Shown here: positions 1-64,000 of the stretch, one piece after another | How the letters are laid out: every line of letters starts with the position of its first letter | Numbering within the stretch: the first letter of the stretch is position 1 | From: Mytilus edulis | Lineage: Eukaryota | Direction: 5' to 3' | Assembly: GCF_963676685.1 (NCBI RefSeq) | Contig: NC_092353.1 | Span: forward strand, 27,156,001-27,220,000 | DNA: 64,000 nucleotides | The notes under the pieces: generated by a model | Told to the model about the DNA's origin: nothing | What the model saw: only the letters and a program-made list of their open reading frames with translations | Databases searched by the model: none | Made by a program: the position numbers and the translations under genes

Positions 1-486
1 TAATATTTAGAATTGATCTTATTTTGACATAAAATAACCATACTATTTGAATATATGAATGATTCTGGGAAGTTTTATTCTATCCCTTAATACCAGGGTT
101 TAGTCTTTCCATATTTGTTCTTAAGATATCGATTTAGTTACATTGATATAACAATATTTTTAGCGAAGTTCCTAGAATTTGCATGAATACGTGCAGATAG
201 GACCATATTGGTTATTTTTTCTTCATTTTTGTTCTTTTTTCTCTTTAATTCAAATACACTTTTAAATGACTTTCATATGAATAATAAGATAAAACTTGAT
301 CACATCCTTTCAAAACTAACATAGAAATCCCGTCATGGTGCTGGTACTTGCGGAATTAATTAACGATCGCGTATGTGCTTATTTCAAACAACATCCAAAT
401 AATTAATCAACTCCGTTTTAAAAGTGATGTTTCATTTCAAATATTTAGGTCTTTGCTAAATTTTCTATCCGACATTAAAATATAAT

Positions 487-1320
487 AAACAGCTGCGCTA
501 TGAGCGCATGATACGCCCGTCGCGTTTTCTTATAATGAAGTTCAATCACTTCTCAATGTCAAATCAGAAATTCATGAAAATTGAAAGAGAGTTTACGTCA
601 ATGTAACGATTCACATAGATTTAATGAGATCTGCTGAAAGCATTTTTGTTTTATTGCCCGAAAACTGGAAAATTCCCCCTTTTTATGAATAAAATCCCAT
701 AACTCAGAAACATAGAATCCAACATTTATAGAAAACGAAAGTGAGCTTACTTCAATAGATATAAATTATCTACTAAAGTTTTATGCGTTTTGGGGTAATT
801 GTCCGAAAACTGGAAAATCCTCCCTTTTTTTAACAATAAAACCCAAGAACTTGGCAACGATATATATATAAACAAGAATGTGTCCTCAGTACACTAATGC
901 CCCACTCGCACTATCATTTTCTATGTTCAGTGGACCGTGAAATTGGGGTAAAATCTCTAATTTGGCATTAAAATTAGAAAGATCATATCATAGGGAACAA
1001 GTGTACCAAGTTTGAAGTCGATTGGACTTCAACTTCATCAAAAACTACCTCGACCAAAAACTTTAACCTGAAGCGGGACAGACGGACGAACGAACGAACG
1101 AACGGTACGACGGACGAACGGACGCACAGACCAGAAAACATAATGCCCCTCTACTATCGTAGGTGGGGCATAAAAAAAAAGGAAAAGGAAAGGAAGCTCA
1201 CGTCAATAGATATAAACAATCAAATTGGTTAAAGCGTTTTTTGTTAATGTCCGACATGTTGAGGACGGGCAGACGGACAACGGTGTACCATAATACGTCC
1301 AGTAAAAGGGCGTATAAAAA
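487..1320 (+). mobile_element. Helentron-type non-autonomous element (HINE-like) containing a nested second HINE
   Basis: 5' AAACAGCTGCGC..GCGC..ATACGCCC, internal repeats, GGAC microsatellite, 3' hairpin ATACGTCC..GGGCGTAT followed by an A-run. Confidence 0.55.
871..1175 (+). mobile_element. Short HINE/MITE family, copy 1
   Basis: AACAAG start, (GACG/AACG)n microsatellite, 3' hairpin GCCCCTCTAC..GTAGGTGGGGC; highly similar inverted copy at 52304-52617. Confidence 0.75.
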
Positions 1321-2882
1321 TTAGGAAATACGGTTTGATTGGCAATGAGACAAATATCCACCAGAGTTCCCAATTGAAGTTAATGTAAGCAATTGACCGC
1401 CCCGTATGACCCTCAAAAATGTTTTTGAAAATATTGTTTAGTGGGCTTCAAAGGACCCCGACTTGAAATATGTGTTCAACAATTCATACAAGAAATCTAA
1501 CGGCCTAAATCATAACAAAAGCAATTATTAAAAAATACAAATATGAGACATGAACCAACGACAACCACTGAACTTCTGGCTCTTGATATGGGGACAGGCC
1601 AATAAAGAATTTGGTGAGTGACAACATTTTTCTGGGCGCTCAACCTTCCACTAACTTAAGACAGTGGTTTAACAGAACATCATAAAACAAACCTTAAAAA
1701 TCAGTTGCAATTGGCTCAACTCAAAAATGATATGTGGCACACAAACAACTAAGATAAAAATAATAGACACAAAGCACCGAAATAAGATTACTCGCAGTTA
1801 CTGAAAGTGAGTTCAAAGTCATTTACAACTACAATATATTAGATAAACTATGTTCTCCCAGAACGCTACTTAAACGTATAAAAATTAAATAAATGCATGC
1901 AACGTAAAGACAAAGTTTACCACTTTTTCATAATTTGAAATAAGAAACTATAAAAGACAAAGGCTCAAAAGGTTGAGTCAGCTATTCATTTTATCACCCC
2001 TTTTTGATGATACAGCTCCTACAAAACATTTCATTTTTTTTTCATTGTACAGATTTCAGGCGCATTACATATGCGTGCATTTGGGTTCAATTATTTTTAT
2101 ATTTGTGCGCAGCTTTTGATTACATTTTCGAGCATCTATATTTATAGATAACACAGATAAAAGGAAGATGATCAATAATAAATGATGATTGAAACGTGTG
2201 ACTGTACTTTTAAAACACTACTAACAAATAAATGTATTTTCAATGCAATAAACTAATTTAATTATTAGATCATAAATTTTTCCCAATACAAATATTTAAA
2301 AAAAAATACGTAACTAACCGTTACTGTATTTAAGAATTGAATGATTCTTTTTGTAACTTCATTGGGGTGTAAAAGCGTTGACCGAAGTACATTTTGTATG
2401 AAGCGCGGAAAAATGTGCGCAAGGTCAATGCTTTTTCTAATGTAATTATTATAATGATTCTTTTAACAGTATCTCATTATTCCTAATAGACTACACAATC
2501 ATACGTAACGGTCTTTTTTTATTTAACCTTTAATATGCTATTTTACAAATAATGTTAATGTACATTAAGTTTTATCTAAGTTGTTTGTTTCAAGACTTTT
2601 TAATAAGATATTTAATCTATTGTCTACAATATTTTTTGTTTGTTACAATTATTATTTCTGTTGGTTTATGTTGTCACACAGTGCTATAATTGTTCCTGTT
2701 TCCAATACTTTTAATTTCGCTCCTGTTCTTGGTTGTTGTCCTTTCAAAATGTTTAATTTAATTGAACCAATCAAAGCTAATAATATACCAATAATTTGAA
2801 TATCTTGTACCTGATTTGAATAGAATTATAATTTCGTCTTAATGTGAAATAGTTCTTCACGTCATCTTTTTTAACTGCTTAA

Positions 2883-3155
2883 GGTGGTACCCAACACTTT
2901 CACTAAAATTAATTTGGCTTGTTTAATTTTCATAAAATTTTGACACAGTATTTACTTTGACCCTTTAACAAAAATATAAAAAATTCAAAAAATTTGAACC
3001 AACTGTTTAATCAGAAAAATTACACTGGTTATATAGCAGTTTGACAAACACTTAATTTGATCATTGAGATGCTTAATATTCCCTTAACAACACAACGCCA
3101 TTAAAACGTTCTGCTGATTTTACAGAGTTATCTCCCTGTAGTGTTAGGTACCACC
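2883..3155. mobile_element. Kolobok-like MITE
   Basis: TTAA target duplication on both sides; TIR GGTGGTACC(C/T)AACACT; RR...YY termini. Confidence 0.75.
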
Positions 3156-3662
3156 TTAACATTAAATATGGAATTACGTTTTTTTTTAGTTTTTTTTTTT
3201 TTTTTTTTACAATAGTGTGCACATGAGTTTAATCGGGTTTTAAAAGACTGTGACATGCGACTAGAGTTGTTTCACACAAAGTGTTGGGAGAGATCAATCC
3301 GCTAATTATACAATAAAAAAAGTGTAATAATTTTTAATAATTTATCGTGCTCATGTTATTACCTGAAAGTAGAAACGATTTAATAATGACTAAATCACGT
3401 TAACAATATTATACGGTTTACATTTTTTTATAAAGAGTTGATGTCTGTGACAAACAAAACAGAAAATATCTATTTTTCATTTACACGTTTCTTTGTATAA
3501 TAAATACGTGTGTAATAAACGAAAGAAGCATGGCAGATGATAGTACAACTATACGTAAATACTTATACAATAATGTGGGTTTGACATAATACTCAAAAAT
3601 CTTCCTACACAAGTAAAACGGTAATTAATTCGTCGTTTCACAATGTATTGAACCACTCTACA

Positions 3663-3670
3663 TATAAATA
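3663..3670 (+). promoter_or_regulatory. Candidate TATA box of TPH
   Basis: TATAAATA about 210 nt upstream of the inferred ATG; such motifs are common in AT-rich DNA. Confidence 0.35.
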
Positions 3671-3880
3671 GAAACATTCAACTGTAACTAAATAGATGCC
3701 TATTTGAGGAGACGCTGGCCAATTCTATATCTAATTCAAAATTTGACTTGCAAATCAAACTATTCCGAAAAGACTAAGCTCCTCAATTTGGAAACCAGAC
3801 GGACTGTCTTACATTTTAACTGCTCGAAATAATTTCATGAATTAACGTTGAAATCTCAAAAACTAAAACTGGGTAATTGT

Positions 3881-4183
3881 ATGGAAGCTTATAAGGCCGC
3901 ATTGAAAAATTCAGCATTTTGCGGCCCAGAAGTGATGCAAAACGGAATAGAGAAAAGGGAAGTTGGAAAAATAGAACATGTTGGTAAAAATGATCAGTTT
4001 GTGAAAGTCGACCATGTTGTGAAGCAAGAACATGTAAAAGTTGATCAATTTGTGAAGCCCGAAAATGTGAAAGCTGACGAAGTTGTTAAACGAAATCAAT
4101 TTGCAAAAGTGGAAAATTTCAGGAGGAAAAGGCGATGTAAAAGTATATCTGCACAATCTATTAATGAAATATCCGATCTTGAG
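3881..4183 (+). CDS. TPH: TPH exon 1 (N-terminal extension with degenerate V-K repeats)
   Basis: ATG at 3881, open frame, strong donor GAG|GTAAGT, phase 0 matching exon 2, TATA box upstream. Not homologous to known TPH N-termini, so the assignment is inferred. Confidence 0.7.
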
Positions 4184-7100
4184 GTAAGTTGATTTTCTGT
4201 AATATTATTTTTCATAATTTTGATAAACTTGAAAGTTTAAATAAAATGATAATTGATCATAATTGTCAAACAATTTAAACAGTGTCACCTGAAGTAAAAT
4301 AAATACTTCGCTCAACTAAAAACCTTTTAAAAAATGACGGAAAACGGAAATGCTCTTGTCTTTTTACAGTCCAAAGTACAAAAGACATGTGTATTGAGCG
4401 CTTGATTTTAACTCATTATAGCGAGAGAAAATTTATTTTGTGTACTTATTTGAACCTGCTGTAACAGCACTGTCCCAGAATATTATAGGTAGAGCGCATA
4501 AAAACATGTTTAACTCCACCACATTCTTTTATATGTGTCTGATGTTAGGAGACTGTAATGCAGTGGTTGCCATATTTACTTTTTGTTTGTTGTTTTAGCA
4601 GAAATTAGGCTGTTGATGTTTTCTTGTATTATCTTTCATTTTCTCATGCATGTGCCCTTTTATATCTTACTTTGAGTTGTCCCCATTGTTGAAGGTCATA
4701 CAGGTACATAAACACATTTGGTGACTTTGGATTGTAGTTTCAACGAGAATTTTAGCACATTTTTTTTTTGGTTAGTATAATGATAAATTTAGTTTTGTCA
4801 GAACAGCACCTTACTATTTCATATTCAGTAAAATAAAACAAACATTGTGTACCTGACAACTGTGCACATTAAAACCAATGGTCGTATTGGTTTCTGTCTT
4901 TTCTTTCATTTTCATATCAAATATAAACTAGCGTGAAGCTAGCCGTCGATTTTTTTAGTTCTAAAATATTTATCGAAAAAGTCAATGATTTTTCTTGGCT
5001 TTTCCATTCTTTGTACATCCGACAAAGAACTACGTCACATATTGCACTTTTTGGTCTTGATTATATCATCAACAGTTATTTCCATGTTGAAACCAGCATA
5101 AAGAAATACTAAATGTTTAGTTGAAGTAACATGTATATGTGTATAACAAGTATTATTCAACTTTGTAAGCTTTCGTGTTCATTCATTATTTTTGATAAAA
5201 CTCAAACTTGTTAAATAATACATCCATCGTCTTCTCATTGTTGAAGGTCGTACAGTATCATGTGGTTGCTTACATCCCCTTATTTCTTCATTTGAACAGT
5301 GGTGGATAGTTCTCTCATTCGCAATCATACCACATCTCTTTATTTTCATTACATTTATTTTTTGTAGGAGTTTTGAGGAATAACCAAAAGTCCATTTTGC
5401 CCAACATTTTATTAAAAAAATCAAAATCTTTTGATTGACCGAATGTTTGATTTATGAAAAATTAAAATTTACGTTGTATTTTCTCTTTTCCAATGTTTAG
5501 AGGGTGGTTCTAGTCATTTTGTCGTCAAAAGTTGACAGAATAAGTCAAAAGTGGAACACTTTATCATGCAATTACCAGTTGACCTTCTACCAAAATGCAC
5601 TTTTTTTGTTAAAAAAAACAGCCCGATTGTCGATGGTGTCGTTGTATATTTCAAAACAACAGTCATGTTGCTTTAAATTGTTACAGTACATGGTTGTAGA
5701 ATAGAATTAACCATTAACAACGAAAATTTTGTAAATTCGAATTGGTGTAAAACATTTGATAATGCAAGTAATTTTGTATATGAATTTTAATTGTATATCT
5801 ATTTTTGAAAGCTAATTCGATCAATGTTATATTTTAAAAAAAAAAGCAATGATGGCGTTTATATAAATGTAGCCATTAACACGTCTATTGTAAAGTGGTC
5901 ATTTACTATTATTACGTTGAATTAGCAAAAGCAACACAGCTGTATTGTAGAACATGGTGTGCACATGACAGGGAATTAAAAGCTATTATGTGTATCAGTC
6001 AATTCCTTATAATGAATTAATAACTCTTTTGACTGCATTCTCTCTGGTTGATTTATAATCAAAATGAAAGAATATGAAATGAGGCAATGAGATCGAATAT
6101 AGTTAATACAACACTGACAGAGTTATGACAAGTTTCTTCAACTGAAACACGACAAGCTAAAAAACATTCTGCGTATAGATGTAAGTAGAAGATTGTATAA
6201 CTTAAACGCAGCCAAAAGAAAACCTTAGACAAATATGAACAAAAAAACACAGTTGAAGGTGCTCATATTAATCTTTTAGTGTATCAAGAATTTGATGTGA
6301 TGACGAAGGATATATTTTAAAACGTACTATATATATTTTTTTTTAAACTCCTATTTTTTTTATATCTAATGTGATCCAGGTAAACATTGGAATTTTCAGT
6401 TTTTCATTTTACGAATCCAACAAACGCCATTAAAATGCAATAAATACACATAACCTTGGCATTACTTTTACCAGGTCTGCTCGATTTCAAAAGATTTAAA
6501 AGTCAAATTTATATCTTTAACAGAATCGAATAAAATTGAGAATGGAAACATATATGTACTGTAAAATTTAAATATTAGAATGTGTCGAAAAAAATCCACA
6601 TGTTCTGATCTAGTTGAAATTGCGTTTGATATTTTTGTGCCTGTTAAAGTTCTTTCAACAAGATATTATAAAATTAGAAACATATTTGGATGCTATATCG
6701 ACATATTTCATAATCAACGATTTTTTTCATCTGCGTCTGCAAAAAGAATGCTCACAAATCCACCTATTTATATGCAAATGAAATGGCGCCATAATTCAGA
6801 TAGCATCAAAGATTGTCTGTAAATTAGGAGATTTGTAATTATTGATTTGGGTCACCTAAGGTCGACAATGGTATTCAAATTGCAATACATAATATTATAC
6901 ACAAAACTGAATTTTACATTAGGCTTGAAAACTCCCACACGCAAAGATATTTATGTTTAAAAGTTTCCCTTAAACGAATCACCATCATTTGATGCCTTTT
7001 TCAATGTCTTTGGGTCATTTAAATCTTTCTAATAGTATTTTTACATACATAATACTTAATTTTACAAACAGATACAACTAACTCGTATCTGTATTGGTAA

Positions 7101-10100
7101 AATATTCCAAGGTGACCAATCATCTTACATTTTATTAGACTACCATTCCTATCTATTCTACGTCTTTGGTTTCGTTTAACCATCCAACTTCTGTAACTTT
7201 TGGAATCTAACATTGCCGATCTTTTCATTGTTTTGTTTTTTGCTGTTAACAAATACCATATTGTGCTAGAATGCTATTTGTCAACGATTGTATTAGTATA
7301 CAATGTACTTAAGGTTTCCGTTCCTGCATAGATGTAGGCCTGTTCTCTGGATTTAATCTGTATTATGTATGTTCGACACGATTAACAGCTTGTAAACTGT
7401 GCAATTCACGACTCATTTATCCAACTCGATTGTTACTTAACATCCCTATTAACATCTTCTTGTGTTTCTTGTACTCTCAACTTCTTTATTTATCATTCTA
7501 TAAAAGCATTTGGATGATATTGATGGCATCTACAGCCCATCAGGATTAGGCAAAACAACATCGATAGTATTCAGTCTTAAAGATCAAGTGGGATGTCTGG
7601 CGAACGCACTCAAGATTTTTCAGGTATTTATCTATGTTCACTTTTGATTTTATTTTTTTTTTGATTCACTTAAATTTTAGTAGTTCTAAATTAAAAATTA
7701 TGCTTTTATATGCTTTAACACTGATGTCAGACACCTTACATAATATGGCATTCTGTAAAAGGCCAAGTCAATTATTTAACAAGACATGACGAACTAGACA
7801 ATGTCAGCTAGTTCAATAATTTTGCAAAAGAGGATAAACTGTCGATTCCGTTTACCTTATGATTTTGGTATTGTAGAAATTCATGCGTTTTGTAGACTGT
7901 AACCGTTCTTCAATAGACAACTTTCGATGTCGATGCATTTCCGTCAAAAACTCTGGTTTTAGTGAACATCATTCGTGCGTTTAGTGGTATCGTCACTTCC
8001 GTTCAAATGTTGAGCGAGTGGTTGGCAAATAATAATACTATATTGCACGATTTATTCGACAAATTAAATTCTCATAATTGGCAATCAAGCACTGCTGTCA
8101 TTAGGGAATTGTGATTAAGTACTTACAAAACATATATTATTTCTAGTTTATCCTGCATAATGACGATCACTAGGACGCTTGATGAACGTTAATAGTGCAG
8201 GGATACAGGAGATCTCCTCTATCTGGTAAATGACGTCACTAATATAGGCGCTCCTAATTGACGAGTTTTTACCGGTGACGGATGAACTCGAAAGTAGTCT
8301 ATTATTTACACTAAATCCGTTGGATGTGTACTGATTGTTACATTAGTCTGAGAGAACACGATTTATGTATTAGTTTTGATTGGCTCTGAGCCTGCTTTCA
8401 GTAACTTCGACTACTGTTATATCGGTTCTTTGTGTCTCCTTTTTTTTATGTTAGTTGGTTTTTTTTATGCTTCGTACCCATCTATGGTCATCTATTGAGG
8501 AAAGCCATTTGCTGTTTTTACATATTTTTTCTTATATAATGTTACACGTTTTTCCCTGTCTAGGTGGGAGGTTTACGAACCTGTTTAACCCCGACACATT
8601 CTGTATGTGTTCGACCCAATCATGGAGTTTGTAAATGTAATAGCGTTGTCATTTTATTTTCGACAAATTAGTTTTCATGTCACTTTAAAATCTTCTGCCT
8701 CTCTTATAGAGGATTCGGTGTTGCGTAGTGCATGTTTTCTCACGTTTGATACTACGTAATTGTCATAGAAACTGTACGTTATATCATCTACTAGTACAAG
8801 GTGTAAATTGGATCATTCGTGTTGATAACAATATGTATTTTTAAAGGTTATAAAGTGGACGAAAAACGCGATCTCACCAACACTTATAAAATTAAATTTG
8901 AATTAATTTTCTCAATGAGCTACATTTTTGCTTTGGTTCCTATATGTCTTAAATTGGTTGTGTTCAGTTATCTTCCTCGATATAGTTGTCATAAAAATAT
9001 CTGTATAAATATTCTAAAATCAGAATGATTTATTTTTAAATTTTATTACATAAAAAAATCCCTTCCCATCTAGAAAAGAGTGCTTAAATGGAACACATAT
9101 GACCTTACAGATATTTGGCTAATACACAATTATGCAAATTTCTCAAGGCCGATTAATGTACTTTGCCTCTGAAATGCCACCTGCTTTGTTTGTTGTCATG
9201 ATGATGTGTAGGTCGTTATGTATAAAGGTCATATATACAACCGTCTTTCTTATTTTTTACAAACTGTGACGTCTTTATAATATTTCTTTGAATGATGATA
9301 CAATTATACCACTGTTTGTCGACTTTGTCTTAATTGTGGATTAAAAACTGTAAGTTAAATTCTTTTCATTTTATTATTGACAGAAGTTTATTACTAGTAT
9401 ATTGTATCTGTCGTTTTTGTCTCAATAGTGATGAATCCTCAATTAAAATGTTTTAGGAACACCACATCAATGTTGTTCGTATAGAATCCAGGAGGTCAAG
9501 GCGTAGTGATTCTATGTATGATATTTATATGGATATAGAGACGGATAACATCCGACTGGAAGAATTAATCAAGCGACTCAAGAAAGAGGTCAACAGTATA
9601 TCATACAACGATCTTCCTATACCGCCATCACCGGCTACCGCTTCACGTATTACTTATTTAGGTAGGTAGCAAATGAAGTATCTTCACTGTAGGCATTTTC
9701 TCTATTCTTTATACACAATCCTGAAATTTACAAATTTTCGACTAGCTTTTGGTATTAAGATGCTTATTCGGAATAATGAAAGGCGTTTTTCCAAGCTCCA
9801 AAATGTAACATCCAATCAGATTGATAAAAAAAAATCTGTCACAGTCACATTGCTTATTCAAAGTGGTACACTTCTGTTATCAAACATGAGTAATGGTGCC
9901 ACCGAAGCAAGTAAAAACCACTTCCGGAGCAAATGTGTTCACGTTTTATTGCTAGGCCTGTTTCTCAATAGTTGTTCTCATTGATTGTTGTTTAATATTT
10001 GTTTGTGTTTATATCTTACTTTTAACTTTTGTTTTATCATCTTTGGGTTCTGACTGTTTGTTAAATGATTGTCTCCCTTTTATTTTCAGACGATGAACTA

Positions 10101-13100
10101 CAGAATATACCGTGGTTTCCTAGAAAGGTATCTGACCTAGATAAGTCTGCGAATAGAGTATTGATGTATGGATCAGAGCTTGATGCTGATCATCCGGTAT
10201 GTTTTTTTTTTACTTTATCATTTACAAGACTCCCGAGACCAAAATGTAGTTTGCGAACCACAGTATAGTTACTTTTTTTAACTCTTCATAAAAATATAAG
10301 TAGTCTGACAAACCTTAAGTGGGCTTTTCGACGACTTGTCTTATAACAATCCGATAGACATATGTCAATCTTGAATATAAGTATGAATATACGAATATTT
10401 TATTCCGATTAAAATAATTTGGCGAAGCAATTGGAATAGTATTTAGATAATATTATTCTAATACATGCGTAAATATAAATACGTTTATTTTGCCAAAGAA
10501 GACCGTGTGTAATTGTGTGAAAGTTTGACATAATTGAAATTTACCTGTATGCACGACTTATTTCGGTTGATGAGTATATCTATATCGCTTTTAATATAAT
10601 GCATTTTTTTATTCCAACATTTCGGTCATCATTTCTAAAAAAAACAAAAAGTATTAAATTTAGTGGTGCTCACGAAATATACCATTGAATATTAAAGATC
10701 CATTCATTTCTCGGTGTTGTGTGCCATCTGCCCGATTCAGTGGGCAAATGATGACAGTGAAGAAAAAAATACATTTTAGATATGAGGGTAGTAATGCTAA
10801 ATAATGCTCAAGACAGGGTAGTTTAACTATATAACGCTGCAGAACTCATTTTCAAATATTCTATAATAAATTCTTTTATTTGAATTTTAAAAAAAACCTT
10901 AAAAATAAACTCATAGATACTAGGATTAAAATTTTATATTTACACCAAACGTGCGTCTACAAAAGACTCATCAGTGAAGCTCAAATCAAAAAATGTTAAA
11001 AAGGCCAAATAAAGTACGAAGTTGAAGAGCATTGAAGACCAAAAATTCTTAAAAGTTTAGCCAAATACAGCAAAGGTAATCTATTCCTGAGGTGGAAAAG
11101 CCTTAAGTTTTTCAAAAATTCAAAGTTTTGTCAACATTGATCAATTGATAATTATGAGCATATCAATGATAACTCAACTCAACACAGAAGTGCTGACTAC
11201 TGGGCTGGTGATACCCTCAGGGAATTAAAAGTCCACCAGCAGTGGGTTGGCATCGACCCAGTGATTGTAAATAAACTTATCATAGATACAAGGATTGAAA
11301 TTTTATATTAACGCCACACAGTATTGATAAGATTCTTAAGATTGCCAACACAAACAACGATTCTACGTAAAAATGAAATTATATCGTAAAGAAAGACCAA
11401 TATTTTGAGACAAAAAACTGACATTCGTCAGCCTCAGTTTAATTTACAAAGAGATGAAGTTATTCATATATATATATGGTAATTTTGCGCTTTACGATAC
11501 TTCAGAGTACAACGTAAATCTTGCCAATCTTTGTATTTCACACAAAATAAATTTGTGTTAATAGTAAAAGTAGCTTTTAACCTAAGAATGTACCAATGTG
11601 TTATAAAGTCCTCATGTCATGTAGTTATCACATTTTCATGAATAAATATTTAAAAACGGCGACACAATAAATATACAAATTACCACGTTGAAAGGGGTGA
11701 AAAGTTCAGATATTTCAAATCCATCTGGCATACTTTTGTTATTTTTTTTATTTCTTTCCTTATCAATATCACTGACTTTATGTATGTATTTCTTTAATTG
11801 TCATTTATTTATTTCTGTCCATTCGTATTGTTAGATATGGCTTATGGTAAAGGTAAATACTTGTTTTTATATATCTTGTCTCTGTTGTATATATATATAT
11901 TGAAACGAAGTTTTAACTTTTCAGGGATTCAAAGACAAGGTTTATAGATTAAGAAGAAAAATATTTGCAGACATTGCTTTCAAGTACAAATAGTAAGTTT
12001 AAGTACTAAACAGAGATTGAGTTATGCTTTTGGTGCTATTTCTATGATAGTCTTTTGACTTGCAAGAAAAACACCGATTCCATCAGTGTGACCACCTGCT
12101 CGTTGTAAGGAATAGACTTCTTCCATATAGAGTAACCTATCTGGTGATCAACAGGATGTCAGCTTAAGTACAAAAATGTATACGAGTTGACTTTCTTGAC
12201 CGAACTAGCTTGTTTTAAAGTCAAAGAAATATGGTATCAAAGAAAAAAAACATACTCAACACAATCTATTTAAAATATAGAACTCGGATTTCGTTATACT
12301 CCATTCAAAATCCGAGTTCTACATTTTAAATAGATTAACTCTGCACAAAAGTCTAAAAATCTGTGTCTAATTTATTTGCGAATTAATTTTTTTAATTTAA
12401 ATTAGGATTTAAAACAAACTATCCTTGAAATATGAAATTTTGCTTTTTGATAACGTCTTCGGTCTTTGTAGATTCACATTTATTCAGATCGTTTTAGATA
12501 CAATTTTTTTCATTTCCCTAGCATTTGATTCTAAATGATCAAGATTACGGTTGTCCACTAGTATTAGATTGTTTTACTTTTCCAAGAGAGCTCGTCAAAA
12601 CGTTGTTGATAGACGTATGATTTTTTTTTACACAATAGAAGATTCAACATGTGAGCCTTATCAAACCATTATAGTTTTACTGCTTTTGTGTGATTAAAAT
12701 GCATTGTATTATCTGGATGCAAAAAGGCTCCTTGCTTAAACCTTCTAGAACCACCTATTCTTTTATCTTTATGGAATGAAATCAAGCTGTAGATATTTAT
12801 GTGACAATCAGGACGTAAAATTGGCCTTGGAGGAGTAATTTTATTTTCCACTTCGATTACCTTTTAAGGTAAAAACAAATTGACGTGCCATGATTCATTA
12901 ACGTCATATCGGGAGGGATAACTATAAAATATGTATACAATTTTCTAACGTGAAATCAAAGAAATTATTTCGACATATAGAACTTCGGTAGTGCCATAAA
13001 AGGATAATTTGTTGTGATTGTATCCTAACTCATGAATAGTTATTGCTGATCAGTTAATGTCGTAGACCTTTTGTTTTATCTCGGTATCATTCTTGGCAAA

Positions 13101-16100
13101 TCCGTCGAAATATTACTGGTATTATCTTATTTGTGAGAAAGGTCGATGCTGATTTGGCGATTGTCGCCTAATTGTGATGAATGCATTGTATAACATATGT
13201 TTGAGTGTTAAAACCACCAGTTTTAGCGTTGGTATAAGTAACAAATGGAAAAATTAAGCTTTACCAATAAATAATGGTAATATCACTTTGATACTTTTCA
13301 TGGTTTGTAATGGCAGAAGAAATTATTATTTTTCCCATGACAAATGTTTTTGATTTTTACCAAACAGTCAAAACGGCAATGTATTTATAATATTTAAACG
13401 TTGATTTTTGATAAATTGATAGGAAAACAGCAGTTTTTAAGAGTACATACAGTAAACTTCAAGTAATCTAGAAAGTTTTAAAGCCAATTTTCAGCTAATA
13501 AATAAATTTTGTTGACTTATGTAATTTCCCTTAACATACATAGCGTTTATTGAGAATGAGTGACATGCGAAATTACTGTTCGGTACTAAATACATTATAA
13601 TAACAAAGAGGTAGTTCGTATATTTCTTTCATATTACAATGAAATAATAACTTTCCTTATCGTTCTACAGTGGAGAACCTATACCTAGAATTGACTATAC
13701 TGAAGAAGAGATTAAAACATGGTTAGTACAAATACTATAAAAAGTTAAGTAACATTTAAGCAAAATAATATTGGAGTTAAACAGATCTTAACAAAGTGTT
13801 CACCGATATGATATATGTCGAATCATTGCTGAAACTTAAATATGTCGTATACAACTTATACACCTCAAAATCGTATTAGCATTAACTTTTAAAAATTACC
13901 GATCTTTACTAAACGGTACCATATTTCTGAAAAAATCTTCATTTCATCAATAAATGTACTCAGTGGTGCTATAGAGGTAAAAGTTTACAAACGTTGAAAG
14001 CTGAAATAAAATAAAAAATACAAAACATAACGGCAAAATCCAGACAAGGAATTGAGCTACCCATGAGGGAGATTCGTTCAATAATTTAAAATTATTTTCA
14101 AAACCTTTTAACTGCATCTTTCAATCAAACTATTATACTCGTATTTCCATTCCAATGCCGAAGTGGTTAACGGGAAACAAAATTACTTTTATAACATGAA
14201 CTAGTTATTCATGCATGGTAACATATATAAAGAAAAAGTATCAGACTACTTTGATGTGCACAGCGTGTTTATTAATTAACGCTATTCATTGCATGCTCTA
14301 TTTTTAAATAATATTTTTTACTTAACATGGTAACGGTAATATTGTAGGGGAACTGTTTTCACGGAGCTGATGAAGCTGTATCCTTCACACGCATGTCGAG
14401 AATATTTAAGAAATATCCCTCAGCTAACAGAATTTTGTGGATATAGGTATGTTATAAAAGAAAAACTTTTTTAATTAATGAGTCACAATTTTGGTGGTAA
14501 CCAAAAGGTTAATTGTAAAAATTGCCTTGTTGGCAACTTGGATTATTCAATTACTATTGACATCATACAACACTTTCACCTTTATTAAATTTAACGACAA
14601 AAAAAGATTATCCCGTCTTTCATATTGTGACCTTTCCATTTCTATGTCACATTAACATTTCAGTAGCCGCCTGCATATGGAGTATAGGTCTCCATGTTGA
14701 TACAATATTCGAGATCTTGCATTTCCTGTATTGATTTCCTTTATAGATAGTTGCTGCTTACAATGAAGCTAACTGAAGGGTTACTAGTGGTAACATTGAA
14801 GTCATTCATTCAAATGTTTTGCAGGCGCAATCATGAATTGATTGAACGTTACAATTGTCGTACCATTTCTCCAATTTTATTTTAGATATAGCATCAAGCT
14901 TGTAGCTACCATGTGAAACACGTGAACAAATCAGTGTACCTTTCTGGTGTACCTAAGATCACTTGGTTGGTTTCGTCTTGCTCAGTATTTAGTTTTTGGT
15001 GTTGTTTTTTGACACTATTTATTTGTCTTTTTATCTTTATTGTGTTTTTCTTTGATCTTTCGTTTTCTCTTTTGTCTTGTGAGTTTGATTTTCAATTTGA
15101 CATCGTCAATCTCTCTTTGTAAGTGTGGAATCGACATTACCTTTTGTGACGTCAAAGTTTACGGGAGCGTCTGTGATATCCATGTAGTAAGCGGACAGTT
15201 GGCGGAAAGTTGTAGTGTTATATGGCTATGACAATTTAAAGTTTATATATATACGTATTATGATTAATCTTATAAAACTATTTCTTACAGGAAAGATAAT
15301 GTGCCACAACTGGAGGATGTGTCGGAATTTTTAAAAGGTATGTTCATTTTTTTTCTCAATCTAACGTGTAGTTCATACCTAAAGTTCCAAGTCCAATAGG
15401 TAAATTGAAAAAAAGAAACTTTGTAAATAAATGAATAACATCAGTTACACTCTTTAGCTTATTAGAAGTTGAAATGTTCAGATTCTCGAATATTATAGTG
15501 TTAGCTTTATACTGATTAATTACTACTTTCAGAGAAAACAGGATTTCAGCTTCGCCCAGTTGCTGGGTACCTAACATCACGTGATTTCCTTGCTGGTTTG
15601 GCTTTCCGAGTGTTTCATTGTACACAGTATATAAGACATAGTTCTGATCCCTTATATACACCAGAACCGTATGTATTTTATTTGTAACTTTACGATATAC
15701 AATATGATTTTCGTGCTTCATGAGACGTGTTTTCTGTTCTTTTGACGGGTTGTTGTCTCTTTGACACATTCTCCATTTTTATTCTTAATTTTATTTCTTA
15801 AAAGTCTGCATTAGGTGTGACTAAATTCTGAAAAAACTTCAAATGTTTGAAAACTCCAAACCAAATGTGTCGTAACATAACCAAATGCAGTTTTTTTTTC
15901 ATCTTTTGGAGCTTATAGCTGACAATTTCCAAATCAGAAACACAGGCTATAACCCTTCATTTAATATCTAATGTTTTAAATTCACAAGTCATTCCATCTT
16001 TCAACATCTAATTTTCGATATAATTGCATTTGATGGTTGTTTTAATTGTATATAAAAATGTGCTATTATGGTATAATTGTAAACGAGACTTTGTTATTTA

Positions 16101-19100
16101 TTTTCGTAAACAGCGAAGTCTCAAAACGTATTGAAAAGACAGAACATGATAAGCACTACTATAATCGTGAACTAAATTTATTATCATAATTTTAATAATG
16201 ACTCAGTATACACAGGGAAAAGTGCCACGCATGTTTTACACATGTTTTACATATGTAAAACATATGTTTGGTAACGCATGGGAAACGTCTTTTTCCTACC
16301 ACGCATGTAAAACGCATGTTTTAAACATGCGTTATTCATGCGTTTTACGCATGAAAAATACATGTTATGTAAAACGCATGTTTTAAACATGCATTATTCA
16401 TGCGTTTTACGCATGAAAAATACATGTTATGTAAAACACATGTTCAAAACATGCGTTATTCGTGCGTTTTACACATGAAAAATATATGTGATGTAAAACG
16501 CATGTTTCAAAATCATGCGTTAAACATGTGTTGTAAGAAACATGTGTATAATATGCGTTTTAAATGATGCGTATAGCATGTGTGTAACAAACATGCGTAT
16601 AATGCATATTTCAAACAAATTATAAGATATTATTCCAAATCATCCATAAAACCTTTGTCAAGTTTACTAGTTCACATTCCATATGTTCCACACAACCAAG
16701 ACGACTTATGTTTACTTTTGAAGGCTGTTCCCTGGATTGCTTTAATCAGTTTAATTTGGACTCTGTTGGATAGTTGTCCAATTGGCAATCATACATCTCT
16801 TCATGTTATTTTGACCACAAATCTCCTTTTGACATGTTTGACAAGCAACATCAGAATCATATATTGCAGACCAGACTTCACTTATTATCAGTCTTTAAAA
16901 TTTTCCTGTTTGAATACACCAATGAACAAAAGAAATATCTGTAACATGATTTTCATGTTTCTAAAACCTTGATCAGGTACATTTTACACTAAGATGATTG
17001 AAAAGACCATGATATGAAATATTTCATGGAATATAAACCGACAATCTTTTGTCTCTGTAGTTTCATTGGCAGTAATACCACAACTCTTTTAAAAAGAGGT
17101 CAAAATTGTCTTAAATGGATTTTGTGGAATGTTGTACATGTATTTGACAATTTTTGTTAAAATGTTACTTACACATTTGTTGACTTATGCATGTAATATG
17201 AAAAGGAAAACCCCAAAAGTGTATAAGATGTTTCCTCTAGCATCAATTTAAATACAATTTTGAAGTTGTGTCCCTTGCCCGTTTGATAATAACCAATGTC
17301 TTGAGAAATCTGAGATTGTATTATTTTTTTAAACATGTTAAATGAAAAATTCAATAAATCCACTTTAAAGAATTTCATTCATATTTTTTTTCTCTGTTGT
17401 CAATTTGTTGCAGAACATAAATTTTTCAAAAAACTTCCAAAAATTTGATTTCACTCTACTTTTATTTTATACAGCAATCTCAAAACGTTACACAACTTTT
17501 CATGTTTTTTTGTTGTTGACATAATAACAATATCAATAGAATGTTCTATCTTCTAAATGTCACTCTTCTTGAAGTTGTCTTCATCTGGAAAAAAAAATTA
17601 CATTCATACATTTAAAAACTTAATTTGATTTATTCCCATATACTGCAAGTTGTTAGTTTTAAAAATAATGACATATCCTCAGTGACTTTTAAACATGCTT
17701 TTCTGTCTCATTTTGGTCTCTTGTGGAGAGTTGTCTAATTGGCAATAATACCACATCTACTTTTTTATGTTTGTCTCCTTTTGATATAACAACATATTTG
17801 AATAAAACTGGAAAGTATTTTATAAATATAAATATTGATTTTGTTATCAGTAAATTAAAACCAAACTAAACATTATTGTTATACACATATGACCAGTTTT
17901 ACAAACTGTTGATACCTATATTTTGGCATTGTACAAGATCATGTCCTTATCCTATGATTAATGGCAGTCTATTCTCTAAATCAATTAGATGTTTACTGAT
18001 TGATATCTAAGTCTTAGACACATGATTTTTGGTTTTACATTTGGCATGAGTTTTGCTAATTTTTAAATTCTTCTTCAATGGTCTCTGGTGGAGAGTAATG
18101 ACTCATTGGCAATCATACCACATCTACATATTTTTATATTAAACTTTAATATATGTAGCTAAAAATTGGAAGCAATTAATATTTGTAATAAAAACAATCT
18201 TGCAATACAAAATGTAACCACAACTGATCTTTTTACTTACAAAATCGAGCAGTTTTTAAAGCGTTAAAACCATAAGAATTAAGTTGAAACTTTTTATTCA
18301 TTTATTTATAGGTAACCAATGAAACTTTAACAACTGCAATGTGTTTGGAAGAGCAAGGATTAAAACATTTAATTTTTTTAAATCTCTCTCCAAATATTAC
18401 ATAAATATAAATATATATTTATACACATACCTACTTTTTTTGCCTACAGAAGTCCTTTCTATGAAAATATCCTTTGGTTTTGCTTGGCTTTCCAGAAACT
18501 CCTGTAACATAAATGAAATAAAATTATGTTTTGAATAAATTCTTTATTAGATGTCATTTTGTACTGATTATGAACATGGTAAAGGTACAAATAGTTTCAA
18601 TTCACTCTCAATGACAGTGCAGGGCCAAAATTAAAAATATGTTTGTTTCCCCTCCCCCACCCGGGTCAAAAATAAGCCCCCGGGTCTAAAAATTATTTTC
18701 CACAAAAAAATCGAAATTATTTTTTTCCTGAAAATAATTTGTTTCCATTTTTGGAAAGTGCTTGAAAGCAGAAGGATTGATAATCTAAATAAATACACTC
18801 AAATTGAGCACAAACAACTGATAAGTGGCCTGGACTGGACAAGTCAAACCATTAATGTGACCATGCTATGACAATCGCATCCAGTTAAAAAAAAAAAAAA
18901 AAAAAAAAGAACCTGCCTTCCTGGTCTGTTTACAAAGGGTAGACCCGGGGGAGGGGAAACAGACATTCTTTTAAATGTGGCCCTGAGGGTTACAGTTAAT
19001 TTCCTAATGCATGTAGAGCAAAACTTTGGTTAGCTTGCTTGCTTTGTTTGTATATTGTACAATCATATTAGGATAACACCCAATTGAATTCAAATATAAT

Positions 19101-22100
19101 ATATATACAGGTTTAACTATGTCTATATATATATATATTGTTTAAAGATGTCAATCTTATTCACAAAGCTTGTATAAACAATTATACAAACAAAGCAAGC
19201 AAGCCAACCAAAGTTTTACTTTGCAAGCATAAGGAAATCAGCTGTAATACATGCCGGATCATCATGTTCCATCCTTTTAGACATCTCTAAATAAAACACT
19301 AGATTCACTATAAATATTTGGTTAATCAAAATGTCAGATTTGTCCATTTTCATAATTTTGTTTTTTTATCTCCATGGGACACAGATGATGCCCCCTCTTG
19401 CATAGGAATACTGTTATAATAAGGGAAATAACTCTAGAACAGTAAAAGTGACCTACCCAAATTTGTACTTGATCTGCATTTAGTGGATATTATCAAGGTG
19501 TGTAAGTTTCATAATATTTGATTAAACAATTTTACCCCATGTCAGATTTGCTCTAAATGCTTTGATTTCAGATATATACATTTTTTGTAAGTCAAAATCT
19601 ATATTTTACCCCAATGTTCAATTTTCCATACAAGGGGGTTAAATTGCCATAGCTGTATTTTGACCTGATGGTCAATTTTCCATGAGGTTCAAAAAACCAT
19701 ATAGGGGCCATCTTGCAATTGTATGTGTTTCTTTTTTTGTTTGTTGTGTATTTACTAATGTTGATTCATTGTCATTGATATATACCATGTATAGTATACC
19801 CCTTATAAGTTATCAGTTGTTTCTCTATTGCAATATATCTTTTTTAATAAATTCTGCTTACTATTTGTAACAGCAGTGAATCCCAAACTCTGTCTCACCA
19901 ACAAGTCTCAGACAAAAAGCAATTCAGACAGAAAGAACTTTCAAGATGTTTTAGTTGAATGTATAGTAGAAAAGTTCAAATTTCAGTTTGGCAAAGACTG
20001 TAACAGCAAAGTTACCTTAATATATAGTAATAAAGTTTCAGCATAAATAATGTATTGAAAGCAAGTTGTCTTACAAAGTTAAGTACATATATTCAATACA
20101 GTAAGTCTGACAAAGAGCAAAAAACAACGGACAATGACGGAAGGCCACGAATTGTTTTCAACACAGCAAAAAAATCTTGCACCATACAAAAAATATACTT
20201 ACCATTGCTGAATTGTACTTGAAACATTTACTAGGCGTCTTCCCTTGCCATTTTCTTCACCATTTGTGGAATTTTTTAAACATCCATGTACATGTACCTT
20301 CCTGACATAGGGTAGGTCAAATTTGATAACTAGCCTATAGGATAAAAAGAAATCCATTTCATAAAAATTTTACAGAAACTATTTTTATATTACTTTACAA
20401 TTACAGACACAGTCAGTGTTCATGTGAAAGCCAAAATGAAGATGATAGATATAAGAAGATGTGGTATGAGTGCCAATGAGACAACTCTTCATCCAAGTCA
20501 CAATTTATAAAACATGTAAAAGTAAACCATTAAAGGTCAAAGTACAGTCTTCAACATAGAGCTTTGGCTCACAATGCACAGCAAGCTATAAAGGGCCCAA
20601 AAAATTACTACTAGAGTAAAACCATCCAATGAGAATTGAGAGAATGAGAACATCAAAACATAGAAAGACACACTATAAAATATTAATTGAAATGGCTGCA
20701 TTCGTGTTCATCCTCAATCTTTATATATGTTATGTGTTATCATCAAATACAACTTACTCTTCAATATTTTTAAGAATGGACACTAATGCGGCCACTTTCA
20801 TTTAAGACAAAAAAACGTCTAAAATTTAACTAAAATTCTAAAATTGTGAAGATTTCAGTAATTTAGCATGACTTAATGATGCTAGTACCCGATATATGTG
20901 TGTTGTATTGTTGAAAACAGCCCACATTTATGTAGCAGTAGCAATCTACTTTCCGATGAATAACTAGAAGTTTACATTTAAACAATTTTGTAAAACTGCT
21001 ATATTTTGGGGCCGAAAAAGGGGTCTTACTGGACCTAATCCTTTGCATGAGGCAATTGCAAACTAAAGTTAACACAAGGAAACAAAAATTGAATCATCAT
21101 CCAATGTAATACTGAAAGATGGACCAACAGTCCCTTAAATTTTTAATGCCTACATAAGGCAGTCTGCATAATGTCTCAGTGGCAAATATTTCAGATATCA
21201 GTATAAACAATTCATGTCAATCAAATAATAAAACTAAGAAGTGTATATTATACTGAACTCACTATATTGGTTGATGGAATATGCTATATTTTGAACAGTT
21301 GTATTAATATTTTATATACATTTTTGTATTAAAACAAACCATAGTATAATGATAACCAGATGCTCCGCAGGGCGCAGCTTTATAAGACCACAGAGGTTGA
21401 ACCCTGAACGTTTGGGCAAGTATGGACACAACATTCAAACTGGATCCAGCTCTAAATTTGGATTGTGATTGAATAGTTGACACAGCATAGGTTTCTGACA
21501 CAGAATGAATGTGGTCTAATGAACTTAAAATTTTTGTTTTGCCTTTGAGCAATTCACTATGCTGTCGAATATAAATCCTCTCAAAAAAATGTTTGAAGAA
21601 ATTTTCTTTTTATTTATGAAATCTGAAATGAGAAAAATTGACCCCCCCCCCCCCCATTTTTTTTTCACATCCCCCTTTCCCTTATTCCAAAACTGATCTC
21701 AATTCAAATTTCTAATGGAGGTTGCAACAATAACTACTCATTTAAATACATCATAAAATATTAAAATGTAAAAAAAGTGCTTGTTATCACTGAATGGTAA
21801 AGATTGTTTTAATTTATCAGTTGGTAGTTAAAGTGAATATACATTGTATATTGTATAAAACAATGATTTAAGTTGATTCAACTACTATTCTGGACAGAGA
21901 AAGATAACTCCAATTGAAAATGTCTTGCTATTGCGCAATTAGATATTTCTTGCTATTGCGCAATACTGTGCAATTGAAAATACTTGCTATTGCACAATAC
22001 TGTGCAATTGAAGATTTCTTGCTATTGCGCAATACTGTGCAATTGAAAATTTCTTGCTATTGCACAATACTGTGCATTTTAAGATTTCTTGCTATTGCTG

Positions 22101-25100
22101 AATACTGTGCAATTGAAAATTTCTTGCTATTGCACAATACTTAATTAATATAATAATTTTGGATCCTGATTTGGACCAACTTGAAAACTGGGCCCATAAT
22201 AAAAAATCTAAGTACATGTTATATTTAGAATCAGCATATCAAAGAAGCCAAAGAATTTAATTTTTGTTAAAATCAAACTTTAATAGTTTAATTTTGAACC
22301 CTTTGGACTTTAATGTAGACCAATTTAAAAACGGGACCAAAGGTTAAGAATCTACATACACAGTTAGATTCGGCATATCAAAGAACCCAAATTATTCAAC
22401 TTTTGATGAAATCAAACAAAGTTTAAATTTGGACCCTTTGGGCCCCTTATTCCTAAACTGTAGGGACAAAAACTCCCAAAATCAATCCCAACCTTCCTTT
22501 TATGGTCATAAACCTTGTGTTTAAATTTCATAGATTTCTATTTGCTTATACTAAAGTTATGGTGCGAAAACCAAGAAAAATGCTTTTTTAGGCCCCTTTT
22601 TGGCCCCTACTTCCTAAATTGTTGGAACCAAAACTCCCAAAATCAATCCCAACCTTCCTTTTGTAGTCATAAACCTTGTGTCAAAATTTCATAGATTTCT
22701 ATTTACTTAAACTAAAGTTATAGTGCGAAAACCAAGAAAATGCTTATTTGGGCCCTTTTTGGCCCCTAATTCCTAAAATTTTGGGACCAAAACTCCCAAA
22801 ATCAATCCAAACCTACCTTTTGTGGTCATAAACCTTGTGTTAAAATTTCATAGATTTCCATTCACTTTTACTAAAGTTAGAGTGCGAAAAACTAAAATAT
22901 TCAGACGACGACGACGTCAACGTGATACACCAATAATATAAGACCAAAATTTTTTTTAATTTTTGCGGTTGTTTAAAAAGTGATTCTATCAAGTGCTACA
23001 ATATTATATATTGCAGTGAGGTTAAAATCCCTGTCATTTATTCATCATCCACACAGTTACTTATCCGAGAAATTTTTTTTTCTATCATACCGGTATACAT
23101 GTATATGTTATGATATTTTTCTAAGACCGGTCACCATCCACCAGAACTTGCAGTCGTCCTATAAAAATACAACTTCCTATCGTGATGCTTCTTAAAATTT
23201 GATGGGTAATCTTTAGATCAGTTTTATGTAATGGGACAATAAATCCTTTAGCCCATATTTCAGGAAATTTTCCTGTTGTTAATACATTGTTAAATATCTT
23301 TACAAAACATTTAAGCAGATAAGATTGGCTGCGCTTGAGCATCTCATTTATTTAAGAATTGAATGCTCTTTTTTGTAAATTTATTGGGGTGTAAAAGCGT
23401 TGACCGAAGTACATTTTGTATGAAAGCGCGGAAGCGCTTCATACTAAAAATGTGCGCACGGTCAACGCTTTTACAACCCTATAAAGTTACAAAAAAAGCA
23501 TTCAATACTTATAATTACATTTTTACCTATAGGATCATGAAAACACGCCTTTTATCAAGTTTTTATTTCATTTACCTGTGCACTTTATTGTGGGGCCTCG
23601 TGTCATCATGAATGAAAAGTTGCATTGTGTAATGCAATTGATTAAGGAATATCACGAGATTGCTAGTTAGCCAATCAGAATAACGTATTATAATGAAACA
23701 TACATCTAATGTAATTATTATGGAGTCAAAGCTGCTTAATTTATTGTTTTTTAGTGGTTCACAGGGGCTTGTTTAGTAGGCCAGACGAGCTTTTACTGTC
23801 ACAAGCGATTTAATAAAAAAAATGACAAAATGTCATTGAATTTCTTGAATTCCAAATTTTTTAAAAGTTTAAAGAAGAAATTTTTAACTGCACAATATTG
23901 CGCAATAGATTTGTAAGATCTTGACATTTGCTTAGTGTCAGAAACTCATATTACATGTATGTCAAAAATTTGATCAGAATCCAAATTCAGAGCTGTATCA
24001 AGCTTGAATGTTGTGTCAATACTCATGATACTAGCCCCAACTATTCATGGTTCACCCTCAGCGGGTCGTAGAAAGCTGCTCCCTGCAGAGCACCTGGTTC
24101 TGTAATTTTATAATCCAATTCTCTGAAAATTTTAATTTGATGACATTCTTAAATAAGATGCCCATGATTTATGAATGTGTTCTTACCAGTCACCCCAGAT
24201 TGAGAAACCAGACCAGGATATTCATTTTATGCCAGGTCACTTGTTTTCACAGTCCTCTAGTCAGGTGTAATGTATTATTACTACTTAGTACAAAATGTAT
24301 TACTTATAGTTTCGTAACTCTTTCTCCCGAGACCGCCACCTGCCATGTTATTATTCTTGTCAAGACTTTGATCTTGCCAGACTTCCAAACCCTATTGGAC
24401 TCTTTGTCCCTAGCTAGGAACTATAAGTATGATGTCACTCATTGGGTTCAGGTGTTAGTTACAATAACATTAACAAGTAGACTAGCTAGCGGCAGCCCCA
24501 CTGTATATTTATGGTATTGTATATAACTTATATTCAACCATATATATATGTCTTTTAAATAAACATCTTATTGTTTACGTGCTTTGATAGTTTATCTCAG
24601 AACTTGGGAAGACAACAGGAATATTACGAAGCCAGTGTTAACTTCACTCCGGTTTCACTCGCTACCAAAAAATGCATAGTTATCAGGTTCTACTTTACTG
24701 TCTTAACTTAAGTTCGTGCATGTCTTTATAATTTACTCAAACTGGATAAATCACAGAAGATTGATTCGAGTGAAGCTCTACTGTGATATTCAAGTTTGGT
24801 ATATGTTTACCCCGTTATTGATAGGATTTCAAACTCCTGAGGCTGTGCCTGTGGATAAATAAATCAGTTTTGGAAATGGCATATAAAAATCCTTCGTGAA
24901 ATGTTAATTGAATAAAATATTAAAGTTGAATTCTTACCCATCTTGTCTTTAGTGTCCTAGATTGAAGATATCCTACATTGTCCTAGCTGCATTTCATATC
25001 TTCCATAAAATTTGCGTTTTGCTTCACGAATCATGATGTCAATATCAGTGTCGTCTGTCTGAACGCTCGTTTCCGGGTGAACCGTACGGGCTAATATTAA

Positions 25101-28100
25101 ACCAAAGGCGAAGCATTAAAAATTCCATTTAAACGGCATTAAATGATTGAAATCCATGCGTAGATTTATAAGTAATAAAAACAAGTAAACATGATTAATA
25201 ATTGTATGTAACCGATTGGACCTTAAAAAAAATATATGAATGTGGATTCCGTAATTTTTCCTCTGAGTCTCCATGCCAGTGTAATGGTATTTCCCGCGGT
25301 TATTTTTGTACAACTTATAAATAAAATACGGTATGACTATCACTTGCCACTATGTACCTAACAGAATGAACAATTTTGCAAAGACTCACTCAGTGTAAGT
25401 ATATCGATACGGTGAATCAATTAACATGAAAAAAACTCTGTCATTTCTCATGTTTCTAGATAATTTTACTGGACACAAAACACACGGGCACCTGGTAATT
25501 AATTCGTCACCTTATTAAAGTCAAATCGGCACCTTTTTTCAGGACATTTCTGCAATTGATTTTTTAACTGTCACCTGATATTAAAAACGGTTTTCATCTT
25601 TAATTTGAAAGTAATTATTGGTTCTCTTCTCTACTGAAGTGTATCCATATAAAGGATAAAAAGAAGAGAAAACACTTTTAAAAATTTTATCATTGATTTT
25701 TTTTGTTGATAATCTGCCTTTCCTGATCTTTTCAGTGGCGGATCCTTAACTTTTCCTAGGGGGGGGGGGGGGGGGGGGCGCTGACTGACCTAACGGGGGC
25801 CCGCTCCAGTCATGCTCCAATGAATTCCCTATATAATCAACCAAATTTTTCACACAAAAGGGGGAGGGCGGGCCCCCCAGCCCCACCCCCTGGATCCGCC
25901 TATGCTTTACCTGTATACTTGAAAACAATAAATACTATTGTTTGCTAGTATTGTGCATGCAGTTGTCATGAAATAAAAGTTCATTATAATAAATATAGGT
26001 TCCAGTAGGAATTAACAGATCTATTGTGGCTCCATTGATTGTTTATACAGAGAGCACACAAGCTGATCATGTAAATTTAGTTAAATGTCCAATGGTAGAT
26101 GGAGAAACAGCACTGTATATAAATAGAGCACCTAGATTCTACATGTGAAAATATGGTTCCTTTTTCAAAGGAGGTTCAAGGATCAGTTCAATTATATTAG
26201 ATAGTTTATAAAACAATTATGCATAGGCGGATCCAAGGGGGGGACGGCCCCCCCCCCCCTTTTCGTGGGAAAAATTTGGTTGATTATATAGGGAATCATT
26301 GCAGCATGACTGGACCGGGCCCCCCCTTAGGTCAGTCAGCGGGCCCCCCCTTAGGAAAAGTTCTGGATCCGCCACTGTTATGGGAGTCTTCAACAGTTCA
26401 CTTGCAAAACATAATATTAATTTTGGGTATGGACTTAACTACTGCGGGTTACCCAAATTAACAAGGGACAGATTTGACTTGTTATGCCATATTAACTATC
26501 AAAGGTGGCTTAGGTGCCCATTTGACCAGGTTTCCAAACATGGCAAAATGACTAGAATTCAGACACAGTGTTAAATAAATATAAGATATATATATACAAT
26601 TTTGTGTTGGAATGCACACTACACTGGCAGCTTTATTAACTAAGCTACATTAGATTGTAACTTGAGTTATATTCCTTGTGACTAATTATACATGTGTTAA
26701 AAATAATACAATTTTGAATAATAATATTGAAAATAAGGAGATCAATGTAGTATGATTGCCTATGAGATTACTATCTAATAATGTCCATATGAACTGGATT
26801 TAAACATCTATATAGGACACCTTAATACCTTCAACAATGAACAAAGCTCATACTGTCAGCTACAAAAAATGTATAACAGGCCATCAAGGCTTGACATGAC
26901 AAAATGTAAAATGATTTGCCAAAATAAATCAAATATGGCAGACTGCATCACACAACAACTAAATTTCATCCGGACTTGGAACAGGCATAAATAGAATGTT
27001 GGGACTGTTGTGTAAACAGCACAAAAGAGGAACAAAGTGGTGAAATCGGTTAGAAATTGTTTTGATTCATTGAATTGGTACAAAGCTTAAAAAATCTAAC
27101 ACGAAGACAAACAATCAAAACTTAATAGTACTTTCAGTTGAAAGCTCATTAAAAGCTAATTATCAGAGAAATTCGTTTTACAATTTTTGTTTAACATGTT
27201 TAATTATCTATAACTGATATATTTTTTATTAAAGTTTCCAAGCAAGTCAATACATGCAATAACAAAAAACTTTTGGGACAGTAGACGCTGTTTAAAAAAC
27301 GTGACCAAAGAAAAGAAAAGGAAATGTACTTGTAATCGACACTGGAGAAAAAATGGACTCTTCAGGTAAGAAGTTTTATTCTGCAATAACTTTTGTTTAA
27401 TAGTTAATCTGTTTTTGAATAAAAGAATGTGTAAAGTATATTTTAGTGGGACAGCATCCCAACAAACAATAAATCAGAAGAGATATCAAGTGGTAAATAT
27501 TTTGCTTACTGAATCCGACAAAGTTAATACCAAATTTGCCATGCTATGAATTATCCTTCATCTGAAGAAGGTATGAATATATGCAACAGGAATTTTACAG
27601 AAAAAATCTGTCCTTTATTATGTCTATATGCTAGCCGCAAATTTTTCACTGCATTTGCATTAGGTTAGTACTTTTTCATCTTTTTAAAATTTTGTCTTGC
27701 AAAACAACACATTGCAGGGATAAAGTAAATGCAACAAGTTTTCATTTTATCCAGTTTTTTTCATGTTTGCACATTCTCTTTCCCATACAATGTTTTGGTG
27801 AAGTTAAATAATAGTAGTTTGTACACATGTTGCCACTTGGAAATATAAATGATATGGAAAATAGCATTGTGAGCTCTCTCAAGCCTATGTGAGTTGTAGG
27901 ATTTTAGAAATTTTAGAAATTTGTTCATAAGTAGGGGGCCACTGACTGCCTAAGAGGGCGCCCGCTCCGGTCATGCTTTAGTGATTCCCTATATAATCAA
28001 TCAAATTTTTACCTGGCCCCACTCTAAATCCACCTTTGCTAAGACCAGTTAAATAATCAGCTTTGGTCAATTATGCATTGGAAAAAGGAAGGTGTTTGAC

Positions 28101-31100
28101 TTTTTCTAGTTTAAAAATTAAGTGCTAAGAAACTATTTTTACAGGAATTAATAGTTCCCCTTTAAAAGGGAAAGTATAATGAAAATTGCATTGTCAATCT
28201 CAATCCTATTGTTCAACTTCATGTTTGTTTTTATAATTTTTTTATCAAATTCAAAGGTTAGTTTGGCAAGCCAGAGTCATGGATGAGTTCAATAAATGTT
28301 GCAGATTAGCTTTTTTGCAGGAGTTAAGCTGCTTTAGAAAACTGCATTTGTTACTTATTTCAAGTATAATAACTTGTTGATTTTGCGCATTTTTTTCATA
28401 AGAATGTTCAGTATATATTTGCTTTTCGTGAACTTTTAACTTTCAGTTACATTCAGTTCTTGTGAAATTCAACATCTCTTATATAAACATCACAAATGTC
28501 TTTTTACTTAATCACCTTTTTTATGTTTACAGAAGAAATTGTCACACGGAAATGTCTTGGGCAAATTAAAAAGGAGAAGTAACTCTGCTAGGAAGCAGTT
28601 CCAGTCATTTGTAGCAACAGGACTGTGACGAATAGAACTTTAATATAAACTGAATCCAAATATAGAATTTACAAAACTTGTGTCAGATAATACTCTCATG
28701 CTTCTATTGGAGGACATCAATGATGGGAAGTAAAGGAAAAGACAATAAATGACAGCATATCAAATATCACAATGTATATTTAGTCAGTTAACACACTAAT
28801 CCATGTACATACTTTACAGCATTTCATTTTAACCATATGTAAATTTTGTCTATTCAAGCTTAACAAAATGCTTTGAAATTAAAATATTAAATATTTTAGG
28901 CAGACATGTTTTTGTAATTTTCATTTATTTTTCAAACTTTCAAGTTATTACATTCTTCAGTGGCGGATCCAGCCAAAAGCCCATTTTTCAAAGGGGTTTC
29001 CCCAACCAAGGATAAAGAAGGGGTTCCAATCATGTCTTTCATTTATAAATTGTTAATTTCCACTACAAAACTAAAAGAAAATAAGCCAAACATAAAAAAT
29101 CAGTCATAAAAAAAATATAATTTTGAAATTCATGTAAAACGCATGTAAAACATGTATTTTACATGAGTTTGTATTTACACATGTTTTACACATGTGAAAT
29201 ATTTCATGCGTTTTGTAACGCATATTTAATATATGTTTTTGCACGCCTGTTATACACATGTTGTAAAAAACATGCGTTAAACGCACAAAAAACATACGTT
29301 TTACACACGTTTTCTTTACCATGCGTGAAACATGCGTGGCACTTTTTGCTGTGTATAAGCCAGTAATTATTTGCATATTAGCTGTTTGTGACTGTCTAAC
29401 ATATGTCTGCGTGTTGTAGTGATTGTTGCCACGAATTACTTGGACACATGCCACTATTAGCTGATCCGAGCTTTGCACAGTTCTCACAAGAATTAGGACT
29501 AGCGTCACTTGGTGCCAGTGACGAGGCAGTACAGAAATTAGCTACAGTAAGTTGACATAATAGCTATTTGTGATAAAAAAAAAAAAAAAACCAGCAAGGC
29601 GAAAACATTTTTTGGACATTTCTATATAAAAAAAATTGATATCTATCGTGAAAAAAACGAGAGATTTGTAATTTTTGGGCGATCAAAGCTTGAGTATGAC
29701 TCTACATAAACCAAGGATCTGCCACTGATACTTGTATTTTGTATATCTTCATGTACGTCTGTTTTATGCATTGTAAAGATTATTAATTTTTTCCAGCTTT
29801 ACTTCTTTACTGTTGAATTTGGATTATGTAAACAAGACGGACTTATGCGGGTATACGGTGCTGGACTTCTGTCTTCTATTGGAGAACTTAAGGTAAGACA
29901 CTAACTTGACTTGACCCGACCGGATTCACTTAGTAGGCGTTTATATAACTTCGACTTTTTTTAAATACTTCCATTGTATTTTTTTTACCTGTATTTGTAT
30001 TTCACCTTAAATCGGTTAACTAGTTCTATATGATGCCTGTGTATGATATTAAATGAACGTTCTTATTAATTATATTTGCTGATTCGTGTTTACTTTTAAT
30101 CATCATCTCACCATCTCAATATACTAGAAGTTCAAAGACATTGTCATATTAGATTACTATTTTCTGGACACATCATCAGTGTAACTGTAAGACCATAGTG
30201 AACGCTCTTTGCTGGACACATCATCAGTGTAACTGTAAGACCATAGTGAACACTCTTTGAACTGATGCGAATACTCACTAAATCTTAGATTACTATTTTC
30301 TGGACACATCATCAGTGTAACTGTAAGACCATAGTGAACACTCTTTGAACTGATGCGAATACTCACTCAATCTTACTTTTTCTGAGTAATATTTCTAAAC
30401 ATTATTTTTCAAGCATGCATTAACTGACAAGTCCAGGAAAATACCATTTGAACCAGTTCGAACATCTAAACAGGAATGTCTTATAACCACTTTTCAAGAT
30501 GTTTACTTTTATACCGAAAGCTTTGAAGAGGCAAAGGACAGAATGAGGTATACCTACATTTCAGTTTAATCAAATTATTAGACATGTATGTTACTAAAGA
30601 ACTTCTTGTTTTGTTTCCTTTTGTGTTTTTTGCATTCTTGGTTTCAAAATGAGTGTGACTTTTATAACAATACTGATAATACTTTGGTATCTAATATTCA
30701 CTGCAACAGGTATTGTATTACTTATTTTTAGAAGTATGACACATGAATAGTTGACATATTATTAAAAGATACAGGTTTTTTATTTTTGTATTATTTTTTT
30801 TAGATATTTCAATATTCAATATATTATATAATGTACTATATCATAAGTGTAAAATACAAGCTTCTGTGCGAAGACAGCGTATATCTCAAATAGCTAGCAA
30901 ACAGGTAGTCGTACGTTTGGAAAGTCAAATGCTTGAGCATCAAATCATACGACCTTATAAACAACAGTCATAATCGTACACAACGTCTAACATTGATGAT
31001 ATTGTATGTGTTTGACTTCACTACGTTAAGTTTGACTTTTCCGAACCGATGAATAAAGGCAACAGTAGTATACCGTTGTTCAAAACGCGTAAATCGATGG

Positions 31101-33454
31101 GGAAAAAACTTAATCGGGGTAACAAACTAAAACTGAGGGAAAGGCATTAACTTATAGGTTGCACTTTGTAAATACAGCTGTTTCTCAAAACACGCCTCTT
31201 TTGGGGAGATCTTGAATATTCATAGAAAATTAATTTTGTTTACATACTGGTTCCCAGTTATGCTCTCTGTGTTCCATCTCACAGAGACATAACTTTTGAA
31301 TGTTACCAGTAAATATACATGTGCATATTGTTTACATTGAAATCTGTGATAACCTTTCATACGAGGTAAGGGTAGTTAAGAAAATTAGTGTTAGTTTAAA
31401 CTATGAGAATTCAGGGCATATAAACGTTGAAAATATGCCGCACAGCCCTATATTTTGACCTGTGAAAAAAATTGTGGTGGATATGAACTTTGAATTCTAG
31501 GAAAAGATTTTTTTTCAAAACTTCATAGTAAAAGTGGTACAGTTTTAGTCGTAAAAGGAGTTCATATGGAAAATTGCATTGTCAATATTTACAGAAATGC
31601 AACCTTTAGAGGAGAACAACGACACAACATTAAAATGTAACACACATGCACACAGAAACGAAATAAGCATTAGACAAAATCCGATGAAAAAACTAATATA
31701 ACATCAATACCAAATACATGAATTCGGGATAGAAAAGTACCGTGACACGTCTTATAGTAATGTGAATTCACATTCAAATATTTGAATGTTAGAAACTAGT
31801 TTTGAATGTTGAAAAATGAATGTTGAATGTTGAAAACGAATTATGAATTTTAAAAACCATTGTTGAAACGTTGAATGTTGAAATTTAAATGTTAAAACTC
31901 GAATGTTGAAAACTAATTTTGAATGTCAGAAACTAATTTTCAATGTTGAAAATTGCAACTAAGAGAAAACAAACGACACAACGGAAACAATGAAAACAAT
32001 GAAACAGTAGATGCTTTGTGCACTGCTTGTTATATGTCATTGTTGACTGCCTTTAATAAAGTAAAAGTTCACATGTCGAAGAAATTCTTGGCAACTAAAC
32101 ACTGCTTAGCTGGTTTGACTTTTCGAATGCGAATCCAGTTATGATTTTCAAAGTAAATAGAGACAAACACGTCAGTCTCGCGCTTATAAAACAAGGTTTA
32201 ATTCACAATTGTCTATGTAAGAAAATGCCCGTGCCAAGTCAGGAATATGACAGTTGTTTTCCATTCGTTTGATGTTTTAGAGATTTTGATTTTGTCTTTT
32301 GATTACAGACTTTTAGTTTTGAATATTCCTCGTAGTTCGGTATTTTTGTAATTTTACTTTTCATAGTACATTTTGTACGTTACATAATATTGTTCGTTGA
32401 CTTTTTAGATGCTTCATTAGCTTTTTTTATTTCGGTTTCAATACCTTTTGCAATCTGTTTATGTACATTCAATGAAACGCAAATATGGTGTTCCAATTCA
32501 TAAGCCTGTATCACTAGTATTAGGTTATACCTGAGACATACACTGTAATATACAATTTATTTGTCTGTGAATTATTAGTCAGGGTTTCGCTTTAGTAATT
32601 TCATCAAACTCATAGGAAAGAAATTATTTTGAAAAACTATTTATGCGTGTTTTGTTGGTTTTTTTTGTAAGGCTATTTAAGAAAATGCCTGTATCAAGTC
32701 AGGAATATGACAATTGTTGTCCATTAATTTTGTTTGAAGTGTTTTAGCTTTTGATTTTGTAGAGACTTTCCGTTTTTAATTTCCCTCGGTGTCCAGTATT
32801 TTTGTGATTTTACTGTTTGGCTATGATTTCCTTGCGGGCATCATTTCTTTGATTATCTTTATCAGTTATGCATTACCAACCGTGTGGGGCGGGGTAAACC
32901 TTATGGGTAAAGCAGGTCATTGATCATCCCTAGTAGTTACGCCCGTCAAGTTTTGAAAGCCAAAAAAAAAACCATACGTTTCAGGGCATTTTTTCCAAAA
33001 GGGCAGTAACAGCCAAAACCACCAGCTAGCTTTGCTGGGGGAATTTTAACTATAGTTATAACACAATGCATAATTTAATTCAACTTATATTGGGAAGTCA
33101 ACTTTTATCGAGGGAGGGTGTTTGTAAGTCTATTCCTAAAACGTACTTCATTCTCATTAAACTCCAATAACAAACTGTTTTTCTAAACGTTTTCTGAATT
33201 TCTATTTTAGGCAATATGCTTGTACTATTAAAAGACCATTTGCTGTCCGATATAACCCATACACACAAACTGTTGACGTACTTAACAACACTCGTTGTAT
33301 TGCCAATGCTGTTAGTGAATTACGTGGCGATCTGTGCATAGTAAGTGATGCACTCAGACGTTTACAACAGATAGAAATAGAGGAAGAGGAAGAATTAGAG
33401 GCAGAAAGAGAAGCAGAAACACCGAGAACTCCGAGACAAATCAAATCGAATTAA
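3881..33454 (+). CDS. TPH: Tryptophan 5-hydroxylase (biopterin-dependent aromatic amino acid hydroxylase), 13 coding exons, about 577 aa
   Basis: Exons 3881-4183, 7507-7623, 9457-9661, 10090-10196, 11925-11992, 13671-13721, 14348-14446, 15291-15337, 15533-15668, 29420-29546, 29797-29892, 30414-30547, 33211-33454 all have GT-AG ends and join in phase (1734 nt). Motifs: ACT domain ([11 protein letters not shown]...IESRRSRR), [24 protein letters not shown], iron ligands HELLGH and VEFG, RYNPYT. TPH-diagnostic YFFTVEFG (PAH/TH have YWF) and AGYL (PAH/TH have AGLL). Confidence 0.95.
7507..7623 (+). CDS. TPH: TPH exon 2 (start of ACT regulatory domain)
   Basis: [39 protein letters not shown]; AG/GT ends. 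Confidence 0.9.
9457..9661 (+). CDS. TPH: TPH exon 3
   Basis: [28 protein letters not shown]...; conserved IESR motif. Confidence 0.92.
10090..10196 (+). CDS. TPH: TPH exon 4
   Basis: [29 protein letters not shown]. Confidence 0.97.
10905..11310 (+). repeat. Interspersed repeat with terminal direct repeats; relatives at 37200-37285 and (minus) 63015-63190
   Basis: AATAAACTCATAGATAC.AGGATT.AAATTTTATA at both ends; shared GACTCATCAGTGA.GCTC and GAAGTTGAAGAGCATTGA segments. Confidence 0.6.
11925..11992 (+). CDS. TPH: TPH exon 5
   Basis: [22 protein letters not shown]. Confidence 0.96.
13671..13721 (+). CDS. TPH: TPH exon 6
   Basis: [17 protein letters not shown]. Confidence 0.96.
14348..14446 (+). 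CDS. TPH: TPH exon 7
   Basis: [32 protein letters not shown]. Confidence 0.96.
15291..15337 (+). CDS. TPH: TPH exon 8
   Basis: [15 protein letters not shown]. Confidence 0.96.
15533..15668 (+). CDS. TPH: TPH exon 9
   Basis: [45 protein letters not shown]. Confidence 0.97.
18621..18984. mobile_element. MITE with GGGCC termini (PIF/Harbinger-like)
   Basis: Imperfect TIR of about 33 bp: AGGGCCAAAATTAAAAATATGTTTGTTTCCCCT vs AGGGCCACATTTAAAAGAATGTCTGTTTCCCCT. Confidence 0.65.
18990..19247. repeat. Fold-back inverted repeat
   Basis: Arms of about 65 bp: TTACAGTTAATTTCC...GCTTGCTTGCTTTGTTTGTATA and TATACAAACAAAGCAAGCAAGC...GGAAATCAGCTGTAA. Confidence 0.7.
21355..22980 (+). mobile_element. HINE-like element carrying 35-bp (21910-22140) and about 160-bp (22430-22900) tandem arrays
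   Basis: AACCAGATGCTCCGCAGGGCGCAGC start; GCTATTGC at 21952/21986/22021/22056/22091/22126; AAAACTCCCAAAATCAATCC three times about 160 bp apart; (GAC)n near the 3' end. A related 5' end lies on the minus strand at 23880-24099. Confidence 0.7.
23121..23342 (-). pseudogene. LINE (CR1/L2-like) reverse transcriptase fragment
   Basis: [26 protein letters not shown]...RSITIGS matches the N-terminal RT domain pattern. Confidence 0.7.
23357..23718. repeat. Palindromic non-autonomous element (Crypton-like); truncated relative at 2330-2450 and similar architecture at 50470-50755
   Basis: Imperfect palindrome of about 150 bp centred on GCGCGGAAGCGC, followed by CCAATCAG and TAATTAT. Confidence 0.5.
25020..25300. 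promoter_or_regulatory. Candidate bidirectional promoter
   Basis: Local CpG-rich patch with CCGGAAA (ETS-like, minus, 25070-25076), ATTGG (CCAAT box, 25215) and TTTCCCGC (E2F consensus, 25290). Confidence 0.4.
25733..25904 (+). mobile_element. MITE, CAGTGGCGGATCC family, copy 1
   Basis: TIR CAGTGGCGGATCC / GGATCCGCCTATG; 5-bp flanks CTTTT/CTTTA. Confidence 0.7.
26222..26377 (-). mobile_element. MITE, same family, copy 2 (inverted); decayed copies at 27900-28038 and 28958-29030
   Basis: CATAGGCGGATCC...GGATCCGCCACTG with exact 5-bp TSD TTATG. Confidence 0.75.
29420..29546 (+). CDS. TPH: TPH exon 10 (iron-binding histidines)
   Basis: [42 protein letters not shown]. Confidence 0.97.
29797..29892 (+). 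CDS. TPH: TPH exon 11
   Basis: [32 protein letters not shown]. Confidence 0.97.
30149..30372. repeat. Local triplication of a core of about 48 bp in TPH intron 11
   Basis: CTGGACACATCATCAGTGTAACTGTAAGACCATAGTGAAC occurs three times. Confidence 0.9.
30414..30547 (+). CDS. TPH: TPH exon 12
   Basis: [44 protein letters not shown]. Confidence 0.96.
31156..31605. mobile_element. Kolobok-like MITE inserted into another repeat
   Basis: TIR AGGTTGCA...TGTAAAT / ATTTACA...TGCAACCT with TTAT/TTAG flanks (degenerate TTAA). Confidence 0.55.
31780..31952. repeat. Degenerate TGAATGTTGAAAA minisatellite
   Basis: Repeated GAATGTT units. Confidence 0.7.
33211..33454 (+). CDS. TPH: TPH exon 13 (tetramerisation helix and acidic tail, stop)
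   Basis: [24 protein letters not shown]...[35 protein letters not shown]. Confidence 0.96.
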
Positions 33455-34016
33455 AAATATTTGAGAATGTCGCGCTATTTATATGAAAAAGAGTTCCATT
33501 TTGGGACATAATATATAGTGAAGAGGTATCATGCAAAAATATTTCTCATCTGTGTATCAACTTAGAACCAATAGTATAGATATTAACTCATTACACATGC
33601 AAACACGCATGTACAATATCTAAGCATTCTATTTTGAAAATAACTAACGATTTAGCCCGAAGGTATGAATTCATAGGTTGTTAAACACTTATTTCATGTT
33701 AGATATTTACTTATTATCTGTGCTTCATCAATAATGTATTAACATCATTAAAGTTGTGAAGAAACAAGCAAAGTTGTAAGCTTCTCTATGTCCTTTAATA
33801 AGTCGTTTAAGATGGTCAAGCACATTTTCGGGGTTTTTTTCTTCCTGTTTTCGATGAAATATTTTTTTTTTTGGAGTGAATTTTATTTGACATTTCAGCT
33901 TTAAGAAGTGAGCAACTTCAAAAGCAGATGATACAAGTTAGTAAAAAACAAGGGACAGGTAATTATTTTGACTAATACAAATAAAGAGGAGAAGATACAA
34001 ATGTTTATCAATCCGA

Positions 34017-34117
34017 AACATGATATCACTCTGCCGAGACATGATATCACTCTGACGAGACATGATATCACTCTGACGAGACATGATATCACTCTGCCGA
34101 AACATGATATCACTCTG
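34017..34117. repeat. 21-bp tandem repeat downstream of the TPH stop
   Basis: ACATGATATCACTCTG(C/A)CGAG, about 5 copies. Confidence 0.9.
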
Positions 34118-34429
34118 AACGCTGACCTCGTTGGATTTCACATATCTGGGGCCGATAAACCATTGTATTAACGTCATCCAAAGTCAATAATTGTATAAAT
34201 TATATTTGAAAATATTGAATCTGGCTTAACTGATCCTTTGTTTTTGGAATTATTTCACATCTAGTGATTGAGCCGAAAGCTAGCAAAAGGATCTGAAACA
34301 TGTAATGTCAATACAAAATGACTATGTCATGACAAAGATAAACCAAAACAACGATCAAAAGACAAACAACAGTATACATAACACAACATAGCAAACTAAA
34401 GACTCATCAACACGAACCCAACAAACACT

Positions 34430-34540
34430 GAGGGTGATCTCTTTCCTCGACTAAGACTTGTCACCGAAGGTGATATCTTTCCTCGACTAAGACTTGTCAC
34501 CGAGGGTGATATCTTTCCTCGACTAAGACTTGTCACCGAC
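34430..34540. repeat. 36-bp tandem repeat, three copies
   Basis: CTTTCCTCGACTAAGACTTGTCACCGA at 34441, 34477 and 34513. Confidence 0.9.
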
Positions 34541-35859
34541 GTTTAACTTGCATGACCAACACGACCGATACCACATATGCAGCAGGATGTTCTTTACCTT
34601 CTATCTAGAGCAAACTGAAACCTAGAATATTTTATCGACATATATGGACAATTTTCAACAGACAATATGCGATCTTTTTTTACTCAACAGTGCACCTTTT
34701 TTATCAGCTTGTTCCATTATATGTTTGAGGCATTCATGGTCTTATAAATGTAAAAAGGAAGCTGGAACTATCATTGAACTTGATGATTATCGCTATAAAG
34801 ATGATGCTTTCTAGCTGAATCAATCAATCAATGTTCTTCCGACTATGCTGATTGCATCTTTTACATTTAACATACATAATAAAATATCAAAGATGCCGTC
34901 ATGTCTGCTTCATATCTTGAGTACCAATTAGAAATTGACAATGAGGGTTGTTTGAGAACTAAAATAAAATATATCATTTCTAATTTCCTATTGTAAATGT
35001 GAAAACATTTTTTTCATTTTAAACTTTAACATTTGGTCAAGTTTATTGAAGAGAGGCGGGAATACCAAAGAGATAATTTATATTATATCATCACAAGTCG
35101 ATTACAAACCACCAATACTATGGCATAAAATGATATAAAAAAAGGTCCAATAGACAAACAACAGTTTAAGAGTGTATTTCAAGCGAGAGGTTTTGCAAGC
35201 TATAATATCAGATTTAATCCACCATTTTCTACGTAAGAAAATGCCTGTACCAAGTCGGTAATAAGACAGTTATTATCCATTTGTTTGATGTGTTTTGATC
35301 TTTGGTTTTGCCCTTTGATTACGTACTTTCCGTTTTGAATTTTTCTCTGATTTTTTTTACTTTTGCAACACAGAGACATAACATAGAAAACTGAGGACTA
35401 AAAACAGAAACCCAAAGGAAACGAAAGGGTAAGCAGTTCCTGATCCACACGCGAAACCCGTTGAGTTGCTTCTATAATAGTAAAACAGTCAGTGATGAGT
35501 ATCATTCGGTGATGTCACATTTACCTTCGATATCTTTAGTGAAAGGACATCATCTATATCGCCGAAAGTGAAGTTAACAGACAATTAAAGCTCCTTTTCA
35601 TCATTCATAGGTATCATGGCTTCATGAATTATACCTAATACATTGTATGAATGAAAGGATAGTCTGCAAAAAGAGGAGAACAGTTATAGTTAGAAAATTT
35701 GCATCACCAATGGTTAATGAATGTGGTGATGTCCTAAACAATTATGACAACATTCATAAAAGCCAGGGATGTATAAGAACCGAAACAACTCAAATGCTAT
35801 TTGATCAAAAAGGACTTAAAAATAATACTTGTAGCTAAATTCATGTTCAATTTGCCCGA

Positions 35860-37141
35860 CAGACTTGCTCTCAATAATGACGACTTCAGTATGTATATTA
35901 ATGAAATTTATCCTGTTGAACTTACTTTAAATAAAGCTAATACTAACAATGACCACTGCCCTTTTTTCGATCTTGATATCTATATCACTAATGGAAAGCT
36001 GAATACTAAAATTTATGATAAAAGGGATGATTTTTCATTTCCTATCGTTAATTATCCGTTTTTAGATGGTGACGTTCCCTTGTCACCATCTTACGGTGTT
36101 TATATATCTCAACTTGTACGATTCGCTCGTGTATGTAACAATGTTTTAGATTTTAACGAGAGAAATTTATGTATTACTGAAAAATTATTACACCAGGGTT
36201 TTCGATATCACAAACTAGTCAAAACATTTACTAAATTTTATCCTCGGTATAAAGACATCATTCGTAAATATAGCTCAACATGCAGACTTCTAATACGTTC
36301 AGGTATTTCACATCCAATTTTTTATGGTAATATTCTTTATAAAGCACAAAGGTGTCAGTATTCACCTCAGAAACTTACAAAACCTTTAAATAGACTTATT
36401 AAGAAGGGATATAATTACGATACTGTTGTCAAGTCATTAAAGATTGCATATTTTGGCGTTAATATTGAGTCACTGATAAGGTCTTTGCATCGGAACTAAA
36501 CACATTATTTTTTTTAAAAAAACAGTTGTTGGCATGACACGGGTTATGTTCTTCTCATATATGTTATGATGGTATGATACTAAACCCCTAACGGGAAGGA
36601 TTGTGCCTGATGTTCATATGATGAAATCATAATCTTTCAGTCAGTTTAATTGAAGTCTGGAGCTGGCATGTCAGTTAACTGCTAGTAGTCTGTTGTTATT
36701 TATGTATTATTGTCATTTTGTTTATTTTCTTTGGTTACATCTTCTGACATCAGACTCGGATTTCTCTTGAACTGAATTTTAATGTGCGTATTGTTATGCG
36801 TTTACTTTACTAAATTGGTTAGAGGTATAGGGGGAGGGTTGAGATCTCACAAACATGTTTAACCCCGCCGCATTTTTGCGCCTGTCCCAAGTCAGGAGCC
36901 TCTGGCCTTTGTTGGTCTTGTACTATTTTAATTTTAGTTTCTTGTGTACAATTTGGAAATTAGTATGGCGTTCATTATCACTGGACTAGTATATATTTGT
37001 TTAGGGGCCAGCTGAGGGACGCCTCCGGGTGCGGGAGTTTCTCGCTGCATTGAAGACCTGTTGGTGACCCTCTGCTGTTGTTTTTTATTTGGTCGGGTTG
37101 TTGTCTCTTTGACACATTCCCCATTTCCATTCTCAATTTTA
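35860..37141 (+). mobile_element. 5'-truncated Penelope-like retroelement (RT C-terminus intact, ORF to 36499) plus 3' tail
   Basis: LALNNDDF...YPVELTL...FFDLDI...TKIYDKRDDFSFPIVNYPFLDGDVPLSPSYGVYISQLVRFAR is the PLE RT palm/thumb pattern; truncated just after the catalytic DD. Decayed relatives at 14590-14850 (+), 34700-35000 (+) and 38990-39310 (-). Confidence 0.8.
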
Positions 37142-40121
37142 TTATCAATCTTTAAATTTATAAAGGAAAATTTTAGAAAGGTTTGATATAAATCATGTCA
37201 GTACCGAAGTCCTGAATACTGAGCTGATGATACTCTAAGGGACTGATAGTCCACCAGCAGCTAGTGGTATTGACCCACTGCTATAAAAAAAAAATCTCAC
37301 AAAGTACGGACTACTGAGTTGATTATATCCGTTTAAGCTATTGGACGGTTTTTTTAAAGGTTGAGTTATTCAGCAGCTTTAAATCTAGTAGTTATAATAG
37401 ACATTTATCAATGGATACGAATTGTCATCACATTTCAATAGAATTTACCTAGCGTTAGTCATTAGTGGAGCAGAAACTATTGACCTTTTTATAGCCTGAG
37501 TTTAGCCAAAATTTGGTGTAGGTGTTGGTTACTTAATTTTTTGTTTTCACTGTATTATTTTGTGAACTGTTGTTTTTCTTAAAGTCATGTTTCATTATGG
37601 TCATAGTACTGTCTTAGTAGATTTTTTTACTTACGTGTTTTTGCATTCTTCAATGACCTGGAATAGTCAAAGTCTGTTCTTTTTTATTAACTTATTCTAG
37701 TATACGGGTTTCTTTTTCATTCGGGAAGGGATAAAATGACAATTTATGAACATAATTTCCCATGTTGATGTTGAGAAATTGTAGTTTTTTTCTGGGATGA
37801 TAATTTCAACAAAAATAAAATTGACTCTAACATGCACTAGTCAATCCCCTTACTGTAGTTTTGTCAAACACAATAGTTCATTACGAACTTTTGACTTTAA
37901 ATTATATAAACAGTACAAATTTTACTGCAACCGATTAAGCTCAAGTCCAAATTTTTGTATGCTGAGTTATCCAGCTTTATAATAGACATATTAATGAATA
38001 CGACTCATCAACACTTTTCAATTAACTCAGCAGTAGTCACAGTGGATCAGAAACTAATGAACTTTAAATATGTGACTTCAGCTCATTTTGTGTTGATCAA
38101 TCTTTTTTATCGTATTATTTTGTGAACTGTTGTCATGTTTCTTTTTGGTCATTGCAGATTTTTTTTACTTATGTGTTTTGACTGCATCCTTGTTTTCTTT
38201 TCCAATCTTGTTGTCGTTGTCAAGGTTAAGGGTCAAGGATGGTGATGTAAGAAGTTATTGGATAACAAGAGAACGTGATGATAATTAAGGACGAAAAAGT
38301 CATGAGAAGGTATATAAATGATTTAAATTCCTTTTTTCATCATTGGTTTAAACAAGAAATAAACTTTCTTTGATGACCTTGTATAATGATGAAATCCTGT
38401 TTTTTCAGTCACTGTTTGTTTTTATCTGGGGGGAGCACAATAGGAGAAATATATTAAAAAAAGTTCCCTTGTTGATGTTGAGGTTAAGAAATTTTTGGGT
38501 TTTTTCCTGGACGGAAAGTGTACACTTATGTTTCAATTCTAACTTAAATGGTTAGGCTGCTACTAAAAAGATTTGCCTTTCACAATGGGAGGTAAGTCTA
38601 TCAGTGAAATCAATAGATTTCCTTCTTGGACAAATTCCATAATTTTCAATTCAATTATAATTTCAACAAATGATATGGTCATTGAAAGATGGACAAAAAA
38701 TACCAGAGGAACATTCAAACTCATAAATCGAAAAAAATGACAACACATGGCTTATCAAGAAAAAGACAAACAATAGTACACAAAACACAACACAGAAAAC
38801 TAAAGACTAAGCAATACGAAACCTACTAAAAACTGGGAGTGAACTCAGTGCTCCAGAAGGGTAAGCAGATCCTGTTCCACATGGGGCACCAGTCATGTTA
38901 GTACAAACCTGGTAAATTTTAATTTGTTAGATCTCATTCATGAAAGGGGAACAAGATTGTAGTTATGACATAAGAAACATATCCCCTATCATCTGTGAAA
39001 CGGATATTCCAAAATGGTAAACCAACCTGTGATGGCATCCAGGACCATTTACAAAGGGATGATTTAAACTTCAACATTTGGAACTCTTGGTTTAATAGCT
39101 TCCATGTGAGCATTATTATTATTAAGGAAAATCATAAAAGAAAATACAAGCCAGGGAATATTGTATCAATTAGGAGACATACTCCATATGCAGGCCCTGC
39201 CTGAATGTAACTGCATAGAAATGGAAAGTTCACAATTGGGAAGATGAAATCATTTCTTTTGTCATGTTTTGTTTTCAACAGACCCTCATTGTCCATTTAT
39301 AGATTTAAGTCAAAATATGAGGCAGAACTAACTGCATCTCTGACATGCACAAGTCGATCCACTGACTGTATTTTGGTCAAACACAAAATTTCATGATGAC
39401 CTTTTTCTCTTTAAATAATATAAACAGCATCAATTTTACAGCACCAGATGCACAGTTCTATTAATATCTGTTCAGTCATTCTGAGGCCAAATATTTTAAA
39501 TTCCATAAACAGATGTTAAACCTTATTTTGTTTAGGTAAGTGTATATGTGTTAACCCTTTTTATGTTTCAGTAAGTGAATATCGGCTTTCTAAACTTTTA
39601 GTTCATTTTAAATGCAACAGCATACATATGTGGGTCTCCAAAAAATGTCCATCCTCCATTTTCCGCCCAACAAGGTAGCAAATAATGACAAATTTATAAA
39701 TTCAATGTGCCCAAATTGCAAAATATTTGAAAGTAAAGGAGGTATAAGAAGTAAAAAGGCTGAAAATCAACCAGACAGGACCTATATATTATAGACAAAT
39801 CCATCAACCACCAATTTTGTCTGATGTAGTTGAACCCTTACCATTTGAATAATTCATAAACAGATAATTTAAGAAAGTTTTCCCATAAATCATGTAAGTT
39901 TAATGTGGATTTCCATCTCTTATAATTTGTTTCAATGGCACCAAATTGTTTTTTTTATGTTTCCCTTTGTTTTGTAGCATGCTGTGGTTGTCAAAATATG
40001 TAGGGAATAAAATCATAACACCTAGGGTTTCTTGGTGACATTAGCAGAAATAATTTAAATCTACTGCCATAAAAAACATATATTTGGCATAGAAAAAAAC
40101 TATACAATTTAAATACATTTA

Positions 40122-42105
40122 TTATCTTCTAAACCATGGTGGTATACTAAGTCTATCCCAGTTTTTCTGTTGCTGTCTTAGGAAGGCTCTATCTGTTGTT
40201 TCAAATTCGTCTTTGTCTTTTTCATACTGACTCATTATAGATGACACATCAGGGTATTCAAACGTCTGCCCACCTGCCTGTAAAATAACTTTTAAATGTC
40301 ATTTCTATTACCAAAAACAAGATGCACTAGTCAAAGGAAATACTTTAGCATTTCAATTTGGCTGGCAGTAATGTAATAGTTGCCATCACTAGTTAAAATG
40401 TAATGCCTACATATTCTATCTCCTCTCAACAGAAAATTGTATTCCAAAATTATATGTATATTTGAAAATAATAACCTTTCAGAAAAGGATCACCACCTTC
40501 TATTGAAGTTCTTGACACTTACTGAAATATTTAACTATGTGTGTATGAATTTCTGGACCAGGACTAACAGCTTAGTACCTGATGTTCTTTGCTAAACACA
40601 CATTGCAATTTTGAAAAATGTAGGTTAGAACACTATTTATATTGAATAATTTTCTGTAGCTTTTCCAACCAATTATTCAAAATAAATTTAACAATTTTAT
40701 TCTTTCAAAGATATCTCCCTCTAGAAATCATACTTTATGTTTATAATACTTGATAAAAATCAGCTTAAATTATTTTTTGTATACTAATTGTCTAAAAAGA
40801 GACTGTAAATGTACTTAAAACTTACCAATGTTACATATGCCTTTTTCTTTGGTTCTTCATATGGCTTTTGTTTGTATACTCCAGGTTTGCCTAAAATTGT
40901 ATACACATAAAATATATTTAGTGTTAACTAAAGATAATATTTTCTATCACTAATCAACTGATTTGTCTAATTTGATCATAACCATCATAACTGTAAGATG
41001 TGTACATATCTCACCAATGTGTGGCCTATAGCAAAAAGTCATATCTAAGAAAGGGATTCTTAATACTTTAGCAGTACTAACTCTTCTTTTATTAAAAAAC
41101 AACAAAAACATAATACAAAGTAGGCCATGGTGAGTAATTTATTATTGCTATAAAATAGTTAGGGTAAAATAATTAACAAGTACTAATGGTTTGTCAAATT
41201 TGTAAAGCAAAAGGGTATAATATGAGCATTTTCTAATCTTTTATTAATCAGTGATATTTGCAAAACATTGTTGGTCTTACCGTCTTCATTATTTACAGCA
41301 ATCTTTAACACAGGAACATTATATATTTTCTCTAAATACTGCTTTATATCATGCTTGCTCATTCTGAAAATGGAAAAACATTTTTGTTAACCTTAACTTT
41401 TTTTAAATTGCACCAAATTTATTTCAATTCACTGTAGTCAAAACGAGATGGATTTTGAGCTACTTCTCTGACACTTATTTATTACCAAACTCTTTAAAAA
41501 ACCTGAATTTCAGATGAAAACAAAATGAACTATTCAAAAGGTTAAAGAAAGGCAATTTTTTTTATTGGTTCTGTAAATAATATATTACTTGATAGTAACC
41601 AGACACCTTTGGAAAGTCGAAAGTTGGTGCAATTGACCTGCAGGCAAGATTATATTTGCTTGCAAAGAACTGATAATTGAACATTTTGCTGGAATACAAT
41701 ATAAAGGGGATGTAATACATGCATACATACATTGTAGCTGGACTTATATTGTAAAAACTTTGTAATCAAAGTGCTAGTAAGAACTGAAGGGTAAAGATTG
41801 CTTTAATTCATAAGTGGGAAGTAAAATTAAATATTTCAATGCATTTAGCATTGGATGTACATTTGAGTTGACACTCAAATGGGTATAACAATTTCTCCTG
41901 TAAAGTTGATGACTCCAAAGGCTAAAAGCTGCATGATATGCAAATAATAACTTACTGCGGGTGAACCTCAAAATGAACTTGATTTTTTGGAACTTCTCTG
42001 TGTGGTTTGATCAATTTCATCCAAAAGTGACATAATAATATACGATTCTGTGGTCCACCTTGCTGATACAATGGATAGTTGGGTACTTTCTGTTTCCACA
42101 ATGGG
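40122..42105 (-). CDS. MRPL23: 39S mitochondrial ribosomal protein L23 (uL23m); four exons, 5' exon not located
   Basis: Exons 42105-41956 (PLWKQKVPNYPLYQQGGPQNRILLCHFWMKLIKP...VHFEVHPQ), 41363-41281 (MSKHDIKQYLEKIYNVPV), 40890-40826 (KKAYVTL), 40277-40122 (GQTFEYPD...IPPWFRR*). All GT-AG and in phase. They match the MRPL23 motifs YPLY..GGPQ, YLE.IYNVPV, K.AYV.L, GQTF..PD and the terminal P.WF. Confidence 0.92.
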
Positions 42106-42789
42106 CTAAAAGTAGAAACATTATTACTTATATTAATTATTATATACATGTACTTTGCATATGCATACATTCAACATACATCGAAACAGATGTATCTATT
42201 ATGGATAGTGATTTTTCTTGAATCTTTGGAATTTGTTAATCTGACATGTTCTTCCTTTGAGAATTGTTTATATAAAAATATATGTCTGATGTAGTACATA
42301 CATGTTGCGACAACCAAAGAATTAGATAAAAACAAGTAAAGGTTATGACACAACCTTTAACAATAAGCAAAACCATACTGAAGCTGTAAAATGCTTAAAA
42401 CAGAATGACATAAATGCTGAATACAATAATCTACCAAAAAAACAAGCATTGCCGACAACCAATGAATAACAGGCTCCAAACTGGGACAGGCACATATAGA
42501 ATAAGGCAGAAATAAACATGCTGGTCAGTGTCCAATCCTCCATCTAACCCTGAACAGTGGTATAACAGCACAACACAAGAACAAACTTAAACAAATGGTT
42601 TCCAGGAGCCTGTATTGCTTGGATCAGATTTTTGACAAAACAAATTGATAGATTGCAAAGATTATTTGATGAAAATTTGATAGATCTTGACATTTTGAGT
42701 ATTTACATGATTTCACATAGTATGCATGTAAGTGATATGGGTCTATAATTTATTGCATTGTGTTTATCCCCTTTTTTAAATACATTGTA

Positions 42790-43980
42790 CCGTACAGACA
42801 TTTGCATGTTTCCAAACTTCTAGGTTTTTTGCCTATGCCATGAAAGACATGGACCAGTTGCTTTATTAGAATTGATCTTGTCCAGTAATTTTGTGACACC
42901 GTTCTTTAAAATTGTGATGTTTTTTTTTTCTTTTTTGGATAGTTTGATTTCCCTTTATCCCCTTAGGTTCACTTGATGTTTCTTCCAAATGCTTTTTAAA
43001 ATTGACTATTTAGAGTGTTGGCTTTATCAGATACATGTGTTATCAGTTAGTTTTCCAACTTTTCTAAGTGCAGCAATGCCAGTGTTGTCAGTTTTCATAC
43101 GTTTTATGTATGTAAACAACTTCCTATAGGTTGTTATTGTCTGATGTTGTTGTCTGGTTCTTCTACTGCCCAGTAGGCATTACACATTTCTTCTTGTAAT
43201 GTTCTTTTTAAGTTTTTGTATTTTTTTTTATTTTTGGACTGGTTTTGCACTTTTATAATTATAATTTGATTATCAAGAATTTTGTATGTGTTATCAACGA
43301 ATGTAGGACAGAAAGTCACAGACAAAAAGTCACGGACTAAAAGTCACAGGACAAAAAGTCACAATTCATTTTTTCTGATTATTTTCTTTGAATAAAAACC
43401 GCTTATTTCTACAAAAATATTTTTGTATTTTTCTGGAACTATTGTATAAAACCAACTTTGTAAACAAAATTTATCAAAAAAATTCCAAAGATGATCAAAT
43501 AATTGTTAAAAAAACAAAATGTCAAAGTGGTTTGGCACTTTAATGGCTTCGTGGTGCCAAGAAATCTTTCTTTTGCATGATTAAAATTCAATAAATCTTG
43601 ATTTTTCAAGTATAATGACCATGATGACACATTTCCTAAACTTTAATATGAATATATGTATTAAAAAGTAAATATTTCAAGATATTTCTCTTATATATTA
43701 AAACAATTGTCAACAAATTATTTGTGACTTTTTGTCCTACCAAATTTGCGACTTTATGTCCTGTGACTTTCTGTCCGTTTATTTTATCAACCTAGGGTAG
43801 TTTTTACTTGTTTGTGATTGTCTTCTGGGGGATGTTTTTCTTGGACGATTGAAGTTGCCTTTCAGTGAATGTATTTCACAGATCATTAGTAGAGATGAAG
43901 TTTATAAATGACCTTTGATTTCTTGTGCGAGTTTGTTCATATCTTGTTCGATGTTTTTCCCAGTTAGCTTTTTATATCAA
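42790..43980 (-). pseudogene. Decayed CR1/L2-like LINE fragment, interrupted by a MITE
   Basis: Frameshifted peptides KANWEK, RKLFTYIKRMKTDNTGIAALRK, DKANTLNSQF, KLLDKINSNKATGP, EVWKHANV. Confidence 0.6.
43299..43783. mobile_element. MULE/Rehavkus-like MITE with subterminal repeats
   Basis: Exact 8-bp TSD TTATCAAC (43291-43298 and 43784-43791); TIR GGACAGAAAGTCACA; repeated AAAAGTCAC units at both ends. Confidence 0.75.
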
Positions 43981-44658
43981 TAACAAAATTGCACGCTTTC
44001 ATTTCGTTACATTCAATGGAGAATATAATGGGGCTATACAATACAAAATATATTACATTCTTGAATGAAATTTGCCAAATTTTGCTAGTTTTGATGCCAT
44101 TATTGCATTTATAATGCTCAAAGTCAAGTTTCACATCGTTGTTTAACTCTTTAATGTGGAGACACGTTTTCTATCGGAGAGGCTAGAACCATACAAGCAG
44201 TCCCGAATATGATACCAAGTAAATTAATACTGAAATATGAAACGTTTTACGCACGTTTTTAAGGTTATTTCATCAATTTAGGGACTTATCATTTTTTACC
44301 TTGGAGGGGGGCCTGATCATTTGGAAATCAAAAACATATTAAATTTTATTGACCCCCCCTAATATTTCACTTTTTTTTTTATTTCATCCCCCTTAAAAAC
44401 ATTTGAAAAAAACTGTGACCCCTCTATTAAACCAGGAACATATATATTAGATTTACTGTTTCTAGATTTTGAAATAGAAAACGCTTGTCATGTTATTTTA
44501 CAGTAATATTGCAAACATGAAATATTCTCAGTGGAATGAGTCTCAAAAATATATTTGAGGAAAAATTGCCTTGAAATAGGGCTCTTTCAAGAAATATGTG
44601 TAGGTAGAGAAAGCCAATCTGTACTTTTGCAAGGATTTGTATAGCAAATCCTTGACTT

Positions 44659-45508
44659 TTGGTAATTTAAATGGAATTTCCGCCCTTTATTATTTAGTTT
44701 TGCCTATTTATACATATGATGATATTTATTTTTATCTTATCTTTGTATTGCTCATAATTATCTACAACTTACTTAAAATTGAAAAGGATACTTTTTCTTA
44801 CTTTTTTTTTCCTAATTTCATATCTTGTGCAAAAGAAAACTTGTTCGTCAGTAAATTTGTTAAAAAAAAAAATATACAGTAAAAAGTATAAGTTTTTTGA
44901 AACAGTAACTACACTTTATTTGATAAAAAGGATCTATTATATATATACCCTTTCTTGAACGCTTCGTCAAACTTCAGTTTACGTGAGGCCTTATTGACAG
45001 CTCCGTGGATTTGGTAGACTTATATATGGATAGTTCATTCAGCTTGAACAATTCATGTACTCATTTATAGTCACGTATCTCACATTTCTTCTTGCGTTAG
45101 TAACCCCACAAAACAAAAATTAGATAGATCCGTCATGATAAACTAATTGATCCTGCGAATAAACTTATTCTTATATAAGGACAATACAATACAATTGTAA
45201 GATTATGGAATCTTATTTGATCGTTTTTACATTGATTTTGTTTTTCATATATTCAAACATTACTAAACTTTTTTTTATCGCTTTACATTTATGAAATTAA
45301 TGACGTCTATAGATAACTAAATCCATTAGATTTTTAAACTTCTTACTTTTATGATCTTTTATATTTGAAATCATTTTTTCCTTTTCAATTTTAAGTAAGT
45401 TGTAGATAATTATGAGCAATACAAAGATAAGATAAAAATAAATATCAGCATATGTATAAATAGGCAAAACTAAATAATAAAGGGCGGAAATTCCATTTAA
45501 ATTACCAA
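44659..45508. mobile_element. Long-TIR (about 130 bp) non-autonomous DNA element
   Basis: 44659-44790 and 45375-45508 are near-perfect reverse complements (TTGGTAATTTAAATGGAATTTCCGCCCTTTATT...); no clear TSD. Confidence 0.7.
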
Positions 45509-46849
45509 TGTTTTCGATATCACGAATAACATGATCATAACATTATAATGATCTAGTTAGCCTAGTTCATGGACAAATGCAGATTTATCATGATTAAGAA
45601 ATGTTGTTTATTTACATAATTTATGTTTAAATGGAGAATTTGATAAAACTATTATTTCAAACTACCAGAGACAAATTTATTAAATAGAAATTTTAATCAC
45701 ATATAAGTATGTCATCTTACTTTGGTATAAATCATTTATTTATTGGACAGTGCAAAGAAAAAGGGGGGATAATCTGATCAAACAGACAAGCTTAACATTT
45801 TGATTTCGTCATTGTTTGGTTCTTTAAAACAGAAACTAAAAACCACAACGTTATTCAACTTCCTCTTTGAAAACATGTAAACAAGTGTCTTTTAAATCAA
45901 ATGAGATCGCCATCAAATACGAAATTCAATATGTTAATCGTCAATTCAATACTTTCATATAGTATGTTTTACTGTTGTACCGCAATACCACTGTACGTTA
46001 TTTAGAGAAGGGGCCAGATTACCCCGGCCTCCACATTTTCAGTTATGTTCATATGTACATACCATTGTTTCACATTTTGTAATCCCAGAGATTGTGTTTC
46101 GAGTGCCTATATAGACTATATAATGCGAAACGAAACAAAAAGAAACAGAATCAACGAGAAATATCAAACGAAACAAAAAGAATTAATCGAAATTGTTACT
46201 AGGGGCGAAAGCAAATATAAAGGACACTGAGGCATGGGGCGAATTAGACTGCAATGTAATGCATTATCAAAGGATCAAAAAGTTAGATAATGAGACGAAA
46301 AAAAATGTTCCTTTTAATATTATTTTTTTTATCGTACATGAGCCGCTTGCTAAATTTTTGCTGCAATTCATGTGAAATATATCGACTCAGAGGTTGTCGT
46401 CATGTTGCTGTATATATCATGTTTTTCGTTTATTGTATTGTACATTTAAATCTTTATAGCTGTTTTTTTACATTTGTCATTTCAGTCTAATAAATATATG
46501 ATAGATTACTATGCGGTATTGTGTTTGCTCATTGTTGAAGGTCTTACGATGACTCATAATTGTAAACTTCTATTTCATTTGGTCTCTGATGTAGAGTTTG
46601 ATAAACTTGTGTATCATGTTTATGTTATTTTTAAAACAATAAAGTCGGGCTCGATTGTTTTAAAAATCCTACATGCAACTTTTGATGTAGCGCCTATTAA
46701 AAGAAACACTATGATAGGATGTTAAATTCATTTGCTATCAATGTTTAACTACCCACACAAAGGCATTGTAAAAAATGTCAGTATATAATAAATGCTATTC
46801 TGTCTGATTCAGAATTTCTGTGTGTCCTTCTTTCAATTAGTCTTTCTTA

Positions 46850-47300
46850 TTTTGTTGTGTAGAATAACATGCCTCATTTTGATTCTTGATACAAGCCGAC
46901 GTGCACATTCTGCACCAAAGTGAAAGCATCTTAGAGGTTTTTTTAACATTTCAACTTAGGACCGAAGTATGATCTAAAGTCGTAACTTTTAAAAGTAAAT
47001 CATATGCCGAATTACTATACTTATTTGAGAATTCTTGGCTACAACCATAACACTTATGGATCAAACCAGCACAAAATGTCAGATGAAATGGTACATCAAG
47101 TGTTGAAGTTTCTTTTGAACATATTTCTGTACTTCGATATTGCTGCGTTATACCGAAATCGGGTCTTCGAAATTTAATGCAATTCAGAATGCACTTTGGC
47201 ATCACAACTTACCCGATCCTAATTTGAAGATGATTGTGAACAGTCTGGCATACTTTTTAGTTGACATGACAGTTGATTCCAAATATGGTTTTCATTTCAG
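46850..47300 (-). pseudogene. Decayed Cys/His-rich ORF relic, probably transposon-associated
   Basis: PFHLTFCAGLIHKCYGCSQEF...YDLLLK followed by frameshifted HFGAECARR; a CYGC...H...C zinc-finger-like pattern. Confidence 0.35.
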
Positions 47301-47458
47301 ATTGAGGTGGGGTTGGTAATAAGATATAATCATGCTTGAAATCGGGGACACTTGTCACAAACAGAGCTTCAAAAATCCAAATTTGAACAGCACCAAAGTA
47401 GGTAAATACAGATTTCAGAATAGTTTATTAAAGTCTCACAAAGTAAATACATGTAGGA

Positions 47459-49187
47459 AACAAGAGGCTCTCAAGAGCCTGAATCGCTCACCTGAATTTT
47501 TTTGGTTTAATCTCTCATCAATGATTATTTTGGCTTTTCAATTTATTTAAATGTTCTTTGAATCGTCCTATTTTCTTCAAAAGCAAAAAAAAATCATTTT
47601 CTCCTATGTTCTATTTTAGCCATAGGAGCTATGTTTCTTGACATACAAGGAAATGAAATATAAAATTTATACTAGATACTCTGAAACTCTGAAACTCATT
47701 TAGCCTAAGTTTGGCTGAAATTGATACAGCAGTTTCATAAGAGAAGATTTTTTAAAGTAAGTCAACATGATGAACAAATTGTGAAAAAAGTCTTTAAAGG
47801 GCAATAACTCCTAAAGAGGTCAATTGACAATTTTGGTCAAATTGACTTATTTGTAGATCTTACTTTGCTGATCATATTTGCTGTTTACAGTTTATCTTTA
47901 TCTATAATAATATTCAAGATAATGACCAAAAACTGCAAAATTTCATTAAAATTACCAATTAAGTGGCAGCAACCCAACAATTGGATGTTTGATTCATCTG
48001 AAAATTTCAGGGCTGATAGATATTGACCTAATGAACATTTTTACTCCATGTCAGATTTGCTCTTAATGCTTTCGTTTTTGAGATATAAGCCAAAAACTGC
48101 ATTTGACCCCTATGTTCTATTTTAAGTAACGGCGGCCATGTTTTTTGACGGATCAAAAATCAAAGCACACACTTTGTGCAGGATAATCTAAGGAACAACC
48201 ATGCTAAGTTTTAACCAAATCCATTCAGTAGTTTCAGAGGAGAAGATTTTTTAAAGTTAGCAAATATGATGAACAAATTGTGAAAAATTGTCATTAAAGG
48301 ACAATAACCCCTTAAGGGGTCAATTGACAATTTTGGTCATATTAACTTATTTGTAGATCTTACTTTGCTGATCTTTTTTGCTCTTTACAGTTTATCTTTA
48401 TCTATAATGATATTCAAGATAATGACCAAAAACTGCAAAATTTCCTTAAAATTACCAATTAAGTGGCAGCAACCCAACAATTGGATGTTTGATTCATCTG
48501 AAAATTTCAGGGCTGATAGATATTGACCTAATGAACATTTTTACTCCATGTCAGATTTGCTCTTAATGCTTTCGTTTTTGAGATATAAGCCAACAACTGC
48601 ATTTGACCCCTATGTTCTATTTTAAGTAACGGCGGCCATGTTTTTTGACGGATCAAAAATCAAAGCACACACTTTGTGCAGGATAATCTAAGGAACAACC
48701 ATGCTAAGTTTTAACCAAATCCATTCAGTAGTTTCAGAGGAGAAGATTTTTTAAAGTTAGCAAATATGATGAACAAATTGTGAAAAATTGTCATTAAAGG
48801 ACAATAACCCCTTAAGGGGTCAATTGACAATTTTGGTCATATTAACTTATTTGTAGATCTTACTTTGCTGATCTTTTTTGCTGTTTACAGTTTATCTTTA
48901 TCTATAATAATATTCAAGATAATGACCAAAAACTGCAAAATTTCCTTAAAATTACCAATTAAGTGGCAGTAACCCAACAATGGTTTGTTTGATTCATCTG
49001 AAAATTTCAGGGCTGATAGATCTTGACCTAATGAACATTTTTACTCCATGTCAGATTTGCTCTAAATGCTTTCGTTTTTGAGATATAAGCCAAAAACTGC
49101 ATTTGACCCCTATGTTCTATTTTAAGTAACGGCGGCCATGTTTTTTGACGGATCAAAAATCGAAGCGCACATTTTGTGCAGGATATA
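47459..49187 (+). repeat. HINE-like element with about three near-identical 500-bp tandem units
   Basis: AAACAAGAGGCTCTCAAGAGCC start; AAAATTTCAGGGCTGATAGA at 48001, 48501 and 49001. Confidence 0.85.
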
Positions 49188-49192
49188 TACGG

Positions 49193-50465
49193 CAGGGCCG
49201 TAACTAGCCTATGGTAATAATGAGGCAAAATATTTGAAAAATTTTGGGCGAGGGGTCTGGGGGCCACTCAAGGCCCCCAGTAGCTCTGAGAAAAATAACG
49301 CAAAATCGTGCATTTTGAGCGTTTCCCAGACTTTTTCTTGCATTGAAACGGCTTAATTAGTTTTTAGATATTTTTTTCGACAATCAGGTCCCAAAGCAAA
49401 AACAAATATTAATTGTAATTTTAGAACTTCCATTTGTTGTAATTTAAGACTTTTAGGTATTAGAGACAACATTAAAAGACTAATATGTAGGATAAAGCGA
49501 AAATTGTAATTCTCATAATTATTAATACCGTATCTGTCTGTCTGTTCTTGTCTTGTATTGTGATTAGACTTTGGTGATTTTTTCTATGACTAGATTTTAA
49601 TATAGTGACATTGCTGTATTATACTTTAAGTACTAGTACTGCTTAAGTCCACACTAGGGACCATCTTCACCTTGTTTTACGATCTTTTACGGTATTAATG
49701 ATTTTTAAAAGTATTGTTGAAGACCATCCGGCAACTATCAAGATGAAGAGCAGGAACACAAACTTTGACCATTGATCATTTGTATTTTTTCTATGCATTG
49801 ACTTTATGTGCGATTATGTCCCCATACTCTTTCATTATCTGTTAAAGGGTCTCATCACGACTTAATGCAAGTTTAAACTTTCAATGTAAAAGGTCATATA
49901 TGGCAATACCTTGTTTTTTTTTTCTTCAAATTATTTGATACCGGGAAATATGTGACCTGACTTCAATTCAAACCATGTCAGCTATCTAGTTTTTTTTACA
50001 ATAAAATAAACTGTTTTGTATTCTTTGATATCAATTTCAATTATTCATGCAGAAAGGACATTTTTTTTGTGTCCACTGAGTAGCATCGCATGTTCTTAAA
50101 ATATATTTATCGAACAATTCTGGACATCGGTGGACATGTAACATTGCAAAATCACGTTTACAAATGAATATCATCGCTCAGACTATAGTCATAAAGGAGG
50201 ACAATAAATGAACAAAAGACAAACCCGGAACACAGAAGTACAAACAATAGACCATCAACTCTGAAAACTAAACGGAAAATAGAAACATGGATAACGAAAA
50301 ACATCCAGAGGATACACCAGGGAGTGAAGAGAATTTGCTTCTTGCAAGACACTTTCCGTGAAAACAATTTGAGTATGAAAACAACCTTTTGTTTCATTTT
50401 TTTTTTTTTTGAAATTTTTTACATGAGGCATTTGCCTCATTTGCCTCAATGTAGTTACGGCCCTG
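49193..50465. mobile_element. 1.27-kb TIR element abutting and truncating the 500-bp array
   Basis: TIR CAGGGCCGTAACTA / TAGTTACGGCCCTG; 5-bp flanks TACGG/TACAG. Confidence 0.7.
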
Positions 50466-50996
50466 TACAGTAACGGAATATAATAGATAATGGAATGTAA
50501 TATTTTTTGTATTCAAAATAACATAAAAAAAAATGTGGTGCACTCTTTCAATAACCCGCTACGCGGGTTATTCAGCGTGCACCACATTTTTAATGTTATT
50601 TCTTCATTTCTTATAAGTTAATCTTAATTCCGGGGTAAATCATGAAAAAACTTTGATGACGTCACGGTCACATGACAAAATTATGTCTATGGGTTGATAA
50701 ACAAAACGACGTCAGCGGCAATCAGAAGACGCGTTACATCCAAAATTAAATTATTTAAAATAAACATAACCACATAAATATTCATGATCGTATGTTACCA
50801 AAACATATATTTATATTGAGCGCTGTAAATTCTAAATCATAATGAATACTTGCTCAATATTAAACAAAATATTTAACTCACTGACATTCTACAAGTGCTA
50901 GAATAATTTACTATATATACTCCAATATTTCACTCCAAATATTCAATCCAAATTTTACTCCAACACTCCACTCCAATGTCAAAATAGCGATGGTTT

Positions 50997-51455
50997 CATC
51001 TAGATGTTTTTTCCGTCTCGATACTTTCAACAAGTATCTAGATGGTTGTAAGATACATCTAGATACTTTAGCGAAGTATCTAGATACCTTTTTTCTATTT
51101 AGATATTTTCAACGCATCTAGTTACTTTTAATTAGTATCTAGATGCTTCTCACAAGTATCTAGTTGATTCGCACAAGTATCTAGATGCTTTCTACAAGTA
51201 TATAGATGCTCCGCACAAGTATATAGATGCTCCGCACAAGTATATCTAGATGCTTCGCACAAGTATCTAGAGGCTTCGCCCAAGTATCTAGATAGTTTAA
51301 ACAAGTATCTAGTTACTATGACTAACTATCTAGATGGAAATAGTTAAACTGAATACAAATACTTTTCAATATGCTTTTTCGACTATCTAGATACTCTAAC
51401 GAAGCATCTAGATACTAACACGAACTATCAAGATACTTGTGCGAAGCATCTAGAC
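50997..51455. repeat. Array of palindromic ATCTAGAT-core units (about 20-22 bp)
   Basis: Repeated CACAAGTATCTAGATGCT-like units in both orientations. Confidence 0.8.
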
Positions 51456-52303
51456 GGTTATGCGAAAAATACATGAACGGACACTCATAATACACCACTC
51501 TATAAAATATAAATAAGAGTTATGATGTCCCTTTGGTATCATTCGCCTCTCTTTTGTAGGCTACCATCCATGGCTATGTTCTACAGGTGCTATTTTGCTC
51601 ATTATTAAAGGTTTTACAGTGAAATGTACTTATTCACACTCTTGTCTCTGATCACATATATCTATAATTATGTAACTGTACTTATTTGAAGACATCTTTA
51701 AGTTCTTTTATGTTTCAGTTAGTGCTTACCTAACCCATTTTTTCTCAGAAAACATAAACTCTACGTAAAATGTTTTTTTTTTTTTTTTGGCAATCGAATA
51801 GGGATTGTTATTCCTCTTGCAGTCATCTATTTTGCAATAGAGAAACCGAGTACTTATATTTAGTGCTTACGGGTAAATGAACTTGAACAACACAGGAGAA
51901 AGTCACAGTGTGTTAATACATTAAACCAAGAATCAGTTCATATATATTTCGTACAAGATAAATTTTATATATATATATTGCTCACGGCAATAACATGATT
52001 AAGGGATTTAATCTTTTCTATAGGTATAAATCCATTCAGCTGTAAAGAGTATACTTTTTTAAATCATTTTAACAGGACAAAAATAGAAAGTGAAAATACC
52101 CCAAGAAGTTTTCGTCATGTGCTATGAAGGGTAACCGTATATATAGTAGTTCCTCTTATATACAAGGTAATATTCGATTATTTCAAGTTACAACAAGAAC
52201 GTTATATACATCTTTTGTAAGTATGTTATTTGTCATGTGCACTAAAAACTACATCATACAGAAATAACCACATTATATGTATGATATAATAGCACTTATG
52301 TAG

Positions 52304-52617
52304 TTTTTATGCCCCACCTACGATAGTAGAGGGGCATTATGTTTTCTGGTCTGTGCGTCCGTTCGTCCGTCTGTACGTTCGTTCGTCCGTCCGTTCGTTG
52401 GCCCGTCTGTCCCGCTTCAGGTTAAAGTTTTTGGTCAAGGTAGTTTTTGATGAAGTTGCAGTCCAATCAACTTAAAACTTAGTATACATGTGCCCTATGA
52501 TATGATCTTTCTAATTTTAATGCCAAATTAGAGAATTTATTCCAATTTCACGGTCCACTAAACATAGAAAATGATAGTGCGAGTGGGGCATCCGTGTACT
52601 GTGGACACATTCTTGTT
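52304..52617 (-). mobile_element. Short HINE/MITE family, copy 2
   Basis: Reverse complement of 871-1175, highly similar over its whole length. Confidence 0.75.
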
Positions 52618-54262
52618 TTAGTTTTTTTTTTATAATAATTACAAAACTAAGAACAAAAGATAATCAGATTCTTAGAGAATACAAACTCAGAGTTACAGTG
52701 GAATTTAATCATTGCTACTGTATAAACTTGTAGCATTTTCTGACTTGGAGATGTGATTGTTGAATATTTTGTCTGTAAATATAACATTTGTCAGAGAGGG
52801 TTCCCACTCACCTCTATTGACGTATCTAGCATTGGTTTTGCCATCAGTGGTAGCAGTATTGTATTCCTAAAGGCCTTAGATTATATATCCTCTCATTAAC
52901 AATGGGTTAACTGGTTACAAAATAAAGCTTTCCTTCCAAAAAGTATTTTTAATTTTGACCACTCATGTGCAAACAGTTTTTGGGACCGTTGAAATGACAA
53001 GAACAATTGGAAAAAATGGTAAAAACTGCCAATAAGTTGATTGAAAAAGTTTATGAGTAAATTGGAAAAAAAACTCTCGCTAGTCAAAAAAAAAAAAAAA
53101 AAATCATAAAAACACAAGACGAAGAAAAGACATCTTCATTACAAAAAGAAGAAAAAATGTGAGTATAAAAAAAAATCTAAATCACTGTACATGCATATTA
53201 AAATCTACACGAACCCCAAAAAACGTCAATATGTAAGATATCTATAGGGTTTCAATGGTTGAAAAAATGAAGAATCTTTATTATTTTTGTTAAAATAAAA
53301 AAAGTGCCTAGGAATTATCCTTTCGTATATACCAGATGCCATCTTCACCAACCAAGGATAACGATACAGCCCCCTTCTCTCTACCTGATGGACCTGGTTG
53401 GTAGAAGGAGGCTGGATCGTTACCCTTGGCTAGATAAGATGACAAGATGCCTCTCTGCGTTGTTTATGGTTATCCTTTTGTTTGAAAAAAAAATATTAGA
53501 TAATATTCAGATTAGATTTGGTATAGTTAAGAACATTGTTGATGAGTCATGTGTATTTAACAAATAAATTGCAATATGATCTGACGTCTAGTTTTAATTG
53601 TCAAACATTAAGTTGATGTAAACCATTTGATTTTTAGGAAGGGGGTTAGTTTGTCCTGATTTTTTTTAGTTGTAATCTCTGTCCTGCATTTTTATTTTTC
53701 ACTCTATTCGGTCCTACCTTTTTATTAGTTTATCTTGACTTTATTTGCATAAATTGTCATCCTGCGCCTTTTTTATAAGTTGCTCAGCCTGCCTTAATTT
53801 ATTGCCCAAAACTCATGTCCTGCTTTTTTTTTTAGACCTCCCTCCCCTATAAAATCAAATTGTAGCTCCCTACAGTATGCATGCAATTACATGTTCTTAC
53901 AAAGGCGCTTGGGCCATGTGCCCCTTTATAATTAGTTCTTTCCTATTCATGCTTGTCGCTGCAAAAAAAAAAAAAAAAATAGCAAGCGCGTTAATTTATT
54001 TTTGATTGAGATAAAATGGTATAAAAACTGAAGTCACTGAAAGGAAATAGAACCCCCATTCAGACAAATCCACATACATAGCTTTTGCTTTATTTAAAGT
54101 TACTGCAACTGTTTTCTCTGGTTACCCTCAACTCTGACAGTATTGTATCAATATCATAATGACAATACAAGGATTTTCCGCCAATGAAAACAGGTAAGAA
54201 TTTTACCCAAAAATCTAAAAATAACTCTTATCAAAAAATAAACTACCCGATTTCCACCCGTC

Positions 54263-54414
54263 TATAAATATAGATTAGTTTACGTCATTCACTCTAAATA
54301 CGGAAGTATTTTTGTTGCATTGTTAGTCAGTTCAATAAACCACAAATGTCACCTGAATACTGACACAATCATTCCAGGTGTCACAAAGGATATATATATA
54401 TTTCTAAACCTAAT
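54263..54414 (+). promoter_or_regulatory. Candidate core promoter and non-coding first exon of the Bcl-G-like gene
   Basis: TATAAATA 54263, TTACGTCA (CRE/ATF-like) 54280, CGGAAGT (ETS) 54301, donor AAT|GTAAGT at 54414, acceptor at 55123 just before the ATG. Confidence 0.4.
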
Positions 54415-55140
54415 GTAAGTTTTCATTTTATTATTGGATAGTGTACGCAATATTCCAGGTAGTGTCGTTTACAAGGTTTAATCGTAGACAAACTTTATTA
54501 AACTTGATAAAATATTCCAAAGAAAGATGACTTTGATAAACATGTCCCCTAGTGACTTAATCAATACATAATGCTTCAATAGATCTGCACTAACTTCATG
54601 ACTAAGTTATTGCATTTTGGTTAAAGTTTAACACAGTCCCAAATAAAAGACACTTTGGAAAGTATCATTAATAAAGGTTTAAGATAACCATCAGATGTCA
54701 ACTTTTAAAAGTAAACAGGTTTTATAGACATATTTACCTGTCGTTAGCATGGTTAGTCAACTGTGGTTTTATATTGTTTGTACATTATTCATTCATTATT
54801 TATAAATAACTAAATTACCATATGATGAAAAAATTATTGTGTACACACATATTAGAGGACAGGTATTTTAACTTCGGTTCCATTGAAACATTTTAATCAG
54901 CTATTTCAACAATACAGAATTTAAGTAAATATGTAAATTCATTCATATGACTAAAAGGTTAAAAAGTCACGGGTTATCTTGAATGGAATATACTATATAT
55001 AGTAAATTCATTTTATGTAACAGTACATATACAAAAAAAATTCCAAAAGGAAATTCCATGCTTCGGCCAGGTATCAAGCAAATCGATATCAATTTAATTT
55101 AATTTGGTTAATTATAATTTTAGAGAGAAGAGAACCAAGA

Positions 55141-58100
55141 ATGCCTTCATCATTAAACAGAAGTCGCCCGCTGAGACAAACCTGTCCTATAACTAGAAAG
55201 GAAAGCGAACAGTTATTTGATCTTTTTCTTCATCTGCAATCAAATCCAACAGAAGAGGAAAAACCGACAAATGATAATTGTTTGAATAGCGTTGAAAAAG
55301 AGGACTGTAACTGTGTTGAGGACCTTCCTGAATTCAAGCGTTCTGATAGTTACAGGAAAGCTACACAAAGATTTTCGCTTGAGGATGTTGTAGAAACCAT
55401 GACTTTTAAGAAAGAGGATTATGATCACAAGAAATATAAGTCTCTGCCAATTGACAGAACATCGAAGATCACTCATACTGAAAACAAATCAAAGTTGCAA
55501 GTAGGGAGAAAAAATAAACTTAATAGACAGAAATCTGGCACTGTTCCGTCGTCTGATAGTGACAATAACACAAGTCCACCTGAAAACCGAAAGAAAAAAA
55601 GTGTCGTGCAAAGGACTAAGGAAAGAATCATATTCATACTCTGGAAAGATAAGAAACATGGTGATAAAAATATATCTAAGGAATCTAAAAGGACACCGAC
55701 CCCTCATCATGGTAATGATAGTGTACTGAAAGTTAACAACAATAAAGGTCAAATATCAACCACTTCAAACGATGCTGAGATTATCGAACGAAAGAAAAAT
55801 AATATTAGTATCAAAGCAAGAACGTCTGAAAGTAAGTTTATTATCTTATTTTGCTTATATAACAATGTTACATACAGATTTCAATTATATAAGTACAATA
55901 CGTGGAAAAGAAAGATGTGCTTTGTCCGAGGCTTTGTCAATGAAATATAAAAGTAGATATCATACATAATGTGTACTTAGGATATATTTTTTATAGCCTA
56001 AAGGTTGTAAGTACATCTAAATGCACACAAACACGTTTTCTTGAAGTACAATATATTATGTCTTTATGTATGCGAAATCAAAGCGAATGATGTAATCGTA
56101 TTTCACTCCTAAAATTCAAATTCAAATTAGAAAATAATTTCATTGTATTTTGCTTTGGTTAAAAGCACATGCAGGGTTAGACTTTTTATTTATATATTCT
56201 AAGTATTTGATACCATATAACTTCCAGATTCCAAAGGATCACATTCAAACCAACAAAGTCCCACTCAGAACATGGCACCAAATTCTAAGTCGCCCGCGCG
56301 TGACAGAAGATACAAAACTCAAGTCTCACGTGAAGAAATTACTAATATGTTCGAAAAATGCCTATCGTCTGCCGAAGTTAAAGAGGAACCATACACATTT
56401 CCCGCTAAAAGGATCCACAAGAGAAAAGACTTCAGTCCAGGTAGAGATATTTCATTTGCTGATGGAATTAAAGATAAGAAATCTGGACTTAAATTAGACC
56501 TAGGTCCTTTTACTAATGGGTTTAAAGTAGAATCACATACAACAGTAATTCAGGAGGACAAAACCATAGTAAATGATGGAACAACGCGGACTTTGTTAAC
56601 TGATAGAAGGACAATTGAGAGAACGTTCTCTTTGGAAGTGGATGGTTGCAATGATGATGAAGTTGATGGTCCAATGGGTTCTACTTTGAAGGAGGTAGAT
56701 CGATTACAAACAGGTATATATCTGAACATGTTTTGGTATCAAGTAAAGCCTAATAAAATGAGAATTCTACTTCGTAAGTAGTCCTGCTAAATTTGTATAT
56801 TATTTCAAAGCGTCTAAGAGATGTAAGGGACATAGAATTAAACATCAATCCAACACTTGCTTATATGTTTATTGACTTATCATGGCTACAATGGAGGCCA
56901 GGTAATGCTTAAAGTAATCATTATAATCTACTATCCTCTTTTGTTTGGCCATATGCAGTCTTACACTTAACATTTGTACATTTCATTCTATAACGTCTCC
57001 TTCATTTGTACAGGAGACGAATCACAAGAGCCTTTAACATCGTCAGAGCAGGAAAAAATGATAGAAGAAATAGCTAGAAGACTAAATAGAATAGCTGACG
57101 ACTGTGTCCAGCGCATGGGAGCTGGAGGAACTTCACCTCTCCAAGGCGCTACTGCTGGACCTTTGTTGTCACCCGCGTCTCAAGGTATGGTTATGCTACA
57201 TATAAGCCCCTCTCCGATTTAGTGTTTCCTGTCTCTCTACCTCCTTTGAATGCCTACCCTCACACTTTAAATGTGCATTTTGGGTGAAGTACCGAAAATC
57301 CATATATTTAAGGTCTAGCACCGTTTAAAGACTAGAACCGTCCCATATATAGTTTTTCTTGTAAAATTTTTAGAAGATATTTAAACTGCCTACCTTTCTT
57401 TCTTTTTTTTGGGGGGGGGGGGGGGGCGTCTTATATTATCATTTTTTTATATCACCCTTTTACTCTTTGACTTTCAACGTAGTTCTTATGACGACACTTA
57501 AAACAAATCAGTTACTAATACAAGAAAAACATTTTTAATACTTGTGGAAAATATGCAATTATGCAGTAGTACACAGTCAGCTTTTGAAAGTTGTATTCAC
57601 CATCTAAAAACGCTTGTATCGTAATTTTATGTGCGTTATTTTTATAAATTAAATGTTTACATGAAATATTTGTATATTAAACTATACTATTCAACTGAAA
57701 TTTAATCTAAATATTATAAAATCGATGAATCAAAAAATATTTTAGTCATGTGCATACATTGCATACATAATATGTGAGGCGTTAAAATATTTCCTTTAAA
57801 AAAATCCACATCCCAGCTGGTATTGATCTGGAAAATATTTGTGTCACAATTACATCAGCTTTTCTCTTAATTGGAAAAACCAAGGTTTTCGGAGAAGTTT
57901 GAAATACTGGGACGTCCGATTCCAATTCTGTTAATAAATTATCCCTATTTCATTATGAATGCAAAATTACCATAATGGTTTATTAAAAAAACGTAAATCA
58001 AAATTGTAGATTTTGTTGAAAATCAATTGTTAAGCAATCCTACAACCCCCCCTTTTTTTCCCCATCATTTGCAATTCATCTAGCTCTTATCCTTTTGCTT

Positions 58101-60144
58101 AGTATTCGAATATCTAATGAGCAGTAGATCAGTGACATATAAATCAACGAATTATGAGAGATTAACCCAGTATTTTCATTAATCTTCTGTTATATCGTGT
58201 TAGCGGTTGTACATTTAATTACGATATTTATGATAGATTAACCAAATCGATTATCAACGTATAATATTCATAGCTAAAGGTGAACAATCGACATGGTTAT
58301 AAAATCTTCTCAAAGAGGAACATTTTACCTTCTATAATACCATCGTGCATTGATCTTTATTAAGTGATTACTTATTGTTTTAGGTAGGAAGCTTGCCAAA
58401 GACTTAGTGGATGAACTAAGAAAGGAAGGAGATAGATTATCCCGAGAGGTATAAATAGCTTTTAACCAAATTTGCTTACTGACCTCTGAAAATGTTATCT
58501 TTACATCCGCTATGATAAATTATTTTGTTTGAACGAGAAGATTTTACTGCAGTCTACGTTTTAATGAAACTTAAAACAAGTCATTTAAAAATGATAAAGG
58601 ACTTTTGTGCATACACAATGTATGCGAAATACAAATGGTATTAGTTTTCTCAGGAAAAAAGCCAACACGAAGTACGTGTAAAATGAAGGAATAAAATGTT
58701 ATAAAACACATCAGACGACGACATACAGTGGAGGTCTTGTTCAAAATAAGACAACGATATAGAGAGGATCGATTGCCACCCTTAAATTTCATTTCTCAAT
58801 TGTTTTAAATAAATAAGATAGATGTCATTAAGGATATTAGTTCTGTTTATAAACTTTAAGGTAAAAGGTATATTTGACAACCATAAAAAAATGTTTTATT
58901 TCCATCCTTTTTGGCCTAGCTCCCTCTCAAGAGAATATTCCTTGCGCGGACTTGTATTTCAATCATGTCGACTTTTAAAGATACGAAGTTAAAACGCAAA
59001 ATGTCCAAAAATACATGGCAACAGTTGTAAATGTATTTGTCTTTTACCACAGGGTTTATACAAATTTTTTTTTTTTTTAATTAGAATTGAAATAATTTTT
59101 TGGTTTTATCTTTGATAAAAATTCCTTCAATAGTACAACTAGAAAATTATTGCATTTCAGATGAATTTGCCTGCTAATCTTTTACCGATAGTAATGGACA
59201 TGGTCAAGCAAATAACCTACGACCATTTCAAAGACTTAGTGAAGAAGGCTTTGTGCGAGACGATAGGATGGGACCAGGTTGCTTTGTATTTTTATATTTC
59301 TAAAGCAGCTATTGTGATGGCCGGGGCTGGTGGAAGTATTGCCTGTAAACTAAAGGACATGGCGGTTAGATATTTCCACGAGGAATTATCTCCATGGATA
59401 TACGATAGAGGTGGATTGGTATGTTTTATACAACTTTTTATAAGCTTCCTTAACCAGAATAATGCAGTCGTTATATGCGCTGCTCTCCGATTGCTATAAA
59501 TTACACTGCATAATTATATATAGGGTTATTGCATGGATCCTGGTGAAAAATGTCTCACGATTTTAAGAGTGCCAATGTATATTCTACGATGGATAATAAT
59601 AGCATTATAAGCACTGGTGCAAAATGATAAAATATTTCAAGCCAATTTTTCCTTTCGTTCTGTGGGAAATGTCGTATGTTGTAATTAAAAGAATAGTTTC
59701 GACTCGCGATTAGGAGAGGAAATGTGCTTTTTTCCAGCCCCCGATTCAATGTTAAGAAAACGTACGGTAAAGTGAATAATACTTGTAGCGTGACAATTCA
59801 TTTTTGGGTCCTCTTTGTGGAGGCCTTATGCGACTTCTGGCGCGGAGAGAATTAAGGTAAGGTTGTGGTCCTCGCTTTAACTATTTCAATTTCTTTGAAC
59901 GATCAGAGACAGCTATTTAGATTTAAACAAAAAGTTGCACATTATAGATACACTTGTATTAAGTTGTAACTACTTACTCATCTCTGATGTTATTCCTTAT
60001 ACATAATGAAAATAATGTATACATTGACTTGGTCGGGTTATTGTCTTTTTGAACTATTTGATATATTCCCCATTGACATTCACAATCCTATTATTTGTAT
60101 TTTAGGAAACTATGCTAGAAGAAACAGATTCGGAGGTTGACTGA
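55141..60144 (+). CDS. BCL2L14: Bcl-2 family protein, Bcl-G (BCL2L14)-like, 6 coding exons, about 569 aa
   Basis: Exons 55141-55831, 56228-56713, 57014-57184, 58384-58448, 59161-59418, 60106-60144 join in phase (1710 nt). BH3-like IARRLNRIADD and LVDELRKEGDRL, BH1-like IGWDQVAL, BH2-like PWIYDRGGL, no TM anchor, C-terminal EVD* as in vertebrate Bcl-G. Orthology is not proven. Confidence 0.8.
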
Positions 60145-60366
60145 CAAAGGCTGTGATTAGTAAGAATTTGAACTTATCCTAAAACTGATATATCAGTGCT
60201 CTACAGTTCTGATAACGGGACAACTGCATATGTCTGCGATCTCCGTCGGTCAAAGAGTAACCTGAATAATGTGACATTGAGACATTTAACTATGATTGTT
60301 TAGTATTGAGCCCGTATTTTACTCAGAGTGATGTTGTATGGCTTTATGACAATGGAAATCCGCGGC

Positions 60367-60525
60367 ATTTTTCTCAGCGATGGTGTATGGCATTAAAGTT
60401 ATAGCAATAATTTTTCTCAGCGATGGTTTATGGCATTAAAGTTATAGCAATCATTTTTCTCAGCGATGGTTTATGGCATTAAAGTTATAGCAATCTTGTT
60501 TCTCAGCGACGCTGTATGACTTTAA
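60367..60525. repeat. 43-bp tandem repeat in the Bcl-G-like 3' UTR
   Basis: CTCAGCGA at 60373, 60416, 60459 and 60502. Confidence 0.9.
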
Positions 60526-60956
60526 GTCTATAGTTTTTATTTTATGTGCAATATTTTTGATGATCTCAGCTATTTGAGCGAGACTGTATGTTATTTGTTT
60601 GTGTATTTCACATTTATGTGTATAATTTATTTGATTTAATATATGCCTTCACTGTGATGATTTAAAATGTATAAAAGAGAAATATGTACAAATGATATTG
60701 GATTTGTTTGAATAAATCCTATAAAACACTCGGATGAATTGACTTAATGTAAACCAAGGGGAAAATTATTTTACTTCTATTATTTACCAAATGTTGATGG
60801 TTGCATTTCTCATCTCTATTTCATAAATCGAGAATTCGAAGAATATGTGAATAAATTATAAAATAATTGTTAAATTTTCATTGATTTATATTAATCACTA
60901 CAAAACGCTGACCTGTATATTGGACACAGAAATTGAAACGTGATGTTGGAGCATGG

Positions 60957-61697
60957 TCAGGAAATAGCATGTTTTTCTCTAAAATTCACTTCCATTTTTC
61001 TAGCGTTTCTCCAAACTTGAAGGACGATTGTTTCACTACGATTCTTATCATTCCTGTCTTTCTCTGTTCGTCCTTCCAATACATATGTAGGCAAAACAAA
61101 AATGTGACAATTTTTGCCTAATTTTAATGTCAGCATATTATGAACCAGAACAGTTCGTATACGTTTCTCTGGAAATTTCGGGTCTAATTTGCCAAGCTGA
61201 TTTTTTGTGACATTTACCGGTATTGGTATAATGGTCCCCGGTAAACACATTTCATTGATTGGTGGTAGTTGGCTGAGTAAAATTAAATGGCAGACTTTTC
61301 ATATAGATATAAAAAGATGTTGTATGAGTGCCAATGAGACAACTCTCTATCCAAGTCATAGTTTGTAAAAGTAAACCCTTACAGGCCAAAGTATACATGT
61401 TCAGGGCAACGTAGCTTTATATGCATTCCATTGATAAAGGAGGCATGTGATAGATGTTTATGAGACAGCAACCAAACGATACAAACACTCAAGGTTAACA
61501 TACGGTTTTAGAAAAAAAAGACGTGTCAAATAAGTTTTTAACTCACCTTGCCTTGTAGGGCCATTTGAATTATTGCAAGATTACAAAACTCAAACCAACG
61601 GGCAAATATGGATCAAACTTGCATAGCCGCAACCGTCTTTAAGGTGTCCAAATAAAATGTCGATTATGTCCGTCGCGTAAAGCACATTATAAGTCAC
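60957..61697 (-). pseudogene. Possible IFI44-like GTPase pseudogene (two exon remnants)
   Basis: Terminal exon 61272-60957 is an open frame after an acceptor. The upstream segment 61697-61547 ends in AAG|GTGAGT and encodes DIIDILFGHLKDG then, after a frameshift, KFDPYLP, resembling the IFI44 DI..IL.GH.PD.Y.FNP motif. Confidence 0.3.
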
Positions 61698-62151
61698 CTT
61701 AGAGTATACTAGTGACTTTTAGTTGTTCAAATGCTTGTATTTTTACAATGGTGAATAGTTGTCTCGATCATTTGCAATTACTTGTACAACAATTGAAGCT
61801 AGTTAAGGTGATGCTGTTGATTTTCTATACTGTAGCTCAAAAAACCAAGTAAAGTAGATTCAATATCGTTGCATATCTAAGTTTTACCATGAAATCTATT
61901 CGAAATCGGTATAGTATTTGTATGAGGTCAGTAAGTATTCAAAATTGCCAGACCATAAGAAAAAAGAGCCATTTTACAGCCGATTGCATTGGGTGTGTAG
62001 ATAAAGGTAATATATTTGTTTAGCTTGATTGCAAGCTGAACCATGAAGTCATTATTAGGTTAGGTAAACTACCCTCCTTTAAGAGTAAGAGTAGATTAGT
62101 CCGACAGATAACCAATTTATACTTCGAAAGGAGCCGGGGAAGTATATATAA

Positions 62152-62617
62152 AAAAGAGGATGTGGTATGATTGCCAATGAGACAACTCTCCACAAGAGAC
62201 AAAAATGACTCAGAAATTAACATCTATAGGTCACCGTACGGCCTTCAACAATGAGCAACGCCCATACCGAATAGTCAGCTATAAAAGGCCCCGAAATGAC
62301 AATGTAAAACAATTCAAACGAGAAAACTAACGACCTTATTTATTTTAAAAAATGAACGAGAAACAAATATGTAGCACATAAACAAACGACAACCACTGAA
62401 TTACAGGCTCCTGACTTGGGACAGGCACATACATAAATAATGTGGCGGGGTTAAACATGTTAGCGGGATCCCAACCCTCCCCCTTACCTGGGACAGTGGT
62501 ATAACAGTACAACATAAGAACGAACTATAAAAATCAGTTGAAAAAGGCTTAACTCATCAGATGAACAAACATACAAGTGGACGTGGCCGGGTACTTGTAC
62601 ATCCCAACAACAAAAAA
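62152..62617 (+). mobile_element. Abundant SINE-like interspersed repeat (fullest copy); fragments at 1320-1800, 5230-5345, 17700-17765, 18080-18135, 20455-20625, 26740-27100, 42330-42590, 61314-61400
   Basis: Shared GATGTGGTATGATTGCCAATGAGACAACTCTCCA and GGCTCCTGACTTGGGACAGGC...GGCGGGGTTAAACATG segments recur on both strands. Confidence 0.7.
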
Positions 62618-64000
62618 ACATACCTAATAATGACTTCAGCTAGCAAGCAAACTAACCAAAGATATTACCTCTACCTACACACTTAATGCAACCGGCTGTA
62701 ACTGAATTAGAAGGTACCCCATGCTTGTAACACTTGCCATTAAAAGATGTGAGAACTTTTCCTACTTTTTACATATAATTTTTCAATGTTTCAGTTATAG
62801 TCACGACGTTATAATAGGAGGTAGGATGGGAAATACCGTCTAAAACTAATGTATGTGAGAAACATACTATCTTAAACCAACATGAATCAATTTTAATCCG
62901 AATGTCATAGCTTTAATTCCACCATCCTTTCTTGTACATTCATTGAATAAATACTAAAAAAATCCCTAATTTGTCAACATAGATTACGAAAAAATTCCCT
63001 AATATGTCAACATAGAATACCTTAGCCGTATTTGGCACAACTTTTTTGGAATTTTGGATCCTCAATGCTCTTCAACTTCGTGCTTGTTTGGGTTTATAAA
63101 TATTTCGATATGAGCGTCACTGATGAGTCTTATGTAGACGAAACGCGCGTCTGGCGTACTAAAGTATAATCCTGGTACCTTTGATATCATAACTATTGCG
63201 ATTTGGGCTATTATGAGTCGATGATGCTTTGCCGATCGGTTTATAAATAATCCATAATTTCAATTGTTTGAATCTGTATTTTTGATTGTAATATATATAC
63301 GGTGAATCAAATTAGTAGATTATAAGACTTTTCGAAAATGACCCTGGTGTGAAATACATTCAGTAGACATTGGCAAGTCTTTTTAAACTTTCGCGTATTT
63401 GACCATATAATGAGGGTCTGGGTAGTGTTAAGAAATAGAAAATAATGAACAAGTAGAACAGAAAAACGGACGAATAAAAATAATATAGAAAAAAAAAAGA
63501 ATAAAGGAAAACAGACCAATAGATATAGAATAGAGGATATTGGGCAAAATAGATAAAATAAAAAGAAAAATGGCATTAAAATTAAAGAATTCAGAATGGA
63601 AGACCCCAATCCAGATTGTCTTCAATACTATGCGGTTTAGTGGATACAGTTAAATTCCCATCTATTAATTACAGCAACCTGGAGGCTCTAAACAGAGGAT
63701 CATTGGTCACATGATCAACTTATTTAATGGTAATTTTCAATCGAATGAAACTTGAGATTATATGATGTAACCATGCAGATGCGTGTGATGAAATTTAATA
63801 ACAATTCAATAACAGCTTGGTTTTATTTTCTGGTTTGCGGTTAGAAGTATTGAACAATGAGTACTAATATCACCTTTCGTCAGTAGTCATGCGTATGTTT
63901 GTAAACAATATATAAATCAATAGAGCAGAAATTAATAATTGATCATATAAATACTTTTATGATGAGCTGGAATTATCGTGGATAATGAACTTTAAAAGTG

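Follow-up and report, generated by a model that had tools for sequence, protein, structure and literature searches.

CMCT transposons are defined by 5'-CA..TG-3' ends together with target site duplications (TSDs) 2–5 bp long, and as outlined in PMC12730594 they include ESTA, a TA-targeting lineage from rust fungi that is defined by its own transposase. CACTA-related elements of animals with 2-bp TSDs are represented by SmTRC1 (PMC1636069) and Spongebob/EnSpm-4N1_HM (PMC4298943), for which these two sources report CCC ends, lengths of 2–6 kb, a Transposase_21 gene that they encode or derive from, and non-autonomous truncated copies giving rise to spliced transcripts. According to the account in PMC8978399, plant CACTA elements combine CACTA tips and 3-bp TSDs with subterminal repeats and captured gene fragments. 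Curated CMC families in bivalve libraries are few, two being given in PMC10294476.

Here we describe a family from the mussel Mytilus edulis that resembles ESTA in its CA..TG ends, in a TSD within 2–5 bp and in its fixed TA target but has no transposase, and therefore its lineage cannot be placed within ESTA. With SmTRC1 and Spongebob/EnSpm-4N1_HM it shares the animal host, the 2-bp TSD, non-autonomous truncated copies and their spliced transcripts, whereas its ends are CACAG, its copies are larger and no Transposase_21 gene is found in it; from the plant elements it differs by CACAG ends with TA targets and by an interior in which we identified no captured gene. In the literature we searched for TA-targeting elements that have CACAG ends and for EnSpm elements with 2-bp TSDs, and nothing on this family came up; it may stand in Repbase or Dfam. 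In the reading that we prefer and consider likely, a large DNA transposon family lacking a transposase gene has spread recently, is present in a tryptophan hydroxylase (TPH) intron of some individuals, and moves by cut-and-paste into TA with a transposase that is EnSpm-like (CMCT-clade) and provided in trans.

Results and Discussion

The window, a stretch of 64,000 nucleotides (NC_092353.1, positions 27,156,001 to 27,220,000), contains TPH exons on the plus strand. The coding exon at 15533–15668 ends in DPLYTPE-P in phase 2 and is followed by a GT donor at 15669, and the coding exon at 29420–29546 carries the HELLGH motif; both have tryptophan hydroxylase 1 as best PDB match (E 6e-23 and 1e-19) and are consecutive in that protein (chain residues 125–168, then 170–210), so the initial annotation had rightly placed the element between two catalytic-domain exons of TPH. 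The host intron (15669–29419, GT..AG) measures 13,751 bp and shrinks to 608 bp without the element, or to 604 bp if one TATA is removed as well, which agrees with the ordinary intron of about 600 bp that had been proposed. The distance of 66 bp from the right end of the element to the acceptor of the HELLGH exon was reproduced on recalculation.

The element itself occupies 16211–29353 (13,143 bp) and by sequence inspection begins with CACAG and ends with CTGTG. Its imperfect terminal inverted repeats at 16211–16236 (plus strand) and 29328–29353 (minus strand) agree in 24/26 positions, as had been annotated, and in 26/29 and 30/34 over longer spans. TATA is duplicated at 16207–16210 and 29354–29357. 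Inside both ends we found arrays of a quasi-palindromic core, AC-RYRY-G(T/C), at 16227–16600 (15 cores, including a 62-bp unit repeated 3.5 times at 16305–16522 according to Tandem Repeats Finder) and at 29135–29335 (8 cores). Counts on both strands give 15 cores for the first 500 bp and 8 for the last 400 bp but only two for the 12.2-kb interior, often with a spacing of 11 bp, which bears out the annotated subterminal arrays; by analogy with the CACTA layout (PMC8978399) the cores are putative protein-binding sites. The end pattern is more than chance, as in its 25-nt form it gave 90 matches in the genome compared to none for the reversed control.

A recently spread family of near-identical copies

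Among 20 loci examined, 17 have both ends, and as two of them have common flanks these represent 16 independent insertion sites spread over nine large contigs. The paired-end copies span 4.9–40 kb, with 14 of the 17 lying within 8–19 kb; their interiors are colinear, most loci sharing a common interior, and substitutions among 12 aligned copies amount to 1.0–2.9%. This is a recently spread family of near-identical copies. The window copy and a copy on C8 have derived indels in common (an insertion at 23348–23715 and a gap at 27157), and such sister pairs show that whole units moved. Some copies have also been duplicated along with their flanks, namely a pair on C7 and a cluster on C14.

At 16 of the 17 copies the flanks share no duplication longer than TA, and TATA is seen in the window copy only, so that the annotated TATA duplication holds for both flanks of this insertion and fails as a rule of the family. 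Common repeats into which copies have inserted point to the same 2-bp target: their intact versions lack exactly 2 nt relative to the copy-bearing ones in the clear cases of copies F, H and K and in one of two matches for copy I, while copies A and O were ambiguous and no bridging match was found for 9 of the 15 copies.

A 13-kb object of this kind could also be read as two unrelated MITE ends around plain intron DNA, or as a segmental duplication or an assembly artefact. A MITE of 107 bp indeed exists in a sister family, and the C7 and C14 copies were duplicated with their flanks; yet the ends pair with each other over 4.9–40 kb instead of each having its own nearby partner, they enclose common, colinear interiors, and they do so between different flanks at 16 sites. 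Together with the empty and filled junctions described below, these paired copies refute such a reading, to which we assign next to no probability, and the element stands as a single unit with other full-length copies elsewhere.

The insertion is polymorphic

In contigs of run X7, which comes from another individual, we could find the empty site exactly as predicted, with a single TATA and at single-copy depth, contig depths in general not being treated as copy numbers. As this predicted sequence occurs in a second individual, the insertion in the TPH intron is polymorphic: some individuals carry it and others lack it. Run X1 gave contigs with the filled junction only, at low depth and without an empty allele; of the earlier suggestion that the insertion may be polymorphic or hemizygous the first part is thus confirmed, and the second is not borne out in this insertion carrier. 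Furthermore, run X3 shows a 22-bp deletion allele that begins at the insertion site, and run X4 has two contigs whose alignment stops at the element junction.

The search for a transposase

Of 107 stop-to-stop frames with a length of at least 44 aa (103 from the window element and four out of a segment present in another copy), none reached the Pfam cut-off, in line with the earlier statement that a transposase ORF is missing, and the other copies have no long frames except in nested insertions that we labelled by inspection as hAT, Helitron-like and reverse transcriptase. The autonomous partner for which a search had been suggested was likewise not found: taking the 60 kb on the inner side of each of the 171 CACAG ends listed, none of the 45 chromosomal Transposase_21 matches falls there, a count that leaves out eight matches on unplaced contigs and a search that exon-split or divergent enzymes can escape. 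Ten Transposase_21 loci inspected over 20 kb (two to 40 kb) have neither CACAG ends nor CATG arrays, and an apparent end in the C7 element turned out to be an exon-intron border. The autonomous Transposase_21 elements of this genome (31.9 kb on G000:C5, 22.6 kb on C7 and a C13/C6 family) resemble our family in being large and in having a CAC tip, and the C13/C6 family also has a subterminal palindrome array, though of a different motif. However, the resolved ones start with CACTA, two of them with 3-bp TSDs, and they have a TCGA instead of a CATG core, so that they are not plausible as partners. Compared to the 22.6 and 31.9 kb of these two CACTA elements 13 kb is ordinary, and the label 'giant' does not apply. 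A search for Plavaka gave no match, but its control was silent as well and it is no evidence of absence.

The sole transposase inside family sequence is of the KDZ (Kyakuja-Dileera-Zisupton) type and sits in one damaged copy at G000:C5:7.458–7.480 Mb. This copy has the family right end (89% over 546 bp) and pieces of the left interior (87–95%); these enclose a multi-exon gene, now broken, in which CxC4 (PF18717, E 4e-7) and Josephin (PF02099, E 2e-10) domains are recognized. Josephin is known from the transposon literature and we do not claim the KDZ-Josephin fusion as new. One could propose that a CxC4-type KDZ transposase with Josephin is the mover, that the autonomous parent survives as a relic at this locus, and that the window family is its derivative with a replaced middle. 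KDZ elements are large too, but among 15 KDZ loci only one is situated inside a CACAG end, and four others inspected over 40–50 kb have no such ends or arrays. Moreover, the KDZ-bearing copy has no left end, its right end is joined via a truncated repeat as after a deletion, and for the DNA leading into the gene no second copy was seen among the 40 of 150 candidates scored. TSDs of 8 bp for Zisupton and 7 bp for Kyakuja, as given in PMC12730594, are longer than the 2 bp of the family. KDZ as family parent is thus weakly supported and in our view improbable; the transposase inside the damaged copy is probably nested.

Sister families and class assignment

At least four sister families have the same ends but unrelated interiors. 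Similarity between their proteins did not exceed chance-level matches, none of 282 frames from the element and three sister families gave a transposase or any other domain above the Pfam cut-off, and no transposase was present in the first 8–15 kb of 11 further sister-family loci.

Terminal inverted repeats with 24/26 matches, a TSD with its empty site and dispersed copies with different flanks identify a class II element. The ends (CACAG..CTGTG) and the TSD (2 bp as the family norm and 4 bp at the TPH site) are those of CMCT, and TA targets combined with CA..TG ends are also seen in ESTA. The DDE transposase with C(2)C and H(3–4)H motifs that characterizes CMCT was seen neither in the element nor, among the 45 Transposase_21 matches, in a partner with these ends. 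In contrast, the CACTA or CACTG tip with 3-bp TSD of strict EnSpm/CACTA elements is replaced by CACAG and TA, even if the subterminal arrays are shared. Chapaev elements have TSDs of 4 bp and Chapaev3 elements of 3 bp; as the family TSD is TA, with 4 bp in only one of 17 copies, this argues against Chapaev. From the proposed CMC superfamily (EnSpm/Chapaev) the CMC/CMCT-type ends and arrays are therefore retained and Chapaev is dropped. Judged by ends, TSD and layout, the family is best read as non-autonomous and of CMCT (EnSpm-like) type, with TA as its target.

Under this assignment, a transposase or partner protein would bind the short palindrome arrays inside both ends and pair the CACAG tips, and the whole unit of 8–19 kb would move together with its nested repeats. 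As for the TATA of the TPH site, each end probably used a different TA step in it, or repair slipped, and either would leave a 4-bp duplication.

The interior and its transcripts

Nested repeats make up 32% of the element. A small inverted-repeat insertion with 39-nt arms at 18620–18985 is not covered by any of the 19 other loci and, being confined to the window copy, likely postdates the arrival in TPH. A repeat of high copy number at 21354–22981, a putative non-autonomous Helitron-like one containing tandem units of 35 bp and 159 bp, occurs in up to 19 unrelated loci, and a further nested repeat (about 23347–23719) is common only to the window copy and its C8 sister. The stretch at 19.87–19.99 kb, once considered as an exon, was rejected as a common repeat. 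No Rfam match was obtained within the element.

The family is transcribed outward on both strands from a central point, as seen in RNA data that carry another species label and can be assigned to the family but not to the window copy. Reads by mate direction number 2.95/4.05/2.28 versus 0.25/0.17/0 in bin 24576–25236, and the direction flips towards bin 25237–25897, suggesting a two-way promoter at 25070–25267. On the minus strand, antisense to TPH, a predicted first exon at 24938–25070 (its limit at 25070 is approximate) has a GTAAG donor, and an exon at 20203–20334 is flanked by AG/GT; the latter is covered by stranded reads (9/29/5 versus 0 at 20313) and by a 2,246-nt RNA contig that aligns over 20202–20336 only. 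The plus-strand transcript, on the same strand as TPH, would start with a first exon at 25267–25394, as in one of three raw-read runs the ends of six out of nine molecules fall on 25267 and the GTAAGT donor is kept in aligned copies. It would continue through an internal exon at 27243–27365 (stranded reads at 27282: 21/43/41 versus 1/0/0) to a last exon at 28533–28750, predicted from stranded reads, with AATAAA at 28744. One RNA contig covers 28558–29356 and runs 125 nt past the end into the flank of another copy.

Outward transcription of both strands from about 25070–25267, and sister families with like ends and unrelated interiors, would also fit a Pack-type carrier whose middle is captured host DNA, that is a promoter working in both directions together with gene fragments or a small gene. 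The minus-strand exon lies in a 475-bp piece that recurs at 82–83% in three tandem C11 loci without element ends, and in the window copy four plus-strand exons, chosen by visual inspection, give a continuous frame when joined. However, conserved exon frames had to be rejected: most copies have a 3-nt insertion with a stop in exon 20203–20334, older copies show frameshifting indels in exon 24938–25070, and exon 27243–27365 is likewise broken in older copies, with a +1 insertion in copies O, U, M and T. Three interior pieces searched as DNA matched copies of the family together with older remnants and a common repeat but no single-copy source gene, none of the 107 frames reached the Pfam cut-off, and a weak search with exon 27243–27365, the single one tried, gave no protein homologue. 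Neither a captured host gene nor a conserved coding frame was found in the interior, and we regard a carrier as improbable; what had been called cargo consists of nested repeats and family-specific transcribed sequence. In our preferred reading, the two outward spliced transcripts would be what is left, in decayed or non-coding form, of genes that belonged to the element.

Possible effects on TPH

Compatible with this reading, the insertion could still create a functional TPH allele, if same-strand acceptors and polyA sites of the element cut TPH transcripts before the iron-binding exon, if antisense transcription interferes, or if the promoter reads through the right end and on into the final exons of TPH. 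Intron length rises from 0.6 to 13.75 kb, splicing of the upstream TPH exon to any of five candidate element acceptors would give a stop within 1–42 codons and before HELLGH, the element plus strand has 27 AATAAA sites, and the RNA contig mentioned above reads through a right end. Against this, host donor and acceptor are intact, and the filled allele alone in X1 fits tolerance if that animal is homozygous. The TPH exons have almost no RNA depth across the four runs. We consider a functional allele rather unlikely. Most likely the intron is still spliced out with the element and any loss of TPH message is at most partial. Quite improbable in its entirety is a more far-reaching proposal with an undescribed mussel clan of no fewer than five CACAG/TA families of large elements (some 170 listed ends), a mover uncatalogued in animals (ESTA-like or CxC4-KDZ-Josephin), an own two-way promoter in each unit and the insertion as a segregating low-serotonin TPH allele.

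Conclusion

As transposon biology this is an ordinary case, a non-autonomous family of known design. It exposes, however, a clan of large, recently active families without an enzyme of their own, and insertions of such size have been proposed as a source of molluscan hemizygosity (10.1101/2020.09.15.298695). According to PMC8913902, bivalves have their spawning and oocyte maturation as well as their gill cilia and catch muscle under serotonin control. In TPH the family provides a base-exact presence/absence allele that can be typed by PCR and by which the intron is extended from 0.6 to 13.75 kb. Since this allele brings along a putative two-way promoter, candidate acceptors on the same strand and polyA sites, its effect on TPH is directly testable.

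Results and Discussion

The element (16211–29353) starts with CACAG, ends with CTGTG and is flanked by TATA on either side, its terminal arms being identical at 24/26 and 30/34 positions. The surrounding TPH intron (15669–29419) measures 13,751 bp and comes to 604 bp once the element and one TATA are removed; its acceptor lies 66 bp from the element's right end. For the exons on both sides the best match is tryptophan hydroxylase 1, in which they follow one another directly. Copies of a quasi-palindromic 8-mer core cluster at the ends, with 15 in the left 500 bp and eight in the right 400 bp against two in the rest of the element, and the left subterminal array contains a 62-bp unit repeated 3.5 times. 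The initial annotation had described the CACAG inverted repeats, the flanking TATA, left units of about 62 bp, an intron of about 600 bp without the element and the 66 bp to the acceptor, all of which were recovered here.

The insertion is real, sharply bounded and polymorphic. The right junction was compared in four sequencing runs (X1, X3, X4 and X7). In X7, which comes from a separate study but shares its organism label with the best-matching run, a contig of 337 nt with the depth of a single copy joins the left flank directly to the right flank with one TATA, exactly the empty site that had been predicted. In X1 the filled junction lies in a single low-depth contig without branches, and at this depth no empty allele was seen; the assembly may have been built from this run, which therefore does not count as independent support. 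The insertion thus segregates and the suggested polymorphism holds, whereas hemizygosity in the source animal found no support, only the filled allele being seen in X1. Two contigs from X4, which has a different organism label, cease to align at 29353/29354 and continue with about 30 other letters; from the position of this stop we read them as probably the empty site. In X3 one allele, represented by a contig that runs from the left flank to 29376, lacks the element together with 22 bp. The first base of this missing stretch (29354–29375) coincides with the insertion site, a 3-nt microhomology is present, and the loss is either an excision scar or an independent deletion. Family ends with other flanks are present in all four runs.

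Searching the element's own genome with each end separately revealed facing end pairs on many chromosomes. Of 20 loci analysed, the window copy included, 17 have both ends, spaced 4.9–40 kb apart (8–19 kb in 14 of them), and as two of the 17 have common flanks they represent 16 independent sites. One remaining locus has ends in the same direction and two lack one end in the DNA examined. All interiors follow the same order as that of the window copy, 12 aligned copies diverge by 1.0–2.9%, and derived indels are common to sister pairs; thus whole units moved together with their passengers, in line with the single large element that had been proposed. An older family layer shows 83–90% identity.

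TA is the longest duplication shared by the two flanks in 16 of the 17 copies, the one exception being the window copy with TATA. For copies inside common repeats, the intact repeats are exactly two bases shorter, which is clear for three copies (a fourth is supported by one of two hits, two are ambiguous and nine have no bridging hit). Together these results identify TA as the target site duplication (TSD) of the family, the TATA duplication noted initially being correct for the window site but not the norm. Compared with the X7 allele, the window TATA reflects either ends at different TA steps, slipped repair or an extra TA in the target haplotype.

The CA..TG ends and the TA duplication fit the CMCT clade, defined by such ends, and resemble its TA-targeting ESTA elements (both in the excerpt of PMC12730594), in a comparison of ends and TSD. 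Animal CACTA-related elements also have 2-bp TSDs, according to the excerpts of PMC1636069 and PMC4298943. Strict EnSpm, Chapaev and KDZ elements each have a defining feature that this family lacks. Of the proposed CMC assignment, ends and arrays of CMC/CMCT type stand, while the TA duplication argues against Chapaev and strict EnSpm. None of the papers listed in literature searches describes this family, which may be catalogued in Repbase or Dfam.

Genome searches with two end patterns yielded 90 and 94 matches, compared with 0 and 6 for the respective controls, and 171 distinct ends on chromosomes. Besides the window family, these matches represent at least four sister families, which have identical tips, a TA flank and similar CATG/ACGT-type arrays but unrelated interiors (about 16 kb, 8–18 kb and 10–14 kb; the fourth has ACATATGT arrays and its far end was not found; e.g. 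L101–L110, L176–L195 and L258–L268). A 107-bp MITE flanked by TA on each side is composed of the two ends from one sister family (L195, G000:C12:66567542). None of 175 frames in three sister families exceeded the domain cut-off. One frame (L263:2827–3429), located some 2.6 kb inward from the end of a sister-family element, presumably resembles a MACPF/perforin domain and may belong to a host gene or a passenger.

The autonomous partner expected to share these ends was not found, as not one of the 45 Transposase_21 hits on chromosomes falls in the 60 kb inward from any of the 171 ends (eight hits on unplaced contigs excluded). The delimited EnSpm elements of this genome are large and start with CACTA, two having 3-bp TSDs: the Transposase_21 elements on C5 (L275+L198+L199+L276; 31.9 kb, TAA) and C7 (L277+L196+L197+L278; 22.6 kb, TTA), both with long near-perfect TIRs. 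A third Transposase_21 family terminates in an array of TCGA-core palindromes. A Plavaka search gave no hit, its control being likewise silent. In a less likely alternative, the mover would be a CxC4-KDZ transposase with a Josephin domain and a relic parent on C5, where a damaged family copy (L119–L120, 7.458–7.478 Mb) surrounds a broken CxC4-KDZ gene with a Josephin domain. However, this copy is one of 15 KDZ loci, four others lack CACAG-type ends, its junction resembles a deletion, and KDZ TSDs are 7–8 bp in the excerpt of PMC12730594, compared with TA here. Multi-exon CxC4-KDZ genes with a Josephin-like domain after the catalytic part occur on C5, C2 (13.20 Mb), C7 (38.61 Mb) and C11; open frames reach 626 aa (C2) and 519 aa (C7), and many broken relatives cluster on C11. 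By analogy with CACTA biology, where subterminal repeats are required in cis (excerpt of PMC8978399), the element appears to behave as non-autonomous elements of the EnSpm type do, in that a transposase provided in trans would recognise the subterminal arrays and tips and paste the unit into TA.

As had been claimed, a transposase ORF is absent: none of 107 frames reaches the Pfam cut-off, and no Rfam family matches the element. Repeats occurring in at least three of 107 unrelated loci make up 32% of its length. In other copies, inspection revealed nested elements (a 718-aa hAT-like frame, a 24-kb Helitron-like insertion with a 1325-aa frame and reverse-transcriptase pieces; L061–L062, L081–L085, L086–L087). 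Stranded RNA with another organism label contains family transcripts from the minus strand (24576–25236 and 20203–20334) and from the plus strand (from 25267 via 27282 to the right end), the direction following the usual library convention with concordant splice signals. These reads are family-level, not assignable to the window copy, and the splice joints are predicted from signals. One RNA contig aligns exactly across the 20203–20334 exon and a second extends past the element's right end into flanking DNA. The contig with this exon from RNA run X19 has about 2 kb more on its 5' side, unexplained by the piece listed, and may derive from a different copy joined by splicing to a transcript of the host. 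Exon reading frames are disrupted across copies, a weak search with one exon gave no protein homologue, and we read the internal transcripts as decayed or non-coding. Captured cargo is a less likely reading of the interior. Three interior pieces searched in the genome gave no single-copy source gene. A stretch of 475 bp is found again at three loci on C11 that have no element ends.

Mis-splicing to any of five candidate acceptors would stop translation before the HELLGH exon, which together with the antisense minus unit makes a partial loss of TPH plausible on sequence grounds; tolerance is suggested by the intact host splice sites and by the run in which only the filled allele was seen. In the four RNA runs the TPH exons were hardly covered. 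Elsewhere in the window we observed frames of another gene downstream of TPH (55021–59499), of which 59143–59499 presumably resembles the end of a Bcl-2-family domain, a fragment that we take to be reverse-transcriptase-like (35777–36499) and a tandem array of about 500 bp x 2.9 with 96% identity (47727–49185).

Conclusion

In summary, the element represents ordinary transposon biology and provides one testable host allele.

Follow-up and report, generated by a model that had tools for sequence, protein, structure and literature searches.

In the window, a 64,000-nucleotide stretch of the Mytilus edulis genome, positions 16211-29353 (13,143 bp) are one of the copies of a non-autonomous DNA transposon family of young age, termed family A. 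The element is inserted within a single intron of a tryptophan hydroxylase (TPH) gene. The host exon upstream of it (15533-15668, plus strand) has a reading frame continuous with the next exon, and the downstream exon (29420-29546, plus strand) has TPH1 as best match (E 3e-20). A TA duplication borders the transposon at 16209-16210 and 29354-29355. Its ends are CAC..GTG, and the terminal inverted repeats (TIRs) of 23 bp match at 21 of 23 positions. The left TIR and a subterminal CATG-rich repeat array cover 16211-16602 (plus orientation), with a 62-bp tandem unit at 16305-16522; the right subterminal array and TIR are at 29109-29353 (minus orientation). A preliminary description of this DNA had placed a divergent pair of spliced, frame-less transcription units inside a transposon, and the TIRs and TA duplications confirm that the units lie within a mobile element.

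Family A was compared among 21 elements of the window's own genome; the promoter region has 20 near-complete genome matches, the window copy counted among them. Four C14 copies share flanks, as do two C7 copies, and the copies thus represent ~17 independent insertions. TA is found on both sides in 15 of the 15 examined copies with both ends recognised, and one examined copy displays the termini TAC..GTA instead of CAC..GTG. The main group diverges by ~1% from its own majority sequence, which points to a recent spread of the family.

Two divergent spliced RNAs

Two divergent spliced RNAs of family A are real and expressed. They are found in raw reads of four RNA-seq runs (X21-X24) from two studies with the same species label, 6-18% of each run having been read. 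The exons are labelled m1-m4 in the minus unit and p1-p4 in the plus unit. Direction is given by the intron ends of each unit, and in the three runs that look stranded, mate orientation separates the units completely, with 42 of 42 reads over minus junctions opposite to 152 of 152 reads over plus junctions. The junctions detailed below, present in all four runs, bear out the proposed divergent spliced units.

The first minus exon (24938-25053), with RNA starts at 25040-25053 in X24, is joined to the second (20203-20334) in 7, 8, 2 and 207 reads across the four runs, and the second to the third (18431-18501) in 6, 12, 7 and 199 reads. Both junctions of the second exon and the acceptor of the third are seen in RNA; the donor of the third exon and the acceptor of the terminal exon (17455-17584) are predicted. 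The terminal exon is supported by molecules that terminate at 17454-17455 in X22 and X24, and an AATAAA is present on the minus strand at 17461-17466.

The plus RNA starts near 25267, as found in six of nine molecules in X21, with depth from the bin 25216-25383. The first plus exon (25267-25394), whose start is approximate and whose donor is seen in RNA, is joined to the second (27235-27365, both junctions in RNA) in 28, 23, 33 and 26 reads. The second is joined directly to the terminal exon at 28533 in 5, 28, 23 and 27 reads, in addition to 12 variant reads. A fourth plus exon had been predicted at 27447-27570. Reads over its junctions, 27365>27447 and 27570>28533, are not found in any of the four runs, and coverage of 27400-27567 does not rise above 0.9. 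This, together with the direct 27365>28533 reads, shows a plus unit of three exons in these samples. Of the six predicted junctions, 24938>20334, 20203>18501 and 25394>27235 are recovered, and the two that flank the block skipped in four of four runs are not; the sixth, 18431>17584, stays a prediction, its donor lying at the edge of a repeat (18396-18431). The skipped block is possibly a lost exon; its 5′ part still aligns to a sister family, termed E. Splice signals had been described as strong throughout, and this does not hold for all of them: with a rough matrix, the acceptor at 27447 ranks 296 of 590 and the used acceptor at 27235 ranks 165 of 590.

Both units had also been expected to end at AATAAA. 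The plus RNA continues past the AATAAA at 28744-28749 with reads over 28796-28805; the terminal plus exon (28533-28805) reaches at least 28805, and candidate signals are the ATTAAA motifs at 28878 and 28886. A candidate plus 3′ end at 28788 in X22 was rejected, as it rests on five molecules, all antisense in orientation, that share both their start and their end. The balance of junction reads, minus versus plus, is ~200 versus 26 in X24 and 2-12 versus 23-33 in X21-X23.

Five letters are private to the window copy, at 20313, 24993, 28726, 28796 and 28805. In X24, 251 of 264 reads carry the family letter at 20313 and 194 of 201 at 24993; in X21-X23 all reads do so at both positions, and at 28726 the family letter is present in all listed reads. 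The TPH-intron copy is thus the source of a few percent of the RNA at most, or else the animals are without its alleles. X21 expresses a variant that is unmatched among the fetched copies. Transcription is a property of family A and not of the TPH-intron insertion. One unit had been described as antisense to TPH pre-mRNA; an antisense effect on TPH is weakly grounded because the RNA share of the window copy is small at most. Splicing of the plus unit into the TPH exon at 29420 was a further suggestion; no such joint is present among the joints listed, at a TPH depth of ~1-5 in X24 and near 0 elsewhere.

The start points of the two RNAs are ~215 bp apart. Between the two apparent start regions, as defined by read ends and depth, is a bidirectional core promoter (25054-25266). 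The promoter region displays a 27-bp ETS-like block (approximate extent 25062-25088, minus strand, TTCCGG at 25071), a CCAAT box (25215-25219, minus strand, ATTGG at 25215) and a 22-bp block (25286-25307, plus strand) with an E2F-like TTTCCCGC at 25290. The factor names ETS and E2F are those we take from the consensus motifs, and they are putative. All motifs and splice dinucleotides named in the preliminary description are present at the positions assigned to them. The CpG-rich patch is present as well and is modest, with 15 CpG per 300 nt at 25001.

Coding capacity and a sister family

The units are frame-less, as had been proposed. No ATG frame is longer than 31 codons in the minus unit or 29 codons in the plus unit, lengths matched in 558 of 1000 shuffles for the former and in 720 for the latter. 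Long frames are absent from all family A copies that have all exons, and the exons of the window copy contain no transposase-sized frame. A search for protein homologues or an intact relative found none beyond family E, with single-exon frames and 25-44 residue pieces that are weak queries. One protein match, P0004 (E 2e-4), was rejected; it represents a translated tandem repeat, with five summed pieces and residues that are partly intron-derived.

That frames of 20-31 codons are translated and functional as a micropeptide cassette is very improbable. A 25-codon frame singled out earlier is open in most family A copies and has a good start context, which is the point in favour. The frame lengths are, however, at the chance level, other ATGs are found upstream of the 25-codon frame, the frame kept in family E is a different one, and similarity among the A copies represents recent ancestry only. 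The suggested micropeptide cassette thus finds no support.

Family E was detected by the promoter search, which finds five distant loci; nine E promoter loci are found in all. The elements are 11-14 kb with TA duplications, CACAG ends and a TIR core unlike that of family A, and have the same order of parts as family A. Matches between A and E outside nested repeats are the promoter and the exons, and these are collinear. Among collinear windows, z≥3 is reached by four of nine exon/promoter windows versus two of 36 intron/flank windows (rank test p=2e-4); a coarse, non-collinear scan is weaker (9/27 versus 9/110 windows) and misses p2. The majority sequences of A and E exons display 0.60-0.76 identity. 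Against shuffles, z is 8.3 for m2, 6.6 for m4, 5.4 for p4 and 5.2 for p2; p1 aligns above shuffles, less so than these four, and m1 (z 1.9) and m3 (z 0.7) show no significant likeness. The skipped exon-like block reaches z 4.4. Introns are mostly unalignable.

The ETS-like block is identical at 25 of 27 positions in family E, the difference being one 2-nt indel, and the 22-bp E2F-like block is identical in five of the seven E copies that hold it, a conservation that is partly ascertainment given that E was discovered via the promoter. The CCAAT box is lost in E. Of the ETS/CCAAT/E2F promoter first proposed, the motifs are thus all present in A, and the ETS-like and E2F-like blocks, not the CCAAT box, are shared with the sister family. 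The promoter pattern has no match in metagenome and viral contigs.

Candidate splice sites in family E, where splicing is predicted, are at or near the positions in family A. The exon alignments contain many gaps, and some of the splice-site shifts are not multiples of three. The predicted minus RNA of E has a 63-codon ATG frame that is open in three of five complete copies. This frame depends on the predicted splicing and on omission of one candidate exon, and its length is reached by 21 of 1000 shuffles (p=0.02, uncorrected for exon choice). The family A counterpart runs across the same junctions and likewise terminates 10 codons into the last exon, but it is interrupted by stops and a shift, several such breaks being fixed in the majority sequence.

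It is fairly improbable that the RNAs were never coding, or that they now function as RNA, as anti-silencing decoys, small-RNA precursors or transposase scaffolds. The exon structure is retained despite the non-triplet gaps, the last minus exon contains a block of 21 nt that is identical in four of seven E copies, and the minus/plus ratio differs strongly between the two studies, all of which would suit this reading. The structural evidence argues against it. Rfam yields 11 weak hits, all below the gathering score, the best and most of them being nested hairpin repeats, and in six exons folding is in no case better than that of shuffles (z -0.6 to 1.1). With introns mostly unconserved and without an Rfam hit at the gathering score, a host of conserved intronic small RNAs (snoRNA or miRNA) is not indicated.

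Relation to known transposons

Family A is likely a member of the CACTA/EnSpm (CMC) group. Subterminal repeat arrays are a feature of these elements, and family A displays them along with CAC..GTG termini and short TIRs. Its TA duplication is within the range of 2-5 bp that the accessible text gives for target site duplications of the CMCT clade (PMC12730594). Membership is graded as likely only: the group is also marked by a transposase with C(2)C and H(3-4)H motifs, none is seen in the element, and no transposase partner with matching ends is found in the 10 of 53 Transposase_21 loci examined, five of them extended to 40 kb. The Transposase_21 locus with resolved ends has termini unlike family A. 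An autonomous Transposase_21 element of the same genome is 30 kb and has an extra ORF upstream of the transposase on the opposite strand. The genome has no match to the Plavaka profile, and controls are equally blank. Families B, D and E contain no transposase-sized frame except in flanks or nested retroelements.

As far as the accessible text describes them, the zebrafish elements EnSpm-N49 and N49B resemble family A in having CAC termini, a 2-bp duplication and a short TIR without a transposase, and in being inserted in host genes and transcribed (PMC13189230). The mussel elements differ in their size of 13-19 kb and strict TA target, and also in the internal two-way promoter with two multi-exon RNAs, units that the accessible part of that report does not describe. 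ESTA elements (EnSpm-like, CMCT clade) share the TA duplication, CA..TG termini and accessory genes with family A. In the portion available they are reported from fungi and are defined by a RAG1-like transposase, whereas family A is non-autonomous, and their cargo is an intact TET/JBP gene, unlike family A (PMC12730594). Giant EnSpm/Plavaka elements of red algae, large and CMC-type with several accessory genes, represent the kind of ancestor proposed below; their accessory genes, in the accessible descriptions, are intact with recognisable domains, whereas both units here are frame-less (PMC6431247; bioRxiv 10.1101/2025.02.11.637652).

Multicopy Pack-TIRs such as Ssk-FB4 are also TIR elements with a transcribed exon-intron structure and several copies, according to the accessible text (PMC8277862). 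Family A differs in its two divergent units and its diverged sister family, and in that no host donor is found. Capture of a host head-to-head promoter together with its exons is quite improbable. The motifs are housekeeping-like, and animals do have multicopy Pack-TIRs that are often transcribed, in the part of the source available (PMC8277862). Genome searches with the promoter and exons, however, yield A and E transposon copies only and no host parental copy, although an old or lost donor would escape them. Each of the two units lies whole between the TIRs, has ends of its own and is far larger than the median capture of 224 bp given in the accessible text (PMC8277862). The arrangement is without description in the openly accessible literature searched.

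Origin of the two units

The explanation that we favour, with confidence somewhat short of even, is that the element carries a central two-way promoter and two frame-less spliced RNAs that represent the remnants of two small accessory genes, once arranged head-to-head in a larger, CACTA/EnSpm-like ancestral element. Of the alternatives in the preliminary description, the decayed skeleton of divergent transposon genes is thus the best fit. Before A and E separated, the exons would have encoded protein. In master copies the frames would then have decayed, with cryptic splice sites taking over from lost ones, and selection would have acted for longer on the promoter blocks than on the frames, likely because transcription running out to both ends would keep a master copy accessible and open to mobilisation. 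The transposase, presumably supplied in trans, would recognise the TIRs and subterminal arrays. The sequence of the RNAs would on this view be of little importance, and each copy would decay neutrally once inserted.

Exons that align beside introns that do not would be accounted for by coding constraint, and the stops, the shifted splice sites and the skipped exon by later decay. The 30-kb Transposase_21 element of this genome is also in favour. The searches recovered no intact relative or protein homologue in which such a coding ancestor could be seen, and the non-triplet gaps and splice shifts would fit exons that were never coding equally well. There is moderate evidence for selection on transcription in master copies. 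It is suggested by near-perfect promoter blocks beside fixed frame breaks, and by the distribution of insertions: the 16 nested-repeat segments that are shared (4,005 bp, terminal arrays included) all lie outside exons and promoter, and private insertions are found in exon p1 of three copies. Identity of splice sites among A copies was rejected as evidence for selection. The sites are kept across copies, as had been asked of them, and so are those of the skipped exon (19/19); with copies only ~1% from the majority, such identity is uninformative.

A coding origin as above with nothing selected now, the promoter and splice sites having merely not yet decayed, is unlikely though not negligible. 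Consistent with it, exons are no less diverged than introns among A copies (1.0-1.4% versus 0.7-2.3%), and exons are deleted in several copies, m2 being gone from four that retain both ends. In addition, families B and D have the same TIR core as A and no long ORFs, and neither they nor sibling TIR family C match the A/E exon profiles; the cassette is thus dispensable for some families. Several frame breaks are nevertheless fixed in the A majority while, against E, the ETS block differs by one indel and the 22-bp block not at all, and the freedom of exons from shared nested repeats also argues against a passive relic.

Introns reportedly protect mobile DNA from silencing, as in a HUSH study of human cells. 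A further, unlikely reading is one of gene mimicry, whereby non-autonomous DNA transposons would be selected for their likeness to genes. On this reading the two families retain a two-way promoter of cell-cycle type, with non-coding units that are spliced and polyadenylated and extend toward each end. Mimicry, and not a protein, would keep the ends open or unsilenced and would time mobilisation to dividing cells.

Non-autonomous DNA transposons are usually viewed as two ends and filler. The one described here makes two spliced RNAs from an active two-way promoter, in a layout kept in a diverged sister family. If selection maintains this layout, transcription and splicing would be functions exercised in cis by parasites without any coding capacity. 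Multi-copy transcripts of this kind will be annotated as host lncRNAs, which calls for caution. Even if the units are a relic, they show how a transposon seeds host introns with lncRNA genes and promoters that are ready for use.

The two-unit layout in a sister family

Sequence comparison indicates that the arrangement of two divergent units in family A, the transposon within the tryptophan hydroxylase intron, is also present in a non-autonomous sister element, family E. This element is represented in the same genome by a copy at G000:C13:48257000-48271300 (L127-L129) and by eight further promoter loci, and it displays a predicted 63-codon open reading frame. A 21-nt block in the last minus-unit exon (window ∼17517-17537) is identical between family A and four of seven family E copies, and the block extends beyond the stop codon of this candidate frame. 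In the second minus-unit exon, m2, a 3-nt deletion (window 20310-20313) is common to the window copy and the copy on contig C8. The main minus RNA of RNA-seq run X24 seems to bear this deletion as well, as read from a loose-end consensus of reads.

Repeats and RNA depth in the window

Nested 35-bp and 159-bp tandem repeats at window 21368-22909 display an RNA depth near 4,000, which is strongly one-sided in stranded runs; these reads almost certainly come from other genomic copies. Other repeats are two 262-nt inverted copies separated by 51 kb (870-1131 and 52357-52618), an inverted element with 130-nt arms (44659-45508), a 500-bp tandem array (47727-49185) and a 21-bp palindromic array (51014-51478).

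Other large elements

One family A copy, L106, is split by an insertion of ∼25 kb, presumably Helitron-like, with open reading frames of 587, 764 and 1325 residues. A 30-kb multi-exon Transposase_21 element (G000:C5:35057300-35087500; L162, L142, L143, L163) is 96-98% identical to a copy on contig C4. Its left and right ends differ, and an upstream open reading frame on the opposite strand has no Pfam match.

A TA target and the TIR core of family A also characterise family B (L072-L073), which has at least 11 copies of ∼16 kb, and family D (L107-L116; 11-14 kb). Only ∼280 bp are common between copies of family C (L117-L122). No long open reading frame was found in families B and D, and these elements may carry spliced units of their own.

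Follow-up and report, generated by a model that had tools for sequence, protein, structure and literature searches.

How the extrinsic and intrinsic routes to apoptosis are connected in molluscs has been asked in studies of Mytilus (PMC3634015), oyster (PMC5550854) and squid (PMC9389742), which report having detected no BH3-only proteins or no BID. An evolutionary survey, in its accessible text, dates BID to cartilaginous fish at the earliest (PMC8998228). The locus described here lies in a window of 64,000 nucleotides of Mytilus edulis DNA, the whole stretch that was analyzed. It encodes an unannotated Bcl-2-family protein in which a first-pass annotation had recognized a candidate caspase-activated switch, raising the question of whether it could provide such a connection.

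The gene model built from the window comprises six coding exons, with introns that all conform to GT-AG, and predicts an open protein of 569 amino acids (Table 1). When the product was aligned with NCBI LOC127725859 of M. californianus, 502 of 572 columns were identical. All five exon joints were present in RNA reads or contigs; the joint of exon 1 to 56228 was found in both raw reads and contigs, and a single 1,650-nt RNA contig covered the transcript from exon 1 to the last joint. Exons 1 and 2, on whose splicing to the BH-encoding exons the first-pass annotation depended, are therefore joined to them in RNA. Exons 2 and 3 are symmetric, but no joint that would skip either of them was present in eight RNA runs of low depth, and skipping was set aside.

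Table 1. Location of coding exons and of predicted or conserved elements of the mussel gene, numbered from the first letter of the window.
Feature	Position	Strand	Remarks
Coding exon 1	55141..55831	+	Met1 to residue 230; mostly disordered; carries alpha1 and the basic helix
Alpha1 / pseudo-BH4 helix, predicted	55192..55233	+	Residues 18-31, pLDDT 71-84
Basic amphipathic helix KKKS...KERI	55585..55650	+	Conserved in 27/46 homologs; helix 153-177, pLDDT 82-86
Coding exon 2	56228..56713	+	Phase 1-1; disordered loop with caspase-type sites at its end
LEVD-G	56632-56646	+	D369; initiator-caspase-type by sequence; kept in all close mytilid relatives
DEVD-G	56656-56670	+	D377; effector-caspase-type by sequence; in 5/5 close relatives as D[DE][VI]DG
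KEVD-R	56689-56703	+	D388; KEVVR in M. californianus, absent from the other four close relatives
Coding exon 3	57014..57184	+	Phase 1-1; contains BH3-A helix, predicted alpha2 of the Bcl-2 fold
BH3-A core	57070-57105	+	Exon 3
Coding exon 4	58384..58448	+	Degenerate BH3-B inside
BH3-B core	58404-58439	+	Exon 4
Coding exon 5	59161..59418	+	Alpha3-alpha8 core, BH1-like and BH2
BH1-like W-D-Q, without Arg	59263-59295	+	Exon 5
BH2	59392-59418	+	Exon 5
Coding exon 6	60106..60144	+	Acidic tail, ends DSEVD-stop; no transmembrane anchor
3' UTR	60145..60760	+	RNA contigs reach about 60760

The three caspase-type motifs and both BH3-like motifs were located exactly where they had first been placed. The proposed cluster of three sites held for LEVD-G and DEVD-G, which are conserved, but not for KEVD-R, which was rejected as a third caspase site because it is unconserved and carries an unfavourable Arg after the Asp. 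Conservation was assessed in 46 homologs from molluscs, a brachiopod, nemerteans, a leech and hemichordates, those that bear names having uninformative ones only. A D-G site stood just before the exon-3 helix in 38 of these, including 13 of 13 members of the gene's own bivalve clade, as expected of a functional switch in the first-pass annotation; the other eight had no D-G in the segment preceding BH3-A. The sites were found in bivalves, gastropods, cuttlefish, a leech, Lingula, Tubulanus and Glandiceps. When this segment was defined as −62 to −14 from the BH3-A Leu, a choice made after inspection of the alignment and applied to homologs that share kinship, it held 69 D-G in 2,208 residues versus 71 in the 18,058 residues upstream (31 versus 3.9 per 1,000 residues), a density eight times that of the remaining N-terminal sequence. 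At most 41 were obtained in 2,000 composition-preserving shuffles.

The residues around the 69 sites were also patterned. P3 was Glu in 27, P4 was Asp in 26 and Val, Leu or Ile in another 26, P2 was Val, Ile, Pro or Thr in 39, and basic residues at P2-P4 were depleted (seven). Where two sites were present (24 homologs), the first was mostly initiator-type, with Leu, Val or Ile at P4 in 15, and the last mostly effector-type, with Asp at P4 in 17; the ordered pair of initiator-type then effector-type occurred in 13 of the 46 homologs and in at most two under shuffling. These preferences and their order fit the consensus of the two caspase classes. They argue against the D-G motifs being some other conserved linear feature, such as a flexible turn, an Asp isomerisation timer or a binding motif, and isomerisation would select neither P3 Glu nor P4 Asp. 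Such a feature is compatible with the residues following 265 Asp (69 Gly versus 14 Ser and 8 Ala), where D-G alone is enriched and not D-S or D-A; nevertheless we regard it as highly improbable.

Cleavage at D369 or D377 is predicted to yield an acidic C-terminal fragment (pI about 4.9) of 200 or 192 residues, respectively, and a basic N-terminal fragment; the fragment of about 190 residues originally suggested was near in size and is corrected to these values. Post-cleavage N-myristoylation, as for tBID, was rejected: its pattern followed 20 of 69 D-G sites versus 262 of 1,160 background Gly, and was absent at D369 and D377.

An equal partnership of the two BH3-like helices was not supported. 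BH3-A matched the strict BH3 pattern in 43 of 46 homologs, whereas BH3-B is degenerate (strict in 11, loose in 38), placing the constraint on BH3-A far above that on BH3-B. BH3 motifs in alpha2 stay conserved in anti-apoptotic Bcl-2 members too, for folding reasons. Exon 3 scored 12.3 bits against Pfam BID (PF06393; curated cut-off 25, profile positions 73-97, E 0.13), and the profile was weakly matched at BH3-A by 6 of 54 family members (best E 0.002); a phmmer search of exon 3 against the PDB returned designed coiled coils only. In profile comparison it was helix B, not helix A, that aligned to the BH3/alpha2 of Bcl-xL. As judged by sequence BH3-B is the core BH3; in the models it probably forms an extra helix.

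In AlphaFold models the alpha1 slot is filled by an N-terminal helix and the alpha2 slot by BH3-A. The caspase-type sites would then sit, like those of BID and BFK, in the loop that joins alpha1 to alpha2, with about 380 residues predicted between alpha1 and BH3-A. The modelled order of alpha1, caspase loop and BH3 as alpha2 thus fits BID and BFK, in keeping with the switch first suggested. The full-length model (pTM 0.46) was superposed at residues 17..567 on Bcl-xL 1..197 (Z 12.8, rmsd 3.4, 131 aligned), and likewise on BFK 6..162 (Z 12.0, rmsd 3.6, 123 aligned) and BID 13..195 (Z 6.2, rmsd 4.1, 117 aligned), the three alignments beginning at model residues 12-17; helix placement was read from the first and last aligned residues. 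With a truncated model, residues 43..197 aligned to Bcl-xL 82..196 (Z 13.8, rmsd 2.2, 109 aligned), and the alignment began with helix A on alpha2 of Bcl-xL, BAK, MCL-1 and BCL-2. Model offsets set L51 on the BH3 Leu of these four proteins. The profile match to Bcl-xL reached E 2e-9; Foldseek gave no E under 0.001, and all matches listed were of the Bcl-2 family.

The first 365 residues, initially described as disordered, are indeed mostly disordered, but contain the predicted alpha1 and the conserved basic helix; the latter may be a localisation signal that a caspase cut would take away. The alpha1 motif was present in 29 of 46 homologs (one match spurious; at most four in shuffles). It was absent in Pinctada, Crassostrea and an eight-member clam clade of the gene's own orthologues, where the sites are still kept, and had decayed in 10 of 13 own-clade members (P0005 is N-truncated and the P0027 match is spurious). 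Since the motif is missing in site-keeping bivalve orthologues, an alpha1 latch would not be universal.

Taken as a whole, the protein has the predicted alpha1-alpha8 bundle, superposable on Bcl-xL, with BH3 and BH2 present. The BH1 Trp is kept in 37 of 46 homologs, the BH2 Trp in 42 and the second BH2 Gly in 45, while the hallmarks of pro-survival and BAX/BAK proteins, the Arg of W-G-R in BH1 and a C-terminal transmembrane anchor, are lacking. The Arg position is occupied by Gln (27), His (12), Glu (3) or Tyr (2), and in 46 of 46 homologs the last 25 residues are hydrophilic (hydropathy at most 0.7). The tail ends in [DE]x[DE][LVI]D in 28 of 46; this motif was at no C-terminus in the accessible part of the PMC11463336 supplement.

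These data suggest a BCL-G/BNIP5-like Bcl-2 protein in which a caspase cut likely unlatches BH3-A from an alpha1 clamp to give a pro-apoptotic relay in the style of BID and BFK, a reading that we hold to be rather probable, though far from assured. Judging by the sequence signature, an initiator caspase would cut LEVD-G and effector caspases DEVD-G. On the precedent of BID and BFK, the fold would loosen once alpha1 is lost, BH3-A would flip out, and the freed BH3-A would bind BAK/BAX or pro-survival Bcl-2 proteins; other Bcl-2 proteins are the expected partners because the protein's own BH1 has no Arg to pair with the BH3 Asp. More speculatively, the spare exon-4 helix might plug the protein's own groove or replace BH3-A as alpha2, and TPR-clamp proteins might be bound by the acidic tail, as they are by that of human BCL-G. 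A role as feedback amplifier, as first envisaged, is likely, and is put no more firmly because the nearest mammalian look-alikes, BCL-G and BNIP5, are reported to be non-apoptotic or anti-apoptotic.

One alternative is that the protein has a non-apoptotic job in trafficking, secretion or chaperone/TPR networks, of the sort reported for mammalian BCL-G. Caspases would then cut it just to end that job, to detach the basic N-terminal segment, or to tag the fragments for degradation via the new N-terminal Gly and C-terminal Asp. In the accessible parts of the respective papers, a mouse Bcl-G knockout revealed no apoptotic role and Bcl-G bound TRAPP (PMC3481120), and the last five residues of human BCL-G bound TPR-clamp proteins (PMC6212638). 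The conserved acidic tail, the strict Gly after Asp and the persistence of sites in orthologues with a decayed alpha1 would agree with such a job; however, all along a loop of 400-700 aa the sites concentrate in the roughly 60 residues next to BH3-A, and BH3-B is under much looser constraint than BH3-A. We consider this explanation improbable, though not negligible.

The relatives of the gene range from snails to acorn worms, and most keep caspase-type sites just before BH3. In a tree built by a quick method without bootstrap and containing no vertebrate member, the family formed a clade apart from the mussel's own Bcl-xL/Mcl-1-like genes; no vertebrate member was among the 30 homology matches looked up by name. 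Against Pfam Bcl-2 the family scored 18.4 bits (exon 5) and 16.2 bits, below the cut-off of 31.4, and the eight Pfam matches in the mussel's own genome did not include the gene; this would account for its having been overlooked. ETS or PNT matches, sought on contig C10 as signs of ETV6/7-like microsynteny, were not found, which was uninformative; vertebrate BCL2L14 lies in the ETV6 neighbourhood.

The nearest named ESM clusters were BCL2L14 (similarity 0.89, a lead only), and the top neighbour of the whole protein was a chordate cluster (0.96) with CF222 (C6orf222/BNIP5) in 16% of its members. These neighbours lend weight to a second alternative, in which BH3-A exposed by cleavage would be protective or damping in net effect, engaging BAK selectively and parking it on MCL-1, in the manner of BNIP5 and BCL-G, as a caspase-tuned brake. 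In its accessible text, a preprint describes two BH3-like motifs in BNIP5 and finds that the BH3s of BNIP5 and BCL-G block BAK-dependent death, and does not mention cleavage (bioRxiv 10.1101/2022.07.24.499430). Yet none of the 54 family members matched Pfam CF222 at E 0.5, BH3-A weakly matches Pfam BID, and an amplifier is a more parsimonious role than a brake for a protein turned on by effector caspases; we therefore think a brake unlikely. Pfam searches of the mussel genome gave no CF222 match and one weak BID match, elsewhere.

Under the favoured relay reading, the sequence makes this gene a strong candidate for the BID-like link that studies of molluscs have failed to find, and a named candidate with exact predicted cut sites is thereby available for the extrinsic-intrinsic connection. 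The three unstudied oyster Bcl-2 candidates of PMC5550854 could include an orthologue. No earlier description of the family was found in a search of the non-subscription literature. We tentatively raise a wider possibility, itself rather doubtful, that the family is an invertebrate BID-type relay (initiator cut, effector cut, then a freed BH3 leading to mitochondrial permeabilisation, with the spare BH3 helix swapping in) that arose in the bilaterian ancestor and gave rise to BCL-G, BNIP5, BFK and BID. If true, the unmasking of a BH3 by cleavage would have been invented in that ancestor, as the family occurs in both lophotrochozoans and hemichordates.

Among known systems, Bcl-xL and Bcl-2 gave the best fold and profile matches, but the mussel protein lacks their BH1 Arg and transmembrane anchor and falls in a separate clade. 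Caspase cuts in the alpha1-alpha2 loop turn Bcl-xL and Bcl-2 pro-apoptotic too. BNIP5/C6orf222 likewise is long and disordered, carries two BH3-like motifs and has a BH3 similar to that of BCL-G; it is described as BH3-only and anti-apoptotic, whereas in the mussel protein the Bcl-2 core is complete and CF222 gives no match. With BFK and BID it shares a predicted pseudo-BH4 alpha1, a caspase-site loop, a BH3 alpha2 and a core without transmembrane anchor. According to PMC8814693, BID and BFK both have alpha1 as a pseudo-BH4, carry their caspase sites in the loop that leads to alpha2, and have Lys or Arg in place of the BH1 Trp at the start of alpha5; the BFK BH3 printed there is one that BH3-A resembles. 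Unlike both, the mussel protein has a loop of about 380 residues instead of tens, an extra helix B, and keeps the BH1 Trp and BH2; activation by cleavage is shown for BID and BFK and is a prediction here. BCL-G/BCL2L14 has the same long N-terminal region, BH3 and BH2, acidic, Hsp70/90-like C-terminal motif and lack of an anchor, with 12 residues after BH2 in both and a BH3-to-BH2 spacing of 96 in human versus 93 from mussel helix B. It differs in length (327 versus 569 residues), and the mussel protein keeps the BH1 Trp and adds the stricter helix A and the conserved pair of caspase-type sites before the core; a review of BCL-G mentions cleavage once, for BID/BFK. A cleavage-gated protein may thus have been the ancestor of mammalian BCL-G, for which no settled role has emerged. 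In layout and acidic tail the mussel sequence resembles BCL-G and BNIP5 rather than BID itself.

The six coding exons of the gene, separated by introns that are all GT-AG, encode 569 aa. Mytilus californianus has the nearest named protein, 'uncharacterized LOC127725859' (98% across exon 5, 502/572 columns overall), which identifies the window as that of a Mytilus mussel. The first-pass annotation had placed caspase-type motifs ahead of two BH3-like helices, and its motif positions match the six-exon model. All five joints were supported by raw RNA reads, with 1-4 of them for each joint in a run, and again by contigs from four more runs (presumed RNA), and a single 1,650-nt contig covered exon 1 through the last joint, confirming that exons 1-2 are spliced to the BH exons. 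No exon-skipping joint was found among the RNA-read and contig joints listed, which are of low depth. The gene is polymorphic; the LEVDG and DEVDG codons were unchanged among the variants listed.

Positions of features in the window (slash, putative cleavage position)
Feature	Position	Strand	Remark
Last exon, biopterin-dependent aromatic amino acid hydroxylase	33161-33454	+	PF00351, E 2.5e-11
240-codon ORF	35777-36499	+	resembles a retroelement fragment by eye; no good Pfam match
Three near-identical copies	~47800-49050		spacing ~500 bp
Short repeated element	53646-53765		attracts partial RNA reads of other origin, in the hundreds
Coding exons 1-6	55141-55831, 56228-56713, 57014-57184, 58384-58448, 59161-59418, 60106-60144	+	gene model
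Basic amphipathic helix	55585-55650		kept in 27/46 homologs
Predicted beta-hairpin	~56535-56625		immediately 5' of first site; P0001 residues 334-363
LEVD/G	56632-56646		D369
DEVD/G	56656-56670		D377
KEVD/R	56689-56703		D388
9-nt in-frame deletion allele	57029-57037		close to the exon 3 start; seen in two runs
Short tandem repeat	60360-60520		inside 3' UTR of gene

Searched with a profile, 1.84 billion cluster representatives yielded 111 matches. The 55 long matches (the remainder being mostly fragments of one exon) and the window model made a set of 56, reduced to 46 by removal of four close mytilid relatives (P0001-P0004), the N-truncated P0031 and P0112, and P0069, P0073, P0074 and P0108, in which the exon-3 helix (BH3-A) was absent or misaligned. 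Among 30 proteins checked by name, those with names, all of them uninformative, were bivalve (Pecten, Mizuhopecten, Pinctada, Crassostrea, Mya, Dreissena, Potamilus) and gastropod members (Littorina, Haliotis, Gigantopelta, Elysia, Physella, Candidula), and others from cuttlefish, leech, Lingula, two nemerteans and two hemichordates. A quick tree placed the gene within a 13-member bivalve clade (SH-aLRT 98), with the mussel Bcl-xL-like and Mcl-1-like genes outside it. A second family member lies on the same contig (C10:17,899,257-17,906,414, - strand; L002-L004) and has a similar exon layout: alpha1-like and basic helices in a long exon 1, an exon 2 ending DVEVD/G, an xEVD/G ahead of a BH3-like exon 3, and a BH1/BH2 exon. 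Loci L006-L013 of this genome, among them the Bcl-xL-like L006 and L007 and the Mcl-1-like L008, are at C2:96.88 Mb, C4:59.33 Mb, C10:34.07 Mb and C7:3.16 Mb.

In five close relatives the first two sites were conserved as LE[IV]DG and D[DE][VI]DG, one fragment starting at the first site; KEVDR was not kept, and the proposed third site is not supported. Across the 46 proteins, a 48-residue pre-BH3 stretch whose last position is 14 before the BH3-A Leu held 69 D-G in 2,208 aa, versus 71 in 18,058 aa upstream and a mean of 24.7 (maximum 41) in shuffled stretches, counts that are descriptive because the stretch was picked after the alignment was viewed and the sequences are related. At least one D-G was present in 38/46 proteins and at least two in 24/46, in a linker that otherwise aligns poorly; eight lacked D/G in this stretch, three of them having D/S instead. 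Each of the 13 proteins in the bivalve clade that contains the gene retains at least one site. Basic residues were depleted around the 69 sites, with Glu at P3 in 27, Asp at P4 in 26, V/L/I at P4 in 26 and V/I/P/T at P2 in 39. Where there were at least two sites, P4 was L/V/I at the first in 15 of the 24 proteins and Asp at the last in 17, and this ordered pair occurred in 13/46 (at most 2 in shuffles). We take the order to be an initiator-type, then effector-type caspase signature. The D/G motifs are very probably caspase sites under selection. N-myristoylation of the new N-terminus after cleavage was unsupported.

BH3-A fits the strict pattern in 43/46, with Ala, Leu, Gly/Ala and Asp nearly invariant; BH3-B of exon 4 is degenerate (strict 11/46, loose 38/46). 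Sequence profiles and AlphaFold models differ on which helix occupies alpha2. The profiles aligned helix B, not A, to the Bcl-xL BH3 because B adjoins the core without a break. In the models, placement was read from the first and last aligned residues of structural alignments. A natural 201-aa fragment (pTM 0.65) aligned residues 43..197 to Bcl-xL 82..196, and the offsets presumably align the Leu of helix A with the BH3 Leu of Bcl-xL, BAK, MCL-1 and BCL-2. The best-ranked matches were ligand-bound Bcl-xL (Z 13.3-13.8; apo forms ~11.6-11.8), which weakly suggests a groove position for helix B. Helix B occurs alone in Dreissena P0108 and P0074, the former also with an alpha1-like helix, and the compact relative P0116 has helix A alone, directly before the core, in a BFK-like layout with three D/G sites; thus, either helix can be alpha2.

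The confident parts of the full-length model (pTM 0.46) were helices 18-30, 153-177 and 403-429 and the core. Its alignments to Bcl-xL, BAK, BFK and BID start at model residues 12-17, which puts the model's N-terminal helix in the alpha1 slot; its LLEFFL presumably fits the BH4 signature. An alpha1 motif, by a pattern devised after the sequences were viewed, was scored in 29/46, one spurious.

The predicted order of alpha1, a loop with caspase sites and BH3 alpha2 matches BID and BFK, in which cleavage and alpha1 loss release the BH3 (PMC8814693, available part). By analogy with BID and BFK, cleavage would probably expose BH3-A. The role of a cleavage-activated pro-apoptotic relay is slightly favoured, and killing as the net effect is less secure than BH3-A exposure. 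An alpha1 latch is harder to reconcile with Pinctada, Crassostrea and eight clam-type orthologues, in which the motif, clear in Mytilus and Pecten, is not clear though the sites are kept. Counted against a pro-apoptotic relay are mouse Bcl-G, a TRAPP binder described as not pro-apoptotic (available part of PMC3481120), and BNIP5, also with two BH3-like motifs, which with BCL-G blocks BAK-dependent death (available text of bioRxiv 10.1101/2022.07.24.499430). A role as a classic pro-survival receptor appears unlikely given the absence of a TM anchor and of the BH1 Arg, which also make the fixed BH3-A Asp better explained by binding of other family members.

The available parts of PMC3634015, PMC5550854 and PMC9389742 report a failure to find BH3-only proteins or BID in mussel, oyster and squid, and PMC8998228 has BID first appearing in cartilaginous fish. 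BCL-G is unmentioned in PMC11463336. No prior description of the family was found in the literature covered, which took in neither subscription papers nor one of the supplements. Of the parts, loop cleavage, two BH3 motifs and an acidic tail are already known; their combination and invertebrate range appear new.

The likeness to BID and BFK is one of predicted mode of action; assignment to BID itself failed, Pfam BID falling below cut-off and the BH1 Trp being retained. That to BCL-G is one of layout and feature similarity; the neighbours by ESM features, as leads only, were BCL2L14, BID and a chordate cluster in which some members carry CF222. The acidic C-terminal tail of 28/46 homologs parallels that of human BCL-G, through which TPR-clamp proteins are bound (PMC6212638, available part). 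A cut N-fragment would end xEVD (56632-56670), a form identical to the natural C-terminus (60127-60141), and both ends could bind TPR-clamp proteins. Twelve residues follow BH2 in BCL-G and in the window protein, and the human BH3-to-BH2 distance of 96 (PMC10244440 section 6) agrees with helix B (93) but not with helix A (138).
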